From: Antedon mediterranea
Taxonomy: Eukaryota > Animalia > Echinodermata
Length of the DNA: 64,000 nucleotides
Direction: 5' to 3'
NCBI RefSeq assembly: GCF_964355755.1
Contig: NC_092671.1
Span: 1,674,001 to 1,738,000 of the forward strand
The position numbers were made by a program, and so were the translations under genes. Shown one piece after another: positions 1 to 64,000 of the stretch (positions within the stretch are counted from its first letter, which is position 1; each line of letters begins with the position of its first letter). Under the pieces are notes generated by a model. That model worked only from the letters and a program-made list of their open reading frames with translations, was not told the DNA's origin and did no database searches.

Positions 1-63
1 CATCAACGTCCGAAGAAACGCGAAATATTTGCTCAAAAGTTAAACAAAATAATAAAGTTTTAC

Positions 64-147
64 CTACAACACACGGCGGCCTGGGGTATAGCAATCCCAG
101 ACAAGACATCGATACAATAACACAATATACCACAGTAGCAACGGTCA
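64..147 (-). CDS. Possible internal exon of an unidentified minus-strand gene (TVATVVYCVIVSMSCLGLLYPRPPCVV)
   Basis: Minus-strand acceptor ttatttccag| and donor TAG|gtaaaa. 84 nt, phase 1-1, open and hydrophobic. No family recognised. Confidence 0.3.
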
Positions 148-1074
148 CTGGAAATAATTCTGGTTATTGTTTGAATAAATCAACATTTACACTCGTACTT
201 TTAGTGTTTATGAATTATATGTTTATAGAAACTTAATTATCACAAGTTTAGCAGCAAGTTACCGTATCTTTCTACCCCTTTGTAATCAATGTATGCTATT
301 TTGTAGAGTTTTGAGTCAAAAAAGTAAAAAATTGTTTGTTAAAACTCTCGAATCTGGAAATGTTCTTAAGATGAATATTTGGCTACTTTTCTAATGTTGA
401 AGCATATGACATTTTTAACGTTGGGAGAATGAATTACAAAAGCGGCGAAATGTTTTATTTTGTGTTAATATTTATAAACTTTTCAATACTTTGTACAGAT
501 GCATTTCTAATCAAACAAAGTGTTGATTATGCTACGGACAAACGTATTACCCATCTTGCTAATGCAGTAGTAAGGGCGCAATAGAGTGGACGTTTCCATA
601 GAACCGCATGCCATTGTTGACTATTTTTATTAAATATATTTTAAATATACTTGTTAACTGATGAAAACATTATCATTTTTTATTATTTATTATATTAAAA
701 TTATATTATTATATGAGTGTAAACATCTTGGTGTCAAAAAAGAACGCTGAAAATATTGTTTTTACATTTTTTTAACATTAAATTATTGTTCCAATGTTTG
801 ATTTAATTTCCTTTTTGCCTATAGATGGCGCTGTGTTATATAAATCATGTAATTTACACTCTGATAAATAGGTTCCATTGCTATACCATTTCACTATATT
901 TTGCTGAACTAAAATAATCATGGTACTGGTTCCAGTAAACGTCTTAATAGAGACATGTGGTAGACATTGACATAAATTTGGCATTTAGATCAATGCTACT
1001 TTTAAGTGTACACCTTTTTTTATACCGTTCTTAATTTTAGCAAAAAGTCTGCTTTTGTAGTTTGTTACTTTGAA

Positions 1075-1298
1075 TTATGGCGCGTAAACTCTACGGTAGT
1101 GGCGCTTTCGATTTGCGACATAATGTGACGCATTGTCGTCGTCATCTTCGTCATCGATTCCTTGAATCGTTTTTTGTCGGATTCTGGTCCAGACGAACAT
1201 GACGTAACCAGTTGTCAAATCGAAACCTCCCAGTGACGCTGGACAAAAGTACGTTAAATCGAATAATTCATCGTCTGCGCACGATAACAAATATTGAA
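1075..1298 (-). CDS. Possible exon of an unidentified minus-strand gene
   Basis: GC-elevated block after an acceptor-like taattttag|. Open frame QYLLSCADDELFDLTYFCP...IDDEDDDDNASHYVANRKRHYRRVYAP-stop. No homology recognised. Confidence 0.3.
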
Positions 1299-1948
1299 CT
1301 AAAATTAGTTATGACTTTGTGGATTTACCAACTTACTGAATAAGGTCAATTCAACAAATAAGATTGCATTTTATTACAATCCTAATGACAATTGGTACTA
1401 CTATTGTGCAAGATTAAACAGTAACCCTGCTTGTGTTTTTTTTTCTTTTATGCAAAATATAAATAGGCCTAAATCCTTTATTGTGACACTGGCGTACGCC
1501 TCTGGTATGTAAATAATTCTAGCGGCGTTTTAAACACTGTTGAGCACTATATCCCGCGAGTGGATAAATATTGGTCCAACAATACGTAGCTCATTAGTCC
1601 TTATTGTATCACTCGGAGTAATCGGGTAGTTAAAAGCAGAAGTGACCTTCACATAATGGTTCAAATCTATCATTTGTGTTGATTGAAACATTTCTAGATG
1701 TGATTATCTGTTAATAGGACCACTTAACTCATAATAGAATGTTAAACACTTATTAAAGAGTGCCGACATGTATAGTAGTAGTAATGCTCATTAGTCTAAA
1801 ATAAATAGTTCCGGAAGATGACTTTTGATCAATCACCCTCGTTATTATATTTATCATTCTTCTAATCCTTATTATGCATAACTTCGACTTCATAATAATT
1901 TAAAAAATTTTAAAATAAAATCTCAACTATTTTATAGTAATCGTACGA

Positions 1949-2262
1949 AATGTGAACGCACGCGTCTACTCGTTGTAATATGGATTCGCGTATACTTTAA
2001 GTAATGTGGACGCGCGCGTATACTCTATGTAATGTGGGCGCGCGTGTATACTCTATGTAATGTGGGCACGCGTGTATACTTTAAGTAATATTTCGACACG
2101 CGGGTATACTTCATGCAATGTGGACGCGCGCGTCTACTTAGTGTAATGTGAACGCGCATCTACTTTATGTAATGTGGACGCGCGCGTCTACTTTAAGTAA
2201 TGTGGATGCGCGCGTCTACTTAATGTAATGTGGAAAAGCGCGTTTACTTTATGTAATTTAAA
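1949..2262. repeat. ~28-bp CpG-rich minisatellite, ~11 copies
   Basis: Consensus AATGTGGACGCGCGCGTMTACTTTATGT repeated head-to-tail. Confidence 0.93.
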
Positions 2263-3616
2263 CACGCCGGCGGTATAGTAATACTGTACCATGTTGTTTG
2301 GTGCACGGGGTGACGAATAATCATCACGAGCCCATCATACATGGAAGTAACTTAGGACTAAATTTTAAAATGATGTTAATTATGTGTAAATAGTTTCAAC
2401 CTGTTTTTATTCATGTAAGTATAATACATTGAATAAGTATCTAATTGAGCGTGTAAATGCACCAGGTCCTTTGACCGGGCCTTTGACGATCATGTTCTGT
2501 CTGTATGAAATAGCAAACAGAACTGAAGCAGCAGTAATTTATAGTTTCGTCGACTGTGCTTTGTGTGTAGCGCCAAGAAAATAACCCCCCATTACGGTAC
2601 CGTACAGAGTTCCGTAACACGACTGGCTATTCCTAAACAAATTCTCACCAAGCAATAAACAAAAAGAACAGTTCGTAATAAGGAAAATAAACTAAGTCGT
2701 CTGTAATGTGTGTGGCTTACCGACAGTCAAAGGAGTCCCGACAAGTGTTCTGATTCATCATGAGCCTGCTTCGATGGCTACAATTCCGTCATTTTGTTTT
2801 GGGGTGTTTTAGGCTGAAGTTTGTGAACCGTCATGCACACGGATGCTGCTGCAACTCATTGGCCGACCTACCCCCTACCACCCCCCCCCCCCCCCCACTT
2901 CTGAATTGGTACCATTTCGACAGCAAATCATTAACTTAATACGAAAAACTAACCCACACCTCGACAGTGAAGCCAAAATATTCACAAACGCCTTTATCTC
3001 CTACACATTTCATATTATTTATGTTGTAATAAAACCAATATCATATTAATAACGATAAGTTTTATTATCTTTCTTATTACCAATAATAAAAGGCTAGACT
3101 AAACTCCTAGTTACCGTCGTAAAAAAACCCATAAAATATACCAAGAAAACTATCCGTTTATAGGACGGTTACAGTAACATTATACCGTAAAACTAGTCTT
3201 TGAAATGAGTTACAATGTTGTCTAATGTTAAATATAGGATATAGGCATGATAATATAAGAATATATATTTTATACCGATACTAAATGTTGTGATTGGTGA
3301 TAGATAGAAAGAATTTTTTTTTAATCAATTAGTTTTTGGGATATCTACACATTTTGACCACATTGTTATTTTAAAATCGATATTTCATAATTGAAATGAT
3401 ATTTATTGAAATGTTTCGCTGTTTTATTTTGTTAAAAATGCGATATTTTGTGTGATTTATGAGCTTCGAAGAGATTGTTCATGGTCGAAAACACAGCTTA
3501 AAAGTGCAGTTTAAAAAGTCAAAGGGTTAACACGTTATATTTAATTTGATATTAAATGTTAAAGTTTGTCCAAACCTCAGTCGAGTGCTTATTTAGTGTG
3601 CCAACAAAGGGTCACA

Positions 3617-3680
3617 TATAAATCTAATAAAGTCCAAAATCTACAATCATCTTACAACAGACTAGCGTACAAAAGTAAGT
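3617..3680 (+). promoter_or_regulatory. Candidate TATA box and short non-coding first exon of gene A
   Basis: TATAAA at 3617-3622, an Inr-like TCA ~30 nt downstream and a canonical donor AA|gtaagt at 3675. This would explain the acceptor immediately before ATG 4251. Confidence 0.45.
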
Positions 3681-4250
3681 CTTGAAAGAACAACAAAAGA
3701 CTGCGTCGTCGACGACACAATGGACTCTTCCAAATTGTGAATTTTGCGGGGGGATCATTGTTCACAAAACGTGTCATCAACTTGTACTTTATTTTTTAAA
3801 TGTATGATAAACAACGGATACTGCACATTTTCTGTTGCTGTCAATATTGCTGATTTCAATGATCAACATCCGTTTCTTTTGAATAGGGTGATTGCTACAC
3901 TCTGTCCATGTAGGTATTTAACGCACTGCCCCATGCTGTTACGTTACTATTGGGAGAATCCAGTATTCACACATCCATCAAGCATAAGTAACGTCGTAGT
4001 GTTAATGTTGCAATCATTTTGACCAATCACAGGTAATTGCCCCTCGCAGCAAATATCAAGCCAAGTTCTACAAGAAATCAACATATTCCAGTGGGAGTCG
4101 ACGACGACGTGAGATTGATGCAAACCGATTTATTTTGCGTTTAGTTTTCAACAAGTGCGTTTGCCAAACTATTTTGTTTGCCGTTCATTTACATACGCTC
4201 ATTTGAATTGCCTGTGTACAATTTTTCTATTTTTATCGACGTTTTTACAG

Positions 4251-4755
4251 ATGCCCAAAATAATGGAGTTATGTTTGCTTATTATTTTTGTTTTATCGTT
4301 TTTGGATGGACAATCGGTTGAGGCCCGTAGGTCACAAGAAGTTTACCAAAAATGTCAGCCAGTTACTATCCCGATGTGCGAGAACTTACCGTACAATATG
4401 ACGACATTCCCTAATTTTCTTAAACACCAGAGCCAAGAGGAGGCAGGCGCAGAAATTGCCCAATTTTTACCGCTCGTAAATGTTGAATGTTCCGAAGATT
4501 TGCGATTTTTTCTTTGTATGATGTACGCACCACCCTGTATCCAAAACTTTGTCATCCCCCCGTGTTTGAATCTTTGCGAACAAGCAAGGTATGGATGTGA
4601 AGTTCTTATGAATAGATTTGGGTTCAGTTGGCCAGAGCAACTATCATGCGACAAGTTCAAAGAAGCCGGCCCTGGTGTCCTTTGCATTGATCGTAATAGA
4701 ACTGATGATAATGTTTCTAAAAGACCTGCTCCAGTATTGACTACAATTGCTCCAG
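4251..4755 (+). CDS. Gene A coding exon 1: signal peptide + Frizzled-type CRD of a secreted sFRP-like (CRD+NTR) protein
   Basis: ATG 4251 lies directly after an acceptor-like ttttacag (alternative ATG 4263). Hydrophobic leader MELCLLIIFVLSFLDG, then a 10-Cys CRD (CQPVTIPMC...FLCMMYAPPC...GFSWPEQLSC...VLCIDRNRT). Ends at CAG|gtaag, phase 1 (505 nt). Confidence 0.93.
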
Positions 4756-5628
4756 GTAAGAATGTTTTTAGTTCATTATTATGAATACGATTAATAACAC
4801 GATTGACATACTTTTGTAATGTACACAGTGACGGGTGGGGTCATTTCACAAAGCTTTGTTTTACATTTCTATGCCTCTATCATTAAGTGTTACTAAATTT
4901 ACCAAGGGGGGTTAATTAGTACTAAATATAATGGTTTTATTTTCTATAATTTTCACAGCATTATAAGATATGTTAAAAATATCCTTTTCTATATTTTGTT
5001 TAACTGGTTTCATGTTTTGATATAAATTTTGTGGTTCCGTACACCACGTATAGTTCTGATCGAAGTTGATCGTCCTCAGGAGTTATTCTTTGTAGCCACT
5101 TTGCCATTCTTTTCACCAACAATAGTTAGTTATATTATTAAGTTTTTCATTTCCATAAGATATACAGTAAGCCAGCTAACTAAATCGTGCAATTTCTCGA
5201 TTTACCAAATTCCATCAATGTTCTTCAAGACTGTGATCACGTTTCATTCGCGTTTACAAAAGTTAATATAAAAGTGTTTCTTTATCAAATAAGTTTAGTC
5301 AGCAGAGCAGCTCACTTTATGTCAATCAGTTTCTTTGAAGACAGATCCAACTCACGTTCCATCTTGGTATGATGTCTTCACGTTCAAGGATGCACTTAAT
5401 CTGCATCTGTAGCAAGACATAATTATCTTTCAATATCATTTCCGATTTTGGCAATCTCCTAAGATGTACATGTAATAGGCCTAGTTGTTTTGTTGTAGAT
5501 GTAATCCCCGCCATTATCTATACGATTAAATGTCGTTTACTGGGGTAGGCTAACTTAATTTGTCTTCGGGTGAACTTTTAGATAAGTGCCGTATACTTCA
5601 GAATACATTTTCTATATTTTTTATACAG

Positions 5629-5697
5629 ATATTTTATGTGAACAAGAAATTAACGAGTCAACCAGATCAAAGAATTGCTCCCTGATCAAACCATTAG
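5629..5697 (+). CDS. Gene A candidate linker/cassette exon (DILCEQEINESTRSKNCSLIKPL)
   Basis: Acceptor ttttttatacag| and donor TAG|gtatga. 69 nt, phase 1-1, open in the frame set by the flanking exons. No counterpart in gene C. Confidence 0.55.
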
Positions 5698-6234
5698 GTA
5701 TGATAACGCATACAATTACGGTTTAATGGGAATAACATTTAAATATTAGGACCCCGTGTACGTTTATTGTTGTACCATTATATATAATTATATATATAAC
5801 ATTCTATAGGAATTTGTGTTGATGATTAACCTAACACATTATTAATAAAATACTACTGTGAAAAAAAAACCTTTAATATTTTTCTCTCTCTTTAAAATAA
5901 GTGTGTGGGGAATAATTCACAAATTAGTGGCCCAATTCAACAGTTCAGCTGAAGTTTGGTTCCCATATCGTACATGAAAATGAGGTCATATTAACATTCT
6001 TCATTAATGTATAATTAAATGATCCAGTAAGTTGTTGGTAAATTGAAACATTCTTCCGTTCTACCTGTACCGGTTTGTCTCAAAGGGACGTGCTGCTGAA
6101 TATCGGCACCTGTTGCCCAAGACAAGGTTTTAAAGGTTCACGCGTGTAAGGATAATTTCACTTGACAGCAATGGCAGTACTGTGATTTTTTAGTTTAGTG
6201 AAAAATACAATTTGAATACAGTACATTTATTGTC

Positions 6235-6480
6235 ATAATGCCTATACTACAGGAAACTATACAGACTCATATGCCTACTAATACTAGACTTCGGCCTACC
6301 ACCCTTGTTGTCATATGCCTATACTAATACCACAGACTAGGACCCATGTTTTCATCATATCGGCCTACTATACTATATACTTATGCCTACCCATGTTTTA
6401 TAGGACTCTAGTCTAATACTATACAAACTTAGGCCTTCCCATGTTGTAATGGGCCTACTAATACTAGACTATAGACTTAT
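6235..6480. repeat. Degenerate short tandem repeats
   Basis: Recurrent GCCTAC/TATACTAATACTAGACT/CCCATGTT motifs. Confidence 0.55.
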
Positions 6481-6712
6481 GTTCATGTAGACCAAGTTTT
6501 TTAATTGAAATTTGAATTTAATCCATCGCAAATTCTCTTAATTCGTCCTGTCATCAGATATCTCCTCGTCACATGATCATTAATCATATTATATACTGTA
6601 CGAGGAATGACCATCGTGAGTTATCATTGTATCATGGTTGTCATTTTGTATTATTGGAACAAGCCTTTCCTATCAAATATTCTCTAATAATTCCTTTGCA
6701 AGTTTCTTCCAT

Positions 6713-6808
6713 CGTCTTGGCCATTTCTCGTCTTGGTCATTTCTCGTCTTGGTCATTTCCCGTCTTGGCCATTTCTCGTCTTGGTCAGTTCTCGTCTTGG
6801 TCATTTCT
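6713..6808. repeat. 16-bp tandem repeat x6
   Basis: CGTCTTGGYCATTTCT, six consecutive units. Confidence 0.95.
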
Positions 6809-7971
6809 TTAGCCGAATCATATCAGTCCACTACAGGAAGTGTCCAATCATCTAAAGAATGTCCATCATTCTTAACTCCTTTGAGTCATCCCGCCATCTA
6901 AACCTGGCTTATTATTCTAGTGTAAAAACATTGATTGATTATAAAATTACATGGGTACACGGTGCAATTACATCTGTTAGAAACCGCCTTGTCGTACTCA
7001 CGAGATTTAGATGACGTTTTTAAAGGTTACTTACCACAAACTGGGACTTGTCCAAGTTCACTGGTAATAACCGCTTCAAGATTAATGTTGGAAAAATAAT
7101 CACTTTTTTTAATGTTGTCGTGCAGCACATGCCGCGTATCACATTTGGTTCGTTCCAACAATCAACACTTATTACTTTGAACAGGTGACTAATCGACCAG
7201 TTGTTATCCTCTAGTCAACATTTGCTAATGTTCTTCAATAATATTAAATCATATTTAATGTACTTGAAGGTCTAAACTTTAAACTGTATATGTAGGCCTA
7301 AATGGTATCCAAACTGACAAGAAACCGCTTGTTTTGGTACTATTGTACATTGGAATTGTGAATGGATAAAGATTTTAATCAATGTACGGTACCCATCCAT
7401 CCATTAATTCATCCATCCGTCTACCCATATCTAGTAACATCCATTCCATCTATCCGTCCATTTCACCACCACCACCCCCCCCCCCCCCCCGTCTGTCTGT
7501 TTGTCTGTCGATCTATCTATGACGTCAAATGAAAATCAGTTGTGTCATTGTATACCGTAGACTTAAATATCAGATTAAAAACTACCGTATCTAATTCCAA
7601 ATAAGTACTGTACTTATTTCTCCGTATTAATTCGTTTTACGTTAGCCCGTACCCATTAGGTGCCTTTCATTTTACTGTTTATGGATTAAGGTTTTCCTTT
7701 CATGGGTGTAATAGTATTATTTTGACCGGTACGTTTTGTATTAGAACTAAGTTGGGAATTACTGTTAGCCCTTGTGTTGTATTAAGATGACTTTTCAATT
7801 CCATTGACCATTTTGCCTTCCATGTATGAAATAAAGGAAATACCACTGTGATGATGTAAATCACAAACACTTATAAAACGTTAATTCATATAATAACTCA
7901 TTTTCCGTAACACCTCGGATTAAAAGACCAATTCTAAAAGACCAATTTTTAAAATAACTATTAGGCCTATT

Positions 7972-8303
7972 GTGCACCTAGAACACCTCCAGAAAGATTT
8001 CGAACGCATTGAGTCGGATGCCTCTCATCCTCTCCACAAAGTGATCATAGACCAACTTAATCCAAGTGGTAGATTGAGGCTCCTCAGTGTGAAAAACAAA
8101 TCGATATGCCAAATCCTTTATTCCCTCCGGTATCATACAACAGGAAGTCACGAAGATAATTTTATCTTGTATTTTTTTAGATGTTTTTATATGAATGGTT
8201 TTATGCTATATTTGTTTTTATTGTGTTTTCTTTGTTATTATCACGAGCAATGAATTTCCTTTTTGAGGATCAATAAAAGTTATCTTATCTTATCTTATCT
8301 TAT
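7972..8303 (+). mobile_element. 5'-truncated LINE 3' end (Rex1/Babar- or L2-like), frameshifted, in gene A intron
   Basis: IESDASHPLH...PSGRLR followed in another frame by RYAKSFIPSGI, typical of the C-terminus of CR1-group RT ORFs. Tail is GGATCAATAAAAG(TTATC)n. Confidence 0.75.
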
Positions 8304-10300
8304 ATCATAATACCAAAAACAAGTAATATCAATTTATCATTCATCATAATTGATCGACATCAAGATATGAGAACAAAATTAACAGAAATGTAGTAGAAAT
8401 GGGAGTTTAGGTTTATTTTTTATTAAACCTTCAATACAAAGTTATTTTTTTTTCATTTTTAAAACTAATCTGTAGTACCGATAGGATATCTCTATTATTG
8501 GCGAGTAATGTGTGTGAATTTGATAAGATCTTTTTGGCTGATTGAAATCCGTCAGCAGCATTCTGTAAGCGACAGACCAGTAAATATAAACACCTAGACA
8601 TTTAGATATTATTGAATCAAATGAACCAAATCTAAAGCTGTCTGATTTCAATCGAAATAGAAATAATAATAAATTGCTTTAAAAATTACGTATAATTAGC
8701 CTAATCTGATAATAGGATCAAGGTTAGAAAATAGAATGTCAGGAGGAGATATTTGCAAACATTTATGTTTAACTAACTTAGGCATGTTTGTTTGCTTGTC
8801 TAACCTATTCAGTTGCATTCATGTCTCTTCTCAGTATATAGGATTCTTTGACTAAGAATGGCGTTAAAATCCAGTTCAATTTGATAACATTTCCTATACG
8901 AAACGCAAACAATCTTGTAAACTAAACTCATTGGAGATGCACTTAAGTATCCATTGATACGGTACTTTTAATAGTACCTATAAACTTCAAAGGATACCGC
9001 TCCAAGGTGATACATTAAGCCGTCAGCCTTTAGGGGAAGGACCTATTTGACCAATTGTTTCAGGTGATAACATCATCTGGTGTAGTTACCTTACCGTCCC
9101 CAAAATTTTTCGCCAATTAATTTGAAATAACGCATCAGCGAAAATACTCTGATGCGACAGAATCAGATTGTTCTAAACTTTATCACCTTTTTTTCAAAAA
9201 CGTTAATTTCGGTTCAGTTGTTACTATTTGTTGTGGTCTGGGATTTGGCAGGTTTTTGGTAATAAAAGTAATTAATAGTACAGTGATCTAATCGGTATAG
9301 TAATCCGATGTCGTGTCCGAGTCCGGCGTGTTGTTTGATTGTTTTTTTTTTGTTATTTATCAGTTCCAAAAGAGTTGTAATTTTATTTTGGTAAAAGTCG
9401 CCACTCGTCTGTCCGACAGTGGATTTTGGCTGAACAAGTCCAGTGTTAGCTTAAGTATAATAGTTTTACTCACTGAGCAAATATTTCGACAATACGTCAT
9501 AGGTTTCTGTAATACGTGTCATAGAAACGTAACACAATGTTATGACCGTTTGAGCAGAATACTTAGTTTTATGCACATCTCAAATTGATCGTATAATATT
9601 CATTACAACATAATAAAACTATTACTAGCAAATAAAATTGACGTTTATAGATTTTAAACGGTCTTGTCAACTCGCGTAACTGTATCCTTTTAGTAAGCTG
9701 ATGCTACCACTCTTACTACCTGTATTTTCCTTTCGTATTCTATCCCACCCAGTGTGGTTAAAATCACCCCCTATAGCTCTGAGGTGAGAACAATTTGAGA
9801 CTGTGTTAGTATACCAAAGTTGGAAAGGGTGAAAAAAGGATCGTCTGTCATTCAAAATAGACAAACACAAACTAACACATCTTGAAGTTTAAAAGACCAC
9901 CGGCAGTGTTCATATTTCCATCGAATTACTGAAAATTGTAAAGAAAAAATAAATACACCTACTTTTTCAACCATATATAAACATTGCGTTTAATAGCAAG
10001 CCTAATATCATTATTATCATTATCATTCTGTTTTAGAATGATTACATTTTCTGTTCTTTAGTTAAACTTGTTTACTGCTGTGTCCCTTTTCCACTTATAT
10101 TTCTTTTCTTGCATTATATTAATAACATTTTCATTATTGGCTGTATTTTTATTTTGTTACTCTCTAGGCCCTATTTTGCGGAATTTGTGGAATTAAAGTT
10201 TATTATTATTATTATTCATTATCCTACGTACGTGTCTTTAAATTTAAGTTTGAGTTGATATTTATTCTTTACTTATTTTTTTCTTTTCTTTAACTTTCAG

Positions 10301-10387
10301 TTCCAGTTGACGATGTCACTTATTGCTTCGAATCTAGCGCTATTGTTTACGAAGATATTCTTTCTGAATTCTGCAAAGCACACTTTG
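10301..10387 (+). CDS. Gene A 87-nt exon: start of NTR domain (VPVDDVTYCFESSAIVYEDILSEFCKAHF)
   Basis: Long polypyrimidine tract ending ttcag|, donor TTG|gtaagt, phase 1-1. Same length as, and clearly similar to, exon 16789-16875 of gene C. Missed by the ORF track. Confidence 0.9.
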
Positions 10388-10466
10388 GTAAGTATTTATT
10401 TTACACTACATTAATTTAGATTTTATCAAACCATATCGCATAATTTTAAAATTCATTGGTACACAT

Positions 10467-10593
10467 AAAGCTAAAGCAACGCAAGAACATAAGCGCGCGC
10501 AATTTGACCAATCACGACGTATGGATCATCTAAACTGTCGCTTGTGATTGGTTAGCTTACCATGCGTTGCGCTTACGTGAGAACCAAGCTTAA
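10467..10593. mobile_element. Palindromic MITE family 1 copy
   Basis: GCAACGCA...TGACCAATCAC...GTGATTGGTTA...TGCGTTGC...GAACCAAGCTT. Related copies at ~17140, ~19520, ~30125 and ~51715. Confidence 0.7.
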
Positions 10594-11964
10594 GCCGCTC
10601 AATGCATCGTATCAATATTCGTGAGTCACTTTTCGTCAGACCGGATCTTAGATTTTGGGAAACGTATAAGGCTAAAATCGATTGTTAAAAGAAAGGGTTT
10701 CATTTTCTTCCTGTCTTAGGCATATAGAATAAAAAGATACGGTATGTGTGTCTCCCTGTTACCATGATAGATGTACAAAAGATAACTTCAGTCACAGCAG
10801 CTGCGGAAATCTCCCAGGCTTTGTTTTATATTCCATCTTTTTACCTGCTATCATTAATACCCGTACATATCGTTTTTCTAGGCTTATAAACTCCAATCAA
10901 TCAAGGGTGAAAATACCGGTACTGGTTAAACACCTGGCCTATACCCATGTGCCCTCAACTAACTTGGGGCTCAATAACCTTAACTGGTTTATGAACCTGG
11001 TTTAAGGACTTGCTTGAATTCCCTCCAGTGCAGCAGAACATAATTATAAAGATGATGCATTTCCGTGTTTTCTACATTTATGAACGATTATGTCAGATGG
11101 CTAGGTTGCTTTTCATGTCAAAGCAAAATTAAATTATTTAGAATCAAAACTCAGGCTTAAAAACAGCACTGAACTCAGTGTTGGCACGAAACGCAGAAAA
11201 CTGCTACAGTAGTCCTCTTTTTAACTATTCAGATAAACTTACATTAATTTATCAAATTAAGCAATATGATCACATACGGTACAACAAAATTAATAAATTT
11301 ACTGTATAGCGCCCTCATGCGTTAAAAAACTTTATAGAAGGACACGTTTTAATTTGAACCAATTACGGACCATCGTTTTTATGATTTTTTTTTTATTTTA
11401 TGACTAATACATTCTGATGTTTTAGCACGTTTTAAATGTCGATTACTATCGGTGATCTCATAAAATAATTTCTAATAAAACTGTTTTAAAATTACATCAC
11501 TATCAATTTTCTTCGACCCACTTTACGGTATTACAAGCATTACCGTAACTCAAGGCCCATAAAAATCATTCCCTAATATATTAAATTCCAATGGGTTCAA
11601 ATAGAGAAGCAAAAGGGGGATAGAGTTGATATTCTTTGTCTTATTAAATTGTATTGACAAATGAAAAACAAACGGCAGATTCAGGAAGTTGGCTGTTGGC
11701 GAGATCACATTTAATTGTTTACTATCTCGATTAAATGCCAGGGTACCTCTAAATCTTCTAACAGGGGACTTGATTAGCGCGTTTTTACTCCTTTCTTCTT
11801 GTGAACTTAAAATGCGGGTTAGCGTAATGGAATGAACGGAGAAAGTATGGCACGCTTTTTATGCCTTACCAATATCCTTTTCTAGATTTGACACTTTTTT
11901 AAATTGGTATTTTCCGCATTTGTGAAGTCATTTATTGATGATTTCTTTTCTTGTTTACTTTCAG

Positions 11965-12266
11965 TAATGAAGATCCGTCTAGAATCTATTTCAAGCACAG
12001 TTCAAGAAACATCGTACCAAGCTAACGATCGAAAACGTGAAATATATAAACGCGATGGTCTGAAGAAACGCGATTTGAAGGCGATGTTGTTCCACATGCG
12101 CAACAGCGCAGCACCTGAATGTTGCAACGTTATGAAGCCAGGCGAAGAGTTTCTTGTTATGGGTTACAAAGACAATAAAAGGCTGATCATCAGCTCTGTA
12201 TTCGCCTGGACACGATCCAGAGACTTCAGACAGACCATTAGAAAATTTGTAGATTTAGACTGCTGA
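11965..12266 (+). CDS. Gene A terminal exon: NTR (netrin C-terminal/C345C) domain, sFRP1/2/5-like
   Basis: Acceptor ctttcag|, phase 1. VMKIRL...IYKRDGLKKRDLK...ECC...FLVMGYK...LIISSVFAW...LDC-stop. Spliced product is 297 aa (320 aa with the 69-nt exon). AATAAA motifs follow at ~12373, ~12404 and ~12673. Confidence 0.9.
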
Positions 12267-14482
12267 TCGTGATTATTAAAAAAAAGTAGACGGTTGTTGA
12301 GAACCGGCGGCGAACCATTGGTTTATTTATGAAACGCATAACATGCACAAAAACGCGTCATACAATCTCGATAATAAATTGTGACGCGTTATCTATTACG
12401 AAAAATAAAAATGTATATTATCAAGGGTGTTAGTATCAGTATTAATTATTAAAACGTGGGTAGAAATATTTTTTGACTATTTACGATGTTTCGATCACCA
12501 TTAAATATAATGCACATCTATATTAATATTATAAGAGATAGCGTGTGTATGTTCGTTATACATTTGGAATGGTCCTACTAGATTTAAAACCGCCTGGGTG
12601 GTTATCTTTCCTCGAAATGAAAGAGTCTACAATCTTACTCGCTCGAGTTGATATTTATCTTGATTTAAATTGAATAAAAAGCAAGGCTAACATTAATTCA
12701 ATTAATACATTGTATGATAATATCTTGAATCTTTTTGTGGGAATTTTATGATAGAAATGATAACGTTATTAACTTTTCAAGAGCGAAAGAGGGCGCTGTG
12801 TATATTGTGAATTGGAAATATACTGTTTTCAGAGGGAGACATAAAACACGTACCTATTAGGCCTAATACAAAATGGTTTGACAATTAAAATTTGTCCTAT
12901 TTTACTGTTATCTTCCATATAAATAGCCGTGATGTACAGAATTAAGTAGTTTAATTAACATTTTATTGAATATTTAACACTATATTCGATGTTTTATATT
13001 AAATTTATTTTTTTAGAAATTATAACACAATATGAAAGATATATTGTAAAGCATAAACCCCAGTAAAAATTGCTTGAGACAGATTCCGAATGGCGCCCTC
13101 AACATCTTTCGTATATTTTTTTCCCCGTCATTTTTATATTATTAGCCTACTCATCATTATCGTAGACTTTACTGCAAATAAACAATATATTTCGTTAAAA
13201 AGATTGTTTTAAAGAAAAGTTTGTTAATTTCTTTCCCAATGATTTGAAATATAAAGAAAAAATAACGTGATGTTTTCCGTGACTTATATCCGGGTTGTAT
13301 ATAAACTACTGGCCAAATAGGTAACATTATTTCTTAAAATTTGTACAAATTCGTATATTTTAAAGTTGTTGTTCATTAATTTGAATTAAACATAGGTTTC
13401 GTACACGTATCATACGTAATGCGTTGTTTTTATATCATTACGTTTTCCCCTCGTTAATCGTTTACATGTGTGTAATTGTCCGCGATACCATAAAATGATT
13501 AACTTTGGAAAATTTCTACTTAGCACAATGAATAGCTTTACCCCTGGTGAAGTGACTTTCGTTTTTTGTAAACACGTATGCCTCATATGCAATGTTCAGT
13601 TAAGAAACATAGGATTTGAGTAAAAATATAATCTTACTCCTCTCTCGAAATTAGACGGTGACGTAACTTAGTAAGTATGTAGGCTTAGAAACTTTAGGAC
13701 TTATCCTCCCTCGTAGATACACCTAGAGACCTATAAGGCTCACAAACCTATTAGTAGTCCTGTAGTATACTACTACTAGGCCAAGCAAGAGTAGTGTGTG
13801 TGTATGAAACGTATTCAGGAAGTTGTCTGTATTTTCAAAGAGCAAATCAACCGTAAATATATACTTTTTATTGAAAGTGAACATCAAAAGAATGCCGTCT
13901 GGTGGCGGTATATCAAAAGACACCGAATTATTTAATACCTGCTGCCCTAGCTTTCTAGTCCGTTGAATGCGTACAATACAAACGGCTGTAAAAGACATTT
14001 CACGCGGTAAAGATGAGCTGTGAATTGACAGTAACTAATTTAGTACCATAAGTGTTCAAATGCACCCTTTTTATCATCAAAACAAGAAAAAAAATGTCCA
14101 TATTAAAGAAAAATTAATGTTAAAATAAATATTATTAAAACGAGGGAAGAGCGATTCAGGGGAAAAAACATAGCGCCATCAACGTTTTGAAACTTACAGT
14201 AGAGTCGAGCCGAAATTATAAGGCGTGACGTATTGACACTACATTTATGTACAGTAATACTCTTTTCAACTATGGTAATTGTGTACCATATAGAGATATC
14301 ATTCTCATCTCTGCGTGTATGTATCTGTATTATGAATCTGAACGTTTTCCACGATAATACAATATTATAAAAAAACAACTACAGGAAAAATAGCAGGTTA
14401 ATTGCACCCGCATCAACCTGTACCAATGCTCTGTATCTTTAATAGCTTCCTAGTTCCGTCAAAATAGATGGAAGAAACTCAG

Positions 14483-14490
14483 TATATAAA
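14483..14490 (+). promoter_or_regulatory. Candidate TATA box of gene B
   Basis: TATATAAA(G) about 97 nt upstream of ATG 14580, with an Inr-like TCAC ~28 nt downstream. Confidence 0.55.
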
Positions 14491-14579
14491 GTAGGAATAA
14501 ATACTTTATTTCACATTTCCAAAGCGTCAGTTTTGTAACAAGAGTGTACGGTCTGTTGAGATACAGTAGGCCATTCAAA

Positions 14580-15047
14580 ATGACGATTCCTTCAAATGGA
14601 AAGATGATAATGTTTGCTTTTATCATTTGGATGTTCGCCGATACGACGATGGCACAGACTTCATTATATGGAAGTCATACTCAAAACCCTAATGCCACAC
14701 AATGTGAAAACATCACAGTTTCCATCTGTCAGAGCCAGCTATACAACACTACGATTCTTCCAAATTTGTTAAATCACACAAGTCAGAATGAAGCAGCTTT
14801 GGTGTTGACTACCTTCTATCCTCTAATATTGGTTGAATGTTCGCCAGATCTTCAGGATTTCCTGTGTGCGATGTATCTACCTCCCTGCACGGACACTTGC
14901 TATGTTACACCACCATGCAAGTCACTTTGTCAAAGTTCGAAAAATGGTTGTCAAGATATTATGGATAATTTCGGTTTTACTTGGCCGGATGAACTTGACT
15001 GCAACCGCTTTCCCGAGCAAACCCAGAGTGTATGTATCGATGGCTAA
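14580..15047 (+). CDS. Gene B: intronless secreted Frizzled CRD-only protein (~155 aa)
   Basis: ATG 14580 (or 14604), signal peptide MIMFAFIIWMFADTTMA, complete 10-Cys CRD plus one extra Cys. TAA follows three residues after C10. TATA box upstream and AATAAA at 15185-15190. Confidence 0.88.
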   Translation: MTIPSNGKMIMFAFIIWMFADTTMAQTSLYGSHTQNPNATQCENITVSICQSQLYNTTILPNLLNHTSQNEAALVLTTFYPLILVECSPDLQDFLCAMYLPPCTDTCYVTPPCKSLCQSSKNGCQDIMDNFGFTWPDELDCNRFPEQTQSVCIDG

Positions 15048-16005
15048 GACGGAGTTAGGCCTTATTACCACAACCACCACTAACATAATCTACCGACAGT
15101 ATACATCATCATTAAGGTGACAACGAAGTCCATCGATGACCGCAACCTGTTAGTGGCGGTTTCGTCGCTGTTGGTTGTGAACTGAATAAAACAAACATTC
15201 ATTTTGTTTCAACGCATACTATATTGTGTAATTTAAAATCGAAGTAATGTTGAAAGTATACTGTGTATTCAATTTGTAATTAAACGATCTATACTCAATA
15301 TTTTGAATAGTCATGTATTTTTAGTGCGTTGCTCGTTCCAGTAAGCCTAACTTAACACTTAGCTTATTCCTGGTATGGTGGTACCGAAGGTAAGTTAGCT
15401 TACATGCCATCAATATCATCGAAATCTTGTGGAAGAGCGTTTATACAAGTACTCCTTTTAATGGTATATTCGATCTGCGTCAGACTCAATTTAGAGTCTT
15501 GTTTGGAGACAGTCTTTTATTTGCGTTCCACATTTATTTATCTATTTTTATAATGAATACTGGCCAGTTTAGATTATAATGCTATCGGATATCAGTACAT
15601 CTTTCATCCTCGGTTCAGAGATTAGAAACATAATTTTAACTAAACTAAACAAAGTAAACTAAATCAGTCCGGATAGCAACATAATTATCTCCCCATATGT
15701 TTATAACTTACAGAAGTAAAAACATGGGATCTATAAATCTAATTTATAGGTCCATGGTACATGATAACACCAGATGACATCGTCTTATGACGATTGTTGT
15801 AGACCGGATATGTTACTGTCTTAATTCTTGTTGTAGGAAGTAGGCCTAGTAATCGATTCCTTATCCTGCATCAAAAGTTGACCTGAGACGACGGAAATGC
15901 ATGGAACAATCAAGTAATGAAACTATTGTATCAACCCGTCACTTCCATCGTGTGTACAGTGTGGAGTGGTTGCTTTGTAGACAAGTTTACAGTTTTTATT
16001 TCATC

Positions 16006-16594
16006 ATGGGTTCCTCATATCTCTATTCCTTCATTCTGATACTATTCCATATACTGACGTTGGTAGACGGGAGCGTGGAAGTTGATCCTACTGAAGAATC
16101 AGACGTCATGACTACCATTGAGCCTCGTTTTGGCAAATACAAACCACCAAACTACCACCAGATACCGGATTGGTACGTTAAAGATAAATGTGAGCCAGTA
16201 ACTGTTCCCTTGTGTAAAGACAGGTTGTATAACTTTACGATTGTACCCAACCTCTTGGATCATGACTCCCAAGATGACGCCGGTTTAGAAGCCCATCAAT
16301 TCTACCCACTTGTTAAAGTCGGATGTTCGGAATATTTACAAGATTTTCTGTGTTCGATGTACGCTCCTCCTTGTACTGTGCTTGAGTACGCTCTTCCTCC
16401 GTGTAAGTCGTTGTGTAAGCGCGCCAGAGCTGACTGCGAAGGTCTTATGAACAGATACGGATTCAAATGGCCCACCAAACTTGACTGTAAATACTTCCCA
16501 AAGGATGGTCTATGCATGGGTGTGGAGAACCTGAAGAGCACCACCACCGAGCCGCTTATGGATCAAACAACGCAGGCTACTGAACCAACACCAA
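16006..16594 (+). CDS. Gene C coding exon 1: signal peptide, N-terminal extension, Fz1/2/7-type CRD, Thr/Pro-rich linker
   Basis: ATG in good context (atcATGG), leader [25 protein letters not shown] contains [14 protein letters not shown] and [11 protein letters not shown]. Donor CAA|gtaagt, phase 1 (589 nt). Confidence 0.93.
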
Positions 16595-16788
16595 GTAAGT
16601 CTATATGGGCACATCACATGAAGTTTGACAGTTTATATTAAATAGGCGTTTTATTACCAACAGCAGCGTACGTACGGTACGTCAAATATTTTTGACCAAT
16701 CACAAACGTCGGACGCGTTGTGCTGTCATCTTCAAAATAATCCGTTGTCTATTTACTTATTATAACTTATTATGTATATGTTTTACAG

Positions 16789-16875
16789 TGTCACGTGATA
16801 ACTCAACATTCTGTTATGAATCTCTTGATGGAAGAAAAGACGATCTCAAGCAGCAATTCTGTGGAGCAGATTTTG
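16789..16875 (+). CDS. Gene C 87-nt exon: start of NTR (MSRDNSTFCYESLDGRKDDLKQQFCGADF)
   Basis: Acceptor ttttacag|, donor TTG|gtaagt, phase 1-1. Paralogous to 10301-10387. Confidence 0.9.
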
Positions 16876-16940
16876 GTAAGTTTCATTTCCGGTTTCCGGC
16901 AATAGTAAAAGTAGTCCACTAAATCCAAACTAACCAGCCC

Positions 16941-17107
16941 CTATTTACCCTTTATATACTATTTACCCTTTATATACTATTTACCCTTTATATAGGCCTA
17001 CTATTTCCCCTATACTATTTACCCTTTATATACTATTTACCCTTTATATACTATTTACCCTTTATATACTATTTACCCTTTATATACTATTTACCCTTTA
17101 TATACTG
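16941..17107. repeat. 18-bp tandem repeat, ~9 copies
   Basis: CTATTTACCCTTTATATA units in gene C intron 2. Confidence 0.95.
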
Positions 17108-17139
17108 TACTATTTATTGTCATATGTTTATTGTTGTTA

Positions 17140-17328
17140 CTGTCGCCTGTGATTGGTTAACTCTCTTGCGTTTCGCTTACCTCCAGTAAGAACCTAGCAT
17201 ACGGGCGTACGTGCAACGGAAGTCAGTTGACAAATCACAGTTCGGATAATCAATTGTCTGCGATTGGTCACATTACTTGTGTTGCGCAGGTACGTCATCG
17301 CTTGCGTCCTGGGATTGAACCAACATTA
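17140..17328. mobile_element. MITE family 1: one half copy plus one near-complete copy
   Basis: CTGTCGCCTGTGATTGGTTAAC...TTGCG...GAACC, then GTTGACAAATCAC...GATTGGTCA...GTTGCGC...GAACCAA. Confidence 0.65.
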
Positions 17329-17363
17329 AATGTAGTAATATCTCCTAACTTGTTTTAATATAG

Positions 17364-17659
17364 TTATGAAGGTTAGACTAGAGGAGGTAGCCAATACACT
17401 GGACGGTACAACGTACTTGATAAGTGGAAGACGACGCACGCTTTATAAAACGCATGGTTTGATCAAACGCGATTTGAAGACATTGCGACTCAATGCAAAG
17501 GACGTAGTAGCTGCAGAATGTTGCCATGTTGTGAAGCCGGGTGAGGATTATCTTATACTGGGCTATAAGAATGGAAAGAAACTTGTCATTAAAACTATTT
17601 ACGCATGGTCAAAGGGAATTAGAAATCTGGTAAAGAATTTCGATGGGGTACAATGCTAA
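17364..17659 (+). CDS. Gene C terminal exon: NTR domain, sFRP1/2/5-like
   Basis: Acceptor atatag|, phase 1. VMKVRL...LYKTHGLIKRDLK...ECC...YLILGYK...LVIKTIYAW...VQC-stop. Spliced product is 323 aa. AATAAA at 17851. Confidence 0.9.
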
Positions 17660-19517
17660 ACAGCAGAGTGCATATTCTCACTTCAATTAAAGATAACTTT
17701 AATAGGACTACTTTTATTTTAAATGTTGTCGAAATATTTCTAAACCTAAATATGTTGTCATTTAACCTTTTAATTGTGAACATGAATAAGTGTTTTCATT
17801 TTAAACAGTTATGTAAATGTTTTAGTATTATGTATCCATTAATTTTGTATAATAAATCATCACAAATGTTGAATACTTTCGTTAAAATCAATTCTAGCTA
17901 GCAAACCGTTATGCGCGTGCGTCCCTTTTTTCATGTTCATGATGCCTTTGTAATAAAACAATGGAATGGAATTTTAAAGACGAACGTATTTATACGAAAG
18001 AAAAAACACTTGTCCGGCCGGCCGTCAACAAATATGCCTGTTTATTGATCTTCAAAATGATATACTTTCCTAGTAAGAATAAAAACTGATTAATATTAAA
18101 CTTTAGCCTGGAGATGTTGTGTTAATCATCAGTGTACAATGCATTGGAACCCGAGTAGGCGTACACGGAGACAGGTGGATTATTCGCGACAAATATTCGC
18201 TCTTTTGTTGCGCGCCATTTGTGAACACGGCAGACAACATGTTTTCAGCCTCGTTCAAAGAACAGTTCTTTCCTGTTGTGTAACGACCTGAAAGTAAATC
18301 AAATTACCAAATGACGTTTCATGCATAAGTATAGATGATTAAGAACAATCAAATGTTCCGCTGTGTTGCAGTTCTATATTGGTTTGTAAATGTTTTGTTA
18401 TATTTTTCTGTTCAGCTAATTATAGGCTACGATATGACTTTGAAATGTAGGTCTAGGTATATTAATTCGACTTATAAGAAACCCCACTATGTTAGGCCTG
18501 AGACACACAGTAATTTCAGGATGTATCGTAGGTATGTAGTCCTAATGATAATTGTAGTATACTTCTCAGTATTCCTGTTGTATCCCTCATAAAATGGGAA
18601 TTATCAGAATACCCGTCCGTCCCCCATCTTGTCGCTCGCTTACAAATTAATTTTCCCCGTACAGTTACAATGTAGGAAGTCCTCTATAGTGTGGTTCTTA
18701 TGACTAAAATGGCTAAATTAATACTTTTCAATTTCTGTATTATAATGACGGAACAATTTGGTCCATTAGGTCTTTTCTATTTATTGTTCTTGTCCAAAAC
18801 AATTCTGTATTTTCTCGTATTATCGGCTTTCTACAAATCCAGGTTTAAACCTATTGCTCTCCGACAACAATGTTGCTACAGTATTCATAAATAAAATGAA
18901 GTTCCTAAACGGTTAGACAGTGTTAGAACTCAAACTATTTCAAAGGAATAAGTAAGGCATAATATTTTTTATAGAATAAAAGCATCAAAGAATGACCGAT
19001 AATTTCAAAGACGCCGCATTATTATGGTACATGCAGTAGCTTTCTAGTCTGCTGAGCGCGTACAAACCGGGGTTTGTAGAGACTGTTGCAATTCACGCAA
19101 TTCAGTTCCGGTTTACGAACTTTTATGAATAGTATTAGTTCGCTCCACCCCCGGAGAATTCAGTTTTTTCACTGCACAGTGAGGTGTTTTGTTTGTACCC
19201 TATCGATAGTAGTGTACTTCTATTGTCGATAATTGTGTTTTAATTCCCGGCATAATGCGTTAAATTTGTCAGATGAAATGACAATAGATAATTTGATAGA
19301 TTCGACGGTTTAATAATTATGTTTTTGAAAATGCCGTCGTTTCGTTTGATCTTAATAATTGGTATCACCATCGATGTCTCTAATAATCGATACATGTTGC
19401 ATCTTGTTTTTACTTATGACCATTCATTTAAGAGAAACTATATTTTTGCAGAATATTGAAGTACATCAATAAAGAGGAAAAACACGAGATTGTCCTGTCT
19501 TTACTGTTTTATTATTT

Positions 19518-19666
19518 TAAGTTTTTTCGCAACGAAAGGACGTAAGCGCGCAACGCAATCGAGTTGACTAATCAAACGCGATTGATTATTTAAACTGTCG
19601 CGTTGATTGATCAACTCACGTGCGTTGCACAAGTTACTACGTCGTTAAAGTTCGAACCAAGATTTA
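19518..19666. mobile_element. MITE family 1 copy
   Basis: GCAACGCAATCGAGTTGACTAATCAA...TTGATTGATCAACTC...TGCGTTGC...GAACCAAG inverted structure. Confidence 0.7.
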
Positions 19667-21113
19667 ATCCATTTATTTATTTTTGTTATTAAACCTTGTT
19701 TAAAGAGGGTAACCCTAAAACAGCATATGCTGACAATCAATGCAACAATAATATTTTACTTTATTTTTTTCTGCGTTATTAAGAAATTAGCAGAAAAAAC
19801 CGTTTGCCAATTAATTTTTAGTGAATCTTTAAGAGATATTTACGCAATAGGCAATTGTCAAGTTGATAGGAATTGCAATCAAGGCGATATACTGATTGGG
19901 CTTCCGTGGTTAACTTCAGGACTCATAGCTGTATGAAATCAAAAGAATTTATACAAAATTAACATACTTAATTAAAGTTATGTATAAAGTGGTTAAATAA
20001 AGTTATAAATGACAATAAGAGGATAACAAATTTTGACATAGCGCCCTCTATTTTAAAAGTTCTTTAATCACAGTGCTGCTGTTGTATCAGTACTGTCCGA
20101 ACAAAACATATTACCTACTGGTTCTGCTATGTAGATTCAAGTTATATATCAAATATATCATATTAAAAAGTTAAAGATAAAATATTTTGTTTCGAATTAG
20201 TTTACAAACAAACATTCCAATACAATCTTTGCATACAAACAAAAATGGAAATGGAAAGAATGTCACCTATAAACACTTATTTGACCTTTTAATCATGTTA
20301 AAGTATGTATTTTTAAATGAAAGTTGTTTTTTAAAAACCCTGTTTTTAGCAAGAAATATTGTTTTAAATTGTCTAAATTAAATGTATGTTACGCTGTATT
20401 CCAATACGAATGTTTTATTCTAGTTGATTTCATGCAAACCAACCAGCTTGCCATAAAAAGTAAACAATTCCGAGTACTGGTACATTCTAAAAAAAAAAAT
20501 TATGATTTATTAGTTAATTTCAATCTTATTGATTGTTTACATTTTTACTGGCATACTTATGTCACCGTTTCACGTTTCAATAAAACGTCTGAAATGCGCC
20601 TATAAATTTGCAAAGTAAACATTTTACACGTCACGTGGTAGATTATATGGCTACCGATTGGTCAATTTACGATTAAAGCTTAATCAGTAGTTTCTCAGAC
20701 CTTTTATATTTAAAACAACAAACAAGATTAATTTCAAATAATTTTGGCAAAAAAATAATTGATATATAATAATATATATAATAATTATAAGATGTAATGT
20801 TTTATTATTTTAAATATGACTTAGTTTAGTCGTTTTTGCTATAAATTTGCAGACACCCCTGTGGAGATTTAGAAACTGCTGTGACGTAACTCAGTTGCAG
20901 TCTATTCACTGTGTCAACTGAGCAAGTGTTTGGCGACAAAGCGTGAACTTAGGCTTGCTGATGGTTGTGGCTTATATTACGAGGAGTATATTTTGATCAC
21001 AAATTTAGTCAAGAATTAATGTTTATGCTCTAAAGTTAACAAAATACAATTACTGGATACATTTTGAAGCTCGTGTGGATTGCCTTGTGAAGGTAAATAA
21101 ACCAACAACAACC

Positions 21114-22838
21114 ATGTTCTGCAGAGAAGATCATGTGAAAAACCGAAGGTGGGTGAAACCGCTCTCTGTTCTTGTTTTGTCGCTGTTGTTGCACTGTACA
21201 ACGGCGCAGGTACATGGTCCATACGGGAATAATGGCGGAGGTGATACTTATTCGAAGCCTAGGTGCGAAGCAATCACAATTCCACTGTGTCATCAGCTTC
21301 CATATAACACCACAATTTCACCAAATTTGTTGAATCAAAACCAAGAAGATGCTGGTTTAGAAGTACATCAATTTTATCCGCTCGTAAAAGTCGAATGTTC
21401 TGTGGATTTAAAATACTTTTTGTGTTCGATGTATGCACCTCCATGTACAATGGTGGATTTTGCGATACCTCCATGTAAATCGTTATGTCAAAGTGCGAGG
21501 AATGGATGCGAAGCTTTGATGAACAGATTTGGTTTCCAATGGCCTGATAAACTTGACTGTGATTTGTTTCCCGAACAACGACCTGGAATTTTATGTGTTG
21601 ACCGAAATCGAACAACGCACCCAATTGACAATGATGGTAATGGTGGAAAGACTATAACGACAAAGTCTCCAGAAAATGTTGTGACATCAACTCCCGCAAT
21701 TCACAAAGAAGATATTCCATTTACATGTCCAAAAGAATTCACAGTTCCTGAGAAAGATGAAGAATTTTTGGGATCAAAAAATTGTGGAGCCCCGTGTCCA
21801 ATGTTTTTTACAGACCCTGCTCAACAAAAGTTTGCCAGGCTTTGGATTGGTATTTGGGCGTTTATTTGTGCCGGATCGTCTTTATTTACTTTCATGACAT
21901 TTGTGATAGACACTAAAAGGTTTAGGTATCCTGAACGTCCAATTATTTTTCTTTCTGGGTGTTACTTTATGATTGCTGTTGTATACATTGTTGGATTTTT
22001 TATGGACGATGAAATAGCTTGTAATCAGCCTTCATCTGAGGACGTACATCGAGAGGCAACTCTGACGCAAGGTGCCAAGAAAGAGATGTGTACGATTCTA
22101 TTTATGGTTTTGTACTACTTCACGATGGCATCTTCTATTTGGTGGGTGTTGTTGAGTCTCACATGGTTCTTGGCTGCCGGTTTGAAATGGGGTCATGAGG
22201 CTATCGAGAGAAATTCCCAATATTTTCACGTTGCTGCTTGGTCTATTCCTGCTGTAAAGACAATTGTAATTCTTACGATGGGTGAGGTCGACGGTGACCC
22301 TCTCAGCGGTGTTTGTTTCACTGGTGGTACGAACATTGCCGCACTACGAGGATTTGTACTTGCCCCTCTTATCATCTATCTAATCATAGGAACATTCTTT
22401 TTAATAACCGGATTTATCGCTTTGTGTCGTATAAGGACTTTTATGAAGCACGAAAATACGAAAACAGACAAGTTGGAAAAATTAATGTTTCGTATTGGAA
22501 TTTTCACTGTACTATACACTGTTCCAGCCACTGTTGTAGTAGCCTGCTATATTTATGAGCAAAACTTTAGGGCTCAGTGGGAGTTACGTTGGCTCTCGGA
22601 CAATTGTTTAAAATACAGTGTGGTCTGTCCGCATCTAGATGGGTTATTACCCGAAGCCTCTCAGGGTCAAAGGCCGAACTTCACTGTTTTTATGGTTAAA
22701 TATTTAATGTTAGTGGTTGTTGGCATTACCAGTGGTTTTTGGATTTGGTCTGGGAAGACCCTTCAATCGTGGATAAACTTTTATTATAAATTGTGTTCGA
22801 GGAGAAGATCCGTTCCGAAGAAACCTTCAGAAGTTTAA
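21114..22838 (+). CDS. fzd1/2/7: Frizzled-1/2/7-class Wnt receptor, intronless, ~574 aa
   Basis: First in-frame ATG (accATG) at 21114, signal peptide, CRD with [14 protein letters not shown] (1/2/7-type, not the 5/8-type HQFWPLVEI). Also [30 protein letters not shown], seven TM segments, Dishevelled-binding KTLQSW and a C-terminal class I PDZ-binding SEV. Confidence 0.97.
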
Positions 22839-25800
22839 TCGCATAACAAAAAACTATTGACTATTTTGCTTTATCTTATGAGGCATAGACTAAAAGAAAT
22901 AATAATCATTTTGATCTTTTGAAAATCATTTTATTTTAAAATTCTTCATTTACTATATTGATAAACATGCTGGTCATTTGCCTAATCATTAAAATAAGGT
23001 TTTTATTTTTAAAATGTCATTTATGTTCAGAACATTTAAATTTAACAATTTTATATTCTTTTCTTATTTTTTATGTAGGAGATTATGTTAAAAGTTTTAA
23101 AATCGATTTGTTATTTTTTCAATTTTTGGGTTTATTTCCCTAAACATTTTAAAATTAAATTTTAGTACACTATAATATATACAAGTTTTTAATTATAAGA
23201 CAAACTTATAAGTGAATTGTTAGCATCACTCAGACAGGAAGTGACATCAATAGTTATCGCAATTTAGTTTTAAAGAAAATTTTCCCAAATGTTTCATTTT
23301 CAGATTCTGTTTTCTTAATTTTACACAATTTTTTGAATAATTTGTTTAAATTCTATATTTGGAATTTTAAATTTGGCTGTTTAGCCTGTATTGTTATGGA
23401 CTGATGTTCCCTAAGTCTGTACTTTGATTTGCCAAAGTACTGACCAAAAGAATTTAAAACTTATACTGTGTTCATCTTTTTGTAAAATTTAGATTATTGT
23501 AAATATCAACGTTGCTAGCTATGTATATAAATTGTAAAAATGAATGGTAGTTTCTTAACCCCATTGTGTATAAATTGTAAAACGTATAATATTAATAAGT
23601 ACATAGTGACTGATGAGAAAAAAAATAGTTAAAAACACAAGAATCCTTATCCCAACTGGTACATTAGAAATATCTGTTATTGGAAATACTAGTTTGTGTT
23701 CTGGTGGTTATACAGTACCAGCTATTAAAAACCGCCTCCTTTGAATCTGTTAATTTGTGTTCTGTACTTAATTCTAGGCATGTCTGTCTATTCTTATGTC
23801 AGACTATTGTTCCCATTGTAAGTCTTCAGGGTTGTTCTACCTATGTCATCATCACTATGATGTCTGTTCTAATGGATTAAGGATTGTCATAATTAAGCCT
23901 TTGTTGTCCCTTTCTAAAGGGTCACAGAAACACAGTGCATTTGCTAAGTAGTAGACAATTGAACAGGACTTGCTATTCAAACATTTTAATCTTTATTTTT
24001 TAAGAAAGACTCCAAACTACCTTTAGTAATGTTTGTTAAAACCTAAATTTATCTTGTACAAATTTAATCCCAGGCTGTAGCATTGTTTCTATCTAAATTA
24101 TTTATAAATTGTAAAATGCAATCGTATTTCAGCTTTTGTGCAAAGTCGTACATACAACTGAATGACAAATTTAAAAAGTTAAAATTTGGAGCATGGAGAC
24201 AATTCCTCCTTGTTTGGACAATACCGTAGTGGTTGATATGGGTATCCAACTCTTGTTATATTGTTTGTTAAAAATGCTGCTTCCATATGTAGTTAAAATC
24301 TTAGCAGACCAGTGCTTATTAATTTTCTTAAAGTACATTTTTGAAATGGATTATACTACATAGGCAATGTTGATAATGTGAAACTTAAAATAGACAGACA
24401 TCTTGTGTAAAATAAGAATCTACACTTACAATCTAATACAAGAATAGATGCTAGTATTCTATGCTTAACTTGCAGTAAGTACAGACTTAAAGAAAAAAAT
24501 ATAGTGTGTACAGCATGGTTATCTAAAAGCAGCATTTGCTAAAACATGAATAAATATGATAGGCTGTGCTTGGATATGCTATTCCTTTTGTTTCATTATT
24601 GTGTTAAAAATTGTATGAAATGTGTTTTGTGTGCTTCATGCTTAACTTGGTTTGGCCGAGTAAATACCTACAGTACCCATAAATAGTTACCGTCCTGTGT
24701 ACCATACAGTACCGATGTCTTTGTAACCAACTGGTTGCCTTAATTCATACCAGTGCATTAGTTTCGATGTTAATTTACCCACTCCAAATTTGTTTCTGAA
24801 GTGACTTTCACAGATCGAGCATATTTTCACAATAAGAAGTTGCTTTTTAACCCGCCCTACATTGCACTATTTTGAGGTGTTGGCATGAACACGCTTAAAA
24901 TTAGCGCCATGACTTTGCTCTTGCATAAGTTTCTTTTTATTAAATTTCTTAACACCAAAAATATTTTTCGGACTTGTTTCTACAGTAGTTGAAATTGGAC
25001 TTTGCAAACTTGTGATATTGATAATACTCTGTACTTTATCAAAGTGGGTTGTTGCGCTGATCCCTATCACATTTGATACAGTCGGGTGGGGTGGGGGCCA
25101 GTTACACACTAAATTAGATAAAATGTTGTATTATCTGGTCCGGTTTATTCACATAATTAATACCCTGTGTATTAAGTGGACTGCCTGTTCGGTCTCTGAT
25201 GTAGTCATATCTTGTACATACGTCGGTCTAGTCACATAGGATTTGATGTGTGCTTATCTAATGGAGTGGCACCACTGTTTCTCTGGGTGCTTGTTTTTTT
25301 TTTTTAATTTTAATCAGCCGCTTGACACGCCGACGACGGAAGGCCAGAGTACATAGTAGTTGATGATTCAAGTATGCATACTGATAAGCAAATATCTTAA
25401 GCGCTGATACCGTTATTAGTACGCCTGTAATAATAACACACGGACTGTAATAATGGCAACCATGGAATGGGCTGCTATCTATCACAAACTCACTTGCTAC
25501 ACAACATATTTTTTTTTGGTCCATTTTGCTTTGTCAATAATGCTGGATAATGTATTCAAATTAGCCTAATTATTGCTGCTAATGCGACGATAAATACTAT
25601 GTAAGTGGATTGAAGAATATATGAAATGGTCTGTAATGTAATTTATAAAATTGTATATCGCCACATCGGAAATTTGATTGGCTAAATTTAATTCACTGCA
25701 TTCATGAGAAATACAGTTGATAAAACAAATACAGTATTAATTTTAATTGAATTCTGCTGTGTTCTACATTTGCAGTCAGAATGCATGGGAAAGTAATATT

Positions 25801-27691
25801 GTTAATTATTTCACATCAGTTGTTGATTTGACGTGAAACTAATAACTCAAAATGAAGTTCATGATCATAGCTTTATAATGTTACAACATGAATTGTATAA
25901 TCATAACGCCATCCCATAATTTGTTTTCATACACAATTTCACCATGAAGCAATATGCATGTAAATTATATTTATGTTTATACTGTGTCATATATATATAT
26001 ATACTGTTTCAACAGTGATTTGATGTTAAAATTCCAGCCTTTAGCTCCTCGAGTCAATTCATTACACACATTTTACTTTGAATGACATAGGTAATACTGT
26101 AATGTCTAAACATATTATGCTGACAAGTATACCATTTGACCTTTCACCTTGAATTTCAATGAGGTCTCGTATACCATATAAGGAAATGGAAGGCTCCATA
26201 AATGTCAGATGTGCTAGTAATGGCCCCCAGGGGAGGGCTGTTCTCAAACTACATTAGCAATCCTTTATGTTGTGTTCTGCATTAAATGTACTACATGCTG
26301 TGTACACAAATTAATTTTGAGTGTTTTATAATAGAATAATCAACAAAAACACACTTTATTTTTGGGAAAATGTTTTCATCTGGTTTTATATGTGGATTAA
26401 AAATTCTTTTTGCGACATTTGTTTCAGTGTAAAACCAGCACAAGAATATTCAGCTATCCGGATTAAATTCTTGGTTGCGATGACTTTTTTTCTCATTCCC
26501 ACTGGTTTGTGAGAGTTCTATGCCTATCAAATTTGCATATTATTTTTGTTTCTGATTTTAAATGCATATTAAAAACTGAAAGACTTAAATTATATTGGAT
26601 GAATATATTTATAATTAATTCAGTAAACCTGTTTATCATACTCGTATTAAAAGGTTCTCATTATTTTCCATTGTTTTAAAAATCAAACTGAATACAGTTT
26701 AAATATTGTATGTCTACAGAGCAAAGATGATATGTCTGTGTTCAGTTATGCCTGCATATAATATTCCTATCCTTAATTTGCGCCATAAAATTCTGTAAAT
26801 TATTCTTTATGTGATTTTGATGTGCTCAAAATGTCTTTGTCTACCAAATTGTGAAATTTAAGATTGACTTTATTTTCAACTAATGTAGGAAGCTAGAAAA
26901 CCCAAGAAATACAATTGAGATGAACTGAAGCATGACCCAATGACTGTAAATTGTCCCCTCCTATAATAGACGCCAATAGTTCTTTATCCATTAGTATGCA
27001 TTTGTTATTTTGTTCATTCGCTGTTGTACAAATCTATTCATGGCGCTTTCTTTTAGAATGAAAGCTGCAAAGGTGTTGTATTGATTGTGTAGAAAGCTTT
27101 TCATAGTTGCCACTCCAGAAGCTTCAGTTGTTATATAGCGATTTATTTTTTTGTTAACAGAATTAGTAGACTTTACAAAAGACTCATTTAGATCATCTAG
27201 AAGAATAAAATTTGATAGCAATTTAAACTATTTAATAGATTTAAACTGATCTTTAAACATAGTGTTAAACTATCTCATTCACTATTTCTGTTGTGTCCTA
27301 ATTATTCACTATTTCTACTGTATTATTATTGTCCTAATTTAGTAGCATACATACCAATACTCCTGTTTTGGCCTGGAGAATCCCATCTTTTTACTTGTCT
27401 CCAAACCTAACATTAGTATGCTCCTGGTTTTGCACATTTTCTCCCGGATTACAAAGAATTACATTTTTATGTGTGTTTTCTGCATTTAAAATATAAAAAA
27501 AAAGCAAAAATATGATATTTAAGCCATTGTACAGCCATAATTTTTTTTTATTTTTCTGAACGAAAAAAAGATTCTCCCACATAGCCATCACACAATACCA
27601 CTTGTGACGTCACACACTGCACTCCTTCCTCTCGATAATAGATAGAGGTCGCTGTTGACCTAAAACAACATGATCTCCCGTTTTCAGAATT

Positions 27692-27840
27692 AGGGGCAGA
27701 TTCAACGGCTGGGCCCCCTCTAAATTTTACAAATTGTAATGCAAAAGATAGGACATCAAATTGAGTTCAGCACTTAATTTCAGTACTTTTAGGCCCTGAG
27801 CTCAACCTCCCCTATTTCAAAATCCTGGATCCACCACTGC
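27692..27840. mobile_element. Short non-autonomous element with CAGTGGCGGATCC-like termini
   Basis: Ends TCCTGGATCCACCACTG. Reverse-complement relative at 54847-55090, with looser relatives at ~38643-38790 and ~57217-57342. Confidence 0.6.
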
Positions 27841-28330
27841 ATATGTTGCCATGTATGTACAGTAGTAGTTATCTTGCATTGTGAACTAGAAGAGGATTGC
27901 ATTGTTTTTTTTTGTATTGTTGAACATAATGATTCAAAGCTTTGTCATGGTTGGCAGTTAATTGTTCCTTTTGTTTTCCTTAATGAAGGTTTACTTATCC
28001 ATTAAGAAAAAAGAGATTATACTATGACTCCAGACATCTGCATTTTGTAGTATTAATACCATTATTAGAGTGCAAATTACACAAAAGCCATTAGTTTTCA
28101 GTTTCGAAATTCTATTATTTTTTATAGATATACTTTTAAATTTGACAAAAAATTACATTTTCAAAAATTATCTTCCTTTTCAAGATAAGATATTAAAATA
28201 ATCTAAAATACTGTATTAAGAATACTGCATGAATAATGTGTTTCACATGAATTACATGAGTAATGCTTAAACGTAGATATTTCCCGTATTTCGTGAGCAA
28301 GCAAGGTGTAAATAATATTTAGTACAGTAC

Positions 28331-28679
28331 TTAAAGATGTATGGTCCCCCAAAAACATGAAAAATGAAGAAATATGAAGATAAATCAGACTTTGAATATG
28401 CTATTTTGTAGTTTTAATAAAGTTAATCACTTCCGTAGGAAAAAAAACCATAAAAAAATAATGTTTTCACTTATAAAATGACAACATAAATGGTTAAATT
28501 CAACCAAAAACTGGCCAGCCAATTTGACCATTTTTTGCTTTAAATTACAGTTTTTTCAGTTAAATACATTTTCTTTCCATCCAATTTTTGGTCAAAGTGA
28601 ACAACTATTATGTTACATTAAAATGGAATATTCAACAAAAAATGCTTTAAAATTATTTTTTTCAGGGAACAATCTTTAA
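28331..28679. mobile_element. TTAA-flanked non-autonomous DNA element (Kolobok-like), degraded
   Basis: TTAA-AGATGTATGGTCCCC ... GGGAACAATCT-TTAA. Its internal segment recurs inverted at ~54090-54180. Confidence 0.55.
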
Positions 28680-30121
28680 ACATAGAGGAATATATACATA
28701 TTGTATCTTTTGTATATGCTTTACAGTTTACATAGTGTGAACAGATCTTTTATGTTTGCTCATTGTAATGATAACAGCCTACAATGTGCATGTGATAACA
28801 TTCAAACGCCCTGATGATTGATAACATACTTGATTAGTTTCATATTGATAAAAAATATTCCAAGTTGAAGTGGTTTATTTTGTAGCAAAGTGTTCCTAAC
28901 CACCTCCCACTAAGTATCATATTTAAACATTGAACTATTTACAGTACAGTAATATATTATTACATATACAGTGTATTATTATTTGTACAATATGAATTTA
29001 TTATCATAAGGGTCGATTTTGACTGAAATGGTCTACTGTTTGTAGGTTACGTGAGCACTTAAGCAAACTTTGAAAGTGCTGTTAATGGAGAAAAAAAACT
29101 AAACAGTGTATTTTATTCTTAATTTTGATTGACATGGGAACTGTACTATTGAATTCAGTAGCCTGGAATCATGGGATTGGTTGATGCATGGAAGGAGGAA
29201 AAATATCCGCCATGGTTGATGGATGTTTAAAAAGCGAGGGAAGTTGGTGGGGGGGGGGGGGGGTTGAGTGGAAGGCAGCTTATTTTCTTCATGGTATACT
29301 TGATATTTCAATTAGAAACCAATAAGTTGAAATACACAAAAATCTGAATATAAAAGTGTAGTAATCAGATCAAATCTTTCTAATTACATGCATTAAAAAA
29401 CATCCGCTGAAATGATGGATATTAGATGAGCCACAGATTTATTAAGAAATAATTACATAAAGAAACATGACCTGTTAGAAATTCTTAAATTCAATACTTT
29501 AATAATTATTGTTTGTTACTATAGCAACATGACATTAAGTCTCGTACAAAACACCTGTCTTGGATTTCAGTTTCTTAATGCTCTTGAATGTTTTCATTAA
29601 TGTTGTCATTAATGATACTTTTTAAATAATGTTCAAGCGTTTCTTTGGTCTAGAGATAGCCTAGCGACATATCAATGGTTAATAGTGCTACCACTGGCTA
29701 GAATTGCATTGTTCTGTATTGAGAATTGCAATTGTTGGTCCATATGTTATTACTGTAATATTAAACCATATTCTGTAATGCAATCAGAATTTCAAAATGA
29801 AATAATGTATTGTGTCTAGCTTTGCATTAAAATTGATATTTCAGCTGTAATTTTGATGGCAATTAAATAAATTTAAGTTTCTGTTTATTTAAACATTTTT
29901 TCGCCCCTAAAAATTAAAGATGAACAAGTAATGTATTAAAAGCAGTATGATGTTCATAGTTCTTGGTGATTTTTCAATGAAATGTCAGAACTTTGTACTG
30001 TACATTATAATTTTCTCCATAGCATATTTAATGTGATACAGTAGTATAAGCTTACCATTAATATCACAGTTTATATAGGCCTCCCTTACAATACATTCTA
30101 AAGATGGTACCATGTACTAAT

Positions 30122-30278
30122 GTGTGTTCCCACTAGCGAAGCAACGTAACACAATCTACGCAATGTAAGAAAATGTTCTTCTAATAATTGTTTTTGCCCC
30201 TGCCTGCGTGAAATCAAACCCACTTGTGATTATGTAATACAGCACTTTAGGTCGCGTTCTAGTGGGAACCACGCTTTA
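30122..30278. mobile_element. MITE (family 1-related, Harbinger-like TIR)
   Basis: GTTCCCACTAG ... CTAGTGGGAAC terminal inverted repeats. Confidence 0.65.
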
Positions 30279-30857
30279 GGGAATAACTAGATTGGTAATT
30301 TTTCTTGTGCTTTTGATGTTGTATGTACCTTTTTACAATTGTCAAAGCACTATGTAAATAAGGAGTAACAATTAAATAATGTGTGTCTTGCAGCGTAACT
30401 GAATTGCACACAGATTTGGACAATGAATTTTCAACAAGGTTGCATTATTGGAGTATGTTTCCATTCGTGTTTGATCCAAAAATAACCTGGGTAATAATGT
30501 GTAGAGGCTTTAATGTATGAAGCGCTATATAAGAATGACATATTATAATTATATACTATGTAATCACTTTTGTTAGGTTCATTTTCTAATATTCATTTTC
30601 TATTTATTCATGAAGGTCATCATATTCATATAATATTTATGATTGACACATCTATTGTAGAATGTGTTGCATTTAATAATATTTTATGTGTAACATTTCT
30701 CAGTAATCTTTCTTTAGATTCAACCTTCAACTTTCAGATTCGTATACAAAAAATTAAACAATGTTTTTAGATTCAAAGGCATAGATAATTTAAACTGCCT
30801 AGTGATATACTGAAAATGTATTATTTTTTAACAAAATTTGAGAGAACGAGAGAAAGT

Positions 30858-30930
30858 CACCCCATCTGAGATTCGAGCCTAGAATCATCGCCTTGATATG
30901 CAGATGTCATACCATTAAACCCACTGGGGC
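30858..30930 (-). pseudogene. Degenerate tRNA-like sequence (tRNA pseudogene or SINE head)
   Basis: Minus strand GCCCCAGTGGGTTTAATGGT (A-box-like) ... GGCTCGAATCTC (B-box-like) ... TGGGGT. About 73 nt with a paired acceptor stem but a poorly paired anticodon arm. Confidence 0.5.
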
Positions 30931-33129
30931 TGTCATAATATGATTCAAATTCCTAATGTAATTGTAGGCCTACTGTATATACTCAGTACATTTTGTGAGT
31001 CAACTTGCAAATATTACATTTATATCTCATCACCCTCTGACTTCTGTCGTCTTTTTCTATTTGACACCCTGTACGTGAAGTGTTACTTTGTGTTTCCATA
31101 GACAGATTTCTTTATTCTGAATACATTAGAAATGTTTAGGTAGAATCTATCAACTTCAATCTAGCTAGTAAACAGAAATATTACGTAGCTAATATGAGCT
31201 ATAATACTAAAAGCTCCAGCCAATAATGATCAATCAATTGTGAAATACAGAATGATGCGATAGCCAAATGAAACTGACATTAGAAAATAATCTGAAGAAA
31301 TGTTAACCATATCTATCTACTTGATGATGATGCTGGCTTATTGGCGGATCTTGTTTGGCTTTTGTGAGAGGTTCAAAATCTACTGTAGAATTTAAATATA
31401 TGTATGAATGACCTTTTATGCAAAGGATGGAGTTTTCACTGCCATAATGTAAATGTTATCATTATTTTTTTCTTACAAAGTGCTTGCGACGGTTGTTATA
31501 ATGTTTGGTTGCCATATATCTTAGGATAACCATCAGTAAAACTTTACTTTTCTTTGTGACTTTTATTTTGTAATTTTTTTCTCAAGCACACAAATACTAT
31601 AAATAGGCCTATCCTTCTATAAGCCTAACACTGATACCAAACCGAAACTGATATGTATTTTATTTATTTTTGTATATGTTTATATTACTTCTTATTAGTT
31701 TACATAACCACAGTAGAGGTTTCATATTTATACTGTACTTTTACTTTACTGTTTTTTATCATCATTATTAAGAAATGAGTTTTTTAATGAATTAAATTGT
31801 TACCTGGTAACTATGTACCTTCATAATTAGATTTGATCATGTATTAAGGCTTTTGATTTTAAGGTGTGGCAACGAATATACAATGTATTTGTAATTCTAT
31901 TAAGGTGCTACTGTCAAGGTGTTTATTCATTCTTCTTACCTACTGTTGAAAACGCCCTGTTTTTTTATTTTACTAAATACAAGGACAGGGTACTTTTGAA
32001 GTTTGGAAGAGAGAAGAAGGTTGTAGGCCTACTGTTTGCTGTCTGTATATTATTGAATATTGGTTGTAATTTACCATGTTTAATTTCTTGATGTTTTGAC
32101 GTATTTTTGCTGCCACTGAAGGCCCACTGTGACTGACTTATTTCAGAAATGTTTAATTCCTTACTTCCATCAAATTCTTGCGACCCTCTCCCACCAGCAC
32201 TTCTATGTTTGTATTTTTTTATTGTGTTGCTGATGTTAAAAAAACCTAGAAAAGTACTGGTAAAGAATGGTGATTGTTTACGTTTGTAATAACAGACTTT
32301 ACAATGATTAAATAGATGTTGAAATAAAGACAGTACAGTATATGGGAAGTATGCATTAATATGAACAACTCCCAAAAGGAAACCAGTTTGTTTATTGCCA
32401 ATCAGCTGCTAATTTATTATCTAATGATTGACAGGCTGAATTAATTGTTAATACAAATTAAACAAATTGTTATGCTTCACCAGTTGTGTCTGCTGCTATC
32501 ATGTGTACAATATAGCTCAATAACAAACAAAATAAAACATATAATTATGAGTAATTAAATATTTGATCAAAGATATATTGACCCCTTAAATAATTCCAAC
32601 TACACTACAAAAAGGCCCATTCAATGTCAGATTATTTTGTTTATAAAATATATCTTTTTGTAATGAATAATTAAATAACTAAAATCCATTTTTTTTAAAT
32701 GAAATTTGTCCTACACTCACTCACTTCACAAGACTAGATTGTAGTAAAAAACATACACACAATTTTCAATAACAAATTTAAAATTGGGTAAATCATTATA
32801 ATTTTGGTGTATATACAGTATGTGGTTCGGTAACTCATAAAAACTAACCATTGCTAAAGATAAATTTAAAATGTGTTCAATTGATTTAAATATAGGTTGT
32901 GACCTTGTTTGCATATTATTTTATTGATACTTAAATGATATTAATAGAGTTTTATGGCGTACACCAGAGACAATCTAGAGGAGAAGAACTAGGACTGGGA
33001 TGATAGGTGAACATGCAATGGTAAAGATACTGAATATTAACGATTATGCCTATATACAATTTCTTTTACTTTTTTTGCGTATATAGGTAAATTACCTATT
33101 CTTCTTAAACGCTAGTTGTCTACATCGCA

Positions 33130-33440
33130 CGTCTCACTTGTGTTTGCCACTCTGTACATATTTGAGCAAGAATGTGTATAGGTCCGCATGTGAAAATGTT
33201 TGTTTATTTTTTAATATTTACCATCCATGTTGTGATCGGTCTTCCTTGTGGTCATTTAATCTTTCACAGGGTCTCCCTAAGTGCGATTTTAGCTGGTGAT
33301 CATTTAAACGGAGCTTAATATGACCACACCATAACGGTCAATGGCGTTCATTTCACCCTCTTGTTAAAAACTTCAGTAGCAACTAAATATTCACTGGTTC
33401 TCATCTTGCCTTATATTAGTATCCTGTGACTCCAAAGTGT
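33130..33440 (-). mobile_element. Degraded RTE-like LINE C-terminal remnant
   Basis: Minus-strand translation with stops: SPAKIALRETL*KIK*PQGRPITTWM, resembling the RTE R..GRP..TW motif. Confidence 0.5.
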
Positions 33441-34961
33441 GACACTCAATCTAAACATGACAGTTTTATGATATACATTTGATACTCTGAATATATTCAT
33501 TAAATTTAATATATTTCCTGAAACAGATTATATTAAAGAAAAGACTTTTATGACTTCTTTTTTTTTAAACCACCAAGCTCCAACTTTAACTTTACTTGCT
33601 ATGTTTAAAGTCAAATGTAGTTATCATCCTTCAAAAATTGTATCCTATACATTGGAAAAATAAACTGTATATATTTATACTTTCAGAAGACTACTTTTAT
33701 GTTCACTTTAAAAAGAACGATTTTGCCGATAAGAAAATAAAATAAACGTTTGGTCTTGATGCTCTGATAAACACATTCATAAGAGAGATTATCAGAGAGA
33801 TAAATAGCTAATTAACCTTGTAGAATACAAAAATATTTTTAGCTTATTATTTTACGAAAAGTAGGTCTGGCAACTATGAAAGGAAAAGGTGTCAAATATT
33901 TCACCCTCGTTTGACCCCGAATACAGGATGGAAAGAAACAAAGCAGCGAGAGCTGTGAATCACAGAATAAACACAACGCAAGCCTTGTACAGATTATAAT
34001 ATTACAATGAATGATGAATGAATTAAGGTGCTAATGCATCTCAAGTTAGTACCTATTAAATCATTAACAGTATACAACCGTGGAAGAATAATTCCTCTAT
34101 GGTATAACATAGGTCAATATAATTAACATTTTTATCCTCTTTATTAATATTCCATTCCATGCTGCTGTGAGCAAATAACTAGTTAATACTTATGTGAATT
34201 AATTATACACTCAAAACACTCTTAAAACAGAAAAAATTTAAAATAACCATATAAATTCTATGGTTATAAACATTGGTGTTGGAATGCTACTTAACTGGTT
34301 AGCGCAAAATAAGGGTTATGTGATTGACCATGGTTGACTTTGAGTCAACTGTCGTAACATCTTGACCATTTGACTTCCTATGAACATTGCATTTTAAGTA
34401 AAGTTGACATTTTATAGTCGATGACCGCCCACTGGAATTAAAGAACTAATGTTAGTAATGTTTCATTTTCTAATAGCATTTGCATGTATCATTTTATATT
34501 TAACAAATCATTTTTTAAATAATAATTTGAATATAAATGTGCCATTTTATTTGTTTTTTCTCCATATGTGTAGGGGATTGCGAGGTATTTCAATTTTAAG
34601 TTCTAAAATCAGAAACCTCTGATCAAGCTGTGTGCTTTCTCTCGAGTTAGTTTTGTCTCCTGCTAAGAAAGAACACAAGCAAAACATAGCATGTCTGTAT
34701 TTCTGAATTCTAGGAATGTCCAATATACAGTGAAATCATTTAGTTCGCATACTGTACTTTAAAAATCTTGATGAAAACCTATTAATTATTTCCATTCAAC
34801 GATTGTTTACAAAAATTAAAAAGCCAGTAAAATATTTTTTTTTTTCATTTTAACCTTCTTTTTATTACTTTATTTTCCATTTTGTGTTAAAGTTTGCTTT
34901 CAGCTACAGTATGTGGTGGAATTTTTCATTTAGTAATTTCCATTAACTTTTTCTAATTTAT

Positions 34962-35130
34962 ATCATTAACTTTTTCTAAAGTTTTCTTACTGTACTGGTT
35001 TCAACAATTCTTCACCATATTTATGAACTTGATGATTGCTATATCTTTCCATCATTAATCTTTTCTAAAGTTTTCTTACTGTACTGGTTTCAACAACTCT
35101 TCACCATATTTATGAACTTTTCTAAAGTTT
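34962..35130. repeat. Local ~70-bp direct duplication
   Basis: TTTTCTAAAGTTTTCTTACTGTACTGGTTTCAACAAYTCTTCACCATATTTATGAACTT occurs twice. Confidence 0.85.
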
Positions 35131-36052
35131 CCTTACAACTTTGAGAACTTGGTGATTGATAAGCTAGCCACATTTTGTTATCTTTAACAACTGCAATATT
35201 AATCTTATTTCTAGCCATTTGTAGTTGGTTTAGTTCACTTGCCACATTTAATTATCACTTTCTTCAAATCTCCATTGTTGAATTAAGTTATTCTTTTCTT
35301 CATTGTTTAGTGAATAATAAAACTAAAGAATACTAGTAATGGCAAATGTAAGATGTTTCTCACAGTTGACTGTGGCAGTAAGTAGATATCTAATCGGTGT
35401 TTAAACGGCTTTTCTTGGTTACTGACATGCCTAATATTTGATATACATTCTTCTTTACAAGCATGTTGAAAATGTAAACATCCTTATTTGAACTTTTATT
35501 TCTTTCAATATTAATTCTGACCATTCACCTAACCAAGATGTACTGATTAAATTTAAAAAAAATAATAGTAAAATATATTTTCTTTGAAATAGTAAAGTAC
35601 GGTTTGTGGTACAACATCTTTTTCCAAAAAGGAAATATAAGTAAAATACAGAATATTTCGATACTTGCATGTAGCATAACTACTGAACTGTTGAAACTAT
35701 CAATCAACATTCATCATTAGTTTGTTTCCAATATCCAGGACTTTAAAATAGCAATATAAAGATATTTTCTAAGGAGTACATATTTAATTGTATACTTTAT
35801 TATGACGAAGTGAAGCTTCTACCACCTGGTCTGTGTTTAGTTTGTGACTTAACTCTCAAAATTATACAAACACCTTTCTTTTAGTATACACTTGCTAATT
35901 GCATGGAAGCTTTCTGCAGTTTTAAATAAGATTAGCATTGCCATTGTTATTGGTGTACGTATAGGCATTTTCTCACTTGTTTGTGTGTACAAACTAAAGA
36001 TAATCTAAAAAAATCAACCTATAACTACTTAAAAGAAATCCTGAATCTTAAT

Positions 36053-36205
36053 CTCTTTAGTCTACATTATCAAACTAGCTTGACAAAATAAAGTGTGATC
36101 TTCCCAAATATGGTAGTGATCTTCACAAATATGGTAGTGATATGACATCATCATGTCCATATCACATTTTTTTTCACATAGTTTGAGAATGTAGACAGAG
36201 CTTTA
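36053..36205. mobile_element. MITE family 2 copy
   Basis: TIR GTCTACAYTATCAAACTA...TAGTTTGA..TGTAGACAGAGCTT. Relatives at 38897-39050 (inverted), 44035-44174 and a minimal copy at 47350-47402. Confidence 0.75.
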
Positions 36206-38896
36206 CAGTATGTACATAAAATTGCCAATTATTTATATTTGTAGGAAAAAATTTAATAAAATCAAAACCTCTGATTTCTTAGTTATTTTGGATAATAGTG
36301 CTTGTTGTTGAGGAATAGTATCGACACAAAATAGATTTCCCTTGGGTTAAGTCTATGTACTTGCATGAAAAAGAAAAACAATATAGAAATGTACTTTGGA
36401 AGGTGTTGGTTGTGGCCTGACCCTGCTACTGCAACAATGAAACTTGATTTGCTCCTTTTTTTCTGAGTTTGTCATTTCTATAAAGCTTTTGTTTGTTTCA
36501 ACAATTTGATTCAATTCTCTAGTGGTTAGAAGTTGGAATATACTGGAGCTTTGTCTAAGAAACTTGACAAATATTGGCTTTTACACTGATCGGAGGTAGT
36601 TCGACGTCCCCAGCTTTCTATACAATCATTAGATTGATAGAAACATAGAAAATAAAGCAACAAAAGATGTAAGGATGAAGCAATTAAGGGATAATGCTGT
36701 AATCACTTGAACAATAAGTGCATTAATCTTGCCATTATTCAACATCTTAGTGGTAAAATTAGAATGATTTAGCTTTTCATTATAAATTGAAAGGAAAAAA
36801 ACGATAAACAATGCACTTGTTCGTTCGCCTTTGTGCAATTGGATTTAAGATCAGACGTCCATTACATGTTGTTTTTGCACACCTATGGCCCCATTTGTCC
36901 CTTGCTGTGTTGGCATATGTTTAGAAGTCTACTTACTAAAATGGCACTGAGAATTCATCCAGCTCTCAGTGGTTGGTAATCAGCAATTATAAATATGTTG
37001 AAATTTATTTCGGTTTGTGTATTGTAGAGAAGCAGATGATATTTAAATATTATTATTGATGGATCGATTGATGTTTGGTATTTCTTTCAGTTAACTGCAA
37101 AGTCAATTTTTGCCGTAACCATCTTAAGTTAGGTAACCATCTTAAGTTTGTAAATTACAAACACGATGAAGCGACTATGTATGATGAGTATTTCATTGAG
37201 CTTACTATATACTTTCATCATTATACAATTAGGCCTAGGTCTACAATGATCAATCAATACTGTACATTAAAAAAACATTGATTGGTAAATCTTTTGAAAT
37301 AAAAATAATATGGAAGTATGTTTCCATACATGTTTGATCAAAATAACCGGGTTAATAATGCAATAGTCTCATTTCAACATATGCTGTATATGGAATTTGT
37401 GCTATATAAATTAATAAATTATTATTATTCAAATTATTCAGTTCGCTGAGGTATGTCCGTCAATCATACACACCGCCAAAGTTATGGTGTTAACAACACC
37501 ACTACAGAGTTTATATGCAAAGACATACGATACATTATTGACTCTACAGCAGTACATTATTGACTACAGTACCTCATATATCATGTGTTTACATACAAGT
37601 CCCTCTTGCCAAACATTCATCCTCTGTAACTCAATCATCGTCATTGATCACATTTTAAAAGACCATCTAGGAATACTGTTACCTAACTTTCCATCCTAAA
37701 AGCTCATAAATTGAATGAGATCATCAGTCATTCTTCCAACACCTCATCCGTCTTTGTCTTGTTAGATGCATGTTTATTGTTATTTAGTTACAAGGGGGAT
37801 CTCAACTGCTTTCTGAGACAAAATTATTGAAATAATTTTATGAGGTTAAGCCAAAAGAACATAATTTTCTCTACAAGAAGAAACAACATCTTCAAAACAT
37901 GGCTGTAAATTTATTTCAAATCCTGAAAGTTGGCATTTATCTGATTTAGATTTCTTATAAATTTTATACTTTGACAAAATTTATTGTGTTTTTGTCAATG
38001 TCTTTAGTCTTGGATAAGTAAAGATTAATCACAAAGAAAAACAAATGTTTTAATTCATTACACTTTTAGTTTTGAGTTCAGTGTCGGTTACTTTGAATGC
38101 AGCAGTCATTCAGAGTAGGTGCTACTCTGTGACTGGCTAACTGTGAACCAGTAGATGATGCAATCTAAATTTTATTGTATACAGTCATGTATTTTTTTTT
38201 ACATTACCAACAAGAACTATTAACCTTTACCAACTGTTATTGCTATTGTAATGTAAGCTGTTTGTGACCAATTATTTGGACATTTGTTTCCTTACAGTAT
38301 TACATAAATAACATTCATGTTTTCTCTAATGTTTTCTCTATCGTATGTTTCTTTCTATGTCTTGTTTTGATAGCCAAATAACATTATTTCTACCTGTATT
38401 CTAATAGATAGATGGACATTAATGTTATTTTTGTAATATATTATTTTTGTAATTATTGGTTTGATGGCAACCTGACGTTTTAAGTGGCATTTAACAGATT
38501 GATTGCTTTAGTGTATGTTGTATATTCATTTACTTCTCATCTGTTTTCATTTGCACATTCGAATTCTAGACATCTTTACATCGACATGTTTGTCCAATGT
38601 AAAATGCAAAAAAGATAATTTATATTGTCAAATGTATTTTAATCAGCGGATCCAAGGGGGTTGTGTTTGGGCGTGAGCTCCCCTTTGACAGCTATAATGA
38701 AATCTTTTTTTAAAGTATCTAATTTGACAGGCGCTATTTAATATTATATGTTAGCCTTCCTCAGTTTGAAAAATCCTTTGATCTGCCCCTATTATTAATA
38801 GTAAAAATGGAATAAAGTAATCAAATGAACTAATAATATTCCCACTTCTAAAGTCTGATTTCTCGGACAGCTTATTTCACAGCTGTTTGTACAGCC

Positions 38897-39050
38897 TAAA
38901 GCTGTGTCTACACTCAAACTTTATGTGACAAAATAATGTAATGTGCCCATATATGGACACGATGATGTCATCACTACCATATTTGGGCACATCCCTACCA
39001 TATTTCGGCACATCATACTTTTTTTGTCAAACTAGTTTGTTTAGACACAC
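38897..39050. mobile_element. MITE family 2 copy (opposite orientation)
   Basis: AAAGCTGTGTCTACACTCAAACTTTATGTGAC...ATCACTACCATATTTGGGCAC, reverse complement of the 36053-36205 core. Confidence 0.75.
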
Positions 39051-40569
39051 CTGGGCGTAAACACAAATGCCAAAGCACTCATTCTTTTAAGAACAAGAAG
39101 AAAAAAAGCAACAATGTAACTTGTTACCAAGTTTCCCTTACACACCTTACGATCTTATTACAACAAAAGAACAAACGGAAATTAATTGAACAAAAACATA
39201 ATATTACAGATTTAAAAAAATACAAGATCAATTTCACAGATTAAAGGTTTACCCAGCAGTGGATTATACAATATCCTTTATCCTTAGTAAGGTGTGTTAA
39301 TAATTAGTTGGACGTATTTTGTTCATTTGCGATCTCTGTAGAACCTACTTATACCACCTATTGTTCACTGACGTCAATTTTCCATAAATGTATTTCATTA
39401 ATTTCCAATTAACCATGCAAGGTTTATAAGAATTCTTTTTGTGCAGTTGTTGCATACAATATTTAGTTACAAATTCTTAATCTTGATATTTTGTTTTAAT
39501 TATGCTATTTCATTTTAAATGTAATATCTAAATTCATTTTATGCTTTCTAAAATATTAGTTTAAATTAAAAATCAAGACAAAGGAACATATAGCATGACA
39601 AATTTAACAAATTACATTCTCTAACTATCAATATTAATAATGCCCTACTGTATCAATGGCATACGGTATGGAACACAGTTTGGCTGCTATTTCAGTGAGC
39701 CTTTTAGCTGCAACTTTTACCTGGAACTTTTAGCTGCAACTTTTAGGTGCCTTTTTTAGCTGCAACATTTAGCTGCTTCAACATACCCAGGATACAGATT
39801 ACATTCATGTGTGTCTGTATATCATTAATGCTCTTCCTTCCAATTATAATATTTGCATTTCACTTTCATGTTTTGTACCAAACATAAGTTACCGTTTTAC
39901 CTTTTCACATGAGAGGTGATTATCATATGTTGCACATTCAAAAGACATACACAAGGTATGTTTAATGTTAAAGATGAAAATGTATGTTTCTCATTACCTT
40001 GCTGTATTTATGTTGGAATATTATTAACAAAAAACAAATTAAATAAAATACAAACTATAAAGTAGTGCATATTAATATTTTTAAATATTGCCTATTAAAA
40101 ACGTCATTTATATTATCGTGAGATAATTTCCCGATTGATAGTAATCAATAACGGTACTGGGTTTGGTCTACTAGCGTTCCTGGTCCCAACCAGTACATCC
40201 ATTCATAGTAAGCCTACCTGGTGGTGGCCATAGAACGGTCCCGAGATAACGACTATACTTCGGCTTTAGACGATAGAAGATTGAAAAAATTGTTAGAGAT
40301 GTTTGATTATGTGTAGATGTGTGATTTGTTCTTTTATTCAAATGATGTTATTTATTTAATAAATTAATTTAATTATCGTAGATTGTATATTATGCGATAA
40401 ATATTATTTAGTAAATTGTTGATATATTATTATTATAATATTAATAAAAAGATATTTGTTAGTATAAATTTAAAACAATATAGATATAAGGAAGAAAAGC
40501 AAAGAGATTATGGAGCGGCTGTACCAGAATATACAACACTATAAGTATTGTAAAGTTAATATACTAAAA

Positions 40570-40960
40570 AATTTAGGCGATCTTGTCAAAGGTCAAGCGC
40601 CTTCAGCCCGCCACGTTTCGATATTCAATATTGAACTCTCTTGAAACATCTTCCGTCATTTAAATTACGCTTTCCACGATTTGTTTCCATATTTTTCTGT
40701 TTGTAAGTCTACTTTTCCTTTAAAATCTTTTAAAATTTTTATTTGGTTTATCCAGTTATCTTTTGGTCTTCCTGGCGGTCTTTTTACTTTCTTTTTTAAT
40801 TTCCTTCATTAAGGATAACTAGAATTAAGACTTTCAATCTTCTGGTCTTGATAATTTTAAGTATTAAATCGGCTCTAAATCACGCTCTAAATAAAAACCA
40901 AATACTCTCAATTCTGTCAAGTGGGCTTGATTTATAGGTTTTTATAAAATTTGGTAATAT
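40570..40960 (-). mobile_element. Degraded RTE-like LINE C-terminal remnant
   Basis: Minus-strand KKKVKRPPGRPKDNWIT amid stops and frameshifts. Confidence 0.5.
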
Positions 40961-41590
40961 ATAGTCTTCTTCTTGTGTAGTTTTCATTGAGTTGAAATCC
41001 TCACATTCGATGTGTTTTATTTTGTATGTTTCATGTTAAAGCTAGCATTCACATGAATGTTTTTAAATGTGCATAGAATGGATTTAGAACTAAAAATTCT
41101 CTTACGCTCTATATTGTTAACTTTGATGTACATCCAAACATAGTGATAGAATTCTACCTCCATGCTCAAATCTGTAAGATATCTGTTTTTAAATCTTATA
41201 GAGAAACAGCATGTAACATACCTTGAATAAAGTGAAAACTTAACACTACTTTAGTGGTCAGCTCTTTGCTATGAAAACCACAATAATAGTAGCTCTCTTG
41301 GTATTTTAACATAAATAAAAGTTGTAGCCATCCTGTGTGGGGTATGAACACCACTACGTGATATGAAAAGGAATACTGATCAACAATTCCAGAGGCTATA
41401 AACTTGTTTATACATCGTGATCCAAAAAGAAATATATTACAAGAGTACTGTAAAACAACTCCGAGGAGTGTTTACGGATTGCCTACCTGCTTCAAAAGGG
41501 CCGACAGTGTCTGGAATTTGAGTAGTGGTTTTCTGACATACAATAATATTTTCATGATATATGTGTTGTAGAATAAAATATAAAATATGG

Positions 41591-41826
41591 ATACAGTAGA
41601 ACCTCTTATATCATGGTGGAATTATTTATTTCTAAATAAATTCCTCCATGCCTATATTATTAAGGAACACCTTTGTAGAATAAAATAGAACCATTTATAG
41701 TGGTGTCCCCTGAATAGAGGGTTTCTTTTCTGCGATTTGGCCATCTCAATTATATATTGCCCTCGTTAAATTCACAGGAAAGTGTCCCCTGAATTTAGTT
41801 GTCTATAAGGAGGGATTCTGATGTAA
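41591..41826. mobile_element. Degenerate Tc1/mariner-like MITE
   Basis: TA-CAGTAGAACCTC start with GTGTCCCCTGAAT repeats and a GAGGGATTCTGATGTA end. Similar motifs at ~57933-57995 and ~62393-62590. Confidence 0.45.
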
Positions 41827-43400
41827 TATAATATAAAACAAGTGTAATTCCAAAGATGTATTGCGAATTTAAACTACAGAACCATCATGTCATGTGTTTT
41901 TTTTGTGTGCATTTTTAATATCTCGTTTCATCTTCAATTAATGTTGATACATGCTATGACCTGGAAAAATAATCTTAGCATAGTATGTTTCCATGGTAAT
42001 ATGAACAAGTATATTATCTTTTTTAGCTTGCTTTGCCTGCAGGCATTATTGTTGAATTTTTTCCCTTAATTTATTAAAAGTATAATAAATTAAACAATTT
42101 GGAACTTGCTATGATGAGCGTTCTTGTGTTTCTAATCTTTGAATTTTAGAAATGCTTTTAAAACATTTTAAGCCAAGTAAAAATAATTACTAGTTTGTTG
42201 ATATACCAGTACAGTATAAGTCCTTATCATTTTCTATTTGACTGCCAATATTAAATCTAAAAGTCATGCGATAGATAAAAAAATGATAATAATAACTAAT
42301 TCATTTATTTTACATTGTAAGGAAGATGTTAGTGAAGAGGATAATGCTGGAGGTGTGTGTGACGGTAGTCGTGTCGAGGGCCAAGACAATAATGATGGCA
42401 CAAAATTATTCAATGTACAAAATATAATATGTATTCAATCAAAAGTAAGATTTTAAAACAATGTGAAAATGTAGTGACTGATGTTATAGTTTGAAGAATC
42501 AATACCCGAACTAACTAACTTAACTACAAAACATATATTTATATTAATTAAGGGGACAGGAAAGATGACCACATCCTGATTGACTTTCCTTGAAAGACCC
42601 ACCTTAGGAATGTAGTGTTCCAAGTTAAGTAGGCATCCGGAAGAGTAAGGGGTGAATAGCCTGTGTGATTAATAGGGTTGGTCCCACCATGTTACAGTGT
42701 GAGTAGGGGTATTGAGGTGGTAGGATTTTTAGGTGGTGGTATTGAAGTGGTGGTTCGGATATTGAGGTGGTGATAGTTGGTGGTGGAGCTAGTAGATTGT
42801 AAGGATGACTGATGTGGTAGCAGTCAGGATAATGACATCGAAGGATGGAAATAGGCAAGAGATAATTGTGCTGCAGCTTGTACAGACAATGGCCATGACA
42901 GTGATGATATCAAACATTCCAACCCCTAGACATTCAAAAGCAAATTTGTGTTGCAAAGAAGTTTTGATTGAAATTTATCAGACAATATTCAAGTGATGTA
43001 GCAAGGTAGTGATGAAGAATAAACTTAGTGACTGGTTATGGCAGTGATTATATGATAACAATATTGTAATATTTCCATGTACAGTAACATGTCATGTCTT
43101 TTTAATTCAAAGAAAGCTGAAACCCATTACAGTACATAGCTAGCTATTCTTTGTGCGAATGGTTTCCTAAAGACATAATTCAGTACACATTTTAATGTCA
43201 ATGACCTACTAACTACTACGTCCAAGAAAACGCATACATTTTTCGGAATCATTCAGAATAAATCTGTTGTCCTTTTGAACTCTTCGTCATAATGGGCATA
43301 TCACTCATTGCTTTAGTATTTTGTTTTAATAATACATTTAAAATGAAATTTTGATAGATAGGTAAAAAAAACGGTTAGTAGTTTAAAAACCATAAGATTC

Positions 43401-44034
43401 TTAAAGCCCCATTCCCTACGTTTTTTAGATCTATTTTAAGATCACAAACTATATTTAATGTAAAAATAATACTATATGGTCCTATTGCGATAACTTTTTT
43501 CGTCTTTAAACGGTTAAAAAAGTGAAAAATAAATCAATTCTAATAATTATAGAGGCCCGCTATAAATCCCAAAATGCATTGCGCGCGGATTGATATTTTT
43601 GTTTTTCACCTGTAATTCGCCCACTTTTCGATCGATCGTGAAGCCAAAACAAATGGAAGACTCCTAACTTTTCAGCGAAAATACCGGGTTTTCCCCAATT
43701 TGTATCAACGGAGTCTGGCAAAAATAGAAAGACAATTAATGCAGCAACTATACAACGTCAGGCTAGGTATATAGCTAGCGTACGATTTTCATACGTTATC
43801 GATGTTTACCAGCTAGGCCTACAAAACTAAGCCTAGCTAGGCTAGGCCTAAGACCGTCCACGAGAGGTCGATCGCCGCGAGCTACTTAGGTAGTGCATTG
43901 TTTCTCACTTTTTATCATAATTTACCATAAAACGTACATTTAAGACAAGGAATGACATGGTTTAATGTTTTTAAAGTGATATATATGTATTATTTTCCAA
44001 AAAACGTCCAAAATTGCAGGGAAGGGGTCTTTAA
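43401..44034. mobile_element. ~626-bp non-autonomous DNA transposon with TTAA TSD (Kolobok-like)
   Basis: TTAA-AGCCCCATTCCCTAC ... GCAGGGAAGGGGTCT-TTAA imperfect TIRs. The interior is CpG-richer than the flanks. Confidence 0.75.
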
Positions 44035-46329
44035 GATATGTGACAAGGTAAATTTAATACTAGAGATTTCCAAAACTTAGCTGGTGATATACATAAATAT
44101 GGTACTAGTGGTATGATATCATCATGTCCATTTATTGGCATCACATTTAGTTTGATAGTGTAGACAGAGCTTTAGATTCCTTTGAATATTTTTATTGTTA
44201 AAAACTTACACTTTATTCTTCTGTTGGCTGAAAATAAAATTTTTAAATGTCTTTTAATATTCTTACTCATATTTGTATTTTGAGTTAGAATCTGACCCTG
44301 TCCCCGTTTTAGTCATAAGGTTCCTTCAGCAAATAAACCTTTTTGGTTGTAGAATGACTTCTATTGTCTGTGAGGAAATGCAGACATCTGGCCAAAAGAC
44401 AGAAAAACTGTTAATGTAAAAGGAAGTGTATGGAATTATATTTGAGTATATTTTTTTGATTTTTAATCTCTCATCCTTAAACAGATGGCCCTGTTAAGCG
44501 TAATGAAAATTACAGTTGTCAGAGGGAGAGAATCAAGTAATGTTTATTTTTGTTGAGTTCATTCTAGCTGTATGGGTCAGGTTTCACTAAAAGGCTACCA
44601 AGGTGTAATTGGTAGTTTTTCTTATAATAAGGGATCAACTCAGAATGTTCTTTGTATGTCTATTTTTAACACCTTGTTCTTTTACGCGTGTGTTCAGGCA
44701 TAGCTATGCACACGGCAGATTGTCTGTCTATTGGTTTACATACCATGTTCTCAATTCTTTTTTTCTCATACATTTATACAAATCCATATTCTTCCAAAAC
44801 CAAACTTTTCTTCAAGTAGTCTGATATTGGGAGCGGTGAATGTAAAAAAAATCTGGTATACTATAAATGCATTGTTTTCTTATTGCAACATTTTTTTACA
44901 AAAGAAAACAAAACTCGGTTTCTGAAAGTTTTGTGAATTTCTTTCAGTTGGTTGTACAGTATTTTAGGCCTAATATGTACTTTTTTACGTACTACGTCTG
45001 AAAAATACTATTAAATAATGATGATTTTGCAGTTTTTAGGATAATTCCTTTTTTTCCTGATTGGTATTACTAAATGACATTTACTCATAGGAAACAACAT
45101 AGTAATTATTTAATTTTCTAGCAAAAAAAACCAGCTTGTAAATTTAATCATGAAATTGTTGCAATTAAAATCCTGTATGAAACGTACACTATTACTGTTC
45201 CTTTTATATAATTCAGTTATTAATGAAATAATTCAGATAACCTTGAGTTTTATCCACATACATGTGTTAATAACACTACCACCCAAATGCTCCAAGGACC
45301 AAGGCTTAGCTTTTAGGCCCAAGATCCTTCCCAACTCATTCCTCAAAATCCAAGTGATAAATGCTGTGACAAATGCACAGAAGCCTTGAAACCTTGAAGG
45401 TTTAACTTTCTTATAAAGTGGCTCTATTAAGCAGTCTAGCAACTTCAATACCCTTTGGCACTTTTAGTAATTACCATACCTTTGGCCTATTAGGCAAGGC
45501 TGGTTGGGTTCCCCATATAGTATGAGATAGGGCTCTTCCTGGCACCCCAGAGATGGAGTGCTCTTCATGGCACTAAAGATGGATGGGTATTCATGATACC
45601 AGAGATGGATGGAGAGCAGATGGATGGGAGAGGCTCAGTAAGATGATGGATGACTATCACTACATCTCTAATACACATTTATATTCATTTGTAAAAAGCA
45701 TATTATATCCTTGAAATAGTCAGTATAATTATAAATAATGTGAGAATCAAGTTGGTGATTAGATTGTTTGTTTATCCTTCCAAGATTGTGATTCTGCATT
45801 CTAGGTTCCAAGATTTTTGGTATATGAATGGTATAACATACATATTTCGGTATAACAATTGACTGTAACAGTGTAAAAGCCTATGGGGTGTTACATTGTT
45901 TGCAACAGATATCCAACAAAAATACAGAGTGATGTAATGTATCCTTGAAGATCACAACTTACAATTGATCCAACCTCTGACTAATTTGACTGAGTGACCT
46001 TCATTCCCCTGTGAAGTGCTTTGTGTTAATTTATAGGTGTAAACATAACCATTCATTTAAATGTAATTCTAAATAACCATTTAAAAAATATTTTACATGT
46101 CATGTATTTTTATGGATTTGAATAGAGGATGAAGAGCACTTTACCTTGAAAGGAAAGAAAATATATAAGCAATTTACAGCCGAGCGGTACGGTAAGTGGA
46201 AAACTGCATAGCTTATCCCACATAGAATCTGTATCTACCTTGAGCAGGAAACTGCCAGTACGCGTTGTGTGTAAATGGTCACAAGGAATATTAAAGATAG
46301 ATTCTATATTTTATTACCATTAGTTACCG

Positions 46330-46535
46330 CTCATCTGTGTAAATTGACCTTAACAGCAATCCCGTAGCAAGGGGGTTTGTAGAGTTCAAAAGACCCCCCC
46401 TCATCTGTGTAAATTGGCCTTAACAGCAATCCCGTAGCAAGGGGTTCATAGAGTTCAAAAGACCCCCCTCATCTGTGTAAATTGACCTTAACAGCAATCC
46501 CGTAGCAAGGGGGTTCGTAGAGTTCAAAAGACCCA
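46330..46535. repeat. ~69-70-bp tandem repeat x3
   Basis: CTCATCTGTGTAAATTGACCTTAACAGCAATCCCGTAGCAAGGGGGTT...AGAGTTCAAAAGACCC at 46330, 46400 and 46468. Confidence 0.95.
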
Positions 46536-49500
46536 CCACCCCCCCCCCCCCCATTTTCTTGATATACCCTACAATAGGCCTAAATTTATATTTCTTTAGT
46601 TATTTACGCTTGCACTGGCCCCTATTTGTGGGAAAAAAACAAAAAAAACTTTTCTGCACAAAACTACGGGCTTGTACAGAACTTGCAAAAATACTGCACT
46701 GTATACCATAAAAGCTGTTCAAATTGAAACATTGCCAACAATTAAGTAAAGCATTACAGTAATACTATAAATATCGCATATTCGACCTGTGCAGTCAGAT
46801 GACCTACACATTGAGATGACCCAAACTTGGCAACTTCACACCCATAAAACCCTTTGCTCTTTAATCCAACCTTGACGATTTAAACCATGATACAATCAAA
46901 GAGGAAATATTTTAATACTTTCTTCATGTCTGAATATTAAGTTCAATAACTTATGTAATCTAATGATTATTTTGAGTATCAGATACCAAGGGCAATATTG
47001 TTATTGTTAAAACCTTTCAATGATCATCAATATCAAGGTTCTTTCCTACTGGTCATTTCTTGGCGAAACAAAGCACATGATTATCCACCAATGGGTGATG
47101 GCCTCATATAAAAGTTTATGATCTGGTAGGAATCTGTTAATAGCTTCGTTTATTGGTCTCCAAACACCTTAAAATGATTTCCATAGGGAGTCTGTAGTAG
47201 CTATCCTCAATAAGGAAGCTATACTTAAAGGGAAATTGTTTATCCATGTTTTTGACACTTTTCAGGAAAAACTTCATTAACTTTGTCTGTCATCTCATTT
47301 CTGAATATTTAAACAGTTATTTCTTTCTATTCCTTGGTTGATAGTGGCCTAAAGCTCTGTCTACACTATCACATTTTTGTGTTAGTTTGACAGTGTAGAC
47401 AAAAATTTATACTATTAATATGTATCAATAATATGGAGTGAGTGCAGATCTGTTTGGGCTTTAGCCTATTCTCATTCATTCTATGTAAAGCACCTAGAGG
47501 GGTCAGTGATCCATTAGGCGCTATATAAATACTGTTTATTATTATTATTATTATTATTATGGTTATTTTTTACATTGATGACCGAATAAATATTATTATT
47601 ATTATTATTAATATTAGAGCTCATTTAAACAGGCTTTTGTTTTACTAGTTAGTAGATTTCAATTGTTATAATGTATTCTGTTTTAAATAAATGTACAGTA
47701 CATACTAATACCGTAATATATTTAGTTTATTGAAACAATAAAAAAAATACTTTCCTATTCGTCATCTCTGCTCTGTTGTTCTTATCCCACAATGATGACT
47801 TCTTAGTAGCCACAGTATGCATATGATTACACTCCCCATGACTGACTGTTTAAATGTTAAGGGAAACCAATGACCAGAGGCTATAGGGTGACAAATGATC
47901 ATATCAGTGTTTCTGAGCTCCACTACATATATATTACTATTAGCAAACGCAGTTTAATCTCAAGACAAGTAAAATTTCCAGTGCTTTAATAAACTACATT
48001 AATGGCTATCATAGTACAATATAAAATATGTATACATCCTTGATTAAAGTAAATAAATATTGTATGACTTTCACATACACAAGTTATTTAAGGTGTTAAA
48101 TGGCATACTGTATTTAAAATGCCATGGTTAATAGATGCAACCAATCAAATTTTGTTATTTATTATAAAGCATATGATTTCAATGTGTTTACTTGTTTCAA
48201 TTCAACATCATTTGCAGAATGTGTCTAAAATTGGGGATGCATGTTATATTATATTAGATATTCAGAAGTATGCAGTTTAGTCATAACTGGTAACCATACT
48301 GTCTTTTCTATTATATATGTGATAAAAAATTAATTCCAAGTAAATAAAATCTACCTGGTTTTACAAATGAAAAAGTTAAAAGGACATAACATTATGTTGT
48401 CGTAAGCACAAAATAAATGTTTGGCAAAATTCTCACATGTTACAAACACCAATATACTGTTTTGAACTGGCTTGGCTACCATCTTGTTAAAATGTTAATT
48501 ACTGCTTTTCATGATGTAAATTTTTCCATTCCAGAGCATTGACCAGTTGAGATCTTTTACAACATTTTTTATGTTTATTTGAAGCGGCATATTCCATTAT
48601 TAAGAAGGTTAGTAGCAATTTTACACTGTATCAGATTTAAATTCATAATTATTAAAGATAATTATTAATAATTTATGGTCACTAACTACCAATTTGATTG
48701 ACAGCCATTTAATAATAAATTCATGAATTATGATGATATTAGCAGCTGTTTTATAGCCTTAAATTGTAATTTTTACTGGTATTAAAATTATTGTCTGCTA
48801 TTGGCTGTTCCATGTATTGTTATCACCCTTTGTGTATATAATGTAATTCATGTAATTACATTTTATTTATGAAATTTAAAAGTGTCAGTTAATCATATGT
48901 ATAAACAATAGTATTCTCATCTTGCTATACAATTCTTTTAAATTCAGTTGTACACATACTGCACTGTATGCTAGGTTTTATGAATTTATCTACTTGAAAA
49001 TGCAAAGACTAATTGCGATTGAGGTGTAAGCGTATAACACTAACAGAAATAATTTACCGAAATATGACCTCATTTACTGAAAATAAGTGGCGTTAATTCT
49101 ATCAATTTACCATATGAAAGTCGGACATAATTAAGCATCAACTAAGCAGTGTATCTGTTTATCTCATTAAAACAACTGCTATTAGTGTGGTCATGTGATC
49201 TGCAACATTATGCACAGTACTATTAAGCAATTACCCAATTCACACACACAACACAAATGTAACAATGTTACATGAATATTTTCAGCGCTGCTTACTGGCT
49301 ATGAGTGCTCACTGGCTAAACCCAGAGTCTCAGAGCATGAGTAGGGCCCTTTAGGAGTGGTAAACCAGGGGCTTCCCCCTTGCATTTACGCCACTGAATA
49401 ATTATCTCACTGGATAATACAGGTACAGTGTAATGTAAAGTTAACGCCATGTAAAAGACACATTAGAAAGATATGCGCAGATACATTATAACATGAATAT

Positions 49501-51712
49501 AATCTCAGCAGGTGCCAGACTTGTGATTAGGGTGCTTTTTTTAATATTCTTTTAAATCATATATTTTGTACAATAAATTTGTCAATTCAAGTCCATATCG
49601 CTGTTACATCCATGTAAACAAGGCTGGTAAAAGATTACCAACTTGTTACAATATTTTACATAAGGTAAGATAACTGTATTTCGTCCACAAAACATATTCA
49701 ATATGTTAACCCTTTTATATGTGAATCACGTATATAACATATATATTTACGAAAAACTATCATACAAGTGAAAAGAACGAACAAATTTAGTTTAATTTTA
49801 AATCGGCACATTAACTTGGTTGGTATTACCGTGTGTTTACTGAAAGCATATTAAGAATAAGAATACAAGAATATTGATTATTCCCTCGGGACAAGGATAA
49901 ATTTCATCATAGAAATTAGCAAGATACTAGCCACAGATTGTGACCTCTATGAAGCAGCAGCCAATCAGAATCAATGATGCATGGAAGTGAAACTAGGATG
50001 TCAATCAATCATATATTAAACCATTGTATGTTTGTAACAAAAACATTTAAATATCTTTATTTGTACAGTACAGTAGTTGTCAATGGTAATGCTGGTTCAC
50101 TTGATCTTATGTCTAATTTGAATAATCTGAGTGCACGTCCACTCAAAGTCCCTATTTTTTTTTTTTTTGCATTTAAACATTTATTTACTTTCAATGACAT
50201 AGTAACAAAATAAAAGGAGATACATAATATGACAAAGTATTAAGTAACATTGAAAGAAGGCTTGATCCCTATGTAGGAGGACTTGTGTTGGGCAAGCCTG
50301 AAACATAAAATAAATGTGCTCATGTGCACATACATCATACATCAGACGAATAGGAGTTGCCTTGGTGTATTGGTTTTACACTGCCCCTGTGGTGGATGTG
50401 GATTTGGCACCTATATATGGAAACATGTTATACAAAATCCTGCTCAGAACAAAGAGGAAACCATGATAGCCTACCACTTTATTCCATCACACTCTGTTCA
50501 CACCTCTGCTTAATTGATGCCATAATTTTGTTTTCTATATCTGTCAACGTGTTGGTATTCCAATTGCATTTACCTCCATTTCCCTTTAATAATTCAGGTC
50601 TATTTTTGTTATTTTTGCTTCTAGATTTTTTAATATACAGGTAAACTACTAGAATATATATTTTATGGCTTCTGTAATTCTTTTGTTTATGACAATGTAG
50701 GTCACCGTGTCAACGCCCTTGTATGAAAAAGCTTTTCGGGCTAGAACAGATTGAAATGGATTTGTAGCACAGTGAGTGACCATGGCTGTAAGCAGTTAAT
50801 GTGAACATGGCCTTATTGTGAACTTGATAATACTGTAATAATATTTATTGATGTATAAAAAATATTAAATAGCATTCACAAAAATATATTTAGGCATAAT
50901 TACCATACTCAATAATTGGCGTCTTGTATTCCAACCAACCAAAGTAGGCTATACTGTGTAATTATTCGTCGAGTTCTTATATTATTTGTAGTTCCTATTA
51001 TAATTATTATTTTTATGTTTTTAGTTCTTATATAATATGTTCTTTATATAACACCTAAATAAATTCCTGTCATTTGATTCGACGATTGTGGGTCACATGG
51101 CATGCAATAGTACACACTATTAAACGGTCTATTATATTTCTTATAATAGTTCTTATATTGTATAGTTCTTATAATATTTTAATATCGTCGTTAATAATAA
51201 TAATTGTAGGTTTTAGAATCTAGTTCAGGGAAAAAAAAGAAAAATGAAAATTTCGCATTTCTCAAAATGTGAAGCAATAAAACTAAAACCTGTAAATGAT
51301 ATTAAAAAGAAAGATCCTAAGGGGTGCTCAGCAGACACTCTATGCACCCTGCATGTATACTATACCTATCAGAAGTGCTTTCACATATTATTGATAGGTT
51401 CTCTTTGTATTTCTTTTAAATGAGAAAATAATAATGTCCTTGTAACTCAGCACCATTTGAGTGAGACATGCTTCCGTACAATAATAAATTCAAACTTGGT
51501 AAATTGAAATATGGCATACATTGTTGGGTTCAAAATAGCAATTTGTTAGTTCAGGAATTGTTCTTTTCTAAAACAGGAAAACAAAGTTTAGATTATGAAT
51601 ACATGTTTAGATTGTCTGTTCTGCAGGATACATGATATTGTTTTACTGTTTTTAAGTCTGACTAATGTTTAAATTTATTTCATTTTCAATACTCTTTTCT
51701 GAATTCTATCAG

Positions 51713-51857
51713 TAAAGCTTGGTTTCGCACTAGGACGCAAAGCAAAAGACATACAAACAACTTGCTGACCAATTCCAAAAGAGTGATGGTTTGAATCACA
51801 TCACTTGTAAACGGCCAAATTTGGTGTGCATCCTTACATCGCGTCTTAGCAACTTTA
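51713..51857. mobile_element. Diverged MITE family 1 copy
   Basis: AAAGCTTGGTTTCGCACTAGGACGCAA...TGACCAAT...CGCGTCTTAG. Confidence 0.5.
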
Positions 51858-54800
51858 GCCCTCTGTAGCTTTGATTATTTTTAAACAATTTTAATATTTG
51901 AAGGAGACCAGATGCTAAACAATATTGCGATTCAATACCATCATTGGCTTAAATGCAAAATTCCATATTCCGAATGATTTAAAATGAAGCAATTTATCTG
52001 CTATGCAACAAAACTGTCAGTCATAAGATGGCTTGTTTTTAGGTCACGGTAGAATGACCCTGATTGTCATATCATAATTATTGGTTTTCTGCATACATAA
52101 TATCTTTAATGACTATCTGACTGTTATAAATCACCAAAAGACTGATAGCGTGACTGACAGATGAAAATTATGTTCACAGGCAAAATATTTAAATACATTC
52201 TGTTGATATAATAAGACTGGTAGGCTAGTGCTATTTTATGCGTAACCATGAGGGATTACAGAGTCTCAATAGCATATAGAAACGATTGAGTTTGCTATTT
52301 AAAATTATAATAACACGGTGTTGTTGCTTCAATGCACCTGGTTACTCTCCTGCTAAATATCTCTTGTCTTTGAACGATTGAACCTTCTTGTAATAACAAT
52401 TATAGACACGTATCTAATATTTTCTATTGTTGCGCTTCTTCATATATTCCATTGCCATCATATGCTAAACAAGAAGATTTTTTCAGATTATTTTTATTAT
52501 TCATAATCACTTTATATTTTGAAATTTTATTGCAATTTTTATATCTTTGTAGTAGTTTTTTATAATTGTATGTTTATGATATGTTTTTCTGTACTGTGTG
52601 TATTGTTGAGGCCCCAATGATCAGCTTTGCTAGATTGGAGGCTACTTATGAAACCATGGAGGAAAACATTTTTTTCCCTCCATGATGAAACTTGGTTCAA
52701 TAAAAAAAAAGAAACAAATATGGCATTCAAACAAGTGAATTTATTTATATTAACGAAATAGATAATACAAGTATTTCTTAATTTATATCAGTTTTTACAG
52801 TAAGAAATTATTTAAAACTGTATAAAATGATACATTTTGTTATAACAATTTAGGAAAAAATTGAAAAACCTATTCGTACAATTTATTTTATGCATGTTAT
52901 GCTGAAAAAAAAGCAATAATGAAACTGTTTCTATGGTAACTTGGTATATTATTAAATGTCCGTAATCAATCAATTTATTCAAAGTAGGTAAAATGTTGAC
53001 CTGTGGCCACGTTAACCTGCGAGATCAATTTGATAAAACATGTTTAGTTATGAATAATGAATAAATTATTTTGATACTAATTTAGTTCCGAATTATTCTC
53101 ATATGATATTAATACTGTGCAAATAATGATTTTCATTTTATTATAATATATTTGATAAATCATGGTCCTCTATAAACCAAATTACGTATTTGAAATGCTT
53201 ACAATGATCCCTGTGGTGAGACCGACGTGTAACGTTATCATCACGCCAAGCTACGCCTATCTCGGTATGACTGCACTCCTATAATGTTGTTTTAATGTAA
53301 ATGAAAATTCCTTTATGAACTTAGTTGAACATATTGAGTCAATGCAGAGAATGCTACCTCTCTTGAGAGATTCAATGTTTAAACATTGTGCTGCGTAAGC
53401 TAGGATGGTTATGGTGATAACTACATTTTAGTAGCAGCAGTGAAAGTGATGTTTTCCCCTGTGAAGTTGGCCTCAGATCGGCTATGACCTGAAGCCTAGG
53501 CATACAGCTGTCTACAACTTGTCGGTTTTCATCAGATTAAGATGAGACCAGCGCTGAGTTCATTGCTGAGTGAGCCTGTTGTGAATAACGCGGGTAATTT
53601 GTCATACTTCATTGTGTAATGCCCAGAAACTATAAACATATCATCTTTGGAATGCTATCTTAATTATAATCTGGGTCAGACCCATTACAAGGAAAAATGA
53701 AATGAATAATATGCATGATATGAGACACCTGATTCATAAACTGAGATTTCTATTCTTAAAAGAAAAAAGAAAAAAAAGTACTTTGTTATCTAATTTTTAA
53801 AGATATATTTCTTCCTGACAAAATAATTGTATTTATTTATTTATTTGGAATTACACCTTTAGATCGGTGGCACACTTAGTACAAAGGTGCATCCTTCACA
53901 ATAACAATATAACAATTAATGAATTACATAGAGAAAAGTGTAAAGACAAAACAACTATCAACCCCTATCCTAACCAACCCCCATCCCCCCACCCCCAATT
54001 TTAATAATTTGTTTGTTGAATATGCTATTTTAATGCCACATAATAGTTATTCAATTTGACAAAAAGTTGTATCGAAAAAAAAACTTGCATAAAGCAAAAA
54101 ATAGTCAAATTTCTGCCAACCAATGGATTTTTGGTTGAATTTAACCGTTTATTTTGTCTTTTTATAAGTGAAAACATACTTGGTTTTTTTTTAAAGTGTA
54201 CAATCCTATGAAATGGTATTAAACAATACTAATAGAACAAAAAAAAATAAAATATGTAAATAAAATAACTATACACCTGCAGCATGGAGAAAAAATGTAA
54301 AAATAGTATCTATAATGATCATAATAATTCTTACTTGAAAAACACAATTTTTTTCTCAGAATAGGTAGGAATGTTGTCCCATTGTTTTTTTTTAAATTTT
54401 ATTTATTTTATTTAGTTCATTTGGTTCATATACCATTTCACAGCCACTTTCTGCTTCCGTCCAGACAGATTTCTCACAAATTCACTAACCTTTCCGGTCT
54501 CCAAGTGTATTTTTTAGTTATTTATGTACTAAATTTCATATTCAATAATTTAAACACACACTTCAGTTTAATTTTTCTAATATCTTTAACCTCTTTTCTC
54601 CTATTGTATTCCCTCTACTATCATTTACATATTTTTAAAAATTCCAAAATCAAAACAACACCTGATTGTAATGCCATAAATTTGCTGTTTAATGTGCAAG
54701 GTTCTATAATTGATTGAGACCTTCATAATTCAATTTATTTTCTGGATACCATTGGTGTTTATTCCACACTTGCTGGCTCCAATAAAAATTGCTTTTTGTT

Positions 54801-55945
54801 AGATTTGTCGCCATTGTGTACTTTGTGTTTATTTCATATCTAATAGCAGTGACAGATCCAGGATTCTGAAATGGGGGGCCCAGGACCTAAATGGTGAAAC
54901 GAAGGGCTGAGTTTAATTAGCTGTCCTATCTTTATCTGCATTACAGTTTGCAAAATTTAGGGGGCCACTGAATAGCAATAAACTGAACTGGAACGTTGTG
55001 AAATAAAGGGCTGAGCTTAATTAATAATTTTTTTAAAAATCTTTTGCATTAAAATTTGCGAAATTTAGGCGTAACCCGGGATCTGCTGCTGAATAGTAAT
55101 AATCTGAACTAGAACATTTGTATCTCCTACTAAACCATAAGGCCGATACTTACAACCCTTCCCTGTAATCATTCGTCTATGTTAGAATGGTGGTCTTTAG
55201 TCAGTTAGAAAGACCTGTTTACCTAATATTCTTCGCATTTTTAGCTTGGAGTAAACCTCGATCTGATGAATTCTGACATCTAGATCAGAAATGAAGAGCA
55301 ACAAGATAATTATTTAAAGCAAAGGCACCTTACTGTCTATCTGTTGCGATATTGAAACGTGTGGAAATCTGTCAAAATGCCTGTGGATTAAAGAAACTTT
55401 CATTTAGACGAGAGATGATGGAGTATCTAAGATTGTTTAAAGCAATGAGGTAGATTAAACTGAGTCATGTTCATCTTGTCTGAAGTCCAACGATTCTAAA
55501 ATGCGAAAATAAATCAATAATGACCACTAACTATAATGGAAAATGTCTGAATTCATTTGAGCAAAAGTAAGGATTACTTGAAAAATATTAATTTAGACCA
55601 CCAAGTTCGGTTTTAATTTAGACCAAAGCAAGCTTGAAAGAAATTAAGTTCACTGTGCGTGATAAAGAATGAAATCAAAAAGTTATGAAAAAAAACATTT
55701 TATGATTTCTTGTTACCATATATAATTTCATTTGTTTATAATACATTCACCATTTCATTTCATTTTAATTTCATTTATCACCTTTTGTCTGTATTTGTAT
55801 TTGCAGGTAAAATAACAAACATTTGTGAATTGTTCATTCATTATTAATATTACACTATTTTACATTACAACATAATTCGCTAAATGCAATAACAATCCAC
55901 AACATTTTTTACTTTTTTTAGTTTAAAAATAAAACATTGTATTGT

Positions 55946-56178
55946 TACGATAGCAACAATGCACTATTTGCTAATGTAAGGATATTTAATGCTCTAAAGT
56001 TATATGCTCTGATGCCTAAATTCATCAAGAAATATTTCTTACAAAAAAACGCTGTTCGACTTCTTTACGTAACAGTTTTATTTATTGTTCTTTCTTCTTG
56101 ATACGATAGCAACATATGCACTATTTGCTAATGTAAGGATATTTAATGCTCTAAAGTTATGTGCTCTGATGCCTAAAT
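55946..56178. repeat. ~75-bp direct duplication
   Basis: TACGATAGCAACA..TGCACTATTTGCTAATGTAAGGATATTTAATGCTCTAAAGTTAT.TGCTCTGATGCCTAAAT at ~55947 and ~56102. Confidence 0.88.
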
Positions 56179-56457
56179 CCAAACACACAACATCTCATAA
56201 AGGGAATAGGTCTTATTATTAGATCATTACAAGATCCTATTAATATTGACCAATACTCCTAATGGGTATAATTTATATCGACTACTTAATATGATTTGCA
56301 GTAAAACATAGTGAGGAAGGCAAGATACTAAACTGAGCAAGATGGATACAATTATATTAATATTGACCGTAGTATGATGGAAATAAATTATATTAAAGGT
56401 TAAGAGTCCAAAATGAACAACTTAATTTTTTTACCAATGGTTTATTAATAATTAAAT

Positions 56458-57000
56458 ATTACAGTAGTATTTCTAACAATTTGGAAGGTTTGGTAAATTG
56501 ACAAAAAATTTACTTCTGTTTAAAAATGTTAGATATATATAATATATCTAAGCTCATGACGATTTTTGTCCCTACCCAACCATAAACAATCCTGGCCACG
56601 GACTTGTCACATTTTCCTAACCATTTTTACAGTAAAGTTTGATGTTAATATTACAAATTTCAATTTTTCAAAATATTCACATGAAATAACATTAGATGAA
56701 ATATTTGGCAAATTGATACAATTAACATGTTACAGTCATTTCTAACAATTTGGAAGGTTAACAAATTTTATTTAAAAAATATATATATATTATGATGATT
56801 GTATTCCCTTAAATCCCTGCCCCTTCCAATCCCTAACATCCACCCAACTATAAAAAAAATAATGGCTATACAGCCTTGTCACAGTTTTACATCCAATTTT
56901 GATATGTTAAAATATTATGAATTTCATTTCACTGATTTTTTTCACAAATATTCATGAGATAACATATGAATCAGTTGTCAAATTGATAAAATTAACATGT
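56458..57000. repeat. Diverged ~270-bp tandem duplication
   Basis: TTACAGT...TTTCTAACAATTTGGAAGGTT, ACCCAAC.ATAAA, CTTGTCACA and AAATATTCA...CAAATTGATA.AATTAACATGT each occur twice in the same order. Confidence 0.7.
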
Positions 57001-60000
57001 CTTCTGCAAGGAAACCAATAATGACAGATGTGTTTTATACAAGGAAATAAATTGATGTTTTTCGTATGAAACAAGCAGCAGTTTGATGGTCAGAATATGT
57101 AATTTGCTGTTTCCTGTCTTCTTTGGATTATAAACTGTATAGTAGTTATGAGATGAAAGGGAATTATTTTTAGCTGTTTGATCATCTGATTTTCATGAAG
57201 ATTGTCATATATGCTTGTCAGGGGTGTATCCAGTGGAGGGTAATGAGAGGGGTGGAGTGATTGGAGTGACATGCCTAATTTTGACAGACTATTTATTATA
57301 TTTTAGCGTTCCTCTGTTTAAATAATCCTGGATCCACCCCTTCTTGTCAGATGTTAACTACGATATTATACTAATTTATATCTGCACATAGTGCACATTT
57401 TTCTATTACTTTTCTTATTTATTTTTAATAATAATTTTAATTTAATAATGTTGGGTTCTAAGATTAATGAAGAGTGAATTTTAAGACAATTAACATAATG
57501 AAATAAAAATTGTCTTTATCTTTTAGAAAGCACTATTTACATTGCGCTTTACACTTGCGAAATGGTACAACTACATCAGAAGCAAGAGTGGTTTATAAAC
57601 ATGTCTCATGATGTTTACAGTATTAGTACACAATATTCATATTGCCTGTTGTATTAATGTAGCATACTGTCTTCTTGTAATACATTACCATTTACCTTTG
57701 CTTTGTTCAGCTCCAGTTACATAATTTACGAATCCATCCATCCTAGATCTCTGTGAAAACAAGGCCATATCGTGAACCTCTTACTGAAACAGCATAGCAT
57801 ATTAAAATCAAGACCTGTTATTAAGACAAACTAAGCTAGTTGAGAAAGAAGAAAATCTGTGAATATCAGTTACTGTATTGCGATTACAGTTGTTGTTGCT
57901 AAATTACAATTTGAATGTAAATAGGGAAAACAGTACAGTACAACCACCTACTAAGGGGACACCTTTGGGACCCCTGAATCTGTCCCCTGAAGTTGCAGTG
58001 TTAAAACATATATTTTGTTTCACACAAAAGTATGATTGCACATTAGGTATAACTTCCTAGAATTAATAAACCTATTTTTTTTTTAGAAAGCAGATTATTT
58101 ATTGACTAAGAAAAACACAAAAGTACACTTGGATGTAGTTGCATGAAGGTGTGAAAATAACATTCATGTGGTGCCAGAGGTTCCAGGGAGAGTTGCAGCT
58201 TCACCCCAGGGAGAACACAATATGCCCCTTTATGAGAACAGTTGTTTTGACTACTTACTGAATGATTGTCATTGTATATGGTGTATTTATATAACTGCAG
58301 ACACGATGTCCAGCAGTGTGTTTCTTTTTAGACCTTGGATGATTAATTTACATTTTAAGGATCTATATCTTTTGTTCTTTTGACAGGACTTCACTCTGTT
58401 ACGAGGCCATTTGTTATGTATTCTTTTTTGTTAAGCGAAGAAGAATTAGGTATTAAAAGTAATACTAAAAATACTAGGTGTATTACTCAATTATTAAACT
58501 GGGATAATAATATGTAGTGCAGTATTTATATATCTCCTGGTGGAGTTAGTCCTTACTATTTGTTTAGTCTATATTAAATTTACATTCAAGTATCATTTAT
58601 TCACTAACAACAAGTTGTTGCTTTCCTAAATAGTAATAAAAAATATTAAATATTAATGTTAGTATTATAATTAACATTAATTATGAATTTATGAAATATA
58701 TAAACATTCAGAATAGCTTTTAAAATATTCATGTTACAGATAAAAAAAAAATTTCATATTGCATGGATAATAATATTCATAAAATTCTTTTAATCTAATA
58801 AAATTATTTAAAAAAAACCCAGAAATTATTAAAGTAATCATGATGAATTACTATGACAACAAAAATAAAATTAGTGAGTTCAAAATATACTAAGTCTTAC
58901 ATAATACAGGAAACTATTATTATGTAATATCCACATTTTTAACCAAAATCTCTAATGAATTTTGCTTGAAAAATTAATTGAAAATGAAGTAAAATGGTAA
59001 TTAAACCAACATGTAGAGGATTGTTGTAATTCAGTCCTTTTTTACCTTTTTTTATTCAGCTGAAGTCCTCTATAAAATAAAGTTTTAAAAACCAAAGTTG
59101 CTCTGTTATAGTACACTATAAATTGTATGAAATGAAGCTAGTTGTATCTTTGATGGAAAAAGAGATAGATTAGTAGCTCTCTTATTATAGAGGAGTTTCA
59201 GAGCAGTAGTTAGCCATAAAATCCCTTTAGTAGGATTGCTTTAAATACTTCAATGTCAAAAACAGTGCCAGACTGTGTGGTTTGCACGCCACTACAATGT
59301 AAGAATTAGTCTCTTTCTTTCCCAACTCCAATCAAACAATTGTAAAAGTCTGACGAGAAACAGAATACAGGTTGTTTAATATTGTGGATTTCTAAGCGGG
59401 AACAAATATATAAAACTTTATTACCTATTAAAACTATTAGAGTAATTGAAGCGTTAAACATATTATTGTCTTTTTCAAGTTCAATTAGAACGTAAAAGAA
59501 CAATATAATGTAACAGTTTGGAACTTAAATTTATTTGATACTATTTCACTGTCATATATTTTAGTAAGTTTTCGTCTGATTTCAAATTCTTAATAGTAAT
59601 ACTAAAACATAGCTAGATGCAATTATCTTGACATAAGTTTTAATATTGGTTTATGAACATTACCTATTTTAGTATTTTAAACAGATGAAACAAGTTATTC
59701 TGTTAAAAGAAACTTTTAATATTATAGACAATAGAAAGGAATGTTTTATCCACTCATTAATTTACTTTCAATGTGCTTTAAATTACACTTAGTAATAACA
59801 GAACACATTATGTTTTTATCTAAAGGCCATTTTATTGTTATTTAACTTTAATTGTAATGATTATATGACATAGAAAGTGATGACAAATTAATCTATTTTT
59901 AAATTGCTATAATTTACAATTCAGAAAATAGATTATGTTTTTATTTAAAGGACATTTAATTGTTATTTTGCAGTAATTGCAATAATAAAAATAAAACAAT

Positions 60001-63000
60001 GTGTTCATAGAAAGTTAATATATTTGTGCTTTATATAAAGTGCTTTAATTTAGACTTCTTAGAATAATTATATTTTGATTTAAATTAAAGACCATCTTAT
60101 TCTTATTTTAAGTTGATCAACATGCTGGTAATGTGTTAACTGTGTGGTTAGCCATTATGGAAGTTTTCGGTTAAATTGTGGTTTGTTTAATTTTGCTGGT
60201 GACGCCACTTGAGGGAACATGACCTCCGGACTATAAATCCCAGACCCTTCCCATTGATCTCATTTGAAATAATGTTTGGTTGATGTTGGACCACTCAGCA
60301 ATAAACTTTGTATATGTTGTGTTACATAATAATGTATGTGTGAATAAGTACTAGTTTGTTGCCACAGTCATTTGAACGTTAATTTTGTGAATGTTCTACA
60401 ATGTTCAGACTCACATTCACTCATTGTTACGTTAGCTATTACGGCGATATATCTTGCAAAATTTAGCTGCTTGTTCAGAAGCCCATTCACAATCTAAAAA
60501 CCAAAATTATGGACATGATTTTTATTTAAAACCGAAAGAATAGGCCTACTATAAGTTGATTGACTATTGAAGAAACCGTTTCTTGTTCATGATAACTGAT
60601 CTTGATCTGTTGATCACGATCACACTATCCAGTACCGTAACTCTGGTATAGAATCCACTAATGTAAGCCAGTTCAAGGCTCAGGATATCTTTTGGTGCAC
60701 CGTCCACTGATTAGACCGGTATTTTCACTTCATGGATTACAAATGTCACTACCAATCTACATACAATTATCAACATGGTTCACATCAACTTCTTGACATT
60801 TAGCGCAAATTAAATGCATGAGTAGACGTAGTTATAAAACCAATTTAATCCCAAATTCCACTTGTCTGTTCTCTGCTATTTGATCCTGAATCTTGCTCCA
60901 GGATTTTAGTAATCAAATCAAGATTTACAATTGCTTTTATCATAATTGTATTAACGAAAGTAGTACTTCTGCTACAAATACAAGCAAAAATTGTGTAAAT
61001 TAGTGACCGTACGATTTGTTGATAAACTGGTCGCATCTCTAAGTTGTTATACAGTATTCTCATCCATTTTATTTATGTCTTTATCTTCAGACAATTATTG
61101 GAAAAATGAAACAATAGGAACATGATAGGATTATATATATATTTCTATTCTTAATGCCTTTTTTGGAAAAAAAAACATGGAAAATCAGCTATTTAGCAAT
61201 TTTTATTTGAGAGAAGCATTTATTGTACTTTTATGACCCAATGAAGAGGGATGTTGTAGTTTGCTATAAATTCTTATCAAATTAGTTTAATAGTCTATAA
61301 CCACAGAAATATATTATTGTCACTTTTACTTGGTCAGCTGTCTTTCTTGGAAAAGCTTGCTGCCAGATGGAAGGAGTCTTTGTCATTAAAATGATGTACA
61401 TTCTATCATTTTTAACTTGTTAATACTCAATGTGAACACAATGTACAGTATTATATTATTTGATTAAAGCATGGACAAGAATAAATGTACTATTCTCATC
61501 AGAAATAATCAGTTAAAAGAATAAATGTACTAATAATCAGTTAAAAAGAAAAAACAGATAGGTTCATTCACATCTTTATCTTCCCAACCCTAACTCCCTT
61601 CCAACTCCAAAATCCCTCCCAACCCCTGAACCCCCTCCCAACATCCTAAACATTTTATATCCATCCCTGCTGTGTAGGCTATAATGCATTGTTTAAAAAG
61701 TTTCTGTTTCATCATATTCATCATAAAAGTATAAAGAAATGAATTAACAATAATGCTTTGTACAAGATGCTTAATAATAAAACCATTTTCACTACATGTT
61801 TATTTCGCTTTAGTTGACGCTGATAAAACCAAAAACTAATTTATATTTTGTTTTTCTTTTGATTTATTCATAAAAAAGTATAGAAATCTTACGCTTAACA
61901 TATGGTTTTGTTTGATACAGTGTTTGGCAGCTTCGAAATGGTTAATTTGAGCTAATTAGGCGGAGCATATAAATGCGATTTATGCAGAGTGTTTGTTCAG
62001 CCGTGGGGGTTATTATTGCTGAAATTGTAGTCAATGTTTTGGAGGCCTTGGTATTTCCGTTTCACCGACCCAAGTGTTAGTTGTTGTTGGGTTAAATTAG
62101 AGCAGAATTGGTTTATTAATGATGACAATATGTACTTGCTTTTGAGGTCTCTCAGGCACCTATATATTTGTCAGAATCGTACATTTTACAAGGATTTATA
62201 AATGTATTAATTTTATCAAAGATGTTTCATTCTTTTGTCTTGTTGTGTCTTGTCTGTAAATAATATTTAATGTTAATATTTATAGGGTATTTCTTTCAAG
62301 GCTAGACAAATAAAATATAAATATTCCTGAAAAATTAATAAACATATATTTGCTTTTTAAACAAATTCAAGGTGTTAACACTTACAACGAATACTGTAGA
62401 ACTTCAATTAAGGGGGGGGGGGGGACACCTTCGGGATTGAAATAATTGTCCCCTTTATATGGTGCCCTTCAATAGGAGTTGGTTGTAGTATTGAACTTCA
62501 AAATTAAAACAGATGACGCTCCTTGTTAATTACATAGGAAACTGTCCCTTTAATAGGGGTATCCCAAAGAAGGATTATTTTTACTGTATTAATAAAACTT
62601 TTATGAAAATGAAGGATATTGATTTTTTATAATGTAATGTAAAAATGTAACACACCTTACACAATCATTTACAATAGTCCTACCAGCAAAGTACTATAAT
62701 GTTATACACATCATTATCACATTATAGAATAGTCTATATCATTACATTGTTTAGCTCTATAAAATACACATTTCTATTCCTCTATGATAAAAAGAAATCA
62801 TTACCGGTGTAATTAGTGTTTTAAAACCAGCATTACTGCGTTGTGTGAATGCTGTGAGGAATGTTATTCCTTGTCGACCAATAGATCTTTGCTACAGGCA
62901 TCATTCCAATGGTAATCACTAGTATATTGTGACAAATAAGTTTTAATTATTATTTTAAAAAGCTGTTACTAATCTGGTAGATTGCTTATTTCCTGCTGCC

Positions 63001-64000
63001 AATCATAGGTGTCAACAACAATGATTTATGTTTATCAATCAACTGACAGTTTTCATCAGTCAATCATTCTCATAATCCTTTTATATTATATTTATATCAG
63101 AATTTTTAGGGAGAATACGGTATAAGCCTATGGTAGGCAGGCCTATGGTCAATTCTGTACAATTTTTTGCTATTACACGCATTCATAGACATGGTCTTTG
63201 CTTGAAATCCACCATTGGAACTTAGCAATTTGCTTATAGATTTTTAATTTTATATTAGTTGAAAATTTCAAAACTAGTTAATGTTTGCTTGTTGTAATTT
63301 TTGAAAAATAGTTACTTTTTAATTCTGTAATTTGAACTGTTCATAGAATAAAAAGAATCTGTACAGAATTGTTTTAATGAGGTATTGAATTTTGTCTGAC
63401 GTTCATCTAAATTTCGCTATCATAAGATTAAAACATTGATGTAGATTTGGCTATTGCATTTTAGATTTCTAGAAAGTATACTTAGTTATAAATGTGTTTA
63501 AATGACAATTCTACTGAAAGATGAATCTCAATCAAGAATTTTAATGATAATGATTTGAATGGTGTACTCTTCTTGCCCTTTAGAATGATATATCTTATTT
63601 TACAATTTATCATAATTTTGTTTCTTTAATATTAAAAGTTAAAATTGAATTTACTTATTAGTAAAGCATCTGGTAGAATGGACAAAATTATAGTATTATA
63701 ATTGCTTTCAATTTTTAATTCTTTTATTCATTAGTGAGTGACTAAACAAGGCGCCAGTGGATTTGCTGAAGGTAATATTCAGGAAAATGTTCACATTTTA
63801 ATGTGAGATTCTGCAGAGTCGTCAATCAATTTATCTATTGTATTAAGACATTCTATGTTGCCAGAAATCATTTACTACAAATCTTTGTAATTGATCCGTG
63901 TCAAAGGTCGCATGGGTTAACATTTATAATTTTGGATGATTACATTGGATTATTTAAATATATTTTTTGTACCACCTACAGTAGCATAATGTAAAGGATA

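What the first reader, a model, noticed from the sequence alone, without database searches (positions are those of the whole stretch)
4251..22838. Receptor-plus-decoy cluster: three secreted Frizzled-CRD genes in tandem immediately upstream of fzd1/2/7
Seen: four co-oriented CRD genes in ~19 kb with three architectures (CRD+NTR twice, CRD-only, CRD+7TM). All four have PPC at Cys5 (MYAPPC/MYLPPC) where canonical Fz1/2/7 has APVC. B, C and the receptor share PPCKSLC and LDC. Gene A shares the tail PG(V/I)LC(I/V)DRNRT with the receptor. The CRD of gene C is about two-thirds identical to the receptor CRD (hand count ~69/104). Known: the CRD is the Wnt-binding module, and soluble CRDs can sequester or carry Wnt. 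Inference: local duplication of the receptor's ligand-binding region produced a lineage-specific set of Wnt modulators matched to the neighbouring receptor's ligands and possibly co-regulated with it.
Basis: partly seen in the sequence, partly recalled or inferred. Interest (0 to 1): 0.9.

Follow-up and report, generated by a model that had tools for sequence, protein, structure and literature searches.

The report
Feather star chimeric Wnt-decoy gene cluster
Just upstream of a Wnt receptor gene, a feather star carries three genes for predicted secreted proteins, two of which likely arose by joining a copy of that receptor's Wnt-catching domain to the tail of a separate, well-known Wnt inhibitor, and which would likely act as soluble Wnt traps or carriers.

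Summary
The window matches the crinoid Antedon mediterranea. Four co-oriented genes lie in 18.6 kb: A and C (signal peptide, CRD, NTR; three exons), B (CRD only) and an intronless fz1/2/7. All four predicted introns are spliced out in public contigs, and A is under purifying selection. RefSeq fuses all four genes into one 1460-aa 'uncharacterized protein'.

Their CRDs are Fz1/2/7-type (58-64% to the receptor, 32-38% to Antedon's own sFRP1/5). Their NTR is sFRP1/2/5-type, and canonical sFRP1/5 survives on another sequence record. That is a CRD+NTR pairing outside the two origins described in the literature I could search.

A shared non-coding element suggests [A,B] is a tandem copy of [C,receptor]. 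Anneissia has similar genes; there the NTR gene before the receptor carries a CRD 93% identical to that receptor, suggesting a later re-copy.

Ligand matching, co-regulation and Wnt binding are untested.

Verdict: new variant of a known kind, interest 0.5.

The parts
4251..4755 (+). Gene A exon 1: predicted signal peptide, Fz1/2/7-type CRD (10 Cys), linker
   Evidence: donor used in run X9
10301..10387 (+). Gene A exon 2 (87 nt): start of the NTR domain
   Evidence: GT-AG joints on both sides in X9; length fits X5 record 1
11965..12266 (+). Gene A exon 3: rest of the sFRP1/2/5-type NTR, stop
13833..13976 (+). Non-coding element, copy 1 (downstream of A, upstream of B)
   Evidence: local alignment to copy 2 scores 84 against a maximum of 42 in 200 shuffles
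14580..15047 (+). Gene B: predicted signal peptide plus CRD only, one exon; likely a truncated copy of the receptor's 5' end
   Evidence: covered by contigs of X5 and X9
15040..15117 (+). Thr-rich linker-like reading in another frame across B's stop, resembling the linker of Anneissia P0136; suggests B was shortened by a frameshift (inferred)
16006..16594 (+). Gene C exon 1: predicted signal peptide, Fz1/2/7-type CRD, linker
   Evidence: donor used in X5 and X9
16789..16875 (+). Gene C exon 2 (87 nt): start of the NTR domain
   Evidence: GT-AG joints in X5 and X9
17364..17659 (+). Gene C exon 3: rest of the sFRP1/2/5-type NTR, stop
18938..19065 (+). Non-coding element, copy 2 (downstream of C, upstream of the receptor)
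   Evidence: the adjoining 19026-19286 is 97% alike in run X10
21114..22838 (+). fz1/2/7 receptor, intronless: signal peptide, CRD, 7TM region, KTxxxW, C-terminal S-E-V
   Evidence: contigs 20928 onward in X5 and X9

Best explanation
Genes A and C encode predicted secreted two-domain proteins that join a Fz1/2/7-type Wnt-binding domain to an sFRP1/2/5-type NTR tail, B encodes a predicted secreted CRD alone, and all three likely bind lipidated Wnts outside the cell and so dampen or spread the signal that would reach Fz1/2/7.

Likely history (inferred). (1) In a crinoid ancestor a copy of sFRP1/5, or of its two NTR exons, came to lie upstream of intronless fz1/2/7, and its first exon was replaced by the receptor's 5' end (signal peptide, CRD, linker). 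(2) The unit [chimera, spacer, receptor 5' end] was duplicated in tandem before Antedon and Anneissia split, giving [A,B][C,receptor]. (3) In the Anneissia line the first exon of the chimera next to the receptor was copied again from the receptor, by gene conversion or unequal crossing-over.

Shown: gene structures, splicing of A and C, the class of each domain, purifying selection on A, survival of a separate canonical sFRP1/5. Inferred: secretion, Wnt binding, direction of effect, steps 1-3. My odds: chimeric origin 0.9; Wnt binding 0.75; step 2 0.6; step 3 0.7.
For: CRD class: best solved relatives are FZD2/7/1 for all three. Bits for C: 171 vs FZD8 130, sFRP3 89, Sizzled 65. A: 152 vs FZD5 136, sFRP3 107, Sizzled 65. 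B: 128 vs FZD8 119, sFRP3 90, Sizzled 67. Identity 58-64% to the receptor vs 32-38% to Antedon sFRP1/5; AU tests reject an sFRP1/5 origin for the A and C CRDs.
NTR class: a profile of the four crinoid NTRs hit 43 of 1.84 billion representatives; the best full-length non-cluster hit is Antedon's own 'sFRP5-like' XP_071956452 on a 30.6-Mb record, whereas the cluster is on a 40.9-Mb record. Eight of 10 hits looked up carry sFRP1/2/5 names in their clusters, 2 have no informative name, none is named sFRP3/4. All 10 of 42 non-cluster hits with a CRD show the sFRP1/2/5-type CRD. The Atlas ranks sFRP1/sFRP5 clusters nearest. A and C have the five-Cys NTR of Antedon sFRP1/5 and the same single N-terminal Cys seen in the Holothuria and Diadema proteins, where the hemichordate and vertebrate ones have six Cys. 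The last-exon boundary falls where unspliced sFRP1/2/5 gene calls leave the consensus (10 of 11 examined; inferred intron homology).
Function: lipid-groove positions named for FZD2/FZD7 in PMC6333880 are kept 9/9 in A, 8/9 in C, 7/9 in B, 4/9 in Antedon sFRP1/5. The model of the Anneissia A orthologue (pLDDT 83) matches FZD7 CRD at about 1.1 A and aligns to Sizzled over both domains. NTRs are basic (pI 8.6-9.5). A versus run X9: 17 synonymous to 5 replacement codons, pN/pS 0.08, p 4e-8.
Step 2: element 13833-13976 resembles 18938-19065; B is intronless like the receptor; NTRs pair A with Anneissia A and C with Anneissia C (14:1:0 sites; 95/90).
Step 3: Anneissia C CRD is 103/111 identical to its own receptor but 66/108 to Antedon C; it shares the receptor's signal peptide, a one-residue deletion present in all three crinoid receptors and absent from Antedon A, B, C, and 5 residues private to the Anneissia receptor against 1 and 2 for the alternatives.
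Against: No binding or activity data. A clade of all crinoid CRDs is weak (76/96; 86/89) and is unresolved once sFRP CRDs are added. No Fz5/8, Fz4, Fz9/10 or sFRP3/4 sequence was in any tree; those classes were ranked only by vertebrate PDB scores, where the margin for B is small (128 vs 119 bits). Nesting of the NTRs inside echinoderm sFRP1/5 is weak (70/46), and the AU test does not reject leaving them outside (p 0.058). AU tests do not reject Antedon C plus Anneissia C as one CRD clade (p 0.08; p 0.31), so step 3 rests on identity, the indel and a few private sites. Anneissia C is read out of a fused RefSeq model whose DNA, splicing and gene order I did not see. Antedon shows no recent copying (four-fold identity 19-35%, 28% expected at saturation). 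NTR sequence found no sFRP chain in the PDB.
Confidence: 0.7

Rival explanations
1. The chimera is older than crinoids: an ancient Fz1/2/7-CRD plus NTR subfamily lost, or not yet sampled, elsewhere.
For: A and C CRDs are as close to other echinoderm Fz1/2/7 as to the crinoid receptor; A, B and C float at the base of Fz1/2/7 in one of three trees; synonymous sites are saturated.
Against: No non-crinoid protein with this pairing appeared among the 120 listed of 191 hits, 3 hits or 43 hits. PPC is shared by 9 of 9 crinoid CRDs and 0 of 116 other receptors. Two trees group them with crinoid receptors. The first two searches need shared 5-residue words, so absence is weak.
Confidence: 0.12
2. The proteins are chimeras but their main job is not Wnt trapping: they pair with the receptor's own CRD, or inhibit Tolloid/BMP1-type proteases as Sizzled does (recalled, not read here).
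For: FZD CRDs dimerise through the lipid groove (PMC6333880, passages); the mechanism of sFRPs and the role of the NTR are described as still open (PMC7458405, passages). The fold match over both domains is Sizzled.
Against: The CRD is the receptor type with the groove intact, and is only distantly related to Sizzled (65-67 bits vs 128-171 for FZD2/7).
Confidence: 0.13
3. The locus makes one long fused protein with four CRDs, two NTRs and the 7TM region, as RefSeq model XP_071943703.1 has it.
For: RefSeq fuses all four genes in Antedon and two in Anneissia. One spliced contig runs from A through B.
Against: The fused joins are GC-AG, GT-AG, GC-AG and, for C to receptor, TA-AG with no canonical fit; each skips a native stop; the linkers are translated 5' flanks with internal signal peptides and differ between the two species. 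None of these joins is among the 12 joints listed for X9 and X10 or the 15 of 27 shown; the contigs read through the native stops.
Confidence: 0.03
4. A and C are ordinary, fast-evolving duplicates of sFRP1/2/5 that happen to lie beside the receptor.
For: Same domain order, likely the same last-intron position and an sFRP1/2/5-type NTR.
Against: CRDs are 58-64% identical to the receptor and 32-38% to Antedon sFRP1/5, which is 52-64% identical to other sFRP1/2/5 CRDs; AU p from 9e-5 to 3e-55.
Confidence: 0.02

Closest known systems
sFRP1/2/5 (Antedon XP_071956452 'sFRP5-like'; vertebrate SFRP1/2/5; Sizzled 5XGP/7EL5)
   Same: Signal peptide, CRD, NTR; NTR sequence class; five-Cys NTR as in Antedon sFRP1/5; likely the same last-intron position.
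   Different: The CRD is Fz1/2/7-type; the genes sit in tandem beside the receptor; the canonical gene persists on another record; the NTR has CC where the family has CxC.
Frizzled 1/2/7
   Same: CRD class, lipid-groove residues, echinoderm-type DRNRT tail in A; in Anneissia also the signal peptide.
   Different: A, B and C have no membrane region; A and C add an NTR and two introns.
Independent origins of sFRP1/2/5 and sFRP3/4 (Leclere and Rentzsch 2012, PMC3516229; passages and section 20 read)
   Same: CRD+NTR architecture assembled more than once by domain shuffling.
   Different: Those two events predate eumetazoans; this one looks crinoid-limited, re-uses the sFRP1/2/5 NTR and keeps the CRD donor gene next door.
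Lineage-specific secreted CRD proteins: Platynereis fzCRD-1 to -3 (PMC4669655), sea urchin sFRP-1 (PMC5778778), Ptychodera 'secreted frizzled-related like' ADZ61653
   Same: Secreted CRD derived from a Fz/sFRP gene; sea urchin sFRP-1 is a tested Wnt antagonist (passages read). Gene B is of this kind.
   Different: fzCRD-1 and sea urchin sFRP-1 are sFRP3/4-related and lack an NTR; no linkage to a donor receptor is mentioned in the passages read.

Membership tests
sFRP (by architecture) | Signal peptide, no membrane region | tested here: met
   N-terminal hydrophobic stretch and no later one in A, B, C by a hydropathy scan only; secretion itself untested
sFRP (by architecture) | Ten-Cys CRD followed by an NTR | tested here: met
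   Met for A and C; not met for B, which has no NTR
sFRP (by architecture) | Binds Wnt and modulates signalling | not testable with these tools
sFRP1/2/5 | CRD in the sFRP1/2/5 clade | tested here: not met
sFRP1/2/5 | NTR of the sFRP1/2/5 class | tested here: met
   exact place within the class is weakly supported (70/46)
sFRP1/2/5 | CxxC at the start of the NTR (PMC4669655) | tested here: not met
   One Cys only, as in the three named echinoderm sFRP1/5 examined, so uninformative against descent
sFRP3/4 | CRD close to sFRP3/4 | tested here: not met
   Mouse sFRP3 CRD scores 37-82 bits below FZD2/7; no sFRP3/4 was in the trees
sFRP3/4 | NTR of the sFRP3/4 class, with CxC at its start (PMC4669655) | tested here: not met
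   No CxC at the NTR start; none of 10 hits looked up is named sFRP3/4; 32 hits were not looked up; an sFRP3-like cluster is third by Atlas features for whole C
Fz1/2/7 (receptor gene) | CRD plus Frizzled 7TM region, KTxxxW, C-terminal S/T-X-V, best hits Fz1/2/7 | tested here: met
Fz1/2/7 (genes A, B, C) | CRD of the Fz1/2/7 class | tested here: met
   margin over Fz5/8 is 9 bits for B, 16 for A, 42 for C
Fz1/2/7 (genes A, B, C) | Membrane region | tested here: not met
Crinoid-specific duplicate of this receptor | CRDs form one clade with crinoid receptors | tested here: inconclusive
   76/96, 86/89, unresolved for A, B, C; Anneissia B and C nest among crinoid receptors at 91/93

The most novel reading that the evidence does not exclude
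The locus is a self-renewing decoy factory. Recombination between the receptor and the chimera just upstream keeps handing the receptor's current signal peptide and Wnt-binding domain, perhaps with its promoter, to a secreted NTR-bearing antagonist, so that decoy specificity and expression track the receptor; older copies move outward and diverge or lose their tail, and A and B may share one two-gene transcript.
Probability: 0.25. Interest if true: 0.75.

Novelty: new variant of a known kind. Interest (0 to 1): 0.5.

Why it matters
It would be a further independent assembly of the sFRP architecture, young enough that both donors can be named and one still sits next door. It gives a natural test of an open question: how much of an sFRP's Wnt preference and inhibitory power comes from the CRD and how much from the NTR, since A and C carry a receptor CRD on an sFRP1/5 tail. 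Crinoids are the sister group of other echinoderms and Antedon is a new developmental model, so extra Fz1/2/7-type modulators bear on anterior-posterior patterning. In practice, RefSeq hides four Antedon genes, fz1/2/7 among them, in one 'uncharacterized protein'; a search with the receptor at near lengths did not list it.

Tried and rejected
No whole genome is held for this window, so other loci and synteny were not read directly.
A candidate 69-nt exon at 5629-5697 in gene A was rejected: X9 joins exon 1 straight to 10301 and X5 record 1 leaves no room for it.
No listed run is on record as RNA; X5 and X9 are taken as RNA only because their contigs skip GT-AG introns. X6 and X8 behave as DNA. 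X10 gave only short, shallow pieces. Contig depth was not used to rank genes. X9 has no cover over 5288-7219, inside A's first intron, and thin cover between C and the receptor; neither is taken as a finding.
NTR sequence searches of the PDB gave nothing significant. A single-sequence fold was unusable (pLDDT 40). The metagenome scan gave two loci; L001 is a chance match in a frame with stops, L002 was not read.
AU tests that simply attach the whole sFRP clade to A, B or C were not significant (p 0.07-0.28) and only move one long branch. 'Six secreted CRDs as one clade' and 'three receptors alone' were not rejected either.
Recent conversion within Antedon was looked for and not found. Shared 5' flanks among the four genes, and shared A/C 3' UTRs, were not found. 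A weak CRD-profile score at about 19119-19266 (E 0.01) is left as probable chance.
No Rfam match and no further gene by codon scoring in the window. No complex was predicted: no Wnt sequence was available. Four look-ups of earlier findings returned nothing.
Rows left out of trees: most vertebrate receptors, all multi-CRD proteins, Tegillarca P0230 (CRD pattern not matched), and 24 of the 42 non-cluster NTR hits.
Full report
Identity of the window. The receptor's best hits are crinoid Fz1/2/7 (Anneissia 85%, Himerometra 88%), then other echinoderms and hemichordates at 59-65%. RefSeq protein XP_071943703.1 of Antedon mediterranea, 1460 aa, 'uncharacterized', contains A, B, C and the receptor at 100% identity. 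I therefore take the window to be Antedon mediterranea.

Observation. The four genes, their coordinates, the three architectures and the quoted motifs are all in the sequence. A and C have three exons each, with phase-1 GT-AG introns and an 87-nt middle exon; B and the receptor have no intron. Contigs of run X9 (organism B) skip all four introns at the predicted GT-AG ends. Contigs of X5 (organism A, another study) skip both introns of C, and a 4188-nt record has exactly the length of spliced A and then runs on unspliced through B. A contig across two genes does not prove one transcript. B has no intron, so its transcription is less secure; X9 holds it on a separate contig. Against X9, gene A shows 17 synonymous and 5 replacement codons among the listed differences (pN/pS 0.08); B and C could not be tested because the tables were cut.

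The fused RefSeq model is likely an artefact. Its joins skip native stops through GC-AG, GT-AG, GC-AG and a non-canonical TA-AG pair, run through translated 5' flanks, and are not among the joints listed (all 12; 15 of 27 shown).

The CRDs are Fz1/2/7-type. For A, B and C the best solved relatives are FZD2/7/1, then FZD5/8, with sFRP3 and Sizzled far lower. They are 58-64% identical to the receptor and 32-38% to Antedon sFRP1/5. AU tests reject placing the A or C CRDs with Antedon or echinoderm sFRP1/5 (p 9e-5 to 3e-55). Whether they come from the crinoid receptor specifically is less sure: the nine crinoid CRDs form one group at 76/96 (36 rows) and 86/89 (20 rows), but A, B and C are unresolved in a 34-row tree with sFRPs. 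PPC is in 9 of 9 crinoid CRDs and 0 of 116 other receptors, but also in six unrelated CRD proteins. By identity, C and A are no nearer to their neighbour (66%, 63%) than to Diadema Fz1/2/7 (67%, 64%), and four-fold sites are saturated (19-35%, 28% expected). The Antedon copies are old.

The NTRs are sFRP1/2/5-type. A profile of the four crinoid NTRs found 43 proteins in the representative library. After the Anneissia cluster protein and two short NTR-only gene calls, the best hit is Antedon 'sFRP5-like' XP_071956452, on a record of 30.6 Mb; the cluster is on one of 40.9 Mb. Eight of 10 hits looked up have sFRP1/2/5 names in their clusters; none is named sFRP3/4; 32 were not looked up. Ten of the 42 non-cluster hits have a CRD, all of sFRP1/2/5 type by inspection. 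The Atlas puts sFRP1 and sFRP5 clusters nearest by features and structure; for whole C its top rows are an unnamed CRD+NTR cluster, an sFRP5-like and an sFRP3-like cluster. In the NTR tree the four crinoid chimeras are one clade (100/100), weakly inside echinoderm sFRP1/5 (70/46). They share the loss of the first NTR cysteine with the three named echinoderm sFRP1/5. Unspliced gene calls of sFRP1/2/5 leave the consensus exactly where the last exons of A and C begin (10 of 11 examined), which I read as a shared intron. So A and C are chimeras of two genes that both still exist.

Anneissia. Three RefSeq models lie on a contig of the same length, 2,134,876 bases: P0123 (CRD+NTR; CRD 100/111 and NTR 98/129 identical to A), P0136 (CRD only) and P0001 (CRD+NTR fused to the receptor). 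NTRs pair A with P0123 and C with the front of P0001 (14:1:0 informative sites; 95/90). Yet the CRD at the front of P0001 is 103/111 identical to the Anneissia receptor and 66/108 to C. It has the receptor's signal peptide, the one-residue deletion found in all three crinoid receptors and P0136 but not in A, B, C or P0123, and five residues private to the Anneissia receptor (1 and 2 for the alternatives). I infer a second transfer from the receptor in that lineage. AU tests do not reject the no-transfer tree (p 0.08; 0.31), and I have seen neither the DNA nor the gene order; a separate younger duplicate would give the same picture.

Cluster layout. A 145-base non-coding stretch downstream of A (13833-13976) resembles one downstream of C (18938-19065): score 84, maximum 42 in 200 shuffles. 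With B intronless like the receptor, with a Thr-rich linker in another frame across its stop and with P0136 sharing the receptor's N-terminal RRWV, I infer that [A,B] is a tandem copy of [C, receptor 5' end].

How it likely works. A, B and C have an N-terminal hydrophobic stretch and no later one. The model of P0123 folds as an FZD7-like CRD (about 1.1 A) plus a second domain and aligns to Sizzled over its length. Lipid-groove positions are kept 9/9, 7/9 and 8/9 in A, B and C (positions from PMC6333880). sFRPs are held to bind Wnt through the CRD, with both domains needed for best inhibition (PMC3516229; PMC7458405). The basic NTR would hold A and C on heparan sulphate (recalled). The likeliest action is competition with Fz1/2/7 for Wnt; carrying or spreading Wnt is the same binding with the opposite outcome and cannot be told apart here.

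Literature. Ten searches of open-licence papers listed none whose title or abstract start describes this cluster or a Fz1/2/7-CRD plus sFRP1/2/5-NTR chimera; subscription papers are not covered. Read: PMC3516229 (passages, section 20), PMC4669655 (passages, section 27), and passages of PMC5778778, PMC12126913, PMC11336682, PMC11758999, PMC6333880, PMC7458405. No supplement was read; gene lists there could name these genes. Known: two ancient origins of the sFRP architecture, and many lineage-specific secreted CRD genes. New here: a further pairing, its place beside the donor, and signs of repeated copying.

Verdict. Observation confirmed; interpretation partly supported; new variant of a known kind; interest 0.5. 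The biochemistry is probably familiar, the origin and upkeep are not.

Noticed in passing
window 4251-22838: RefSeq XP_071943703.1 fuses all four Antedon genes, and XP_033113757.1 fuses two in Anneissia; both likely need splitting.
   Followed up: yes
window 3900-15140: One spliced X5 contig runs from gene A through 2.3 kb of downstream DNA and the whole B reading frame; possible long 3' UTR or two-gene transcript. In X9 the pieces are separate contigs.
   Followed up: partly
window 19026-19286: Non-coding stretch 97% alike in run X10 and covered in X9 and X5; overlaps the duplicated element; possible enhancer of the receptor.
   Followed up: partly
window 10476-10592, 17139-17296, 19529-19630: Copies of a high-copy dispersed repeat with a CCAATCACG-like core; many contigs pile on it in the runs laid.
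   Followed up: no
window 7924-8301: Insertion absent from runs X6 and X8, with very high contig depth and an A-rich/TTATC-repeat end; looks like the 3' end of a retroelement.
   Followed up: no
window 22839-64000: No further protein gene by ORF or codon scan and no Rfam match in 41 kb downstream of the receptor; may be a regulatory gene desert or large introns with small exons.
   Followed up: partly
proteins P0003, P0016, P0121-P0135: Several crustacean, fish and oyster proteins consist of Fz1/2/7-like CRDs without a listed membrane domain, two with seven CRDs; repeated secreted CRDs seem common.
   Followed up: no
window 1949-2270 and 46327-46537: Tandem arrays with 28-base and about 68-70-base units.
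   Followed up: no

What the first reader, a model, noticed from the sequence alone, without database searches (positions are those of the whole stretch)
4251..17659. Chimeric sFRPs: Fz1/2/7-type CRD joined to an sFRP1/2/5-type NTR and exon layout
Seen: A and C share the layout [signal+CRD exon]-phase 1-[87-nt exon ending FCxxxF G|]-phase 1-[NTR exon]. The NTR (IYK..GL.KRDLK, (F/Y)L(V/I)(M/L)G.K, L(I/V)I...(F/Y)AW, terminal Cys) resembles sFRP1/2/5, which as I recall also have three coding exons split at this point. The CRD lacks sFRP1/2/5 hallmarks (C1-x9-C2, MRLPN, W.PL, SLFAPVC) and has Frizzled ones instead (C1-x7-C2, AG.E..QF.PLV.V, GF.WP). It also does not fit the sFRP3/4 CRD or gene structure. 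Inference: exon shuffling or CRD replacement created an additional, independently derived sFRP-like class, which then duplicated.
Basis: partly seen in the sequence, partly recalled or inferred. Interest (0 to 1): 0.85.

Follow-up and report, generated by a model that had tools for sequence, protein, structure and literature searches.

The report
Third sFRP type in feather stars
In feather stars, two spliced genes lying just upstream of the Frizzled-1/2/7 receptor gene join a Frizzled-1/2/7-type Wnt-binding domain, likely copied from that neighbour, to a netrin-like tail likely taken from the ordinary sFRP1/2/5 gene; they are predicted to be a third, lineage-made kind of secreted Wnt modulator, and in a second species one of them was likely re-fitted with a fresh copy of the receptor domain.

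Summary
Confirmed and extended. The window is from the crinoid Antedon mediterranea. Genes A and C have three exons with phase-1 GT-AG introns. Contigs of one public run show all four predicted joints; two DNA-like runs show none. Their CRDs, and that of CRD-only gene B, group with crinoid Fz1/2/7 (98/93), whose intronless gene lies 3.5 kb downstream. Grouping them with sFRP1/2/5 CRDs is rejected (AU p<1e-6). All 75 non-array hits of their NTR profile are sFRP1/2/5-type, and the best full-length one is Antedon's own canonical sFRP1/2/5, on another contig. Anneissia japonica has both A and C types. Its C gene has a C-type NTR but a CRD 103/111 identical to its own Fz1/2/7, including a crinoid-receptor-only deletion: the CRD was likely captured a second time. 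Weak points: the NTR's exact place is unresolved (86/78); a pre-crinoid origin of the old CRDs is not rejected (p 0.17-0.26); the trees lack Fz5/8, Fz4, Fz9/10 and sFRP3/4; function is untested. Verdict: CRD replacement on an sFRP1/2/5 scaffold, a new variant of a known kind, hidden by fused NCBI models.

The parts
3872..4755 (+). Gene A exon 1: about 379 nt 5' UTR, then coding 4251-4755 (signal peptide, Fz1/2/7-type CRD, Pro/Thr linker); phase-1 donor
   Evidence: X1 contig starts at 3872, depth 127 against 0.2-17 in flanking bins; Pfam Fz E 2e-32; best solved-structure hit Frizzled-7, 161 bits
10301..10387 (+). Gene A exon 2 (87 nt): first part of the NTR with two Cys, ending at the FCxxxF motif
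   Evidence: Both joints in an X1 contig
11965..12266 (+). Gene A exon 3, coding part: rest of the NTR and stop codon; the contig runs on unspliced to 15140
   Evidence: 78% identical to Anneissia P0002
14580..15047 (+). ORF B: single-exon signal peptide plus Fz1/2/7-type CRD, no NTR (155 aa, one extra Cys); lies inside the 3' part of the same X1 contig as gene A
   Evidence: best solved-structure hit Frizzled-7, 129 bits, against Frizzled-8 119 and sFRP3 92
16006..16594 (+). Gene C exon 1, coding part: signal peptide, N-terminal extension, Fz1/2/7-type CRD, Thr/Pro linker; phase-1 donor
   Evidence: Frizzled-2 172 bits, Frizzled-8 132, sFRP3 91, Sizzled 66
16789..16875 (+). Gene C exon 2 (87 nt): first part of the NTR
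   Evidence: Both joints in an X1 contig
17364..17659 (+). Gene C exon 3, coding part: rest of the NTR and stop codon; the contig continues through the stop to about 18120, with AATAAA at 18078
21114..22838 (+). Intronless Frizzled-1/2/7 (574 aa), the inferred donor of the signal/CRD exons
   Evidence: Pfam Fz and Frizzled; CRD region 94% identical to 'Frizzled1/2/7' of Himerometra; separate X1 contig from 20928

Best explanation
[quoted passage not shown] Inferred history: (1) in a crinoid ancestor an sFRP1/2/5 duplicate, or its exons 2-3, came to lie upstream of Fz1/2/7, and its CRD exon was replaced by a local copy of the receptor's 5' end; (2) the chimera duplicated into A and C before Antedon and Anneissia split, with B as a further CRD copy without NTR; (3) crinoid Fz1/2/7 later lost one residue between C2 and C3; (4) in the Anneissia lineage C's first exon was overwritten again from the receptor, by gene conversion or a fresh duplication. 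Inferred function: the CRD binds lipidated Wnt with receptor-like preference, or pairs with Fz CRDs, and the NTR adds Wnt or matrix binding, so local Wnt-Fz1/2/7 signalling is damped or reshaped.
For: SHOWN. (a) Exons, phases and splicing. (b) CRD tree of 58 rows: 5 array CRDs plus 3 crinoid Fz form one branch (98/93*), inside echinoderm Fz1/2/7 (98/96*). Placement with sFRP1/2/5 CRDs is rejected. (c) Solved-structure scores rank Fz1/2/7 first for all four CRDs tried, whereas Antedon's canonical sFRP ranks Sizzled first. (d) An NXT sequon follows C2 in A, B, C and Fz but not in the canonical sFRP; PMC4669655 (passages) gives this as a Fz and sFRP3/4 trait. (e) NTR: 75 of 75 non-array hits among 1.84e9 representatives are sFRP1/2/5-type (31 of 31 by their CRD part, 44 of 44 by BLAST to those). 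hhalign to Antedon sFRP1/2/5 gives probability 98.9 and 35% identity. ML trees join the array to echinoderm sFRP1/5 (86/78 twice). The first Cys of the NTR CxxC is missing in the 4 array rows and the 3 echinoderm sFRP1/5 rows and present in 32 of 41 rows; the other 2 rows without it lack a CRD and look like fragments. Atlas structure rows put sFRP5-like clusters first (TM 0.74-0.78) ahead of WFIKKN-like, PCOLCE, ADAMTSL5, TIMP and netrin (0.67-0.69). (f) Intron positions: 15 hand-picked sFRP1/2/5 fragments among the hits lose homology exactly at the FCxxxF junction, and one model joins the CRD exon straight to it. Two partial Diadema models break at the exon 1/2 boundary. Three exons for sFRP1/2/5 against six for sFRP3/4 (PMC8417734, figure-legend passage). 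(g) Anneissia C: the NTR pairs with Antedon C (97/94*, 97/91*), but the CRD is 103/111 identical to its own Fz against 66/108 to Antedon C; it shares the C2-C3 deletion found in only 4 of 58 CRDs; pairing the two C CRDs is rejected (p=0.026). INFERRED: secretion (one hydrophobic N-terminal stretch and no later one; both domains fold at mean pLDDT 84) and Wnt modulation (by analogy: Sfrp1 NTR binds Wnt8 and its CRD binds Fz, PMC2542364 abstract).
Against: The position of the old CRDs (Antedon A, B, C and Anneissia A held together) outside Fz1/2/7 is not rejected: p-AU 0.256 and 0.165. It is rejected only for A alone (0.005) and Antedon C alone (0.019). No Fz5/8, Fz4, Fz9/10 or sFRP3/4 sequence is in the trees. 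The NTR's place within sFRP1/2/5 is unresolved: 5 of 7 constrained placements were not rejected, the array branch is long (1.05-1.08), and no other NTR family was in the tree to root it. Against solved structures the NTR model matches TIMP-3, C3 and PCOLCE1 (Z 11.0-11.4, rmsd 2.6-3.5, 103-116 aligned) better than Sizzled (Z 9.2, rmsd 3.5, 100 aligned). Atlas features for C exon 3 put an ADAMTSL5 fragment first. A crinoid-receptor clade that excludes Anneissia C is not rejected (p=0.13), so the timing of the re-copy after the Anneissia split rests on 99/88 support and a few shared residues. Splicing rests on one run, and the Anneissia genes on NCBI models only. There is no binding or expression-pattern evidence, and the NTRs are only mildly basic (K+R 22 against D+E 19 in A).
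Confidence: 0.74

Rival explanations
1. Same chimeric make-up but older: the CRD copy arose before crinoids split from other echinoderms, or from a stem Fz1/2/7 or another Fz subfamily, and the gene type was lost elsewhere. The array NTR would then be sister to all echinoderm sFRP1/5.
For: AU does not reject the old CRDs held together outside Fz1/2/7. In one search the echinoderm sFRP1/5 NTRs form a branch without the array (95/83*), so the array is sister to all of them rather than to the Antedon gene alone.
Against: The ML CRD tree puts them with crinoid Fz at 98/93*. A alone and Antedon C alone are rejected outside Fz1/2/7. Array plus Antedon sFRP as NTR sisters is not rejected (p=0.43). 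No Fz-type CRD plus NTR protein from a non-crinoid appeared among 75 NTR hits or 120 CRD hits.
Confidence: 0.12
2. A fully independent third fusion: the Fz1/2/7 CRD captured an NTR from a different or unsampled NTR family, and its likeness to sFRP1/2/5 is convergence on a long branch.
For: Only 30-33% identity to the nearest sFRP1/2/5 NTR. Fold and feature searches do not single out Sizzled or sFRP. PMC3516229 (Discussion, part 1) calls the netrin domain saturated and phylogenetically unreliable.
Against: 75 of 75 profile hits are sFRP1/2/5-type. The top full-length hits are echinoderm and hemichordate genes. The intron positions match, and the loss of one Cys is shared with echinoderm sFRP1/5.
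Confidence: 0.06
3. NCBI's reading: one long receptor with several CRD and NTR domains in front of the Frizzled membrane region (1460 aa in Antedon, 907 aa in Anneissia).
For: Both species' models fuse the C-type gene to the receptor at a similar place.
Against: Each unit has its own hydrophobic N-terminus and in-frame stop. X1 contigs run unspliced through the stops of A and C, C's contig ends near an AATAAA, and no joint to B, C or Fz is listed.
Confidence: 0.03
4. A and C are divergent sFRP3/4 paralogues; sFRP3/4 CRDs cluster among the frizzleds anyway.
For: sFRP3/4 CRDs group with Fz5/8 and Fz1/2/7 in published trees and carry the NXT sequon (PMC3516229 and PMC4669655, passages). No sFRP3/4 sequence was in my trees.
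Against: The sFRP3 CRD scores far below Fz1/2/7 (107 against 161 bits for A, 91 against 172 for C). Three exons, not six. No CxC at the NTR start, which PMC4669655 gives as the sFRP3/4 mark. No sFRP3/4-type protein among the 75 NTR hits.
Confidence: 0.02
5. Function rival (confidence is for the function, given the best origin): the products spread or present Wnt, or act on Fz1/2/7 by CRD pairing, rather than sequestering Wnt; B may be an untranslated passenger in A's 3' UTR.
For: The Sfrp1 CRD binds Fz rather than Wnt8 (PMC2542364 abstract). sFRPs can enhance Wnt diffusion (bioRxiv 10.64898/2026.07.29.741434, passage). B lies downstream of A's stop in one contig and has the longest CRD branch (0.81).
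Against: These CRDs are receptor-type, not sFRP1-type, so direct Wnt binding is the simpler expectation (inference). B keeps its frame, ten Cys and a hydrophobic N-terminus although synonymous sites are near saturation against Fz (pS 0.71, pN 0.27).
Confidence: 0.35

Closest known systems
sFRP1/2/5 family (including Sizzled; Antedon XP_071956452 = P0006)
   Same: Signal + CRD + NTR; three coding exons split after the CRD linker and after FCxxxF; NTR sequence nearest to this family; five-Cys NTR pattern as in echinoderm sFRP1/5.
   Different: The CRD is Fz1/2/7-type (x7 spacing, NXT sequon, receptor motifs) and is rejected from the sFRP1/2/5 CRD clade; the genes sit beside Fz1/2/7; the third and fourth NTR Cys are adjacent (CC, not CxC).
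sFRP3/4 (FrzB) family
   Same: Signal + frizzled-like CRD + NTR; published as a separate origin of the same architecture from a frizzled CRD (PMC3516229).
   Different: Three exons rather than six; NTR of sFRP1/2/5 type; CRD far closer to Fz1/2/7; seen only in crinoids here, and recent enough that the donor is still adjacent.
Frizzled-1/2/7 receptor
   Same: CRD 60-66% identical in Antedon and 103/111 in Anneissia C, whose signal region is also a copy (28/41).
   Different: No membrane region; the CRD exon is spliced to NTR exons, whereas the receptor gene is intronless.
Lineage-specific secreted Fz-CRD proteins (sea urchin sFRP-1 with four CRDs and Ig, PMC5778778; Platynereis fzCRD-1 to -3, PMC4669655)
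   Same: New secreted proteins made by duplicating a frizzled-type CRD; ORF B is of this kind.
   Different: Those lack a full NTR and are linked to sFRP3/4 or unplaced; A and C rebuild the full CRD+NTR form. None of 120 CRD-search proteins scanned, 46 of them multi-CRD, had an NTR (the two crinoid array records were outside that set).

Membership tests
sFRP (architecture) | Signal peptide + Fz-CRD with 10 Cys + C-terminal NTR, no membrane region | tested here: met
   NTR Pfam scores are just under the cut-off on exon 3 alone, but the fold is NTR-like (Z 9-11)
sFRP1/2/5 | CRD belongs to the sFRP1/2/5 clade (C1-x9-C2, no NXT after C2) | tested here: not met
   x7 spacing, NXT present, AU p 1e-55 and 3e-7
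sFRP1/2/5 | NTR nearest to sFRP1/2/5 NTRs by sequence | tested here: met
   75 of 75 non-array profile hits; hhalign probability 98.9
sFRP1/2/5 | NTR nested inside sFRP1/2/5 in a rooted tree | tested here: inconclusive
   Joins echinoderm sFRP1/5 at 86/78; no outgroup family; AU unresolved
sFRP1/2/5 | Three coding exons with conserved intron positions | tested here: met
   A and C directly; family positions indirectly from fragment boundaries and PMC8417734; the Antedon sFRP1/2/5 locus itself was not read
sFRP1/2/5 | Six NTR Cys beginning with CxxC | tested here: not met
   Five Cys, the first missing; the three echinoderm sFRP1/5 rows lack it too
sFRP3/4 | CRD closest to sFRP3/4 | tested here: not met
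   Scores against solved sFRP3 CRD are 91-107 bits against 129-172 for Fz1/2/7; not tested in a tree
sFRP3/4 | Six exons; CxC at the NTR start | tested here: not met
   criteria from PMC8417734 and PMC4669655
Frizzled-1/2/7 receptor | CRD in the Fz1/2/7 clade | tested here: met
   ML 98/93* and solved-structure ranking; joint placement outside is not rejected by AU
Frizzled-1/2/7 receptor | Seven-pass membrane region on the same chain | tested here: not met
   Own stop codons and no joint to the receptor in X1
Secreted Wnt modulator (function) | Secreted; binds Wnt or Fz and alters signalling | not testable with these tools

The most novel reading that the evidence does not exclude
Crinoids rebuilt the sFRP architecture a third time by swapping the CRD of an sFRP1/2/5 duplicate for that of the adjacent Fz1/2/7 receptor, and the swap recurs: gene conversion from the neighbouring receptor refreshes the decoy's Wnt-binding exon (seen in Anneissia C), keeping an antagonist matched to its own receptor. 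The array would be a readable, repeated instance of the domain-capture process proposed for the ancient sFRP families.
Probability: 0.55. Interest if true: 0.72.

Novelty: new variant of a known kind. Interest (0 to 1): 0.62.

Why it matters
The accepted picture is four frizzleds and two sFRPs, the two sFRP families having arisen by separate ancient fusions for which statistical tests could not reject a single origin (PMC3516229, Discussion). Here a further CRD+NTR combination sits next to its likely donor, can be dated relative to a one-residue deletion in the receptor, and seems to have happened twice in the same array. That makes the proposed mechanism of domain capture directly testable with crinoid genomes. 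It also adds two or three unannotated secreted Wnt-pathway genes in the sister group of all other living echinoderms. They are missed because NCBI models fuse them to the receptor or name them 'frizzled-7-like', and CRD-only trees would file them as Fz1/2/7 paralogues.

Tried and rejected
No whole genome is held for this window, so the Antedon sFRP1/2/5 and sFRP3/4 loci and the Anneissia DNA were not read. Word-based homologue searches were shallow: 2 hits of 21 candidates and 2 of 242. The third (571 hits of 628 candidates, 120 listed) gave Fz1/2/7 and multi-CRD proteins but no usable Fz5/8, Fz4, Fz9/10 or sFRP3/4. The NTR profile against solved-structure sequences gave only complement C4 at E 0.39. 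Fold searches confirm the NTR fold but do not tell NTR families apart. Synonymous sites among A, B, C and Fz are saturated or nearly so (pS 0.71-0.81), and no meaningful similarity remains upstream of the ATGs (one 16-nt match in 6 pairs), so the breakpoints cannot be read in Antedon. No RNA holder is on record as such; X1 is treated as RNA because of its GT..AG joints. Contigs cannot tell whether B has its own transcript. Rfam: 0 matches in 64 kb. Earlier scan notes: none. No complex prediction was run (no Wnt sequence at hand, and a textbook pair). A search for a citable list of lipid-groove residues gave one review, not opened, so groove conservation is not claimed. Rejected: the fused-receptor model, sFRP3/4 identity, and plain sFRP1/2/5 paralogy.

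Full report
OBSERVATION. The region holds four same-strand units: gene A (coding exons 4251-4755, 10301-10387, 11965-12266; 297 aa), ORF B (14580-15047; 155 aa), gene C (16006-16594, 16789-16875, 17364-17659; 323 aa) and an intronless Frizzled (21114-22838; 574 aa), 3455 bases after C's stop. All four introns are GT..AG and phase 1, and both middle exons are 87 nt. Pfam finds Fz in A, B, C and the receptor, and NTR just under its cut-off in the last exons of A and C. No other ORF of 90 codons or more in 25000-64000 looked like a gene by eye.

SPLICING. Five runs hold the stretch, none on record as RNA. A's contig starts at 3872 and runs from exon 3 unspliced to 15140, across ORF B. C's last contig runs through its stop to 18120. 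The receptor has its own contig from 20928. No joint links the units. This is one run, and contigs cannot prove single transcripts.

ORGANISM AND RELATIVES. A's last exon is 100% identical to an NCBI model of Antedon mediterranea that fuses all four units into 1460 aa (XP_071943703) and 78% identical to a 303-aa Fz+NTR protein of Anneissia japonica (XP_033113836). A three-sequence NTR profile searched against 1.84e9 representatives gave 76 hits. The first is a second Anneissia model (XP_033113757, 907 aa) that fuses a CRD+NTR unit to a whole Fz1/2/7; its longest contig has the same length as that of the 303-aa protein, which suggests the same array. The best full-length hit outside the array is Antedon's canonical sFRP1/2/5 (XP_071956452), whose longest contig (30.6 Mb) differs from the array's (40.9 Mb). 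So the canonical gene is retained.

CRD. Solved-structure searches rank Fz1/2/7 first for Antedon A (161 bits; Fz8 up to 155, sFRP3 107, Sizzled 66), C (172; 132; 91; 66), B (129; 119; 92; 68) and Anneissia A (149; 136; 96; 75). The canonical Antedon sFRP ranks Sizzled first. I built a tree of 58 CRDs: 5 array, 3 crinoid Fz, 29 other Fz1/2/7 picked from the 120 listed, and 21 of the 31 CRD-bearing sFRP1/2/5 hits (one replaced by a named cluster member). Array plus crinoid receptors form one branch (98/93*) inside echinoderm Fz1/2/7 (98/96*). AU tests on 38 of these rows (20 dropped for speed; LG+G4) reject the array CRDs with Antedon sFRP (p=1e-55) or with echinoderm sFRPs (3e-7). They reject A alone (0.005) and Antedon C alone (0.019) outside Fz1/2/7, but not all old CRDs together outside it (0.165; 0.256 on all 58 rows under the mixture model). 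Fz5/8, Fz4, Fz9/10 and sFRP3/4 are absent from the tree.

NTR. All 75 non-array hits are sFRP1/2/5-type: 31 carry a CRD part closer to sFRP1/2/5 than to Fz1/2/7 references, and the other 44 match the NTRs of those 31. Trees of 41 rows (45 of 75 spanned the domain, 37 left after removing near-copies, plus 4 array) and 39 rows (6 dropped, 4 exon-3 fragments added) make the array one long branch (100/99-100*). They pair Antedon C with Anneissia C (97/91-94*) and join the array to echinoderm sFRP1/5 at 86/78, which is not starred. AU leaves the position open: 5 of 7 constrained trees were not rejected, among them sister to Antedon's own sFRP (p=0.43). Antedon A with Antedon C is rejected (5e-4), so A and C are older than the two species. 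The first Cys of the NTR CxxC is missing in the array and in the three echinoderm sFRP1/5 rows, present in 32 of 41 rows including the hemichordate. Fifteen hand-picked fragment hits lose homology exactly at the FCxxxF junction and one model skips straight to it from the CRD exon; with two partial Diadema models this indicates the same two intron positions in sFRP1/2/5. That evidence is indirect. AlphaFold models fold both domains (mean pLDDT 83.6 and 83.4). The Atlas's structure rows favour sFRP5-like clusters, but solved structures do not: TIMP-3 Z 11.4, Sizzled Z 9.2, Foldseek E-values all alike, and features of C exon 3 are generic NTR.

A SECOND CAPTURE. The Anneissia C-type unit has a C-type NTR, but its CRD is 103/111 identical to Anneissia Fz1/2/7 (100/111 to Antedon Fz, 98/111 to Himerometra Fz, 66/108 to Antedon C), and its signal region is a copy too (28/41). 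A one-residue deletion between C2 and C3 is found in 4 of 58 CRDs: the three crinoid receptors and Anneissia C. Antedon A, B, C and Anneissia A lack it. By my reading of the site table, Anneissia C shares 5 residues with Anneissia Fz alone against 2 sites where it sides with another crinoid receptor. Pairing the two C CRDs is rejected (p=0.026); a receptor clade without Anneissia C is not (0.13). The simplest reading is old CRD copies made before the deletion and a later overwrite of C's first exon in the Anneissia line. This rests on an NCBI protein model; I could not read the DNA.

HOW IT LIKELY WORKS. Shown: transcription, splicing, domain content, conservation in two comatulid genera (A: 90% CRD, 76% NTR identity). 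Inferred: secretion, from a single hydrophobic N-terminal stretch. Inferred by analogy: the receptor-type CRD binds lipidated Wnt as Frizzled CRDs do (established; Wnt8-Fz8 complex 4F0A is among the hits), and the NTR adds Wnt binding (PMC2542364, abstract) and perhaps matrix binding (recalled). I put about 0.6 on decoy-type antagonism and 0.35 on facilitation or action through Fz pairing. Five NTR Cys leave one possibly unpaired; untested.

COMPARISON. It works like an sFRP by architecture, but fails membership of sFRP1/2/5 on the CRD and of sFRP3/4 on CRD, exons and NTR. Leclere and Rentzsch (PMC3516229; abstract, section 13 whole, Discussion part 1 of 2, passages) describe two independent sFRP origins and propose gene fusion after donor duplication as the mechanism. 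Bastin et al. (PMC4669655; passages) and Khadka et al. (PMC5778778; passages) describe lineage-specific secreted CRD proteins without a full NTR. I found no description of these crinoid genes in ten library searches or in passages of PMC11336682, PMC11758999, PMC12126913, PMC8417734 and bioRxiv 10.64898/2026.07.29.741434. The library lacks most subscription papers, and I opened no supplements; gene tables of crinoid genome papers could list these models.

VERDICT. Observation confirmed, interpretation supported with one refinement (CRD replacement on an sFRP1/2/5 scaffold, donor adjacent). New variant of a known kind; interest 0.62.

Noticed in passing
window 4251-22838; P0001, P0004: NCBI models in two crinoids fuse the secreted genes to Fz1/2/7 across stop codons (1460 and 907 aa); X1 contigs give no such joint.
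   Followed up: yes
window 12267-15140: One X1 contig runs 2.9 kb past A's stop and covers all of ORF B, passing six AATAAA sites: B may lie in A's 3' UTR or have an overlapping transcript.
   Followed up: partly
P0099-P0145, P0135: 46 of 120 proteins scanned carry several frizzled-type CRDs (teleosts, decapods, oysters, amphioxus, an acorn worm). One teleost model has a signal+CRD copy directly in front of fzd7, like ORF B here: local copying of the receptor's 5' end may be common.
   Followed up: partly
P0006, P0012, P0082: Echinoderm sFRP1/5 NTRs lack the first Cys of the CxxC motif, leaving an odd number of NTR cysteines.
   Followed up: partly
window 21114-22838; P0004, P0139: Crinoid Fz1/2/7 CRDs have a one-residue deletion between C2 and C3 not seen in 29 other Fz1/2/7 rows.
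   Followed up: yes
P0014, P0019, P0029, P0065, P0072: Several unnamed sFRP1/2/5-type proteins match the NTR profile twice (tandem NTR domains).
   Followed up: no
window about 10500-10550, 15140-15195, 17140-17240, 19550-19720 and 7850-8490: Short repeat elements with very high depth in the DNA-like runs, some related to each other by joints; an 18-nt tandem array at 16941-17106 lies in C's second intron.
   Followed up: no
window 1-1730: X1 contigs at depth 8-14 cover this stretch upstream of A; they may be background DNA or a weak transcript.
   Followed up: no
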